Source of the DNA: an uncultured virus (IMG/VR IMGVR_UViG_3300042560_002875) | Taxonomy: Duplodnaviria > Heunggongvirae > Uroviricota > Caudoviricetes | Virus record (IMG/VR): IMGVR_UViG_3300042560_002875 | Reading direction: 5' to 3' (one strand) | Length of the DNA: 25,976 nucleotides | Shown here: piece after piece, positions 1 to 25,976 of the stretch | Layout of the letters: the number at the start of each line of letters is the position of its first letter | Position numbering within the stretch: the stretch's first letter is position 1 | The notes under the pieces: generated by a model | Told to the model about the DNA's origin: nothing | Database searches by the model: none | What the model saw: only the letters and a program-made list of their open reading frames with translations | Made by a program: the position numbers and the translations under genes

Positions 1-647
1 TAGACGGCCATGACAGCAACAACACGTCGCCATGGCATAGACAGAGATGGGTGCATCACAATTCGTATCACTTCTTCGTCGGGGAAGAAGGGTTGCCCCC
101 GTTGGGGTTCCCTGACCGCCGATTGGAGCGGGTCCAGGAGGTCAGCATTCCACGTCCCTCCGCACACCTTGACCACTTTGCGCAGGAAGGGGATCAGTCG
201 CCTCCTGTGAAGCGTTCCCACCTTGGCCCCCTCGATTGCGCTCAGCAGCGACTCTTCGCTGAGGGGTCGACGCGAATCAAGCCTCTGGAGGATCGGCAGG
301 TGATTCCTTTGGAAGGTCGACTCGGCGATCCCTTCTGCGAGCTTAAGCCTCTTCCAACGCGCAACAACGTCATCAAGGTCCAGCCTCGACTGGCTCGTCT
401 TACCCTTCTTTACCCTTTCGACCGCGCAGGCACCCCTCCAGGCGTCTGAGTCAAAGCCGTCCACTTGCGTACTCAGGTAGCCCTTGAGGTCCCATGCACG
501 CTTTTGGACGGCCTCCGGGCCCGCTTCAAAATCCAGGTGCAGTGGGATTTTCCGGCCACTGACCTGGACGTAGAGGCGCTGTCCGATAGCCCTAAGACGG
601 AATCCCCTGCCAAAGGTGCCACCGCACTTTTCCGACAGGAGGGCCAC
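1..647 (-). CDS. Tyrosine recombinase/integrase-like protein, N-terminal part (runs off the left edge)
   Basis: Manual translation shows an open frame from about 756 to base 1; it is missing from the ORF track because no stop lies in the window. It reads ...FRLRAIGQRLYVQVSGRKIPL...RWKRLKLAEGIAESTFQRNHLPIL...RRRLIPFLRKVVK...FPDEEVIRIV...PWRRVVAVMAV(Y). The end resembles the helix preceding the box I YGLR arginine of tyrosine integrases. Start uncertain (GTG at 647, 662 or 728). Catalytic residues lie outside the window. Confidence 0.7.
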   Translation of the reverse strand, partial: MALLSEKCGGTFGRGFRLRAIGQRLYVQVSGRKIPLHLDFEAGPEAVQKRAWDLKGYLSTQVDGFDSDAWRGACAVERVKKGKTSQSRLDLDDVVARWKRLKLAEGIAESTFQRNHLPILQRLDSRRPLSEESLLSAIEGAKVGTLHRRRLIPFLRKVVKVCGGTWNADLLDPLQSAVREPQRGQPFFPDEEVIRIVMHPSLSMPWRRVVAVMAV

Positions 648-679
648 TGTTAAATCGACCACCTTTTGCTGGGGGGCCG

Positions 680-902
680 AGGGTAAGTTTACCCTTTTTT
701 GACCCCTTTTGCCTCCAGTTGCCTCCACTTGCCTCCAGTTCCAGGAGCCCGAAACCTAGCTGGCAGAGTGGTTTTCTAGCAATAGCAGTGGGTTTGCCCG
801 TCTCCGCCCCTCCCGCTCTATCAGGGGGGATTCACTCCTCGAAAGCCTTTGCTAGCAGTGGGTTTGAGAGAGTGGTTTTTGGACTTACCCGTGGACTTAC
901 CC
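680..902. repeat. Repeat/palindrome array upstream of the integrase; attP-like region
   Basis: TTGCCTCCA(G/C) x3 at 10-bp period (709-738); TGGACTTACCC x2 (880-890, 892-902); inverted ACTTACCC copy (GGGTAAGT, 681-688) inside palindrome AGGGTAAGTTTACCCT; TAGCAGTGGGTTTG twice and AGAGTGGTTTT twice between about 765 and 880. The repeats are seen directly; the att function is inferred. Confidence 0.55.
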
Positions 903-1158
903 TTTCAATCATTGCCTCCATGTCCCCCCTCGAGGGGTACCTGGCCAGCAGCGCCCTTGCTTCCGCCCTGACAACCCTGGGTACTCTCGGGGTGCGCTTG
1001 GGGTCGATCAGGCTTCCCAGGAAGGTCCGAGCAGCCAGTAGGGCTTCTGTCTGAAGCCACGACACGGACGGCGCCTCTTTGCAGTACCCCCCGCATGGGG
1101 GAGCTTCTCCCGATGAGAGGGGCCCCAAGGGGAGCTCAAGTTGCACGTAAGTCGACAC
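832..1158 (-). CDS. Small phage protein, BPSL0761-like (from memory of the motif)
   Basis: EALLAARTFLGSLIDPKRTPRVPRVVRAEARALLARYPS resembles a recurring small phage protein motif (FL..L.DP..TPRVP..VR..A..LL.HYP). Start ambiguous: GTG 1158 (AAGGA upstream) or GTG 1065 (AAGAGG upstream). Confidence 0.55.
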   Translation of the reverse strand: MSTYVQLELPLGPLSSGEAPPCGGYCKEAPSVSWLQTEALLAARTFLGSLIDPKRTPRVPRVVRAEARALLARYPSRGDMEAMIERVSPRVSPKTTLSNPLLAKAFEE

Positions 1159-1175
1159 GGAATGTTCCTTGCTTC

Positions 1176-1209
1176 TGTCAGGATATGCCATATCTGGCAC
1201 TATGCCATA
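1176..1209. promoter_or_regulatory. Operator-like TGCCA/TGGCA repeat cluster between divergent genes
   Basis: TATGCCATA at 1184-1192 and 1201-1209 with inverted TGGCA at 1195-1199, in the short gap between divergent starts at 1158 and 1227. Confidence 0.35.
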
Positions 1210-1226
1210 CAAATCAATCACTGTTC

Positions 1227-1436
1227 ATGCGTTGCCCCCAGTGTCAGGTGATGGAACACACCTGTGTCCTCAACACGGTTCATAGGGAGGACGGAGTTGT
1301 CCGTCGTCGCAGGGGCTGCAGGGCATGCCAGATCCGCTGGACCACCTACGAGGATATCGAGGTGGGAAGCCTGATCAATGCTTTTGTGCCGCGACCCGTC
1401 GTCGGCGATGGCATCGAAGAAGGAAGGCGGCCTTGA
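1227..1436 (+). CDS. NrdR-like zinc-ribbon protein (69 aa, no ATP-cone)
   Basis: MRCPQC...VLNT...DGVVRRRRGCRACQIRWTTYE matches the NrdR N-terminal pattern MxCPxC...RRRRxCxxCxxRFTTxE. The likely start is ATG 1227 within track ORF 1095..1436. Confidence 0.8.
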   Translation: MRCPQCQVMEHTCVLNTVHREDGVVRRRRGCRACQIRWTTYEDIEVGSLINAFVPRPVVGDGIEEGRRP

Positions 1437-2867
1437 TCAGGGCTCCCGCGGGATCAATCCTTTGGCAGGAATCTCTTCGAGGAACGGCTTCCTAGAGGAG
1501 CCGACCGTGACCAGTTCGACAAAGCGCTCGGTCGATGGATCGAAGACCTTCAAGGTATTGGTCCCTCTCGGGAGCCACCAATCGTCCTTCCGACATCTCA
1601 GTGCCGCTGGCTCCGTATCGGTTGACCAAAGGATTGGAGACCTGTCACCCGTCGGGACTTCTTCGTCGGCGGGGACTGTGTTGCGCGCATCGATCGAGAT
1701 GCGACTGGATTCAGCCAGGGCATTCCCCAGTCGGTCCAGGGTCTGCTCTCTCCGCCTGTGGTAGCGGAGGACCTCACTGCTCTCTAGTCCCTCCCCGCTA
1801 GAGATCCCCTGGAAACCACGGTCTTCATTGCCGCTGATCTGATAGTCGCTGGGCTCGTAGAACGGATAGCCAACAGACCAGCGCACAGCATGAATATGCT
1901 TGCACTCCCTTCGTTGGTCCGAGCGATCAGAGAGCGTCCGAAACCGGCTGCTGTAGCCAACAGCCTGCGACTCCCATCGGCCCTCGAGGGATCGGCCAGC
2001 GCTGGGCCTGGGGAACAATGCCTGGCTGGCGCTGCTGTCTCCACTGAAGTCAGCAATTCGACTTCCGCTGTAGTCAGGGCAGGAGCAGAAGAAACGATGA
2101 CTGCTGCAGAGATAGCGGGATCCGTTATTTCTCCAAGAGAGTGGCAGTCTACGGTCGTAGTTCACGCGCTGCCAAAATGCTCTGTCCTTCCTGGGGTTGG
2201 GCCGCCTGCGCATGAACGGGCGGGATAGATCAAAGAACAGTTGCCCCTGATCGGGATTGATATCTACCAGCGTGTAAGCAATGGTATCGATCGGCTCTGC
2301 AATCAATCCCTGGGGCGACTCTGTCCCAACAGCCGAATCCTCAAATTGATCTCCGATAAACGCAGACCATTCCATGATCTGCGTGCTGGTCAGGGTCGAG
2401 CTGACATCAAGAATCAGCCGGTGGCGATCAGCTTCCGGGCGGGACGTGTCGAGAACCATGTTCTCCGCCCTGAGCAACTGCGGGAGGATGAGGGCTCCTC
2501 GGTTTCGATTGACGACCGTCCAGGATGCATCCGGGGAAGATCCGCTGGGGAAGTAGGTGACAGTCGTCAGCTGCGGACCCGGGAGCGCTCCATAATCCCT
2601 GAGGCTCCTGACCAGGAAGTATCTCTCAAGGTCGGCCCAGCTTTTGCCAGAGCCCTGCCAGTAATCCCAGCCAGCGCGCCACCTCTTGTAATCGCTATCC
2701 CGGTTGTACGCCTCAAGGATGGTCGGATAGACCGTTCCCCCTGTTTGCCCTTGCCCCCCTCCACGGGCGCTGCTGCGGTAACTTCCGGCTTTTGTTGCCC
2801 GAGCCGGCCTGGTCACGCTGTCCATTCGGGCGAAGTTATCGACCCGAGGGGATCGATCCACCCGCAT
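1437..2867 (-). CDS. SWIM-type zinc-finger-containing protein, function unknown (476 aa)
   Basis: FFCSCPDY ... RECKHIHAV forms a CxC...CxH SWIM-like motif with a long spacer. Its start overlaps the upstream stop at 2867. Confidence 0.65.
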   Translation of the reverse strand: MRVDRSPRVDNFARMDSVTRPARATKAGSYRSSARGGGQGQTGGTVYPTILEAYNRDSDYKRWRAGWDYWQGSGKSWADLERYFLVRSLRDYGALPGPQLTTVTYFPSGSSPDASWTVVNRNRGALILPQLLRAENMVLDTSRPEADRHRLILDVSSTLTSTQIMEWSAFIGDQFEDSAVGTESPQGLIAEPIDTIAYTLVDINPDQGQLFFDLSRPFMRRRPNPRKDRAFWQRVNYDRRLPLSWRNNGSRYLCSSHRFFCSCPDYSGSRIADFSGDSSASQALFPRPSAGRSLEGRWESQAVGYSSRFRTLSDRSDQRRECKHIHAVRWSVGYPFYEPSDYQISGNEDRGFQGISSGEGLESSEVLRYHRRREQTLDRLGNALAESSRISIDARNTVPADEEVPTGDRSPILWSTDTEPAALRCRKDDWWLPRGTNTLKVFDPSTERFVELVTVGSSRKPFLEEIPAKGLIPREP

Positions 2868-3388
2868 TAGTAGTAGCCGCCCTGGGCAAAAATGTTAACT
2901 TTTGTCAGGGGATTGGGGGCAGTGATGGCCCGATCCAGTCCCACATACAGCAGTTGATTGGCTTTGATCAAGAGCCCAGTGTTTTTCTTGGCCGTTTCTG
3001 ATGTGGACGTGTCAGCCCCAAGATTCGGAACCGGCACAGACAAGGGAGGCAGGGAGACGTTCGTTCTTTGTCCCGCAGCGCCTGAGACAATCGCAGCAGA
3101 GGCCACAACAGCCGTGTTCTCTGTTGTGATCCCAAACGGTGTTGGCGAGGAGCTTAGGAAGAAAAGGACAACAGCAGCCGTGGTATTGGCCTCTGTGGCA
3201 ACAAGGGAGAGACTGTCAATGACAGCACCATCGTTACCAAGGCAGTCCACCAGCACGGTGCAGCCACCACCAAGGATGCTAGCTAGGTTGGCCTGCGACG
3301 ACAGGGCTGGCGTCGCCCCAAGAGTCGCGAACTCGTGAAGAGGTCGATCAACCAGCAGGGGCTGCTTGTTGGTGCTTGAACTGCTCAC
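2867..3388 (-). CDS. Hypothetical, probable virion structural protein (173 aa)
   Basis: Small-residue and beta-strand-like composition, GTG start, located in the operon downstream of the capsid gene. Confidence 0.6.
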   Translation of the reverse strand: MSSSSTNKQPLLVDRPLHEFATLGATPALSSQANLASILGGGCTVLVDCLGNDGAVIDSLSLVATEANTTAAVVLFFLSSSPTPFGITTENTAVVASAAIVSGAAGQRTNVSLPPLSVPVPNLGADTSTSETAKKNTGLLIKANQLLYVGLDRAITAPNPLTKVNIFAQGGYY

Positions 3389-3428
3389 TTTTTCTTACAA
3401 GTTGCTGACCTGGTCATGCTAAGCAAAG

Positions 3429-3845
3429 TCAGGCACGCAATTGCGGCCCGCGCCTCAAAGCAGTGTTCATTCCCCTCGGCCCACGGGTCGGCCCGGTAAA
3501 CATGTCCGGGTTGATGCCGTTGTCGGTACCAGCCCGCTGGTTCCCTGGCCCTCGGCGCTCTGTCTCCCCCATGGGGATTGTTGTGGTGGGGAAGCTAGCG
3601 AGGGCTTGCTCCTGTTGTGGAGTTAACGGAAACTGACTGCGGGGAGGGGTCGCCAGTGCATCGACAAGTTGCACCCCTGCAATGGGGTATCGAACGATGT
3701 TGTCGTTATATGGCGTTCTGTACTCGATCTCCATTGGCCGCAGTCCTGCGGTATTCATCGTGTTGTTGAGCTGATTCCTTGGATCACCCGGCGCTGTCGG
3801 ATGCCCGCTGAAAAGAGCTGCCAGTGATGGAGCGTTCTTCATCAT
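3429..3845 (-). CDS. Hypothetical Pro/Gly/Arg-rich protein
   Basis: ATG at 3845/3842 overlaps the upstream TGA and has GGAGG upstream. No recognisable domain. Confidence 0.55.
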   Translation of the reverse strand: MMKNAPSLAALFSGHPTAPGDPRNQLNNTMNTAGLRPMEIEYRTPYNDNIVRYPIAGVQLVDALATPPRSQFPLTPQQEQALASFPTTTIPMGETERRGPGNQRAGTDNGINPDMFTGPTRGPRGMNTALRRGPQLRA

Positions 3846-4822
3846 TTCCTCCAATTAAGGTTCCAAGGATTAACTCCCCTCAGTAGTTCCTCATCGGACT
3901 GGGGAGAGGGCGCGGCTGGCGCATCTCGCCGCCCCTTGCGAATTCTGTTGAGGTGCTCACCCAGGAGATCCCCTGCCTTGCCGTAAGGGGAGATGGCCTC
4001 TTCCTCCGGGGAAAACGCACGATTGGCCTGCACCGGGTCAGGCTCCCACGCCGGGATGTTGCTTACGGTGTCTTGAAATGCATCGGGACGGGGCTGGACT
4101 TCGGGGATGTTGAACTTGCTGCCAAGATTCACCTCTGGCAAGAACGGATTGCTTTCAGTTGATGCATAGGCCTGTTCTGCCGTGCCAGAGAAGTTGGGCA
4201 ATTGGCTGACGACCGGGCGAACGATGCCCTCAATTGAGGCAGGCTCCACGTAGCCATGCTTGGCCTTGAGCTTGTCCGCAAGTTTTTTGTTGGCGCCAGC
4301 CCAGGACTTGATATCCGCCTGATCCCAGTATTCCTGCTGGGAAGGATCCAGTCTTCCATCAAGGGCTCCTCCTTTCCGGTATTCCAGTGCGGCCTTTCCT
4401 CTTGCCTGTGCGGCATCAGCCTGCTCTGGCGTTAATCCCGCCTGTTGGACCATGGCGTTGTAGGCCCGTTCTCTTCCAGAGGGGCCGGTCACGGGCCTGG
4501 CCACATTGCTTATTCCAGGCGTCCGGGGTGGGGGAGCCTGAAAAGCGGGAATACGAGCAGAAGCCTGCCGGGTTGGAGGAGGAAGCGCTGAAGCCAGCCT
4601 CGAGCCCCCGGCGTTTCCGCCGCCGACGCTGCCGGTGGGAACGCCCTGGGGGTAATCTGCAATGACCTTGGCTGAAGGAGGCAGTCCTGACATCCGCCTA
4701 GGACCGAACCGGCCGCCTGGTTGCGTTGGATTTGGACTCCACCAGCGATTACCACCCTGGGCGGCAGTGGGACGGGGCTGCCTTGTGCTGCCACTGCCGT
4801 AAGCTCCGGGTTGGCCAGGCAT
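3842..4822 (-). CDS. Hypothetical low-complexity protein, possibly internal virion protein (326 aa)
   Basis: Tightly packed in the minus-strand operon, GGAGG before ATG, P/G/A/R-rich. Function is inference only. Confidence 0.6.
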   Translation of the reverse strand: MPGQPGAYGSGSTRQPRPTAAQGGNRWWSPNPTQPGGRFGPRRMSGLPPSAKVIADYPQGVPTGSVGGGNAGGSRLASALPPPTRQASARIPAFQAPPPRTPGISNVARPVTGPSGRERAYNAMVQQAGLTPEQADAAQARGKAALEYRKGGALDGRLDPSQQEYWDQADIKSWAGANKKLADKLKAKHGYVEPASIEGIVRPVVSQLPNFSGTAEQAYASTESNPFLPEVNLGSKFNIPEVQPRPDAFQDTVSNIPAWEPDPVQANRAFSPEEEAISPYGKAGDLLGEHLNRIRKGRRDAPAAPSPQSDEELLRGVNPWNLNWRK

Positions 4823-4825
4823 CTG

Positions 4826-5311
4826 TTACCTCCAGTTGATAGCGCCGGTCATGGTCGCCACGCGAGTCCCGACAGCCGTATCAGCTGGACCGGGAACCGC
4901 CATGATGAACTCAGCACCGCTGCGAATAAACGCAAAGCGATGTACGTCCTCCCGCCGGTAATTGGGGACGTAAAGGGTTTCAGCCAATCGGTCCACTTCC
5001 CGAAGGTAGATCTCCCTGTACATCTGGTCCGCTTTTAACGGATCCGATTGGAAGATGGCCCGATCCGTGTCGCCCGTGATGCGCTCAATCCGACTGGGCA
5101 TCGGCTGGGTTTCATCCCGCAGTACTTCCGAGAGCTGCCAGGCGTTGTCGCATCGTTTGAGATGCTCCAAGACCTTGTCATAGAAGAAGCTGTCGGGAAC
5201 CCGGGCCATTGCTTCCTCTAACCTGGCCGCATCGCCAGCCGGGATTTGCGCCCCTAGGTTGTAGCCCAGGTGAAACCGGCAGCGGGATTTGTCGTAAGGA
5301 TTGAGCTCCAC
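4826..5311 (-). CDS. Putative head-completion/adaptor-type protein (161 aa)
   Basis: Helical-looking sequence starting DKSRCRFHLGY; position three genes after the capsid gene. The product call is positional. Confidence 0.5.
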   Translation of the reverse strand: MELNPYDKSRCRFHLGYNLGAQIPAGDAARLEEAMARVPDSFFYDKVLEHLKRCDNAWQLSEVLRDETQPMPSRIERITGDTDRAIFQSDPLKADQMYREIYLREVDRLAETLYVPNYRREDVHRFAFIRSGAEFIMAVPGPADTAVGTRVATMTGAINWR

Positions 5312-5348
5312 GCCACCGCGGCTAATTGGCCTCGGTGAAGTCTAGCGA

Positions 5349-5780
5349 TCAGGCCACATAGATCAAATCGTCCAGGCGGACCTGCTCCCAATCCACTCGG
5401 GGTACGGACTTGAGTTGCTCCAGATTCTGGAACTTCTCCCCAGGAAGGCTCATCCTCAGCTCGACAATCTTCTTGGCTGTTGAGAAGCCAACACCATTGA
5501 CATGCTTGGCAATCTGCTCAGCTGTTGCCAGATTCAAATTCAATCGGGTATCGACAGGAATAGCCCGCTCAGGGATCTTGTCCTCGTCAGCGGAGTTGTC
5601 CGCCATGGGAGACTCTGGGCTGCCGCCAGTGCGGCCTTTGCCTGGGGTGTACTCCTCTAGGTCTTTCAGGAGCGGATAAACCACTGCTCCTGACTGGGTC
5701 CGGACTTGGGCACAGTCCTTGCCATGGAAACTGATCAATTCAACGATCTGCCCAGTTTTCCGCTCGAGGTAAAGAGACAT
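5349..5780 (-). CDS. Helix-hairpin-helix (ComEA-like) DNA-binding domain protein
   Basis: C-terminal RLNLNLATAEQIAKHVNGVGFSTAKKIVELR...KFQNLEQLKSVPRV fits the ComEA-type pattern (ININTA..EL...GIG...A..I...R...F....L..V). Confidence 0.8.
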   Translation of the reverse strand: MSLYLERKTGQIVELISFHGKDCAQVRTQSGAVVYPLLKDLEEYTPGKGRTGGSPESPMADNSADEDKIPERAIPVDTRLNLNLATAEQIAKHVNGVGFSTAKKIVELRMSLPGEKFQNLEQLKSVPRVDWEQVRLDDLIYVA

Positions 5781-5831
5781 GCTTGCGCTCTCTTGGTAGA
5801 GGCCATTGTTCTAAGTAATCCTAAAGGGAAG

Positions 5832-5859
5832 GAGCAGGGCGACCGAGATCACCCTGCTC
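5832..5859 (-). terminator. Probable terminator or stability hairpin after the capsid and next gene
   Basis: Minus-strand stem GAGCAGGGTGAT/GTCGCCCTGCTC (12 bp with two G-U pairs) followed by CTTCCCTTT, a weak U tract. Confidence 0.55.
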
Positions 5860-5877
5860 TGATTCCACGGGTTAGTC

Positions 5878-6525
5878 CTAGATGGTCTCGACGATGGCAG
5901 GCAGGCCACCAAACGCGCTTTCGTCGCTGGCCTCGTCATCCAGGTAGTAAGCCACCTCAGCAATGAGGAAGCTGCCACCAGGCTCGCTGGAGGTCAGCCC
6001 AGCAGCGTCGCCAGCTGCCGTGCTCCCGTTGTCATAGAACAGCTTCAGGGTCATCTGAGCTGTGGTCTTGACGGGGGTGATCACACCAAACACCGAGCTC
6101 TGGGGAGCGGCAGTGTTACTGGTGTCATCAATCGGCGTGGTGGAGAGTGTCGTGGCGGTAATTGCCGCCCCGTTCACGCTCACTGCGCTAGCGAGCTTGA
6201 TGCGGTCCGTGCCAGCACCCCAGACCAGTCCAGAACGGGCAGTGCCCTGGCCGGCGTCCTTGCGTGCATCCCGGATCCGTAGACCCAGGAAGTACACAAA
6301 TGCGCCGTTGGGAATCACCAGACCGGTGATGTCGGGACGGGGCTTGTCATCGGGCCGCTTGTCAGGCGATGGCACAATGACATTAAACTCGGTACGAGCG
6401 GTGGAATCGACCTTGATGTAGCCGACCCTGTGAATGTAGGTCCGACCGGGCATGGTCACGACGCCCTGGCTTTGGTAAGCACTTAGCGCAGAAACATAGT
6501 TGCCCGGATAAATCTTCTTGGTCAT
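5878..6525 (-). CDS. Probable structural protein (capsid decoration/cement-like), 215 aa
   Basis: Directly follows the capsid gene with AGAGG RBS, precedes the hairpin, T/S/A/G-rich. The specific role is inferred from position. Confidence 0.55.
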   Translation of the reverse strand: MTKKIYPGNYVSALSAYQSQGVVTMPGRTYIHRVGYIKVDSTARTEFNVIVPSPDKRPDDKPRPDITGLVIPNGAFVYFLGLRIRDARKDAGQGTARSGLVWGAGTDRIKLASAVSVNGAAITATTLSTTPIDDTSNTAAPQSSVFGVITPVKTTAQMTLKLFYDNGSTAAGDAAGLTSSEPGGSFLIAEVAYYLDDEASDESAFGGLPAIVETI

Positions 6526-6540
6526 GTCAGTAGCCTCTGA

Positions 6541-7415
6541 TCAGTAAACGAAGCTGTAGGCGACCGTGATGAAGTCCTTGTTCAGCACTTCAAAGCCGGC
6601 CATGAGGCTCCACACCATGATGATGAATCGACCAAAGTCATCATTGTTGTTGAGCAGGATTTGAGCATTGTCACCGCCAATACCCACGCCAACGGCCTGC
6701 ATCCCGAAGAACAGGATTGGAGCAGCTTCCGTGACAGCAGCTGAGATGCTGGCCACGGGGATGGTGGTGGTGTAGCTCTTGTCTGGCAGGTTGGTCGATT
6801 CAAACCATTGAATCCCCTCGAAAAGGAATCCAGTCGGCATGACCGGCTGACCGGCCACAAAGCCAGCCTGGCCGTAGCCAACGCCAGAACCCAGGTAGTT
6901 GATGGCATTGGGGGCCAGATGCGGTTGCATCGGATTGGCCATGCCATTGCCGGGGTAACGAGCGATCTCGCGGAAATCGCTGTCCTGGCGCAGGTGCTTC
7001 ATCGCAGTGGGACTGGCGATGCAGCGATAGTGCCCATTCGGGAAGGTTGGCACGTTGCGCCGACGCATGCCTTCAAGGACGTCCAGGAGGTCGTCCTTGA
7101 CCCCAAATTTGGCGGACTGGCCGGAGCCGTAGCTTGCGACCGTGGTGCCGGTTTTGGTCTTGTTCTTGGGGAAGAAATAGCCACCCTGGGTGGAATCAGC
7201 CCTTCCGTTGGCTTCTGCTTTGAAGAGCTCGTCAGCGAACACCCGATCACGCCAACGGCGGTAATCGTCAAGAAGTGTTAAGGAGCCGATCGACTGGTGG
7301 AACGCCGCGATATTGCGGGTATCCAGCAGCAGGCGCTGAGAAGTCATCAGCGTCTCCCGTGCCACCTTGAAGGTGCTGGGCTGGTCAGCCTGTGAAGGGT
7401 CGGCGGGGCCGGTAT
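6541..7415 (-). CDS. Major capsid protein, exon 2
   Basis: The track ORF frame extends upstream to 7413 (TGPADPSQADQPSTFKVARETL...). Capsid-like motifs: YRCIASPTAMKHLRQDSDF, GFLFEGIQWFESTNLP, FFGMQAVGVG, DDFGR..MVW. The spliced product is 379 aa. Confidence 0.85.
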
Positions 7416-8429
7416 CAGTGTTGTTACCCTAGAGGCTCTTTATCCCCTAGTTCTGCAGCTTTGCCATTGCTGCAGCTCAGACTATATCATCACCCTTCAG
7501 GTCCACCTGATTCGGGTGCGGAGCACTCGTGCCGCCTTATCGTCCACTTCCTGCAAGCAGGTGTTGGGACTCGCTCAGCCATTGGGCAACAGTGCCCGTT
7601 CGACTGAGGTCAACTTTGTAGGCAAGGCAGGGATGTATGTACTCAGTAATGGCTCCAACAAGTAGTCGAAACTGCTTGGCGAACCATCGGAGATACAGCA
7701 TTCCACCTTTGTGACGAACAACTGAGCCAGAGGCTCCGGTGACGTCGTGAATCCAAGAAGCGACAACATCAACCTCCTCTTCATCCTTGCTGACGGGCAG
7801 CCAGCCAGAGCGCTCGACCTTGATCGAGCGAGGCCTCTGACGGCGACGGACCTCCAGGGATCCATCGTCCATCCAGAGAAGTGCCAACGCCTCGGGGCCG
7901 AGGTCACTGAACGCCTGAGGGGTGAATCTTTTGACGCCATTTGGATATAAGACGTCATACACGGGGGCGAGGTGCCGCTTGCTGCTGACGCCGAAACGGA
8001 CGGCGGGGTATTTCCCTTTGTCCATAAACGAGCGCAGAGATGCAGCAGTCCCGAGCTCTTGATTCAGCCGAGCCAGCTGCCATTGCGCGTAAGGCGCCTG
8101 GCGCTGACAGCGGCTGATGTACAGCGTAACTGTTCCGAAACGCTTATCGCGTCTCAGACAGCCATCACCAAGAGCACATCCCATGAAAAACGCTTGTGTC
8201 ACAACTTGATTGCCTAGGGAGTCGACAACGGTAGTCGTTGAACCTTCCAGCCATTCCTGGCTGGCTTGGCTGCTGATTACCCGGCCCAGTGTCATCCGTA
8301 AGAGTCTACCGGTTGGAGGGCTTCCAGCAATTCACTCCGTGTTCGACGCGGATTACGCCGCGAAGGAGCTGATAGCCAGAGCTGGTACGTCCGCCTCAGG
8401 GGCGAACAGGCCAGTCAGGGCTTGAGCCA
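7416..8429 (-). mobile_element. Group I self-splicing intron (IA-like architecture), 1014 nt, in the major capsid gene
   Basis: 5' exon ends in U (GAG T at 8430) and the intron ends in G (7416); the join gives KE-Y-TGPADP in frame. Core elements on the minus strand: P AAUUGCUGGAA 8322-8332; Q AAUCAGCAG 8270-8278; R GUUCAACGACUA 8232-8243; S GAUAUAGUC 7480-7488; P3 CGGAGUG 8333-8339 pairs UGCUCCG 7519-7525; P6 stem CCAGCCA-GGAA-UGGCUGG; P8 CACCC..UCAGGU/ACCUGA..GGGUG; P9 CUGCAGC/GCUGCAG. Confidence 0.93.
7537..8295 (-). CDS. Intron-encoded two-motif LAGLIDADG homing endonuclease
   Basis: Motifs AFFMGCALGDG and EALALLWMDDG, both retaining acidic residues. The bulk of the ORF lies between P7 and P3'. 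Start is ATG 8295 or GTG 8202. Confidence 0.85.
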   Translation of the reverse strand: MTLGRVISSQASQEWLEGSTTTVVDSLGNQVVTQAFFMGCALGDGCLRRDKRFGTVTLYISRCQRQAPYAQWQLARLNQELGTAASLRSFMDKGKYPAVRFGVSSKRHLAPVYDVLYPNGVKRFTPQAFSDLGPEALALLWMDDGSLEVRRRQRPRSIKVERSGWLPVSKDEEEVDVVASWIHDVTGASGSVVRHKGGMLYLRWFAKQFRLLVGAITEYIHPCLAYKVDLSRTGTVAQWLSESQHLLAGSGR

Positions 8430-8694
8430 ACTCTTTAAGGGTCACATTGACCTTGTCCTTCACGATGTTGCGAGACGACGCCGTGCCGAGCGTCTGATCA
8501 GCAGTGCGCTCTCGGGAGTCCTTGGTGCCAGGATTTCCCCAGTAGCGATAGCGGTCTAGGGCGACCGTTTGACCTGGTTGTGCCCCGAAATCGTGAACGA
8601 CAACAGGATCAACCGCCATCTCTACCACGTAGGCAGGATGGGGTCGATAAAGTTCGGCGCCCAGGATTTTCGGGAAATCATTGTCTATCCACAT
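8430..8694 (-). CDS. Major capsid protein, exon 1
   Basis: ATG 8694 (GGAG upstream): MWIDNDFPKILGAELYRPHP...PGQTVALDRY...KVNVTLKE. The G.TV...RY and VTLKEY pattern is typical of HK97-fold capsid N-terminal/E-loop regions. Confidence 0.85.
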
Positions 8695-8776
8695 TGGATG
8701 ACACGCTCCGAAAGATAAAGGATGTTGATAGCAAGCATTCCGCCCGCTGCTTCTTACACTAGAAAGGACGCGTGGG

Positions 8777-9388
8777 GTGAAATTGAACGCACCAGACATT
8801 CGCGGCCTGCTGGGAGTCTTCCTTGGTGACGGCTTCCTCTCTCAAAGCAGGTCAGCGGTCAAGGGCCATATCAAGGCCACCTTTCACGGTGGTGCCGACG
8901 AGCGTGAATTCCTCGAGGAGAAGGCAAGTGAAATCAAGCTCGTCATCCCAACCCAGGCCAAGATCTCGACCTATCAGATGCGCCCCAGCCAGACCGGCCA
9001 TCAGACCACGGTGCTGCGATTCCGGTTCTCGAGTCCACTGCTAGATCCGGTCTACAACTTGTTCTATCCCGATGGATTTCGGGAAATCACGCACCCCCTC
9101 TTGGACATTCTTGGACTCAGAGCAGCAGCCTGGCTTTGGGCTGAGGGGTATCGAAAGGGGGACAAGGACCATCGCCTGAGGAGAGTTGGGGCCCTGCGAG
9201 ACGAGGCTCGATTGGTCAGTGGCTGGCTCGAGTTTTTAACTGGCGCCAAGTCGTCCGTCACGGGCCAGTCCTCTCGAATACTGCCTCAACTGTCGTTCAG
9301 CTCTAAGGATGCGGAAATCGTCAAGGAGGCCCTCCTTCCCTATGCCCCGATCAGCCGGAAGCATTTGTTTCTCCCGGGGGAAAAATGA
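8777..9388 (+). CDS. Free-standing LAGLIDADG-like protein 1 (203 aa)
   Basis: RGLLGVFLGDG, LDPVYNLFYPDG and GLRAAAWLWAEG parallel the intron enzyme (LAPVYDVLYPNG; GPEALALLWMDDG). AAGGA RBS, GTG start. Confidence 0.75.
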   Translation: MKLNAPDIRGLLGVFLGDGFLSQSRSAVKGHIKATFHGGADEREFLEEKASEIKLVIPTQAKISTYQMRPSQTGHQTTVLRFRFSSPLLDPVYNLFYPDGFREITHPLLDILGLRAAAWLWAEGYRKGDKDHRLRRVGALRDEARLVSGWLEFLTGAKSSVTGQSSRILPQLSFSSKDAEIVKEALLPYAPISRKHLFLPGEK

Positions 9389-9993
9389 GCGCTCGTCTGG
9401 TTTCCATGGCCGTCGCCTATGCCATGGGCAGTGGCACTTTGAGGTGCAAGGGAGTCAAGCAGCGCCCCTGGCTGGAGCTAAAGCGGCTCGAAACAGAGCG
9501 AACCTACATGCTGCACCAGGTGCGATCCCTGCAGCGAGCGGGAGCGGGCCCCGTGCGCGCTGCTGTTGACATGCTTCCAGGCCGGCATTTTTACGATGTC
9601 TGCAGGGCCCGCCTGCAGCACGATGCATTCGAGAGGGCCATTGAACTGCTCGCTCCAGAAGGTGAAATCTCTCTCTCCAAAGAAGTCCTCGAGGTCGGAG
9701 GAGGCAGGGGCCTGGCCAGTATTTGGCTGGACCTGGGCCACTGGGATAGGGGAACCGCTGTGATCCCTCTCTCTAGTGAGCCCAATGCAGACGCCCTGCT
9801 GAGTCATTTGATCGGGCGTGGCGTTACTGGAATCGGCAAGGGGGGCAATCCAACAACCCTGCGCCTCTCAAAGCGGCAGTTCGCCCAATTCAGTGGGCTG
9901 ATTCGACACCATGTGCACCGCTCGATGGCCCATGCCCTCAGGGAGGGTTCAAAACATGGCACCTCAATCATGCGAGTTGCTACCCTTGTCTGA
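9385..9993 (+). CDS. Free-standing degenerate LAGLIDADG-like protein 2 (202 aa)
   Basis: SMAVAYAMGSG, AIELLAPEG and GGRGLASIWLDLG. The acidic residue before each motif Gly is replaced (S, L). ATGA overlap with the upstream gene. Confidence 0.65.
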   Translation: MSARLVSMAVAYAMGSGTLRCKGVKQRPWLELKRLETERTYMLHQVRSLQRAGAGPVRAAVDMLPGRHFYDVCRARLQHDAFERAIELLAPEGEISLSKEVLEVGGGRGLASIWLDLGHWDRGTAVIPLSSEPNADALLSHLIGRGVTGIGKGGNPTTLRLSKRQFAQFSGLIRHHVHRSMAHALREGSKHGTSIMRVATLV

Positions 9994-10131
9994 CCCCCGA
10001 AGCAGAACGGCGTCAGGGGGTCGCCCTTGTTGGTAGCGCAAGGGCAATTGCCAGGGCGGTGGATTTTTGTCGTTTCTCCACCGCGGTAACCGATCTCCGC
10101 TTGGGTCGCTCCCGGGCGGAGCGCCTGGTAA
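9992..10131 (+). ncRNA. Candidate structured RNA (two hairpins plus a three-way junction)
   Basis: Stems 9992-9998/10016-10022; 10023-10029/10039-10045; 10048-10055/10124-10131, which encloses 10056-10063/10077-10084 and 10095-10105/10111-10121. Non-Watson-Crick pairs in these stems are G-U on the plus strand. Confidence 0.5.
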
Positions 10132-10168
10132 AACTCTCTAGGATTGCTAGATAGGGCAATCAGTTGGC

Positions 10169-13100
10169 ATGCCGGATCAGCCGGGCATTACGACAAGATC
10201 GGAGAAGGGTGAGCCTCTTTCGTTTCAGGAAGTTGACGATAACTGGCGCCTGCTGACTTACCGCATTGACGAGGCGGAGGATGCACTTGATGACAAATAC
10301 TCGCCCGATGACAGGGCAACAGAAGAGGAGGCTGTAGCCGGGAGCCTGGAAACACCAGGCAGTATCAGCAACACGACGCTGATGACCCCTTACACCACCG
10401 CATTGGCTCTGGACCAGCGGGTGGGTCTTGGCGACCTCCTGGACAGGGTCGACACCCTGGAAGAAGAAGTCGTACAACTGGGGGAGGACACCGAGTTCCT
10501 GTTCAACACCAAATACGACGCTTCTGATCGGGCGACCAATCAGGAGGCCGTAGCAGGAGATCTCTCGACTCCAAACAGCATCAGCAATTCAGTGCTGATG
10601 ACTCCGTACACCACGGCACTGGCGATTGACGAACGGGTCAGCAGCAGTGATTTGTCCTACGACCCGGCAACCGGCGAGCTCGATATCTCCACGGGCGAAG
10701 GAGTCACACTGCCGCTGGCGGAACCGGAGGGTGATCCAGGTCTCCTCACTGGGGAGGACAAGGCCAAAATTGACGATCTCAAGCTTGTTGCGCTCACTGG
10801 CTCCTACAACGACCTGTCGGATCTGCCGGACCTTGGCTCTGCAGCCTTTACTGACTCGGAAGACTATGCCACCTGGGAGCAAGGGGAACTCGCTGATACG
10901 GCGGTTCAGCCAGAGGAGCTGACAAGCGCCCTGTCTTCCAAGGCTGACCTGGTCAACGGTCTGGTCCCAGCCTCACAGTTGCCGGGATTCGTGGATGACG
11001 TTCGGGAATATACCAATTTGGCAAGTTTCCCAGACCCGGGAACGACAGGAGTCATTTACGTCGCACTCGATGAAAACAAGCAGTACCGATGGAGCGGCTC
11101 GAGTTACATCCAGCTCACGGCCTCTCCAGGATCAACGGACGCTGTCCCTGAAGGCAGTGTCAACAAATACTTCACGGAGCAAAGGGCAGCAGCAGCAGCG
11201 CCTGTTCAGTCAGTAGCTGGGCGCACGGGAAGCGTTGTTCTCAGTGTCGGCGATGTTTCTAATGCTGTTGCAACGGGAGATTCCAGGCTGAGTGACTCCA
11301 GGGAGTGGAGCGCTCCAACAGCCACGGAAGCGGAGGCCACCCAGGGCACGTCTACGGAAAGGCGCGCCTGGACTCCAGTTCGAGTCTTCCAATCCATCGC
11401 AAGCTGGTGGAACGCCTCTAGCGATAAAACAAAACTCGACGGGATCACCCCGGGGGCCACTGCCAATTCCAGTGATGCCTTCTTGCTCAACAGGGCGAAC
11501 CACACGGGAAGCCAGGCCGCTTCCACGATTTCAGGCTTGGCAACGGTCGCCACAAGCGGCTCCTTCCTTGATCTAACCAATCGACCCACTCTCGGGACGG
11601 CCGCAGCCTTGGATGTTCCCGCGGCTGCTGGGGGGACCGCTCTCTCGGGCCAGGTCGTCAGGGGCGACGATCCACGTCTGGACAATAACCGCCCACCAGC
11701 TGCCCACAGCCACGGGAATATCACCAATGGCGGCGCTATTGGCAGCACTGCGAATCTCCCGATCATCACCACGACAGGGGGCGTCCTTACGACCGGCTCC
11801 TTTGGAGCAGCAGGGGGCACGTTTTGCGAGGGGAACGATTCAAGGCTGAGCGGCCCTCGAGAACCCACATCGCACAGCCACGGGAATATCACCAATGGTG
11901 GCGCTATCGGCAGCACCGCAAATCTCCCGATCATTACGACGGCTGGGGGAGTCCTTACTGCTGGTTCCTTTGGGACGGCAGGGGGCACGTTTTGCGAAGG
12001 GAACGATTCCAGGTTGGCGACCAATCTCGGCTATACGGCTGCCTCCAGGATCATCACTAGCTCGACTGGCCTGAGTGCGACGCTTCCGCTTGTAGAGGCA
12101 GCTGGTAACGCTGGGCTTCTGTCTGGTGCCGACAAGACCAAGCTCAATGGAATCAGCACGGGGGCCACTGCGAACTCCAGTGACGCGTTCCTGTTGAACA
12201 GGGCGAATCACACGGGAACGCAGCTCTTTTCGACGCTCACCTCAACGCCGACAACTCTGTCCGGGTATGGAATTACAAATGCCTACACCAAGGCGGAGAC
12301 GGATGCACTGGCTCAAGGCCTGAAGCCTAAAACCGCCGTCCGGGTTGCAACCACGGCAAACATCACGCTATCGGGGGCCCAGACTATTGATACTGTCACT
12401 ACTTTAGCTACGGGCGACCGTGTTCTTGTAAAAGACCAGACTGATAAATCTAAGAATGGCTTTTACAACTACAACGCAGCAGGAGCATGGACGCGCACGG
12501 CGGACTTTGATGAATGGTCGGAAGTCCCAAATGCTTATGTATTTGTTAGAGAAGGTCTGGTCAATGCGGGCGATAGTTTTGTCTGTATAAGTGGCAGCAA
12601 TCTGTTCGGTGCTAGTGAAATAGGCTCTTCAGATATTGAATTTATCCTGTTTAGCGCTGCCATTGAGATCGCCGCGGGGACAGGTCTCAACAAGGCGGGA
12701 AACACGATCTCCCTCGCAAATACCGCGGTCACGCCTGGCACTTACGGAAGCGCATCTCAGGTTGCCACACTCACGGTTGATCAACAGGGGAGGTTGACAG
12801 CAGCTGGCTCAACGCCACTTGGTGTTGGAACCACGCCCAATGTCCCGATCATCACCGGAGCAGGAGGGGTTCTCACTGCTGGCACTTTCGGAAACACCGC
12901 AAATTCTTTCTGTCAAGGCAACGACAGCAGGCTCAGTGATTCTCGTACACCATTAGCACACGCCCACGGCAATATCACCAACAGTGGAGCAATTGGTACA
13001 AATCCCAACTTGCCAGTCATTACGACAACCAGTGGTTTACTAACTACAGGCACATTTGGAAACACTGCGAATTCTTTCTGTCAAGGTAACGACAGCAGAC

Positions 13101-16100
13101 TGAGTGATGCTCGTACACCATCAGCACACACCCAGGCGTGGTCCACAATAACCGCCACTCCGACAAATCTGTCTGGATACGGTATTACAGATGCTGTTAG
13201 CAGTGCAGACAGCAGACTGAGTGATGCTCGCACACCATTAGCGCATACCCACGGCAATATCACCAACGGTGGAGCGATTGGTGCAAATCCCAACTTGCCA
13301 GTCATTACTACAACTGGTGGCTTGCTAACTACAGGTACATTTGGAAACACTGCGAATTCTTTCTGTCAAGGTAACGACAGCAGACTCAGTGATTCTCGCA
13401 CACCATTAGCACACACCCACGGCAATATCACCAACAGTGGAGCGATTGGTACAAATCCCAACTTGCCAGTCATTACGACAACCAGTGGTTTACTAACTAC
13501 AGGTACATTTGGAAACACTGCGAATTCTTTCTGTCAAGGTAACGACAGCAGACTGAGTGATGCTCGTACACCATTAGCACACACTCAGGCGTGGTCCACA
13601 ATAACCGGCACTCCGACGAATTTATCTGGATACGGTATTACAGACGCGGCTAGCAGTTCTCACGCCCACGGCAATATCACCAACGGTGGAGCGATTGGTA
13701 CAAATCCCAACTTACCAATCATTACGACAACTAGTGGCTTGCTAACTACAGGTACATTTGGAAACACTGCGAATTCTTTCTGTCAAGGTAACGACAGCAG
13801 ACTCAGTGATTCTCGTACACCCGTGGCACACACCCACGGCAATATCACCAACGGTGGAACGATTGGTACAAATCCCAACTTACCAATCATTACGACAACC
13901 AGTGGCTTGCTAACTACAGGTACATTTGGAAACACTGCGAATTCTTTCTGTCAAGGTAACGACAGCAGACTCAGTGATTCTCGCACACCATTAGCACACA
14001 CCCACGGCAATATCACCAACAGTGGAGCAATTGGTACAAATCCCAACTTACCAATCATTACGACAACCAGTGGCTTGCTAACTACAGGTACATTTGGAAA
14101 CACTGCGAATTCTTTCTGTCAAGGTAACGACAGCAGACTCAGTGATTCTCGTACACCCGTGGCACACACTCAGGCGTGGTCCACAATAACCGGCACTCCG
14201 ACGACTATATCCGGTTACGGGATTACAGATGCGCTGTCTACCGGTAATCAGAATCCCAATCTGGTGCTTGCCGGTCCATCGTCTGGCACTACTGCGGCCA
14301 CGCCCACTTTCAGGGCTTTGGCTGCTGGAGACCTGCCTAATGTCTCAGGCCTGACGGCAGCGGGCTATGGCAGCGCGTCAAGCGTGCCCACGCTGACTGT
14401 TGACGCAAAGGGTCGAATCACCGCAATAAGCAATACGGCTATCTCCATTGCCAATACCGCCGTCAGCGGCCTGGGGACTGCGTCAACCCGCAATGTCCCT
14501 TCAGGGGGAGGCGGTTCCAGCACTCCCAGTCTTCTTCCGGCCCCGGCCTCGGTTTCAGGAATCGACCTCGATGGGGATGGGGACGGAAACGTATTGTTTC
14601 AGGAAGCCGATAAAGCCTTTGATAACAATGTCACCACTAAGTATCGCAACACTGGAGGAGCCAACTCCGGCTTGGAGTTCTCATACGGGACGGCAACACA
14701 ACTTACATCATTTGTTATTACAACAGCAAATGATTCTACCGATCGAGACCCTGCCTCTTACCAGGTTTATGGATTCCAAAGCGGATCCTGGCAGCTGTTA
14801 ACTTCCGGTTCCCTTAGCCTGCCTACGGCAAGGCAGACCGACTCAGCGTCAATCACGCTCCCCGGCAATTTGCCTTCACTGACGCAGTACCGAGTGGTAT
14901 TCCCCACGCTTCGTGTCAGCGGCACAGCATCCATGCAGATTGCTGAGCTCAAGATGACCGGCATCCAGGGAACTGGGGGAGGCGGCGGGAGCACAAATGC
15001 CGCTGCTACCGAGGTCGTGCTCGGGAGCGATACCCGATTGACTGATGCCAGGACACCTACAACCCATTCCCATAGTGTTTTCAACAACACGACCTCCGGG
15101 TTTGCTCCTGCCTCAGGGGGTGGGACAACCAATTTTCTGCGCGCCGATGGAAGCTGGGCAGCACCTCCAGTCGGTGGGGGTGGGGGTGGAGGGACAGTAA
15201 CCAGTGTTGGACTGGCCCTGCCGAATATCTTTACGGTCTCGAATAGTCCCGTAACAGGTTCCAATACTCTGACCGGGACTCTAAATACTCAAAACGCCAA
15301 TCTCGTCTTTGCAGGGCCTGTTACAGGTGGTGCTGCAACGCCAGGTTTCAGGACACTTGTTGCAGCCGACATCCCGACCCATTCCCATAGTGTTTTTTCC
15401 ACTACTGCCGCTGGGTTTACTCCTATTTCACCAGGTGGGCAAACCAGGTACCTCCGCGCTGATGGGAACTGGGAGATACCTCCAGTTGGCGGAGGTGGAG
15501 GCGGCGGAACGGTCACGAGTGTTGGACTGTCCCTGCCGAATATCTTTACGGTCTCGAATAGCCCCGTAACAGGTTCTGGGACTCTGACCGGGGCTCTAAA
15601 TACTCAAAACGCCAATCTCGTCTTTGCAGGGCCCACTGCCGGTAATGCGGCAACGCCAGGTTTTAGGACACTTGTTGCAGCCGACATCCCAGCCCATTCC
15701 CATAGTCTTTTCACCAGTACTGCCTCCGGGTTTGCTCCTGCCTCAGGGGGTGGGACAACCAATTTCCTGCGCGCCGATGGAAGCTGGGCAGCACCTCCAG
15801 TCGGCGGAGGTGGAGGCGGCGGGACAGTAACCAGTGTTGGACTGTCCCTGCCGAATATCTTTACGGTCTCGAATAGCCCCGTAACAGGTTCTGGGACTCT
15901 GACCGGGGCTCTAAATACTCAAAACGCCAATCTCGTCTTTGCAGGGCCTGTTACAGGTGGTGCTGCAACGCCAGGTTTTAGAACCCTGGCTACAGAAGAT
16001 CTGCCCACCATCTCAGGTCTGGCGTCAGGAACCTATGGCAGCTCATCTCAGGTACCCACCTTCACTGTTGACGCGAAGGGGAGGCTGACAGCAGTACAGA

Positions 16101-17263
16101 ACGTAGGTGTGTCAGCTCCGGGTGTCGCGACTGCAAGCAACCTGATCACCAATGGAAACTTTGATATATGGCAGCGACGCACTTCGTCGGGGTCGCTCGC
16201 CGTGACAGCTAGTCCTCCCAGGGTCGCAGATAGGTGGGCTTCCGCTGTCCTGTTTGCAGCGTCTAATAACGCCTCGGGCACTTATACCGTTTCAAGACAA
16301 GCATGCACTTCAACCGAATTGGCAAGCTTTAGCGCTAGCTACTATCAAAGGATTGCAACAAGTAACGTATCCGCTGGGACAACAGGATTGAACAGCCTGA
16401 CTTCTGACAGCTTTGGGCTACTTGCACTCCAAAACGTTGAGGACGCGGCGTCTATCCTTGGTCAGACAGTGACCCTATCCTTCTGGGCCAGGGCTTCTGC
16501 TGCTACTCAGGTGGTTTCCGAATCTCAAATCTTTACCGTTGGTGCAGGGCGTTTTTGGACCCCCACGATATGCAAAACCTTCAATCTTACGACATCTTGG
16601 CAAAAGTTTACACATACATACACGATGCCAACCTATGCGCAGGTTGTGGCCTCTGCGTACAATCCAAATGCGGTCATTACAACGCAGACCAATCCAACCT
16701 ACACCCCTCTCGGTGAAGCCGCTTTACAGCCGCTGAGCAATTGGCTGTACCAGGTTGACATAAAATTTGCATGGTCCCTTGGTACGTGGAGGAGGTCTGG
16801 GAACGCTTATTCCACTCGCCCATCTGGCTTTGTGGGGACAGAACAAACCCAGGCGCAAATGAATAGCATGAACAACAGTTTGATCACAAACGGGTTCTAC
16901 GACATTGCACAAATACAAGTGGTGCCGGGATCTGGTGACCCCCAGTTCTGGCGTAGACCCGCCCAGCAGGAGCTCGCGCTTTGCCAAAGATACTATTGCG
17001 TTGCTCTTGCCAATACTCGTGGATACAATAGTGGGTCGAACTGGTTAGAGACACCCATCGTCTGGCCAGTAACCATGAGAGCAGCGCCCACTTGCAGCTT
17101 TGTTTCAGGTGTTGGTACTTCTGGCAATATCCAACAAAACCTAATTGAGTCCGTAAGTCCCATTGGAGCTAGGCATGCCATCCTGGGAATCAACAGCGTA
17201 AGCGACTCCTTTGCGCTCGCATTCCAGGTCGCTGCCGATGCTGAGAACAATTTAATTGACTAA
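10169..17263 (+). CDS. Giant tail fibre / receptor-binding protein (2364 aa)
   Basis: N-terminal ITTRSEKGEPLSFQEVDDNW anchor-like motif; VRVATTANITLSGAQTID...GDRVLVKDQT fibre domain; TPGTYGSA...VDQQGR and HxH repeats; PTTLSGYGITDA motifs; discoidin-like insert; C-terminal NLITNGNFDIWQR...TLSFWA...ELALCQRYY...PVTMRAAPT tip. Confidence 0.9.
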   Translation: MPDQPGITTRSEKGEPLSFQEVDDNWRLLTYRIDEAEDALDDKYSPDDRATEEEAVAGSLETPGSISNTTLMTPYTTALALDQRVGLGDLLDRVDTLEEEVVQLGEDTEFLFNTKYDASDRATNQEAVAGDLSTPNSISNSVLMTPYTTALAIDERVSSSDLSYDPATGELDISTGEGVTLPLAEPEGDPGLLTGEDKAKIDDLKLVALTGSYNDLSDLPDLGSAAFTDSEDYATWEQGELADTAVQPEELTSALSSKADLVNGLVPASQLPGFVDDVREYTNLASFPDPGTTGVIYVALDENKQYRWSGSSYIQLTASPGSTDAVPEGSVNKYFTEQRAAAAAPVQSVAGRTGSVVLSVGDVSNAVATGDSRLSDSREWSAPTATEAEATQGTSTERRAWTPVRVFQSIASWWNASSDKTKLDGITPGATANSSDAFLLNRANHTGSQAASTISGLATVATSGSFLDLTNRPTLGTAAALDVPAAAGGTALSGQVVRGDDPRLDNNRPPAAHSHGNITNGGAIGSTANLPIITTTGGVLTTGSFGAAGGTFCEGNDSRLSGPREPTSHSHGNITNGGAIGSTANLPIITTAGGVLTAGSFGTAGGTFCEGNDSRLATNLGYTAASRIITSSTGLSATLPLVEAAGNAGLLSGADKTKLNGISTGATANSSDAFLLNRANHTGTQLFSTLTSTPTTLSGYGITNAYTKAETDALAQGLKPKTAVRVATTANITLSGAQTIDTVTTLATGDRVLVKDQTDKSKNGFYNYNAAGAWTRTADFDEWSEVPNAYVFVREGLVNAGDSFVCISGSNLFGASEIGSSDIEFILFSAAIEIAAGTGLNKAGNTISLANTAVTPGTYGSASQVATLTVDQQGRLTAAGSTPLGVGTTPNVPIITGAGGVLTAGTFGNTANSFCQGNDSRLSDSRTPLAHAHGNITNSGAIGTNPNLPVITTTSGLLTTGTFGNTANSFCQGNDSRLSDARTPSAHTQAWSTITATPTNLSGYGITDAVSSADSRLSDARTPLAHTHGNITNGGAIGANPNLPVITTTGGLLTTGTFGNTANSFCQGNDSRLSDSRTPLAHTHGNITNSGAIGTNPNLPVITTTSGLLTTGTFGNTANSFCQGNDSRLSDARTPLAHTQAWSTITGTPTNLSGYGITDAASSSHAHGNITNGGAIGTNPNLPIITTTSGLLTTGTFGNTANSFCQGNDSRLSDSRTPVAHTHGNITNGGTIGTNPNLPIITTTSGLLTTGTFGNTANSFCQGNDSRLSDSRTPLAHTHGNITNSGAIGTNPNLPIITTTSGLLTTGTFGNTANSFCQGNDSRLSDSRTPVAHTQAWSTITGTPTTISGYGITDALSTGNQNPNLVLAGPSSGTTAATPTFRALAAGDLPNVSGLTAAGYGSASSVPTLTVDAKGRITAISNTAISIANTAVSGLGTASTRNVPSGGGGSSTPSLLPAPASVSGIDLDGDGDGNVLFQEADKAFDNNVTTKYRNTGGANSGLEFSYGTATQLTSFVITTANDSTDRDPASYQVYGFQSGSWQLLTSGSLSLPTARQTDSASITLPGNLPSLTQYRVVFPTLRVSGTASMQIAELKMTGIQGTGGGGGSTNAAATEVVLGSDTRLTDARTPTTHSHSVFNNTTSGFAPASGGGTTNFLRADGSWAAPPVGGGGGGGTVTSVGLALPNIFTVSNSPVTGSNTLTGTLNTQNANLVFAGPVTGGAATPGFRTLVAADIPTHSHSVFSTTAAGFTPISPGGQTRYLRADGNWEIPPVGGGGGGGTVTSVGLSLPNIFTVSNSPVTGSGTLTGALNTQNANLVFAGPTAGNAATPGFRTLVAADIPAHSHSLFTSTASGFAPASGGGTTNFLRADGSWAAPPVGGGGGGGTVTSVGLSLPNIFTVSNSPVTGSGTLTGALNTQNANLVFAGPVTGGAATPGFRTLATEDLPTISGLASGTYGSSSQVPTFTVDAKGRLTAVQNVGVSAPGVATASNLITNGNFDIWQRRTSSGSLAVTASPPRVADRWASAVLFAASNNASGTYTVSRQACTSTELASFSASYYQRIATSNVSAGTTGLNSLTSDSFGLLALQNVEDAASILGQTVTLSFWARASAATQVVSESQIFTVGAGRFWTPTICKTFNLTTSWQKFTHTYTMPTYAQVVASAYNPNAVITTQTNPTYTPLGEAALQPLSNWLYQVDIKFAWSLGTWRRSGNAYSTRPSGFVGTEQTQAQMNSMNNSLITNGFYDIAQIQVVPGSGDPQFWRRPAQQELALCQRYYCVALANTRGYNSGSNWLETPIVWPVTMRAAPTCSFVSGVGTSGNIQQNLIESVSPIGARHAILGINSVSDSFALAFQVAADAENNLID
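11700..14240 (+). repeat. 56-aa (168-nt) HxHGNITN repeats interspersed with AHTQAWSTIT..SGYGITDA units
   Basis: Two divergent copies at about 11700-12015, then one partial and six near-identical copies at about 12830-14160. Period 168 nt checked at 13251 vs 13419. Confidence 0.95.
15060..15990 (+). repeat. Three 105-aa (315-nt) repeats in the tail fibre
   Basis: CATAGT anchors at 15071, 15386 and 15701; unit HSHS.F...FLRADG.W..PPVGGGGGGGTVTSVGL.LPNIFTVSNSPVTGS..L...NANLVFAGP...TPGFRTL. Confidence 0.95.
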
Positions 17264-17278
17264 AAGCTTTCGACTCAA

Positions 17279-17704
17279 ATGACGTACCAACTCACCAATG
17301 GCAATACCGTTATCAGGCTGGAGGATGGGGCGTTCATCCCTTCGGACTCCCAGAACTTGGATTACATCGCCTTTCAAAAGTGGCTGGACGAGGGCAACAC
17401 CCCGGACCCGCCAGCTCCTTCCTCACCTCCTGGTCCTGATTACCAGGCGTTCTGGGATTCCCTGATTGAAAGCTCTGTCTATGCATCTATCCGTGAGCAG
17501 TCTTTCACCAGCCTCCCACTGAACACTCTGGCCACTGAGTTCATCGCCCTTCTAGGGGATGCAAAAAACGGTCGCGCCAACGTGCCTGCCATCCAAAGAG
17601 GAATCAGCGCAGTCCTGTCCGCTGGCTCGTTCACTCCAGATCAGCTGACTGAGTTCCGCTCGGCCCTTAGTGCTGGGCACCTTGACAGTACCTACCCCCT
17701 CTAA
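17279..17704 (+). CDS. Putative tail fibre assembly/chaperone protein
   Basis: VIRLEDGAFIP.D..N.DY..FQKWLDEGNTP is a motif typically seen just downstream of fibres ending in ELALCQRYY-type tips. Confidence 0.65.
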   Translation: MTYQLTNGNTVIRLEDGAFIPSDSQNLDYIAFQKWLDEGNTPDPPAPSSPPGPDYQAFWDSLIESSVYASIREQSFTSLPLNTLATEFIALLGDAKNGRANVPAIQRGISAVLSAGSFTPDQLTEFRSALSAGHLDSTYPL

Positions 17705-17710
17705 ATCGCT

Positions 17711-18508
17711 GTGGACCAATCCGACTCAGTCCTCCTTGCTAATCGCACCTATGGTGGCAGTGACAGCACACGGCCGGACTTCAATCGCCAGGCCTACGTC
17801 AAGTACAACTCTGTCCACGACTCTAGGGACCTAGGTCCAATCTCGAATGCCAAGCTCGACTTTCGCGGTGTCGTCGGAGCGAAAAGCGGGACGCAGACCC
17901 TGTTCTTTTCCTTTGATATAGAGGCCCCCTCTCGAATTGGCCTCAGGCGTATCCGAATCAACAAATACACCGATCAATACGTCATGGTCAGCCTGCGTAA
18001 CAACGCTGGGCCTATTGCCCTTGGCGATGACGGCTTTGCAGGCTCCGAGCTCTATCCGGTGGAAGTCCTCAAGTCTCCCTATTCGGTTGACCTTGGCTAT
18101 GTCAACGCCGGTTACTGGCAGAGGGGCTACGCCACCTATGACTATGCATTGCGCGACGGCGGCTCCGCAGTTGTCCTAGCCAGCGAGGCAGAGGCTGACG
18201 AACCGTTCACATCAAACTACGGGATCCTCTTGCCACCTGGAAAGTATTGGTTCCTTGTCTCGAGCAGCCAGTGGACAGAACTTCCTTACAGGGTTCAACT
18301 TGCAGTGATACCCCTGTCCGAGTCGGAGGCTGTCCTGGAGATGGAGTCTCAGATCCTGGCCCGGGCAGCCCTATCTGCGGGTTCCGCGGATATCGAGATG
18401 AGCACTGAACTCACGGCACGCGCAGTTCAAACCCTGGAACCCAGCATCTTGATAGAGGGGGAAACAACGATCACCGCATCACCAACAATTCTTTCCCCTT
18501 ATGGCTAG
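17711..18508 (+). CDS. Hypothetical, probable tail-associated structural protein (265 aa)
   Basis: Tightly linked to the fibre operon; beta-rich pattern with LPPGKYWFLVSS. Confidence 0.55.
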   Translation: MDQSDSVLLANRTYGGSDSTRPDFNRQAYVKYNSVHDSRDLGPISNAKLDFRGVVGAKSGTQTLFFSFDIEAPSRIGLRRIRINKYTDQYVMVSLRNNAGPIALGDDGFAGSELYPVEVLKSPYSVDLGYVNAGYWQRGYATYDYALRDGGSAVVLASEAEADEPFTSNYGILLPPGKYWFLVSSSQWTELPYRVQLAVIPLSESEAVLEMESQILARAALSAGSADIEMSTELTARAVQTLEPSILIEGETTITASPTILSPYG

Positions 18509-18546
18509 TCTCAACCTGTCAGAATAGGTTGACTGCCAGGCCATTC

Positions 18547-18957
18547 ATGCCATCCTCTCAATACCACGCCACCAATAAGCTCAACTGGCTCCGGGGAACT
18601 ACGTTTCCAGCGGCACTGAGCAATGTGTACCTCAGCCATCACACCGCGGATCCCGGCTCCTCCGGGGTCAATAGTGATGTCAGTACGGCTCTGGCTGGGG
18701 GGCGGACAACTTTGGCTACTTCGAGCTTGAGTGTGCCAGCAGCTAGCGCGGGAGGGGGTTTCCAGGTCAGCAATACGGCCACGGTTACGGCTTCCAGTTC
18801 AGCCGCTTCGGCTCAGACCATCACGCATCTTGGTATTTGGGATGCGCCTACTGGGGGTAATTTCATTACCTACGGCCTGCTCTCGCCCGCAGCTGTTATC
18901 GCCACGGGTGACGTGTATCGCTTTGCCACTGGGCAGATTGTTATCCGCGAGTTGTGA
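18547..18957 (+). CDS. Small tail-associated structural protein
   Basis: VYLSHHTADPG...ITHLGIWDAPTGGNF matches a common phage tail protein pattern (Y.ALHTADP...THxGIWDA.TGGN). Probable start ATG 18547. Confidence 0.7.
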   Translation: MPSSQYHATNKLNWLRGTTFPAALSNVYLSHHTADPGSSGVNSDVSTALAGGRTTLATSSLSVPAASAGGGFQVSNTATVTASSSAASAQTITHLGIWDAPTGGNFITYGLLSPAAVIATGDVYRFATGQIVIREL

Positions 18958-19690
18958 TGCGATGGACCCACATCCCCTTGCGGGATCGGTCCACCTTGCC
19001 TGAACGGTAAACATTGCGGGCGTCACTCACGCTCGCACCGGCAACACAGGCTGCGTAAATGCAAGGCTCCGTATAGAAGCCGTCGTAGAATTTCACGCCA
19101 GACGCGGGATACTTCCAGGCCGGTGCAGAGAACTCCGACCATGGATCCGCCACGTTGATGAGGCATCGATCGCTCTTGTGGTCCCGCATCAGGCCATCAA
19201 GCACAATTACATGCCCAGAGCCTGTGAACCAGCCATGCGTGATCAGCAGCTCTCCTGCTTTCAGCCACTGGTAAACCTCGTCCAAAGAGGCGTTGCTTGT
19301 GTAGGTATGGGCGACATGGTCGTATCCCTTGATAACCCGGGCCATGACTGCCGGATCACCAGCTGTGCCGATACTGGTCAGCCGGCGGCGAATGTCCCTG
19401 ATATCAGGATCCCGCACTGCCATGGCGATACAGGCCGCCTGACAGGTGAAAGCATCGGGCTGGCTGAGTTTGAGGGCTTTGACCTTGGTCTTCCACTCGT
19501 TGACCTCGGCCCTGACCTCATCGGCGGGGCGCTCCTGTGGTGGTTTTTTCCAGACACCTTCTCGGAGTTCGCCGCCATCGGCATAGAGAGCTCGCTGCTC
19601 TGGGGTTAGGCGAGCTTCCAGGGCATCCCAGAAGGCCAACTGATGAGGCTCTTCTGATGTGTGGATGGCGTATTGGCGCAGGGAAATCAT
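18941..19690 (-). CDS. Papain-like C39-type peptidase, possible endolysin/cell-wall hydrolase
   Basis: SQPDAFTCQAACIAM (Gln and Cys), GHVIVLDG (His), VADPW (Asp). N-terminal PHQLAFWDALE segment recalls cyanophage lysin N-termini. Confidence 0.75.
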   Translation of the reverse strand: MISLRQYAIHTSEEPHQLAFWDALEARLTPEQRALYADGGELREGVWKKPPQERPADEVRAEVNEWKTKVKALKLSQPDAFTCQAACIAMAVRDPDIRDIRRRLTSIGTAGDPAVMARVIKGYDHVAHTYTSNASLDEVYQWLKAGELLITHGWFTGSGHVIVLDGLMRDHKSDRCLINVADPWSEFSAPAWKYPASGVKFYDGFYTEPCIYAACVAGASVSDARNVYRSGKVDRSRKGMWVHRITTRG

Positions 19691-19691
19691 G

Positions 19692-19970
19692 TCAGTCCTC
19701 GTAGGTGCCAGCGAATCGCCGCGTCATGGCCGGAGGGTCGCTCTCTCCCTCTAGTGCCTCGACTGCAAGGTGCTGAGCGGCTTGATCGGAGAAGCCCTTG
19801 TCCTTGTACATTCCGTAGTACCGCATGAATTCATCAATGCGGATGTCAGCGTCATCCCCATGCACCATGACCTCTGCGGCCATGTGTTCTGCGGCTGGAC
19901 GAGGCACATCGTCGCTGACGAAGTGCTTGGCTAGCGCCTCGTAAATTTCCGGGCTGCCAGCAAGGCGCAT
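19692..19970 (-). CDS. Hypothetical protein (92 aa) with internal duplication
   Basis: AAEHMAAEVM / AAQHLAVEAL repeat; abuts the peptidase gene. Confidence 0.65.
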   Translation of the reverse strand: MRLAGSPEIYEALAKHFVSDDVPRPAAEHMAAEVMVHGDDADIRIDEFMRYYGMYKDKGFSDQAAQHLAVEALEGESDPPAMTRRFAGTYED

Positions 19971-20019
19971 GGTCTACCGCGAGAGTAGTCCCATGCTAGC
20001 CACAGCTGGCATGCATTCC

Positions 20020-20076
20020 GATTGCCTTGTATTACCCCTGGGCCGAATGATTGCCTTGTATTACCCTTAGGCCGAA
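20020..20076. repeat. 28-bp direct repeat x2
   Basis: GATTGCCTTGTATTACCCCTGGGCCGAA (20020-20047) and GATTGCCTTGTATTACCCTTAGGCCGAA (20049-20076), 26/28 identical. Confidence 0.9.
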
Positions 20077-20423
20077 GAGAGAAGATTTGCCAGCTTGTAC
20101 ATCGCAGGCACGTATTCCTCTTGGCGGTATTTCAACGCTGCGTTCAGCCGCCCATCCAGGCAGCATTTCTGCGCCGCCTGGGTGTTCAGTGTTGCATTGG
20201 CAGCAGTTCGGAGTTGGTGCTCCTGGGTGTTGCTGGCAACCTGCAAGGCGCGGGCACCATCGGTGACAGCGTTGATGCCTGCAGTCTCGGCCGTGGGGAT
20301 AAGCATAAGCGCCGCATTGATGTGCTGCTGACCCAGCCGCGGGCCTTGGTCAAAAGCACCAATAGCTTGGCCCTGTGGTCCAGTATTGGGAGGGCGCATG
20401 GCTCCAGCGGGGAAGTTGGCCAT
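20067..20423 (-). CDS. Hypothetical protein (118 aa)
   Basis: Starts 1 nt after the scaffold stop; Ala/Gln-rich. Confidence 0.65.
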   Translation of the reverse strand: MANFPAGAMRPPNTGPQGQAIGAFDQGPRLGQQHINAALMLIPTAETAGINAVTDGARALQVASNTQEHQLRTAANATLNTQAAQKCCLDGRLNAALKYRQEEYVPAMYKLANLLSSA

Positions 20424-20424
20424 C

Positions 20425-21399
20425 TCAGCCCTCGCTCACGAGCCACTTAGAGGTCAGCAGTTCAGGAGCCTGGCTCTGGACTTGGTCCAGCAGCATCCAG
20501 AGCTGGTCGGGCCTGGTGGTGGCTACCTGGTTGAACTGAGCCCAGAAGTCCTCTGGATTGACACCACCGCCACGGCCAGATGGCGCGGGCATGGGCATCT
20601 CGGGCCTCTGATAGGGGCGCTGGTTGGCCTCTACCTCAGCACGCAGGCGGTCCTGAGGGAGCTCCACGGGAGCAGGGCCCTCGGGTCCGAAGAAGTCGTT
20701 GACGTAATCAGCCAGCAGGTCGGGATCAGTGGTCAGATAGTTGTAGGCGTTGTTGTCTTCAATGGCCGCATTAAGGATCACCTCCATTTGGCTCATGTTC
20801 TGCGCCAGTTGCTGCAATTGCTGCATCGTGGTGCCGGTTTGCTCAGCCTGGGCCAGCAGGGCATCCTCTACGGTGCAGGCGTAACGATTGAGAAGGGCCG
20901 GGGCCTCAGCGCCGAAGTGCTGAAGAACCTCAAGACTTTCGTTGCTTACGCCGCTTAGGTACCCGTCCTCGACCTCTTGCGGGGCCTGGGTCGGGGCGTA
21001 CTGCGCTGGCACGTTCTGCAGCGCGCTCGGATAGCTCGGCGAATAGACCGGCGTTGCTTGGGGCAGCGAAATCGGGATCCCCGTACTGAACGCCGCTGGG
21101 TAGCTGGTTGTAGGCGAAGGGTAGTAAGCCGGGGAGGGAGCCGCCTGTGGCGCTTGTTGCCAATACGGTGCCTGGGGCTGGGATTGGGGCATCCCGTTCA
21201 GCCCGCCGCTCAGGCGCTGATAGGCCGCCTGCCACGGATCCACCATTTGCGGTGCTGGACCGGGTGCTGTCTGGTAGGAAGAAGGGGCCGCTGCTGCCTG
21301 GTAGCTCTGCGGGGAGACCGGCGCCTGCGCGTGCTCTACCGATGGCATCGAGTTCGCTGGGGCCTGAGGCACCTGCGGCATCGTTGAATTGTCCTGCAT
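20425..21399 (-). CDS. Putative capsid scaffold/assembly protein
   Basis: P/Q/A/Y-rich N-terminal half, then an acidic coiled-coil-like segment (LLAQAEQTGTTMQQLQQLAQNMSQMEVIL); follows the portal. Alternative start ATG 21381 with AGGA upstream. Confidence 0.55.
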   Translation of the reverse strand: MQDNSTMPQVPQAPANSMPSVEHAQAPVSPQSYQAAAAPSSYQTAPGPAPQMVDPWQAAYQRLSGGLNGMPQSQPQAPYWQQAPQAAPSPAYYPSPTTSYPAAFSTGIPISLPQATPVYSPSYPSALQNVPAQYAPTQAPQEVEDGYLSGVSNESLEVLQHFGAEAPALLNRYACTVEDALLAQAEQTGTTMQQLQQLAQNMSQMEVILNAAIEDNNAYNYLTTDPDLLADYVNDFFGPEGPAPVELPQDRLRAEVEANQRPYQRPEMPMPAPSGRGGGVNPEDFWAQFNQVATTRPDQLWMLLDQVQSQAPELLTSKWLVSEG

Positions 21400-23206
21400 A
21401 GGTCAGTTCTCGCTTGAGGAAATCGAAAGCCCGATAAACGAATGGAACCAGGTCGAGCCTGGGGTCTGCCAGGAGTGGAAGATCGGGCTGCTGCGGATGA
21501 GGGATCTGCTGCATGTCCCCGATGAGCGAGAGGAATGTTCCAATGCTCTGTTGCGTGGCCTGGGCCATCCTGAATGGATACCCTGACAGCATAGCGCTGC
21601 GTTCCTCATCTGTTTTTGAGGGGAATAAATGCTTCAGTGCTTCCACCGAGTCCACCCCAAGTTCTTGAAGGTTCCGCACCACGATCGATGCGTTGAGAAC
21701 GTCTTCAGGGCTCTCCTCAAAGACCGGCCCCCTCCAGCGCCACTCCACTCGCCGATCCCCGTCAGGAATCAGCCCGACAACTCCAACTGGGAGATCCTGG
21801 TTCTCCAGTGCCTCCGAGAGGTTGGCCTCTATCTCCTGCTCCCAGGCGGCGTATTCCTCTCTGTAGATACGCTCCGCCTCCTCATACTCCGCAGTAGCGC
21901 CATCGGCTTCAAACTGCTCAAAGATTGGCGCACTTGGCGGCGCAATCCCTAATGCAGCAGAGAAGGAGTCGCGGAAGATTTTCTCCTCGTGATGGATCAT
22001 CAGGCCTAGCAGTTTGCACAATCCGTAGGTCAGCAACCCGCGACACTTCCTGAGGGCCGTTGTTGCCGCACGGCCGAAGAGGCTCTTGATCTCGTAGGCG
22101 GTCGCGCCGGAGGAGATGCCGAGTTCATCAACGCCGCCTAGGGCTGTTCGGATCTCCTCCCGATACTGCCTGGCATACATGTTCTGATCGCCGCTGACCG
22201 CATTGGGCGTGATGTATTGCACCCGGTCGGTGGCCTCGAGATTGGCGATCAGGCGAGGCACTCTCATGTTGGATCCCAGGGATGGGGCTCCTGTTAAATC
22301 AAAGCGGCCTCCGCCTGAATTAGACCAGTTAGAGCGAGGAGCGGTCGACTCGAAACCGGCTCTACTAGCAATAGTGGGCCGGCGAGACTGCTCATCCCCG
22401 GACTCCATCATCTCGTGCTTAGCCCGACTGGAAACAAGTGTGGGGTTGCCGTAGAAACGAATGTTTTCGCGGATATTACGAACCAGGGAGTCATGCACCA
22501 TGATGTGTCCCTCCAGGCCATCAAAGTCCCCGGTGGCATCCATACCGGAAGAGCGCATGTTGTTAAACGCCTCGACCGCAGGGATAAAGCCCAGGGAGTT
22601 CCGTGTCGTCCGAGTCGACTTCCCAATGACCGACGAAGAGGCAGCAGCGGAGCCGAGGGAGGGGGAGAAGCGGCTTCCGATGGGGTCCTCAAAGGACGGC
22701 CTCTCGTTACTGATTTCCTCAATGATCTCGTCTTTTCGAACGACCAGCCGGACCCATTTCGTCGTGAAACCGCCAGTGGTTGAAACATTGAGCTTGTTTG
22801 CCTGGCTGCGCTCTTTGTAGGAGTAGATCAGGTCGATCTCATCGATCTGCTCATCCGCGTCGTAGTAGGACCTGTAGTTGTCACGGGTGAACCACATGAT
22901 GCGGTAGGTGTCCTTGACCGGGCGAAAGAACCAAAGCCCTAGCCCGTCAAGCACGAAGTCATCTCCAATCCCCTCGAGCCTGGCGTCGATCTCGTTTTCT
23001 TCGATGATCCTCTCCAGGAATGACTTCCGGAATCCGTAGGAATCCTGCCGAGGGTAGAACTCAACCCCCTGGCGCATCATGAAAAGCCGCATCTGAGCAA
23101 GATGCCCAGTGATGACGGTGGTGTCACCGCTTCCGCCCTTGCGACTGCGCGCAGCTTCCAGGAGTTGCTGGAATGGGGAGGACCGGGAATCGTTGTATTC
23201 GCTCAT
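20930..23206 (-). CDS. Putative portal protein (758 aa)
   Basis: Directly after terminase; portal-like elements (DFVLDGLGLWFFRP, LGFIPAVEAFN, FYGNPTLV, SGATAYEIK, VEWRW). The last 156 or so codons overlap the scaffold gene. Confidence 0.72.
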   Translation of the reverse strand: MSEYNDSRSSPFQQLLEAARSRKGGSGDTTVITGHLAQMRLFMMRQGVEFYPRQDSYGFRKSFLERIIEENEIDARLEGIGDDFVLDGLGLWFFRPVKDTYRIMWFTRDNYRSYYDADEQIDEIDLIYSYKERSQANKLNVSTTGGFTTKWVRLVVRKDEIIEEISNERPSFEDPIGSRFSPSLGSAAASSSVIGKSTRTTRNSLGFIPAVEAFNNMRSSGMDATGDFDGLEGHIMVHDSLVRNIRENIRFYGNPTLVSSRAKHEMMESGDEQSRRPTIASRAGFESTAPRSNWSNSGGGRFDLTGAPSLGSNMRVPRLIANLEATDRVQYITPNAVSGDQNMYARQYREEIRTALGGVDELGISSGATAYEIKSLFGRAATTALRKCRGLLTYGLCKLLGLMIHHEEKIFRDSFSAALGIAPPSAPIFEQFEADGATAEYEEAERIYREEYAAWEQEIEANLSEALENQDLPVGVVGLIPDGDRRVEWRWRGPVFEESPEDVLNASIVVRNLQELGVDSVEALKHLFPSKTDEERSAMLSGYPFRMAQATQQSIGTFLSLIGDMQQIPHPQQPDLPLLADPRLDLVPFVYRAFDFLKRELTYAGQFNDAAGASGPSELDAIGRARAGAGLPAELPGSSGPFFLPDSTRSSTANGGSVAGGLSAPERRAERDAPIPAPGTVLATSATGGSLPGLLPFAYNQLPSGVQYGDPDFAAPSNAGLFAELSERAAERASAVRPDPGPARGRGRVPKRRKQRKS

Positions 23207-23236
23207 TGGTCTATCCTAAGTTCGCCAGAGAAGGGG

Positions 23237-24766
23237 CTAATACTCGAGCTCTGCCGGACCGCGCCTGAACAACTGGTCCAGCAGGATCTGAACTCCGTCG
23301 GCACAGTCGTCATGGGCTGTGTGCCCAAGGTTCAGCACCTCTTCCAGCACGACAGACCAGTCCCTGTACTTGTTGAATATCACGCGGTGGGTTTGGAATA
23401 GGCCCATGATCCCGCGGAACCGGGACAGCTTGTCACCGCGAATCCCGGTGACTGGAGACACCCTCAGATTAGTGAGGCCCCAGTCTTGGTGGGCAATCCT
23501 CTGGAAATCACCCTGGAACGATTTTTGATAGGCCACCGATTCAGGCCAGATCATCACATCAGAGCGAGTGGGCCGGTACTTGCTGCCATCGCGGATCAGC
23601 AAATTCCAGTCAGACAAGAGTTCGCACAGGGCCTCTACCTTCTCAATGTTCCCCATGGAGCGCACTCGCCTGTAATCAATCAAATAGCCCTTCTCCCCAT
23701 CCCTGCCGCCGAGCATGAACACGGTCCAGTCATTGCGCTCTTTCAGGCCAGAGGAGAGGTCCATCCCGACGCCGATCATGTCGAACGTGTCGGGAATGGA
23801 TCCCTTGATAAACAACTCAGGGGAAATCCCCAGCTCCGCGGATCGCACCGCCTGGTTCATGTACTGATACGCAAAGGAGACTCCGTCCTTGCGCTGCAGC
23901 CCTAACAGATATTCGAGCCCCCACATTTGCGGCCAGTAGGAGCGCACATCCCCGTCGTTGTTGTATTCAAGGGCGGCCTGAATCGTGACAGCCCACCCAT
24001 TGCGTTCAATGAACGTGGTGGCGAACATGTCGTCAAAATGGAACCGGGTGCCCAGGGCGATGGCACGGGCGCCCTCGAACATGGTTGGAACAATGACGCT
24101 GTTCCAGTTCGCTTCCATTTCCCTGCGGATTTCTGGATTCGCAATGGACTGCTTGGATTTGATCAGGTCATCCAAAATCACAAGACTGCTTCTCTTGGAA
24201 GCAATGGTTCCACGCAGGCCCGCGCAGGCGACAGTAAAGGCGTCTTCTCCTCTGACATCAATTCCTGCAAAATCAAAATCAATCGACCACAACTCGTCTG
24301 CTGTTCTCGCCTTGGAGAGGCGAACCATCGGAAAAACTTCCTGATAGTCCGATGACTGAATCAAAGTCTTAATGGCCAGGCTCTTCCCCCTGGCTACGTC
24401 GATGTTGTAGGACACGTAAAGAATCCGCAACAGCTTCCTTTGCAGGGCATGCCGCCCGATCAGCCAGGCGCATAGCAATCCCACGAAGGTGCTCTTTGCG
24501 GATCCCCTGGGACTCAGTAGGCATTCGTTGGGCCCAGCAACATCAAGGAGGTGGTCGCTGCTTTTGCCGGTGATGAACTTCTCGTGCCACAGCATCATGT
24601 GCGGCGCTGGCGGCTTCCCCATCCGGGTGCAAAAGGCCGCGAAATTGTCACGGGCCAGTTGAATGTCTTCTGGAACCGCCGCATCTGCGGATGTTCTCTT
24701 TGGGAGCCTTTTAGCAGCAGCAAGCGTGGAGCGCCTGCGCGCCTGGGCTATCGAAGTGCCAGCCAT
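23237..24766 (-). CDS. terL: Terminase large subunit
   Basis: Walker A PRGSAKST, Walker B LVILDD, coupling GTRFHFDD, nuclease GMDLS and HDDCAD. Likely start ATG 24766. No intein evident. Confidence 0.93.
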   Translation of the reverse strand: MAGTSIAQARRRSTLAAAKRLPKRTSADAAVPEDIQLARDNFAAFCTRMGKPPAPHMMLWHEKFITGKSSDHLLDVAGPNECLLSPRGSAKSTFVGLLCAWLIGRHALQRKLLRILYVSYNIDVARGKSLAIKTLIQSSDYQEVFPMVRLSKARTADELWSIDFDFAGIDVRGEDAFTVACAGLRGTIASKRSSLVILDDLIKSKQSIANPEIRREMEANWNSVIVPTMFEGARAIALGTRFHFDDMFATTFIERNGWAVTIQAALEYNNDGDVRSYWPQMWGLEYLLGLQRKDGVSFAYQYMNQAVRSAELGISPELFIKGSIPDTFDMIGVGMDLSSGLKERNDWTVFMLGGRDGEKGYLIDYRRVRSMGNIEKVEALCELLSDWNLLIRDGSKYRPTRSDVMIWPESVAYQKSFQGDFQRIAHQDWGLTNLRVSPVTGIRGDKLSRFRGIMGLFQTHRVIFNKYRDWSVVLEEVLNLGHTAHDDCADGVQILLDQLFRRGPAELEY

Positions 24767-24784
24767 AACTGGCAATGTAACAAC

Positions 24785-25324
24785 TCAGCGCTCCTCTCTC
24801 AGCTGGGCGAGGAAGGTCTCGAATGATTCCTCTAAAACGCTCTGCATTTCGGGGTCGTCAGGAAAGGAATCCTGCACGGTCTTCAGGAGTCGATCAGCTC
24901 CAGCCAGCAGGAGCCCCCGTCGATCTTGGCCGCGCTCCATCCGCTCGATCTCCACCAGGTGCCCTCGCAACTCCTTTGTCAGAGCAGCGATGAGCCTCGG
25001 GTCCGGATTTTCGCAAGCTCGAAGCGCTGCAATATCCTGCTGGAGCCGCACGGCCTCTGCGGTGAGCGCCAGTTTTCGATTCAGCCTGGGATAGCGTTCT
25101 TTCTGCCAAGACTCCAGCTCGAGAAAGCACGATTCATATCCCATGGCACTGGCATACATCCAGAGCTGGTACACGGAATCGCGATTGTCGGCCTCTGTTA
25201 GGAATCTTTCCCGTTGCTCGTTATTTAGCGAGGAGAGAAAAGCCGATACCCCAGGATGGGAATCAGCCAAAGTATCTGGCGGCGGCCTTGCCGCGGGAGA
25301 ACGGAGAGTAACGGCTAATGGCAC
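24785..25324 (-). CDS. Putative terminase small subunit
   Basis: Helical, charged protein of 160-180 aa immediately upstream of terL. A TTG at 25270 overlapping the upstream stop is an alternative start. The call is positional. Confidence 0.45.
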   Translation of the reverse strand: MPLAVTLRSPAARPPPDTLADSHPGVSAFLSSLNNEQRERFLTEADNRDSVYQLWMYASAMGYESCFLELESWQKERYPRLNRKLALTAEAVRLQQDIAALRACENPDPRLIAALTKELRGHLVEIERMERGQDRRGLLLAGADRLLKTVQDSFPDDPEMQSVLEESFETFLAQLREER

Positions 25325-25976
25325 CCCTCGCGTCGGCCCTTAGGCGCAGGGCCTCGTCGGTTCCTTGAGTGAGGGTCTTGCGCTCTTGCTCTCCAGCCAT
25401 GCCGATTCGGCGCTCCTCGCTGGTGTTGCGGTCGCGGCCTATGCGCTCTTGAGAATCGGCGCTGTACCGGCCAAGGCGCTCCCGGCTGTCATCGCTGTAC
25501 TTAGCAAGGCGCTCCTGAGAGTCGGACGTGTAACGTGTCCGCTCGGATTCCTGCTCTTGCCCAAAGCGGGATGCCCGCTCCTGGCTGTCGGAGGAATACC
25601 GGGTTCCCTCGAGGGCCCGATCAGCCCCATACATCTGGCCGCGGACCTGGGTCTGGGTGCCTTTGAGGGCTTGATCGGCACCATACTTGCTAGTCCTCTC
25701 TTGAGAATCAGCTGTATAGCGAGTCCGCTCAGATTCTTGTTGTTGACCAAAACGAGAGGATCGCTCCTGGCTATCAGAGGAATACCGGGTTCCCTCGAGG
25801 GCCCGATCAGCCCCATACATCTGGCCGCGAACCTGGGTCTGGGTGCCTTTGAGGGCTTGATCGGCACCATACTTGCTAGTCCTCTCTTGAGAATCAGCTG
25901 TATAGCGAGTCCGCTCAGATTCTTGTTGTTGACCAAAACGAGAGGATCGCTCCTGGCTATCAGAGGAATACCGGGT
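25263..25976 (-). CDS. Partial 11-residue-repeat protein (start outside the window)
   Basis: The frame is open from 25976 to the stop at 25263 (238 codons). Units RYSSDSQERSS, RFGQQQESERT, RYTADSQERTS, KYGADQALKGT, MYGADRALEGT; 186-nt DNA duplication (25621 vs 25807). Confidence 0.85.
   Translation of the reverse strand, partial: TRYSSDSQERSSRFGQQQESERTRYTADSQERTSKYGADQALKGTQTQVRGQMYGADRALEGTRYSSDSQERSSRFGQQQESERTRYTADSQERTSKYGADQALKGTQTQVRGQMYGADRALEGTRYSSDSQERASRFGQEQESERTRYTSDSQERLAKYSDDSRERLGRYSADSQERIGRDRNTSEERRIGMAGEQERKTLTQGTDEALRLRADARGAISRYSPFSRGKAAARYFG

Follow-up and report, generated by a model that had tools for sequence, protein, structure and literature searches.

How a tailed phage could make a full-length major capsid protein from a gene interrupted by 1,014 nt is the question raised by a locus in the window analysed here, a stretch of 25,976 nt that lies at the very end of a complete virus record, which is 87,976 bp long and carries direct terminal repeats. 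We are highly confident in reading the interruption as a group I intron that is predicted to be self-splicing and that likely spreads through homing, using a LAGLIDADG endonuclease of its own (Table 1). Profile searches against PHROG identified a terminase, a virion structural protein and head genes within the window and, judged by its sequence, the phage with its 88-kb genome is related to Synechococcus phage S-EIV1. Exon 2 matches PHROG 1357 in a profile search and, among 50,697 annotated phages, matches solely S-EIV1 (KJ410740). An AlphaFold model from a 97%-identical capsid homologue was poor (mean pLDDT 46.9), and its top Foldseek matches were phage capsids, the best being the capsid of cyanopodophage Pan3 (E 4.8e-4); the capsid profile gave no match to PDB sequences. 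On the PHROG 1357 match and the Foldseek result from this low-confidence model, the interrupted gene is a tailed-phage major capsid gene. The genome has a single copy of it, so the full-length capsid protein depends on the predicted splicing, as the first-pass annotation of this DNA had supposed.

Table 1 Predicted features of the interrupted capsid locus, numbered from the first base of the window
Feature	Position	Strand	Remarks
Major capsid gene, exon 2	6541..7415	-	PHROG 1357 major head protein, E 3.9e-12; S-EIV1 homologue 59.9%
Group I intron, IA-like, 1,014 nt	7416..8429	-	omega-G end at 7416
Two P9-region hairpins ahead of omega-G	7429..7475	-	folded; complementarity kept in relatives despite varying stems, by eye
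P3 3' strand, P8, S element (P7 3' strand)	7480..7525	-	
LAGLIDADG_2 homing endonuclease gene, 221 aa	7537..8202	-	likely GTG start 8202; loop between P7 and P3 3' strand
P4-P6 domain and R element (P7 5' strand)	8232..8332	-	guanosine-binding-pair G at 8236
P3 5' strand	8333..8339	-	pairs with 7525-7519
P2 hairpin	8347..8362	-	loop contains in-frame stop TAA (8355-8353)
Internal guide sequence, P1 3' strand	8366..8369	-	pairs with last 4 exon-1 bases, U.G at splice site
Predicted P10 strand	8372..8379	-	putative pairing with exon 2 start, one bulge; by eye
Major capsid gene, exon 1	8430..8694	-	88 codons and first base U of Tyr89; intron-less L002 protein identical
Free-standing LAGLIDADG-like gene 1, outside intron	8777..9388	+	divergent from capsid gene; PF03161 E 5.9e-5, below cut-off
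Degenerate LAGLIDADG-like gene 2, outside intron	9385..9993	+	no Pfam match

The intron is inserted in codon 89 in phase 1, with exon 1 ending in U and the intron in G. The predicted join encodes 379 amino acids and the unspliced frame 113, terminating at the stop codon 8355-8353; recomputation reproduced all of the previously proposed exon and intron coordinates, boundaries and product lengths. Within the range searched 24 frame-keeping U/G joins are possible, so the boundary rule by itself leaves the junction unfixed. It is fixed by the intron-less sister allele L002, whose DNA runs uninterrupted across the site and encodes a protein 100% identical over residues 1-379, and the 23 other joins were rejected on this basis. 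The protein of L007 is 99% identical to that of the window. Continuity through KEYTGP had been expected of intron-less homologues, and E-Y-T-G-P is contiguous in 119 of the 120 homologues listed, out of 848 found, the sole exception being a 274-aa call that covers the 3' part of the capsid gene alone. Twenty-one IMG/VR loci were found with exon 2: the intron is present in 6, another 14 run contiguously, and the remaining 1 stops short of the site. From these sequence comparisons we regard the intron in the capsid gene as real and confirmed.

The catalytic core had been described as complete, and its P (8332-8322), Q (8278-8270), R (8243-8232) and S (7491-7480) elements were all located. A search with the group I covariance model, the check proposed for it, succeeded in part: RF00028 matches the 5' core (8335-8190, E 4e-5, model positions 54-153 only), but its 29.2 bits lie below the gathering score of 50. 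A scan of the window with Rfam at the gathering threshold found nothing, likely because the ORF splits the ribozyme core; the missed score is a matter of the library threshold and of an ORF interrupting the model rather than a biological feature. There was no second group I match in the phage's own genome. In a script comparison P1, P2, P3, P4, P6 and P7 were fully paired in all eight site-89 introns examined, P1 with 4/4 pairs including the splice-site U.G in each. Since P1, P4, P6 and P7 are invariant they yield no covariation, which is confined to P2 (5/5 pairs, with compensatory changes across the 8 introns) and P3 (compensatory changes at 3/7 positions between the window and L029-type introns); P8 and the P9 region were folded for the window's intron alone. 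As expected of a group I intron, the core combines P3-P7-P8 and P4-P6 with a G-C guanosine-binding pair, P1 holds the U.G at the splice site, the last base is a G, and removal restores the host frame. The ORF, and the short insert of the ORF-less L151, sit between R and the P3 3' strand, the position at which subgroup IA introns are described as having the extra helices P7.1 and P7.2 (PMC3428280, PMC3350498). A 6-bp stem, 8228-8223/7542-7537, seen by eye and lacking covariation, closes around the insert. We thus consider the intron IA-like, presumably with a likeness to IA1, and predict that it is self-splicing.

The first-pass annotation thus stood as to the intron, its boundaries, its products and the dependence of the capsid on splicing, and overlooked the homing endonuclease gene. 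This ORF matches PF03161 at 46.6 bits against a cut-off of 25 and is an intact two-motif gene. The residues D44 and D143/D144 at the catalytic positions are invariant in 30/30 aligned sequences, which comprise that of the window and 29 of 38 homologues. An ATG at 8295 was rejected as the start, because it would place the beginning of the gene within the ribozyme core and because the homologues have their starts aligned with V32. Among PDB entries the top match, albeit weak (E 0.003), is the intron-encoded endonuclease 6x1j. The protein ends ~10-20 residues before most homologues because the tail lies in another frame, and that of the relative L038 ends likewise; no promoter- or terminator-like site was found in 8100-8900. 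Scans with the endonuclease gave 9 loci apart from near-copies of the window's phage (5 from one scan and 3 from another, of which one shares its contig with a locus among the 5), all of them at the same capsid site wherever their ends are visible, and endonuclease-free forms of the intron, 263-389 nt in length, are present at this site. The enzyme is likely to be active in homing, which would explain how the intron spreads. Endonucleases of phage introns are described as belonging mostly to the GIY-YIG, HNH, PD-(D/E)xK and EDxHD families (PMC3984707), and the table of four examples with listed sites in PMC3073962, together with one rDNA case there, places none in P7.1.

Several observations bear on recent movement of the intron. 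Over its 1,014 nt it shows 0 differences in 6/6 near-identical intron-bearing loci, one of them partial. L006 and L019 are ~97.6% identical to the window and have 0 differences over the intron and flanks from -385 to +238; their further flanks differ by ~1.7% from the window, giving P ~2e-5 for the identical flanks alone. Between the window and the intron-less L002, 4 of 26 SNPs in the capsid gene lie at -10, -8, -5 and +2 (P ~6e-5). These SNP probabilities assume independent sites, and the site was chosen beforehand and the 12-nt span afterwards. The last 16 bases of exon 1 differ from those of the sister allele and match at 16/16 nt those of L281, a distantly related phage that carries the intron (73% identity in capsid exon 2), and the same intron occupies the same phase-1 site in phages with only ~60% identity in capsid exon 2. 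Homing has been described to co-convert flanking sequence (PMC3984707). Taken as a whole these patterns suggest that the intron has likely moved recently, and the evidence is unusually clean, although the long identical tract could derive from ordinary recombination instead of homing.

A gene in two pieces need not contain an intron at all: it may be a broken capsid gene, carry an insertion element, result from an assembly artefact or encode two separately translated capsid pieces. The ORF finder does return exon 2 with an ORF of its own (274 aa), and the databases contain one protein corresponding to such a fragment, but 8 independent records from near-identical phages share the same insertion, the ribozyme shows both conservation and covariation, and the genome has no second capsid copy, leaving this explanation exceedingly improbable. 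It is less far-fetched, though still unlikely, that the intron splices and is no longer mobile, its endonuclease decaying and the mix of alleles reflecting ordinary recombination with precise intron loss. The shifted C-terminal tail, the GTG start with no promoter-like site nearby and the endonuclease-free forms at the same site would fit such decay, yet every invariant residue of the endonuclease family is retained, and neither the unchanged intron of the six near-identical loci (one partial), nor the cluster of SNPs at the site, nor the exon end common to distant intron carriers favours it.

Splicing or mobility might also need a protein partner, with the intron ORF acting as a maturase or the neighbouring LAGLIDADG-like pair acting in trans. 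Gene 1 of this pair is related to the family of the intron endonuclease (98% hhalign probability, 25% identity), and in gene 2 the motif-1 Asp is missing in 25/26 aligned rows. The tandem pair (8777-9993), conserved at 30-58%, was present in 40 of the 84 loci whose upstream sequence reached at least 1,500 nt; as the 40 are mostly intron-less and the pair was undetected upstream of the intron-bearing L030-L032, we judge it to be no dedicated partner of the codon-89 intron, and it possibly represents domesticated DNA-binding proteins. In collaborative homing, exemplified by the S-PM2 psbA intron and F-CphI, an ORF-less intron occurs in linkage with a free-standing nuclease that acts at the same site, whereas the codon-89 intron has its own ORF and its neighbours lie mostly beside intron-less alleles. 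Given that the intron encodes its own enzyme, and that ORF-less copies persist, we hold the need for a partner to be quite improbable.

The preferred reading therefore remains that of a predicted self-splicing intron likely spread by its own endonuclease. By standard group I chemistry free guanosine would attack after U8430 and exon 1 would then attack after G7416; the joined message would encode the 379-aa capsid protein, while an unspliced message would yield merely a 113-aa fragment. During mixed infection the endonuclease would cut the intron-less site around codon 89, and repair of the break would then copy the intron plus short flanking tracts. More tentatively, ribosomes leaving exon 1 may enter 77 nt of the intron and halt in the P2 loop before the catalytic core, and this halt may be part of the folding pathway.

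The exon frame does run open to this point. A pattern of the guide sequence and P2 identified 36 loci, 35 of which hold the codon-89 intron, L249, despite matching the pattern, being dropped as no intron of this gene. The frame is open up to the P2-loop TAA in 35/35 copies, a new detail; the TAA belongs to the search pattern and the frame does not. The stretch ahead of the guide G measures 9, 27, 42 or 60 nt, all multiples of three, which is suggestive only, as for three length changes the chance is ~1 in 27. Most group I introns are described as having a stop directly after the junction (PMC3073962). In 16 of the 17 other introns mapped in the capsid family the exon frame stops ahead of the core, and in 6 it does so within 3 nt. 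At exon position -5 there is a G in 0/25 distinct intron-bearing alleles versus 38/96 intron-less contexts. A G at this position would extend P1; the contrast is inflated by shared ancestry, and co-conversion explains the absence of G as well as selection does. The broader proposal, that the S-EIV1-like capsid gene is among the most intron-invaded of phage protein genes, with a codon-89 intron tuned to translation and G avoided at -5, is one that we regard as speculative and rather doubtful.

The first-pass annotation had presumed that structural genes rarely host phage introns, a premise that finds no support in published capsid introns or in the distribution of an intron 3'-end motif, which identified 127 loci in 11 of 64 IMG/VR parts (~720 estimated overall). 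The motif derives from the codon-89 intron and the sample is biased towards its relatives. Fourteen of the 127 loci fall in the window's capsid family, in which the script placed introns at 14 sites, at codons 19, 22, 31, 36, 49, 54, 86, 89, 133, 145, 215, 232, 238 and 283; the codon-19 intron is without an S match, a 15th site ahead of codon 88 in L144 was seen by eye, and the junctions of the incomplete loci L126 and L151 were left out of the count. Of the remaining 113 loci, 83 were scanned after 15 without a usable frame downstream and 15 duplicates had been set aside, and 27 of the 83 gave no match. With duplicates restored they include 14 other major head proteins, 23 DNA/nucleotide-metabolism genes, 17 of one ATPase family and 4 tape-measure genes, such that capsid genes make up 28 of 127 loci in this motif-biased sample compared with 23 for DNA/nucleotide metabolism. 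Most alleles of the capsid family are nevertheless intron-less, with ~2,500 stretches matching the capsid patterns. The preference of phage introns for DNA-metabolism genes has been called mysterious (PMC12350094); our counts add to the evidence that it is partly a product of sampling, conserved capsid genes being frequent hosts too.

Two capsid genes of the family contain five (L093:1306-3727) and four (L068:539-2816) small ORF-less group I introns. The codon-22 intron is found as a 950-nt form with a LAGLIDADG ORF (L030:1657-2606) and as a 338-nt form without one (L031:2269-2606), a clean internal deletion in otherwise near-identical phages. The ATPase family, PHROG 1297 (L052, L058, L063, L069, L073, L087, L113, L122 and duplicates), has nearly all of its 17 motif loci at the same site by profile position, and the large phage contigs L106-L109 have three or four such intron ends within ~2.5 kb.

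Capsid-gene introns are already known in phages and there is no new mechanism here. RT-PCR together with sequencing of the protein N-terminus demonstrated splicing of the capsid intron in mycobacteriophage LittleE (Pope et al. 2013, PMC3706429); as described there it shares with the present locus a probable group I intron in the major capsid gene, U/G boundaries, a LAGLIDADG-like ORF and a patchy distribution in close relatives. In contrast to LittleE, which is unrelated in phage and host and whose ORF is on the opposite strand, the window's ORF, placed between P7 and P3, runs in the direction of its intron, and the capsid gene family has at least 14 intron sites. Delta and Zeta crAss-like phages are also described as having group I introns, with capsid genes among the typical hosts and one such gene in five pieces (Yutin et al. 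2021, PMC7886860); these are gut Bacteroidetes phages, outside the relatives of cyanophages, and their introns were called from ORF fragments and protein domains. The capsid gene is likewise host to a group I intron in lactococcal phage Tuc2009 (cited in PMC3706429), a Lactococcus phage and as such no cyanophage relative. The freshwater cyanophage Pf-WMP3 comparably has a protein gene with a group IA intron, which encodes the endonuclease I-PfoP3I and has P7.1-type extras (Kong et al. 2012, PMC3428280), but that intron is described as IA2 without P2, with an HNH nickase starting in P6a and DNA polymerase as host gene, whereas the window's has P2, a LAGLIDADG_2 enzyme past P7 and a capsid host gene. 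S-EIV1 itself (KJ410740) resembles the window in its exon 2 (59.9%) and in a similar gene order with the terminase upstream, but its capsid gene is contiguous at the codon-89 site and the upstream LAGLIDADG pair was undetected there. The S-EIV1 capsid homologue (L022:7734-8885) is not named as a capsid in GenBank, where an antisense ORF and a 3' fragment are listed over it. A literature search, mostly outside subscription journals, found no publication dealing with introns in the capsid genes of S-EIV1-like phages.

The host is likely a cyanobacterium, and the phage a cyanophage, because capsid relatives occur in cyanobacterial records, among them Nodosilinea (53%) and a Prochlorococcus assembly (64%); others are in records labelled as different taxa. 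An NCBIfam scan of 85 of 102 ORFs outside the window gave thyX, a dCTP deaminase and a subtilisin-like protease and no host-diagnostic gene, so the host assignment is drawn wholly from the relatives; a tRNA search found none. Elsewhere in the window, 10169-17263 (+) encodes a tail-fibre-like protein of 2,364 aa that is rich in internal repeats and weakly matches CBM_4_9 and F5/8 domains, 18941-19690 (-) is a 249-aa ORF with a weak papain-like peptidase match (PF12385, E 0.002), and 25263-25976 (-) is an ORF entering from the window end with ~51-aa tandem repeats and frames open on both strands.

One natural allele has the intron and the other lacks it, yet their capsid proteins are identical, which makes the two a clean pair on which a LAGLIDADG enzyme carried by a phage could be tested. 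In this widespread cyanophage lineage the capsid gene is split or overlooked by gene callers, with consequences for marker-gene surveys. If the translation-tuned reading of the codon-89 intron is true, ribosomes would pass the guide sequence and always halt precisely in the P2 loop, irrespective of the 5' length, and splicing, hence capsid output, would be gated by the translation state of the host.

Follow-up and report, generated by a model that had tools for sequence, protein, structure and literature searches.

A tandem pair of LAGLIDADG-fold genes and a conserved RNA hairpin beside the capsid gene of uncultured aquatic phages

The window analysed here is the whole stretch of 25,976 nucleotides recovered from an uncultured virus of the Caudoviricetes (IMG/VR record IMGVR_UViG_3300042560_002875), in which an intron-split capsid gene stands head-to-head with two LAGLIDADG-like genes. 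The features of the locus are the following.

6541..7415, minus strand: capsid exon 2, similar to PHROG families of major head proteins (phrog_1357 among them, E 3.2e-12)
7416..8429, minus strand: capsid group I intron, with boundaries set by alignment to the intron-less relative L008 and a sub-threshold Intron_gpI match
8295..7537, inside the capsid intron: ORF of the intron-borne LAGLIDADG_2 enzyme (Pfam LAGLIDADG_2, 46.6 bits)
8430..8694, minus strand: capsid exon 1, head-to-head with ORF1
8695..8776, no strand assigned: 82-bp spacer separating the divergent starts of the capsid gene and ORF1
8777..9388, plus strand: ORF1, an I-SceI-like single-chain LAGLIDADG protein by Pfam, AF2, Foldseek and catalytic-residue counts
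9385..9993, plus strand: ORF2, a paralog in tandem with ORF1, alike in fold but lacking the canonical acids, by hhalign, AF2, Foldseek and residue counts
9992..10022, plus strand: conserved 31-nt hairpin, RF02965-like, beginning within the ORF2 stop codon

In the ORF list of the window, ORF1 opens with GTG and encodes 203 aa, and ORF2 opens with ATG and encodes 202 aa; at their junction (GAAAAATGAGC), the TGA stop of ORF1 (9386-9388) overlaps the ATG of ORF2 (9385-9387) to form ATGA. On the minus strand, the capsid gene opens with the ATG at 8694, leaving an 82-bp gap to the ORF1 start. The initial annotation had described an ATGA-overlapping pair of LAGLIDADG-like genes of about 200 aa each, 82 bp from the capsid start, and coordinates and letters agree with this description; the motifs it quoted are also all present (FLGDG and LWAEG in ORF1, AMGSG and IWLDLG in ORF2, ALGDG and LWMDDG in the intron enzyme), as are the opposite boxes TACACT (8755-8760, plus strand) and TAGTGT (8761-8756, minus strand). 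The layout is widely kept: ORF2 lies directly downstream of ORF1 in 69 of 70 ORF1 variants, the sole miss having no room for it, and a divergent capsid start is found upstream of ORF1 in 69 of the 70. Fused ORF1-ORF2 forms were absent among proteins of 413-2000 aa, which is weak evidence. A programmed frameshift linking ORF1 to ORF2 was rejected: the window junction holds no canonical slippery site, and the junction letters vary by locus. The window sequence occurs in 20 lake or freshwater DNA runs; no RNA run is among the public runs listed for it.

In most relatives, ORF1 begins at a TTG that aligns with window position 8783, two codons inside the GTG ORF, and from this clade-conserved start the protein has 201 aa. 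It matches Pfam LAGLIDADG_2 (PF03161) with 23.5 bits (E 5.9e-5; curated cut-off 25), and 11 of 40 ORF1 homologs have a precomputed PF03161 match; relatives of ORF1 are carried by at least 140 viral contigs. The AF2 model (pLDDT 93.9, pTM 0.88) contains the alpha-beta-beta-alpha-beta-beta-alpha topology twice, and its best Foldseek matches are I-WcaI and I-SceI (E 1e-11 to 5e-10, TM 0.75-0.77). One acid stands at the end of each LAGLIDADG helix, D18 (LGDG) in 66 of 67 orthologs and E/D123 (WAEG) in all 67; in the wider protein set, D18 is replaced by S, G, C or N in some homologs. Because both canonical acids are conserved, ordinary cleavage by ORF1 is to be reckoned with, and ORF1 is likely still a site-specific DNA endonuclease.

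The corresponding canonical positions of ORF2 are occupied by S16 and L117, with a conserved aspartate, D116, one residue before the latter. Across the ORF2 family, an acid is found at position 16 in only one of 67 members and at position 117 in none, and position 16 is K or R in 43 of the 67; D116 is present in 66 of 67, and hhalign pairs it with A122 of ORF1. The earlier description of eroded active sites thus applies to ORF2 and fails for ORF1. The ORF2 proteins are very basic (median net charge +11 over 67 orthologs). The window protein itself gives no match to Pfam LAGLIDADG_2, matches at E<=0.1 occur in 23 of 50 family members (best 1.3e-7), and the AF2 model (pLDDT 93.3, pTM 0.89) forms two alpha-beta-beta-alpha-beta-beta-alpha domains that Foldseek places closest to I-SceI (TM 0.66-0.69), with WhiA at rank 7 (TM 0.59). 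The atlas neighbours are LAGLIDADG_2 clusters. These data suggest that ORF2 is a nuclease-dead, nucleic-acid-binding partner of ORF1; D116 could support a non-canonical active site, and "dead" is in this sense an inference.

Comparison of the family profiles identifies ORF1 and ORF2 as full-length paralogs (hhalign 98.8%, E 1.1e-16, 204 columns), a relationship also visible between the single sequences (E 0.002). ORF1 matches the intron enzyme with 24% identity (E 8e-9) and ORF2 matches it with E 6e-4, so that pairwise and profile matches together make all three proteins related. In both AF2 models, two domains are packed through two LAGLIDADG helices, and each protein is modelled as a complete two-domain monomer; the heterodimer suggested in the initial annotation would join two units that are each complete. 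The pair is, as first proposed, real, translationally linked and of LAGLIDADG fold. It is poorly represented in reference collections: the ORF1 and ORF2 family profiles gave no meaningful sequence match to solved structures, PHROGs holds no family for either protein, and tblastn of both against 50,697 phage records, a set from which those close to the window's own genome may be missing, returned no match at E<=0.01.

The hairpin that begins in the ORF2 stop codon consists of a G+C stem of 5-7 bp and a conserved 17-nt loop, GAAG(A/C)AGAAC(G/T)(G/A)CGTCA, and is single-copy in a complete 87-kb record. Its five inner stem pairs are paired in all 44 sequences, with compensatory changes and plus-strand G-U pairs, and covariation reaches 0.319 versus 0.156 for shuffled alignments, none of 500 shuffles being as high. 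In 54 of 65 loci, the loop motif falls between -10 and +70 nt relative to the ORF2 stop, with 38 other matches in 1.45 Mb, and the motif together with a stem was found in none of 132 pair-less loci; the downstream RNA, which the initial annotation had considered as a possible partner, is strictly linked to the pair. Of known RNAs, it resembles CyVA-1 (RF02965), for which the main text of PMC5737381 gives no function: the hairpin fits positions 38-68 of the 77-position model and the loop is near-identical. Unlike CyVA-1, however, it scores below the cut-off (28.7 bits against 41.4) and has only one of the elements of that motif, and no CyVA-1 match at cut-off was found in nine related loci. The hairpin is probably an RNA element of the ORF1-ORF2 transcript.

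An unbiased sample drawn through the capsid took the top 80 of at least 595 capsid relatives; among 58 loci, both genes were found in 24, neither in 34, and only one of them in none. On a capsid tree of 65 rows, a single change explains the presence of the pair (SH-aLRT 97 for the pair-less clade), compared with a mean of 21 changes after label shuffling and no shuffle of 500 as low as one. Intact pairs occur in 66 unique loci, with no broken or missing copies, and none were seen among the 24 capsid-sampled pair loci. ORF1 distances follow those of the flanking genes (Spearman 0.76-0.84), no pair being discordant, and orthologs diverge to 43% identity for ORF1 and about 30% for ORF2 with conserved blocks and the linked RNA element kept. 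Patchiness, flank discordance and decayed copies, the usual signs of a mobile element, are therefore absent from the tree, the 66 loci and the distances. Between the window and L009, omega is 0.07 for ORF1 (dN 0.028, dS 0.400) and 0.046 for ORF2; over eight pairs of loci, non-independent and unsaturated in five genes, the median is 0.070 for ORF1, 0.058 for ORF2, 0.017 for the capsid gene and 0.052 and 0.047 for two flanking genes. Both genes are thus under purifying selection (omega about 0.06-0.07), similar to the neighbouring structural genes. The pair also adjoins the capsid gene in relatives whose capsid gene lacks an intron (L008/L027 and L009), 40 of 57 complete capsid genes being intron-less. 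Patchy distribution with neutral decay, named in the initial annotation as the contrary outcome, is not what the capsid tree, with its one change, and the selection on both genes indicate. Judged from sequence comparison, the pair is inherited vertically and is not patchy.

The phages that carry these genes are uncultured, with genomes of about 80-88 kb. A capsid search of cultured relatives matched only S-EIVl, and this nearest isolate lacks the pair, with no divergent cassette flanking its capsid gene, so the function of the cassette is not essential to the wider group. Prokaryote genomes gave only four matches, in bins labelled Methanobacteriota and Phycisphaerae, and no PSII gene is present in the window's own 96.8%-complete assembly; with so few host-bin matches and no PSII gene, the designation "cyanophage" is not established.

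The explanation favoured here, with moderate confidence, is a three-part cassette of homing-endonuclease origin, composed of a likely active nuclease, a putatively dead paralog and an RNA element, which would have been gained once and kept under purifying selection throughout the clade. Homing-endonuclease genes are textbook selfish DNA that passes through invasion, fixation and decay. They cluster beside essential phage genes, capsid genes included (PMC10448857), and, once fixed, are expected to decay or acquire another function (PMC3984707). In the mechanism proposed, ORF1 would cut DNA at a specific site, whose most likely location is the genome of a rival or related phage or an allele near the capsid gene, and ORF2 and the hairpin may tune or restrain ORF1 at the level of expression, self-protection or targeting. 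The cassette would then persist because the nuclease activity itself is selected, not as drifting selfish DNA, and the selection might come from competition or homing in mixed infections or from a phage-intrinsic DNA step.

Both proteins share fold and size with I-SceI and I-WcaI, their best structural matches, and ORF1 shares with these enzymes the acidic residue at the end of each LAGLIDADG helix. The pair differs from them in being free-standing rather than intron-encoded, tandemly duplicated, and fixed in a clade by vertical inheritance rather than patchy, with an ORF2 that lacks the catalytic acids. A second comparison is offered by F-CphI, the free-standing enzyme beside psbA of cyanophage S-PM2 (PMC6083498): ORF1 likewise adjoins a conserved gene, and some relatives have ORF-less group I introns in this adjoining capsid gene, a setting reminiscent of the collaborative or trans homing by free-standing endonucleases described as a concept in PMC3984707. 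Nevertheless, ORF1 is a LAGLIDADG and not an Endo VII-like protein, the unit here is a pair with an apparently dead paralog and an RNA hairpin, and the capsid introns occupy 8-9 different sites, so that one enzyme cannot serve them all.

The capsid insert of the window (7416-8429; 1,014 nt) is missing from L008, which encodes a 100%-identical capsid protein; the last letter is T in the 5' exon and G in the intron, and the insert matches Intron_gpI with 29.2 bits (E 8e-5; cut-off 50). Of 57 complete pair-clade capsid genes, 17 carry group I introns; these occupy about 8-9 sites, with as many as four in one gene, and 12 Intron_gpI matches reach the cut-off in seven of nine loci scanned. In the sister clade, whose corresponding slot holds an HNH gene, capsid group I introns were found in none of 64 loci, sampled through that gene, a contrast of one clade with another that amounts to a single evolutionary comparison.

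This contrast might reflect a splicing factor acting in trans, with ORF2, alone or with ORF1, as a free-standing maturase-like helper of the capsid introns that would make the clade intron-permissive. To our knowledge, the gene of a maturase sits within its own target intron, which counts against such a helper; this is also the arrangement of the bI3 and I-AniI types, and the pair lies outside 7416-8429 and is present in intron-free relatives. The loss of the acids and the very basic character of ORF2, the conserved hairpin that follows it, the presence of bI3 maturase among the structural matches and the intron contrast itself all speak in its favour, and bacteria are known to have LAGLIDADG maturases encoded in introns (PMC3984707). 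ORF2 resembles bI3 maturase and WhiA as a LAGLIDADG fold without canonical acids, but it is not intron-encoded, has no extra helix-turn-helix and is accompanied by an apparently active paralog. ORF1 retains its nuclease residues, the 40 intron-less capsid genes all belong to pair-bearing loci, and the pair persists in near-identical relatives that have no capsid intron. G003, a complete, terminally repeated, pair-bearing genome of 84 kb, has no Intron_gpI match at E<=0.01, a search of limited sensitivity, and the retention of the pair in a genome without a detectable group I intron weakens a dedicated maturase role. A trans-acting splicing factor is therefore considered unlikely.

About equally doubtful is a broader, RNA-centred possibility, a domesticated RNP-type module in which the dead ORF2 would bind the 17-nt loop on its own mRNA, and possibly intron RNAs, as a trans splicing or RNA-control factor, with ORF1 as the selected DNA cutter. 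If true, it would explain why only the pair clade tolerates up to four capsid group I introns, and the locus would hold the first free-standing LAGLIDADG pair, one member active and one dead, to have an RNA partner.

The divergent promoter region raises the question of whether the two proteins, or only ORF2, are domesticated DNA binders of the WhiA or CapR kind that control the capsid and rightward promoters. The spacer measures 78-96 bp in 57 of 69 loci and contains a TAC.ATA box kept across 50 aligned spacers (TACACT at 8755-8760, plus strand, in the window), the capsid Shine-Dalgarno (GGAG, minus strand) and, at its centre, an inverted repeat or hairpin; this setting, a basic and probably nuclease-dead ORF2 and the WhiA match of its model agree with a regulator, as does CapR, a capsid-operon repressor derived from the DNA-binding domain of a homing endonuclease (PMC10448857). 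A scan of 8500-10300 for consensus sigma-70 promoters called none, and RNAalifold found no consensus structure in the MAFFT alignment of the spacers; the hairpin is visible in single-sequence folds. The pair-less HNH clade has a hairpin at the matching relative place; the element is thus part of the region upstream of the capsid gene rather than of the pair, and a pair-specific operator in 8695-8776 is weakened. Moreover, the LAGLIDADG core fills both proteins of about 200 aa, leaving neither with the C-terminal helix-turn-helix that accompanies the core in WhiA (HTH_Crp_2, 14 bits against a cut-off of 27), both are better fitted by I-SceI than by WhiA, and the conserved catalytic acids of ORF1 would be superfluous in a pure regulator. 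Such a role is judged improbable.

In the sister clade, the same slot is occupied by a NUMOD4/HNH_3 nuclease gene in all 30 loci scanned and in L179. A passive landing pad for selfish endonuclease genes would show just this pattern, a different nuclease family in the same position, and the cassette could be read in this way, as ordinary free-standing homing-endonuclease genes that swept through the clade, with ORF2 a decaying duplicate of no benefit to the phage. The active site of ORF1 is intact, the capsid gene is rich in mobile introns, and a place beside a highly conserved essential gene is the usual location of such enzymes (PMC10448857). In ICP1-like phages, too, nuclease genes, from which CapR derives, adjoin capsid genes and lie at gene-exchange boundaries, and different endonuclease classes share favoured loci; these enzymes are, however, T5orf172/GIY-YIG and HNH proteins with zinc-finger domains, variable between isolates (PMC10448857), whereas here the proteins are LAGLIDADG and fixed in the clade. 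The uniformly intact copies, the purifying selection on both genes, the "dead" one included, the single change on the capsid tree and the blocks and RNA element preserved at deep divergence all argue against drifting selfish DNA, which is accordingly regarded as a poor prospect.

The HNH family is itself conserved (43-82% identity), and HNH proteins work with terminases in other phages, so that two unrelated nuclease families, each fixed in the same slot of the head-gene module, could represent non-orthologous displacement of a genome-processing nuclease for head filling or end formation; yet in the window 11-14 kb separate the slot from the terminase gene, neither cassette adjoins the capsid gene of S-EIVl and nothing links either protein to genome ends, which makes this role quite improbable.

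The preferred reading therefore stays with a selected, three-part cassette, and the hairpin after ORF2, the HNH gene in the sister-clade slot and the capsid intron contrast between the clades are new here. Pair and hairpin have stayed whole, with purifying selection acting on the genes, throughout a deep, abundant clade of uncultured aquatic phages, and may provide a natural system in which to ask what keeps a fixed endonuclease alive, be it competition between phages, self-control through a dead paralog or a new role linked to RNA. The intron contrast, 17 of 57 against 0 of 64, makes a link between a free-standing endonuclease and intron tolerance directly testable.

The pair lies head-to-head with the capsid gene, whose ATG on the opposite strand (8694) is 82 bp from the ORF1 start, and a hairpin follows ORF2 and completes the cassette; every LAGLIDADG motif quoted in the initial annotation was found in the sequence. 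The features are as follows:

7416-8429: insert of 1,014 nt in the capsid gene, bounded by alignment to the related locus L008, which encodes a 100% identical capsid protein and has no insert
8777-9388, + strand: ORF1, GTG start, 203 aa
9385-9993, + strand: ORF2, 202 aa
9992-10022: hairpin, starting within the ORF2 stop codon

The two frames overlap by ATGA, a 4-nt overlap usual in the subclade that includes the window; in the majority of marine relatives (L019-L099) the ORF1 frame extends 47-161 nt into ORF2 and, because it stays open within the conserved 5′ part of that gene, ORF1 there is 230-256 aa long, with predicted low-complexity C-terminal tails. Immediately 3′ of the cassette, 10169-17263 (+) encodes a repeat-rich, fibre-like or virion protein of 2,364 aa that matches PHROG tail, minor-tail and head-decoration families; at that place the gene is variable or absent in relatives, and homologs of g17711 follow ORF2 there instead.

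The match of ORF1 to Pfam LAGLIDADG_2 is borderline (23.5 bits, cut-off 25) and ORF2 has no match in Pfam or PHROGs, while 23 of 50 ORF2-family members match LAGLIDADG_2 at E<=0.1. The two family profiles can be aligned over their whole length (hhalign 98.8%, E 1.1e-16, 204 columns), both AlphaFold models (alignments of 46 and 50 rows; pLDDT 93.9 for ORF1 and 93.3 for ORF2) contain the alpha-beta-beta-alpha-beta-beta-alpha fold twice per protein, and Foldseek ranks I-WcaI and I-SceI first for ORF1 and ORF2 (TM 0.75-0.77 and 0.66-0.69), followed by the bI3 maturase, I-DmoI and WhiA. From profiles, models and structural matches together, each protein is predicted to be complete, with two LAGLIDADG domains in a single chain; as paralogs, the two descend from an ancient tandem duplication. 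Their active sites had been described as eroded, and residue counts in 67 orthologs from the loci, window included, restrict this description to ORF2, where an acid occupies the first catalytic position in 1/67 and the second in 0/67, whereas ORF1 ends helix 1 with Asp in 66/67 and helix 2 with Glu or Asp in all 67. The first position of ORF2 is Lys or Arg in 43/67 and the second is variable, with a conserved Asp (66/67) one residue before it, where ORF1 always has Ala. Both proteins are basic (median net charge +5 for ORF1, +11 for ORF2), and D18 is replaced by S, G, C or N in a few of the ORF1 homologs drawn more broadly from a protein database.

With ORF1 or ORF2 as the entry point, 96 viral loci were collected, holding 70 distinct ORF1 variants. 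ORF2 directly follows ORF1 in 69 of these (the remaining one has 53 nt of room), and a divergent capsid start lies upstream in 69, the other having no room, with a spacer of 78-96 bp in 57/69; the pair is kept beside the capsid gene in near-identical intron-less relatives (L008/L027, L009). Because this sample was ascertained on the pair, a second was drawn through the capsid protein (the best 80 of at least 595 contigs encoding relatives), and among the 58 loci whose sequence extends 2 kb or more upstream of the capsid gene, both genes were present in 24, neither in 34 and a single one in none. On a capsid tree of 65 rows (28 with the pair, 37 without), rooted on the nearest isolate phage, S-EIVl, presence of the pair needs one change (mean of 21 after label shuffling; 0/500 shuffles as low), and the rows lacking the pair form a clade of their own (SH-aLRT 97). 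ORF1 is present in a terminally repeated 84-kb pair-bearing genome, and no ORF1 relative was found anywhere in a complete record of the sister (HNH) clade. A search of 50,697 phage records for the same capsid returned only S-EIVl (59% identity), which lacks the cassette. At its capsid locus (KJ410740.1, 7961-9187; tblastn match at 7982-9112, minus strand of the locus) the deposited annotation looks wrong, since the homolog is entered as two CDS, one per strand, both named "hypothetical protein".

Positions 1-16141 of the window also occur as contig C71 in an assembly (G000) of 3.1 Mb and 96.8% completeness, in which no PSII genes were found, and related phage contigs (L260-L263) sit in bins labelled Methanobacteriota (archaeal) and Phycisphaerae (planctomycete); the phage contig is therefore probably mis-binned.

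In the pair clade the capsid gene is an intron hot spot, with group I introns (L048, L069, L087, L092, L022, L057, L060; 7416-8429 in the window), many of them ORF-less and 230-400 nt long. The window's insert, with T last in the 5′ exon and G last in the insert, encodes a LAGLIDADG_2 enzyme (46.6 bits) and scores below threshold against the group I model (29.2 bits, cut-off 50; E 8e-5). Inserts longer than 100 nt interrupt 17 of 57 complete capsid genes ascertained through ORF1, at about 8-9 sites and with at most four per gene (L048, L069); twelve reach the Rfam group I cut-off, in 7 of 9 loci scanned, and none does in L095 or L099. Capsids ascertained through the HNH gene have an insert in 0/64, two showing abutting, frameshift-like alignment pieces. 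This contrast is striking, yet it is one clade against another; the 84-kb pair-bearing genome has no group I intron match at E<=0.01, and a maturase function for the pair is considered unlikely.

In the 36 pair-lacking loci, too, a cassette of two genes runs divergently from the capsid gene. Its first gene encodes a NUMOD4/HNH_3 protein of 117-175 aa (43-82% identity among members), found in all 30 loci scanned, five near-duplicates being left out, and in L179 (3195-3578, -; equivalent place in the 35 others, L118-L178); the second is variable (132-362 aa, some weak PKD-like matches). A complete sigma-70 family factor, with regions 1.2, 2, 3 and 4, is also encoded in L179 (1057-1998, +), some 1.7 kb upstream of the capsid gene. 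Because the HNH clade, without the pair, has its own covarying hairpin in the capsid-proximal spacer, the hairpin in 8695-8776 is, on this comparison, attributed to the region upstream of the capsid gene rather than to the pair. In both clades this short hairpin or inverted repeat precedes the capsid start by about 35-60 nt (about 8725-8752 in the window), with variable stem sequence (in the HNH clade, e.g. L179, loop TTCGACTT and GTGAC/GTCAC-type stems); it may be a capsid-gene element, either in the 5′-UTR or close to the promoter. That the pair acts as a regulator is improbable.

The hairpin after ORF2 matches one hairpin of the Rfam CyVA-1 model below its cut-off (28.7 bits against 41.4) and occurs once in a complete 87-kb record. 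Its 17-nt loop motif lies -10 to +70 nt from the ORF2 stop in 54/65 unique loci, with a further 38 loose matches at other places in 1.45 Mb; with the stem also required, it is found in 22/28 capsid-sampled pair loci and 0/132 others. The five inner pairs are formed in all 44 distinct sequences, with compensatory changes (e.g. C-G to U-A), G-U pairs workable on the + strand only, and covariation of 0.319 against 0.156 when shuffled (0/500 as high), which falls when partners are slid; given these properties, the hairpin most probably functions as an RNA element within the ORF1-ORF2 transcript. Public sequencing runs yielded no RNA data for this stretch.

The initial annotation named a patchy, neutrally decaying distribution as what would refute it, and this was not seen: the cassette is fixed, vertically inherited and constrained. 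Against L009, dN and dS are 0.028 and 0.400 for ORF1 and 0.034 and 0.741 for ORF2; in the only 8, non-independent, sequence pairs unsaturated in all five genes compared, median dN/dS is 0.070 for ORF1, 0.058 for ORF2, 0.017 for the capsid and 0.052 and 0.047 for two downstream genes. ORF1 distances correlate with those of the flanking genes (Spearman 0.76-0.84), which likewise track one another, with no discordant sequence pairs found, and all 66 unique ORF1-ORF2 pairs have intact frames. Fixed homing endonucleases are expected, according to PMC3984707, to decay or gain another function; decay is seen in neither gene. A role in genome processing is doubtful, and so, to a similar degree, is a purely selfish existence.

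At about even confidence, the cassette would be a nuclease module under selection, with ORF1 modulated by ORF2 and the hairpin. Its kind is already known, because free-standing endonuclease genes beside capsid genes, and favoured loci shared by different nuclease classes, are described as common in PMC10448857; the new element is that two such genes, one for an active-looking enzyme and one for its apparently dead paralog, are fixed together with a linked RNA hairpin.

Follow-up and report, generated by a model that had tools for sequence, protein, structure and literature searches.

We identified a conserved structured RNA on the plus strand of the window (the whole stretch of 25,976 nucleotides of viral DNA that was analysed), located between a pair of LAGLIDADG genes and a tail fibre gene of 7 kb. 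That positions 9992-10128 form a real conserved RNA which is related to the bacterial RNA CyVA-1 (RF02965) is in our view very well founded. Two of its hairpin loops are complementary to each other over seven bases each (GAACGGC in the P1 loop and GUCGUUU in the P2 loop) and co-vary, which supports a kissing helix, a feature that was absent from an earlier note on this DNA. The reading that we prefer is that of a self-contained RNA of the CyVA-1 class with a rearranged layout and two kissing hairpins, which would be transcribed from a cassette of its own and work as a folded particle; this reading as a whole we consider about evenly balanced between being right and being wrong.

The RNA of about 140 bases is predicted to fold into five stems including a three-way junction in the minimum free energy (MFE) structure (Table 1). 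The features described in the earlier note were all found in the sequence, among them the five stems and the junction over about 140 nt and the start of the structure within a stop codon (TGA at 9991-9993, with the first stem beginning at G9992). The lack of a U tract after the last stem was also confirmed, and none of the three terminator-like sites in 8500-10500 lies within 9992-10168. Folding energy, which had been named as a check, was compared with 200 shuffled sequences and was better than in all of them (-88.6 kcal/mol for the plus strand vs -72.2 ± 4.6 for the shuffles, z -3.58, 0/200 as good). The minus strand folds about equally well (z -3.91), and the strand was therefore assigned by G-U pairs and not by energy. 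G-U or U-G pairs occur among 30 relatives at alignment columns 115-131, 116-130, 75-93 and 19-89, where the other strand would have A-C, in agreement with the plus-strand G-U pairs noted earlier. A further hairpin which had been pointed out at 10142-10161 is present in the MFE structure but is not conserved: L035, the closest differing relative, breaks four of its seven pairs without compensation, which places this hairpin outside the conserved RNA.

Table 1. Positions of the RNA, its parts and the surrounding features in the window.
Feature	Position	Strand	Remarks
Major head protein gene	6541-7365	-	
LAGLIDADG gene inside capsid-gene insert	7537-8295	-	PF03161, 46.6 bits
Partial group I intron match in capsid insert	8190-8335	-	29.2 bits, E 7e-5; 1.7 kb from the RNA
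LAGLIDADG ORF A	8777-9388	+	tandem paralog of ORF B; directly upstream of the RNA
LAGLIDADG ORF B	9385-9993	+	tandem paralog of ORF A; directly upstream of the RNA
TAnnnT box, TACCCT	9981-9986	+	5 nt before P1; possible -10 element of a putative promoter
P1 stem	9992-9998/10016-10022	+	17-nt loop 9999-10015 (GAAGCAGAACGGCGUCA)
Loop-A strand of kissing helix	10005-10011	+	GAACGGC, pairs with 10069-10075
P1b stem	10023-10029/10039-10045	+	hairpin 10023-10045; extra hairpin of the window's subtype only
Three-way-junction domain	10051-10128	+	closing stem, P2 and P3 (MFE)
Closing stem	10051-10055/10124-10128	+	8 bp in MFE; encloses P2 and P3
P2 stem	10056-10062/10078-10084	+	loop 10063-10077 (AUUUUUGUCGUUUCU)
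Loop-B strand of kissing helix	10069-10075	+	GUCGUUU, G-U at the variable position in the window
P3 hairpin	10095-10105/10111-10121	+	
Second box (TAGNAT), TAGGAT	10139-10144	+	25 nt before fibre start codon; borders the cassette, outside the RNA
Tail fibre gene, 2364 aa	10169-17263	+	PHROG tail and tail-fibre families, best 5.9e-54; downstream of the RNA
265-aa gene	17711-18508		homolog directly follows the RNA in L006, L018 and others
Gp80 fibre protein gene	18529-18957		PF23140
Portal-like virion protein gene	20930-23206	-	
Large terminase gene	23237-24775	-	

Relatives were collected with a loop-pattern search, which identified 33 IMG/VR loci, and a two-loop-pattern search, which identified 27 IMG/VR loci, with two contigs that the first search had not given, as well as a 2.7-kb contig from a metagenome-assembled genome labelled Cyanobacteria. 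The resulting alignment consists of 30 distinct window-type sequences over 146 columns. Covariation in related sequences, likewise named earlier as a check, was found: 97.2% of the cells pair on the structure compared to 91.1 ± 0.4 in shuffles, and 15 pairs change on both sides compared to 8.3 ± 1.4, with none of 500 shuffles reaching 15. When partners were slid as a control, pairing fell to 38.6-47.5%. P2 shows two-sided change at all seven pairs, with 99.5% of cells paired, and P3 shows it at four of ten aligned pairs, with 99.3% of cells paired. P1 covaries at two of its seven pairs, and its outer pair (columns 8-34) occurs as five pair types across the 30 sequences. The five pairs of the closing stem are invariant in 30/30 sequences and, since they never vary, yield no covariation evidence either way. 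P1b is found in four of the 30 aligned sequences (the window, L020, L035, and L026), among which one pair changes on both sides and one pair on one side. The covariance model R1 matches 9987-10130 with 102.7 bits as the sole match in the window, which is itself one of the training sequences.

The loops of the first two hairpins are near-invariant and read GAAGNAGAACGRCGUCA (first hairpin) and AUUUUUGYCGUUUCY (second hairpin, invariant or nearly so in the 30 relatives). Within the window-type alignment the kissing helix varies at a single pair, columns 24-84, which is GC in 22 sequences, AU in five and GU in three. Across all loci examined, with metagenome matches as listed, a fully complementary partner of the 4-nt core was found for 72 out of 83 distinct hairpins with a GAAG loop, a count that leans towards complementarity because the best partner within the search window was kept. 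The core pairs are CGGC:GCCG (43), CGAC:GUCG (9), CUAC:GUAG (6), CGUC:GACG (3), CUGC:GCAG (2), and pairs including G-U (9), with no partner core found for the remaining 11; kin among the 83 hairpins are not independent of each other. Judged from these sequences, five Watson-Crick variants at two positions would be hard to explain without loop-loop pairing. The loop-A motif is single-copy in the 3.1-Mb bin that holds the window. No second partner loop was found in the window, and the two core matches in the bin are chance-like, neither of them lying within a hairpin of the kissing-loop kind.

An Rfam search, a further check named in the earlier note, returned no match in the window at gathering score, but below the cut-off P1 (9992-10022) aligns to positions 38-68 of the 77 positions of the CyVA-1 model with 28.7 bits (cut-off 41.4), and 15 of the 17 bases in the P1 loop equal the CyVA-1 consensus. 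None of 17 related phage loci scores at or above the CyVA-1 gathering score. Two other matches were rejected, Bp1_684 on the minus strand (23.4 bits, cut-off 44) and GlsR4 (13.3 bits, cut-off 70), and tRNA and tmRNA were ruled out as ARAGORN predicts no such gene in the window. The structure had earlier been judged by eye to be neither a tRNA nor a group I core, and this was borne out, since in addition no RF00028 match occurs in 9800-10400 at E≤10. The CyVA-1 RNA motif is described, with a remark on its size, by Weinberg et al. (2017; PMC5737381), and detection of CyVA-1 in halite Cyanobacteria has been published. The supplement of Weinberg et al. (2017) may already annotate the pairing of the CyVA-1 loops, its taxa and its contexts. 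The portions of the literature naming CyVA-1 that we consulted do not place it in phages, and the listed titles on cyanophage kissing noncoding RNAs and on Synechococcus phage S-EIV1 include nothing on the RNA of the window. CyVA-1 has the type 'Gene; sRNA' in Rfam. To our knowledge, it is an orphan RNA which was catalogued in 2017 and has had no experimental follow-up since.

To relate the two RNAs, metagenome contigs were scanned for the loop and two stem pairs, which gave at least 120 stretches including many chance matches inside coding DNA, and 20 loci with a nearby partner loop were selected among the matches listed. Sixteen of these 20 selected loci, again among the matches listed, are full-length CyVA-1 (47.8-72.1 bits) with a loop order opposite to that of the window. 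In the CyVA-1 model one closing stem surrounds first the hairpin with the U-rich loop GUUUUaCCGUUuugu and then the hairpin with the loop GAAGGAGAaCGACGUCA. The pair of loops was found in several wirings: that of the window's lineage (A), the CyVA-1 order (B), CyVA-1 with a further perfect U-rich hairpin 60-110 nt downstream (C), and AT-rich marine phage forms located after a family-A DNA polymerase gene (D). A minimal wiring is present in L031 and L070, where two hairpins only are located about 20 nt before a ribosome-binding site, followed by a small ORF and a small-terminase gene. The third hairpin of wiring C is present at many soil-type CyVA-1 loci among the matches listed (L098, L114, L140, L133, L160, L161, L180, L131 and others), with further conserved hairpins after it; its loop complements the GAAG loop perfectly, and better than the first-hairpin loop of CyVA-1 itself does. 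The full RNA may therefore be longer than the Rfam model and contain two partner loops that compete with each other. Two of the four marine forms tested are near a glutamine riboswitch (RF01739; L144 1649-1700, plus strand, and L176 115-170, minus strand, 47.6 and 50.4 bits, respectively), which in L144 is about 130 nt from the kissing-loop RNA, where the loop pair follows the polymerase gene. The genes next to the two loops include a DNA polymerase gene on the upstream side, a small-terminase gene on the downstream side and, in bacteria, genes unrelated to these. The 42 ORFs scanned as neighbours of 37 loci that are not of type A are unrelated (OsmC, YidC, DinB, kinases, DNA polymerase, small terminase, and others), and the bacterial forms have neighbour genes that are unrelated to each other and lie on either strand.

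The gene content identifies the window as the structural region of a tailed phage. Among cultured phages, the freshwater Synechococcus phage S-EIV1 has the large terminase most similar to that of the window, with 47.6% identity along 98% of the protein, compared to 23% for the runner-up. Model and pattern searches found no RNA in S-EIV1, an empty answer which alone is weak evidence. The large-terminase CDS of S-EIV1 (KJ410740.1 54080-56620) is 2541 nt long and is matched by the 512-aa protein of the window in two pieces, which suggests that the S-EIV1 gene is interrupted by an insertion, possibly an intein. Neither a blastn search with positions 8700-11200 of the window and two marine relatives nor a tblastn search with ORF B gave a match among 50,697 phage records. 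In the assembly the window is on an 18.5-kb contig (C71) whose GC content of 57.2% is the lowest among 176 contigs of a bin with 68.1% ± 2.0 GC; this contig is probably mis-binned phage DNA, and the bin therefore gives no host for the phage. The second lowest contig (C132, 38.5 kb, 57.4% GC) may be the remainder of the same phage. CyVA-1 was detected in none of 150 other genomes of the bin's phylum at E≤0.001, which says nothing on the host.

Introns are a further feature of this region. The major capsid gene of the window is interrupted by an insert of roughly 1 kb (about 7417-8430, minus strand), and the near-identical relative L021 has an uninterrupted capsid ORF of 414 aa, of which residues 1-123 and 141-414 correspond to the two pieces in the window with 99% identity. 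L035 has an ORF of the same size, judged by size only from the ORF list. From these comparisons the insert looks like an intron that is present in some genomes and absent in others. Nine group I intron matches at or above gathering score (50.9-87.5 bits) were found in seven of 17 related loci (L007, L008, L009, L010, L011, L018, and L023), some with two, and in L008 the intron is on the strand opposite to the RNA; the window's phage lineage seems to be rich in introns.

Directly upstream of the RNA, ORF A matches PF03161 (LAGLIDADG_2) with 23.5 bits (cut-off 25), and six of seven of its relatives score above the cut-off; it also matches the third, intron-borne LAGLIDADG protein of the window with an E-value of 8e-9. 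ORF B has no Pfam match. The ORF B profile aligns to the ORF A profile with 97% probability (E 4.8e-11, 160 columns), so that the earlier label of a LAGLIDADG 'pair' was right: the two are tandem paralogs. ORF B has 33 invariant positions among nine sequences of 30-37% identity. Reading of the ORF lists indicated two such ORFs upstream at 32/32 type-A loci, and in L008, L014, and L017 the second upstream open frame extends into the RNA.

The RNA is not always present next to these genes. An ORF-B relative is present at 42 viral loci, and at 36 of these it is immediately followed by the RNA (model R1, 77-144 bits). Of the other loci, four stop short of the RNA site and two (L194, L220) include the site but have no RNA there. 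Five complete or near-complete phage genomes were found, three of which carry one RNA copy each, while the other two (G151 and G152, one of them 98% and the other 100% complete) have no RNA and keep both upstream ORFs; in G152 the stop codon of ORF B is separated from the start of the next gene by 58 nt. The downstream side also varies. In most relatives a 266-aa gene and then a Gp80 fibre gene follow the RNA instead of the 2364-aa fibre gene, and in some it is a 557-aa gene. In the window the homologs of the 266-aa and Gp80 genes are separated from the RNA by the fibre gene and a 141-aa ORF, and these two (10169-17704) look like an insertion relative to most relatives. The RNA thus behaves as a self-contained cassette, whose presence or absence leaves both neighbours in place and whose borders are approximate, as the window aligns poorly with RNA-less relatives.

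Two short boxes flank the RNA. A TAnnnT box precedes the CCGAAG of P1 in 30/30 relatives, at 9-10 nt in 11 sequences and at 21-24 nt in the 19 sequences with an extra 5' hairpin, compared to a background for TAnnnT of 0.0033 per position; the sequences are kin, and in many of them, though not in the window, the box shares bases with the stop codon of the upstream ORF. A second box (TAGCAT, TAGGAT or TAGAAT) is kept between the RNA and the next start codon in relatives and is unique in the window. The RNA-less G152 has it as well, as TAGAAT at a distance of 18 nt from the preceding stop codon and 32 nt from the following start codon. By its position the TAGNAT box is possibly the -10 element of the downstream gene, and the pattern is compatible with a cassette which supplies a -10-like box of its own and lies ahead of the box of its neighbour. 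A sigma-70 promoter scan predicted no promoter around the RNA, and no -35 element was seen. Terminators were not used as evidence, because in a simple test a clear terminator directly follows the bacterial CyVA-1 in only one of 16 loci; for the same reason independent support for a small RNA gene comes from the Rfam label and the varied neighbours and is thin. One sequencing run (contigs; probably DNA) covers only 10175-10324 and 10415-10564 and does not reach the RNA.

Taken together, the sequences compared here show the fold, the strand, the loop-loop pairing, the kinship to CyVA-1 and the cassette-like occurrence of the RNA. Beyond this, we propose that the cassette would be transcribed from the -10-like box at 9981-9986 into an RNA starting at the base of P1, which would act as a compact folded particle and be bound by a protein or small ligand that many bacteria have in common, while being dispensable for making its neighbours. 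Such a widespread partner is suggested by the wide spread of the RNA with unrelated neighbours. The kissing complex itself is the likely working surface, as suggested by the additional loop bases that are invariant and by the persistence of the loop pair when it is re-wired, and action by pairing with messages is unlikely since the conserved loops are occupied by each other. We give slightly less than an even chance to a stand-alone folded small RNA that has a protein or ligand as its binding partner, as opposed to a cis element.

The alternative that survives best is a cis-acting mRNA element, which would form the 5' terminus of the fibre-module message or the 3' terminus of the LAGLIDADG message and could there protect the message against end-dependent RNases or mark a processing site; we regard it as rather unlikely. 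The RNA is on the same strand as both neighbours and no terminator separates it from the fibre gene, and it may simply belong to a long message that extends from the LAGLIDADG pair into that gene. In addition, the hairpins of L031 and L070 are placed just before a ribosome-binding site and start codon, and a transcript from 9981-9986, should this box be a promoter, would start with a paired 5' end. Against a cis role, both neighbours are retained in relatives without the RNA, the downstream gene is not the same in all relatives, the second conserved TAGNAT box is located between RNA and gene, and the bacterial relatives have unrelated neighbours on either strand. The same results speak against the more specific suggestion of the earlier note that the RNA is a leader of the 7-kb fibre gene: relatives carry it before 266-aa or 557-aa genes, G152 reaches a homologous downstream gene across its short gap, and the TAGNAT box separates the RNA from the gene.

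LAGLIDADG proteins can have maturase activity, and endonuclease genes can adjoin their targets. The upstream pair of degenerate paralogs could accordingly be maturase-like RNA binders, or homing endonucleases beside a highly conserved RNA gene that is cut in naive phages, but we consider such a partnership very unlikely. In its favour the RNA directly follows an ORF-B relative in 36/38 loci holding the site, and ORF B is conserved and a paralog of ORF A. These loci are however one lineage, so that the count represents shared synteny and no independent association. Furthermore, the pair persists without the RNA in G151, G152, L194, and L220, and other phages as well as bacteria carry the RNA core but no such pair, which also leaves the earlier proposal of an ncRNA partner of the pair poorly supported. 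Equally improbable in our estimate is a ligand-sensing, riboswitch-like module in which, by analogy to purine riboswitches, the kissing loops would form a pocket. Such a sensor would fit the arrangement of two adjacent hairpins whose loops are docked, the further invariant bases that the loops have beyond the kissing helix, and the glutamine riboswitches about 130 nt away in two of the four tested marine relatives, but there is no common downstream gene class, no expression platform is recognisable in the window, and conservation is in the loops and not in the junction. A remnant or domain of a group I intron, as also suggested earlier, can practically be dismissed even though LAGLIDADG genes are typical intron passengers and group I introns occur nearby in the window and its relatives, because no group I match is found at the RNA while the same model detects the intron at 8190-8335 (minus strand), the flanks are separate genes without a split reading frame, and bacteria have this RNA core too, in the form of CyVA-1.

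Beyond the preferred reading of a folded small RNA, the kissing complex could be a module that is wired in several orders (in phages, in CyVA-1, and split by 60-110 nt) and represents an unrecognised class of RNA machine, an idea which we put forward as speculation and consider improbable, if somewhat less so than a LAGLIDADG partnership or a ligand sensor. If it is true, the class would be conserved over a range that extends from soil bacteria to phage relatives of cyanophage S-EIV1, as a sensor of a universal metabolite or protein or as a particle assembling via loop pairing between molecules like the phi29 packaging RNA, and in the window's lineage it may function alongside the two domesticated LAGLIDADG paralogs. 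More generally, this work suggests that the two loops of CyVA-1 pair, as backed by the five Watson-Crick variants, that the loop pair survives re-wiring of the backbone, and that several kinds of phage carry the RNA as a movable cassette; these three observations point to the kissing complex as the working part. For annotation, the stretch should not be labelled as leader, terminator or intron remnant.

Three known RNAs can be compared to the RNA of the window. In the purine-riboswitch type of 'tuning fork', a three-way junction is combined with docked hairpin loops. Both this type and the window RNA have parallel hairpins joined by loop-loop pairing beside a junction, but in the window RNA the kiss is 7 bp long and formed between large loops of 15-17 nt, and no conserved junction pocket, gene association or expression platform was seen. 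In the packaging RNA (pRNA) of phi29, loops pair between molecules and thereby build rings. The pRNA shares with the window RNA its phage origin, a three-way junction and two complementary loops, whereas the two have no sequence likeness and the window's phage has an ordinary large terminase; the kiss in pRNA is between molecules, while that of the window RNA may be formed within or between molecules. The closest likeness is to CyVA-1, which has a 17-nt GAAG-type loop (GAAGGAGAaCGACGUCA) on a G/C stem, equivalent to P1 of the window, and a U-rich loop (GUUUUaCCGUUuugu) that is matched by the P2 loop (AUUUUUGUCGUUUCU), and which has the loop-loop complementarity and a similar size class in common with the window RNA. 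The order differs, with the U-rich hairpin preceding the GAAG hairpin in CyVA-1 and the GAAG hairpin coming first in the window RNA. The closing stem of CyVA-1 encloses both hairpins, whereas in the window the GAAG hairpin is outside and the junction is made of the U-rich hairpin and a new third one; the window subtype adds a fourth hairpin, and the RNA is borne by a phage. With the same two loops in opposite order and a different enclosure, the RNA of the window is a rearranged variant of CyVA-1 rather than a member of that family.
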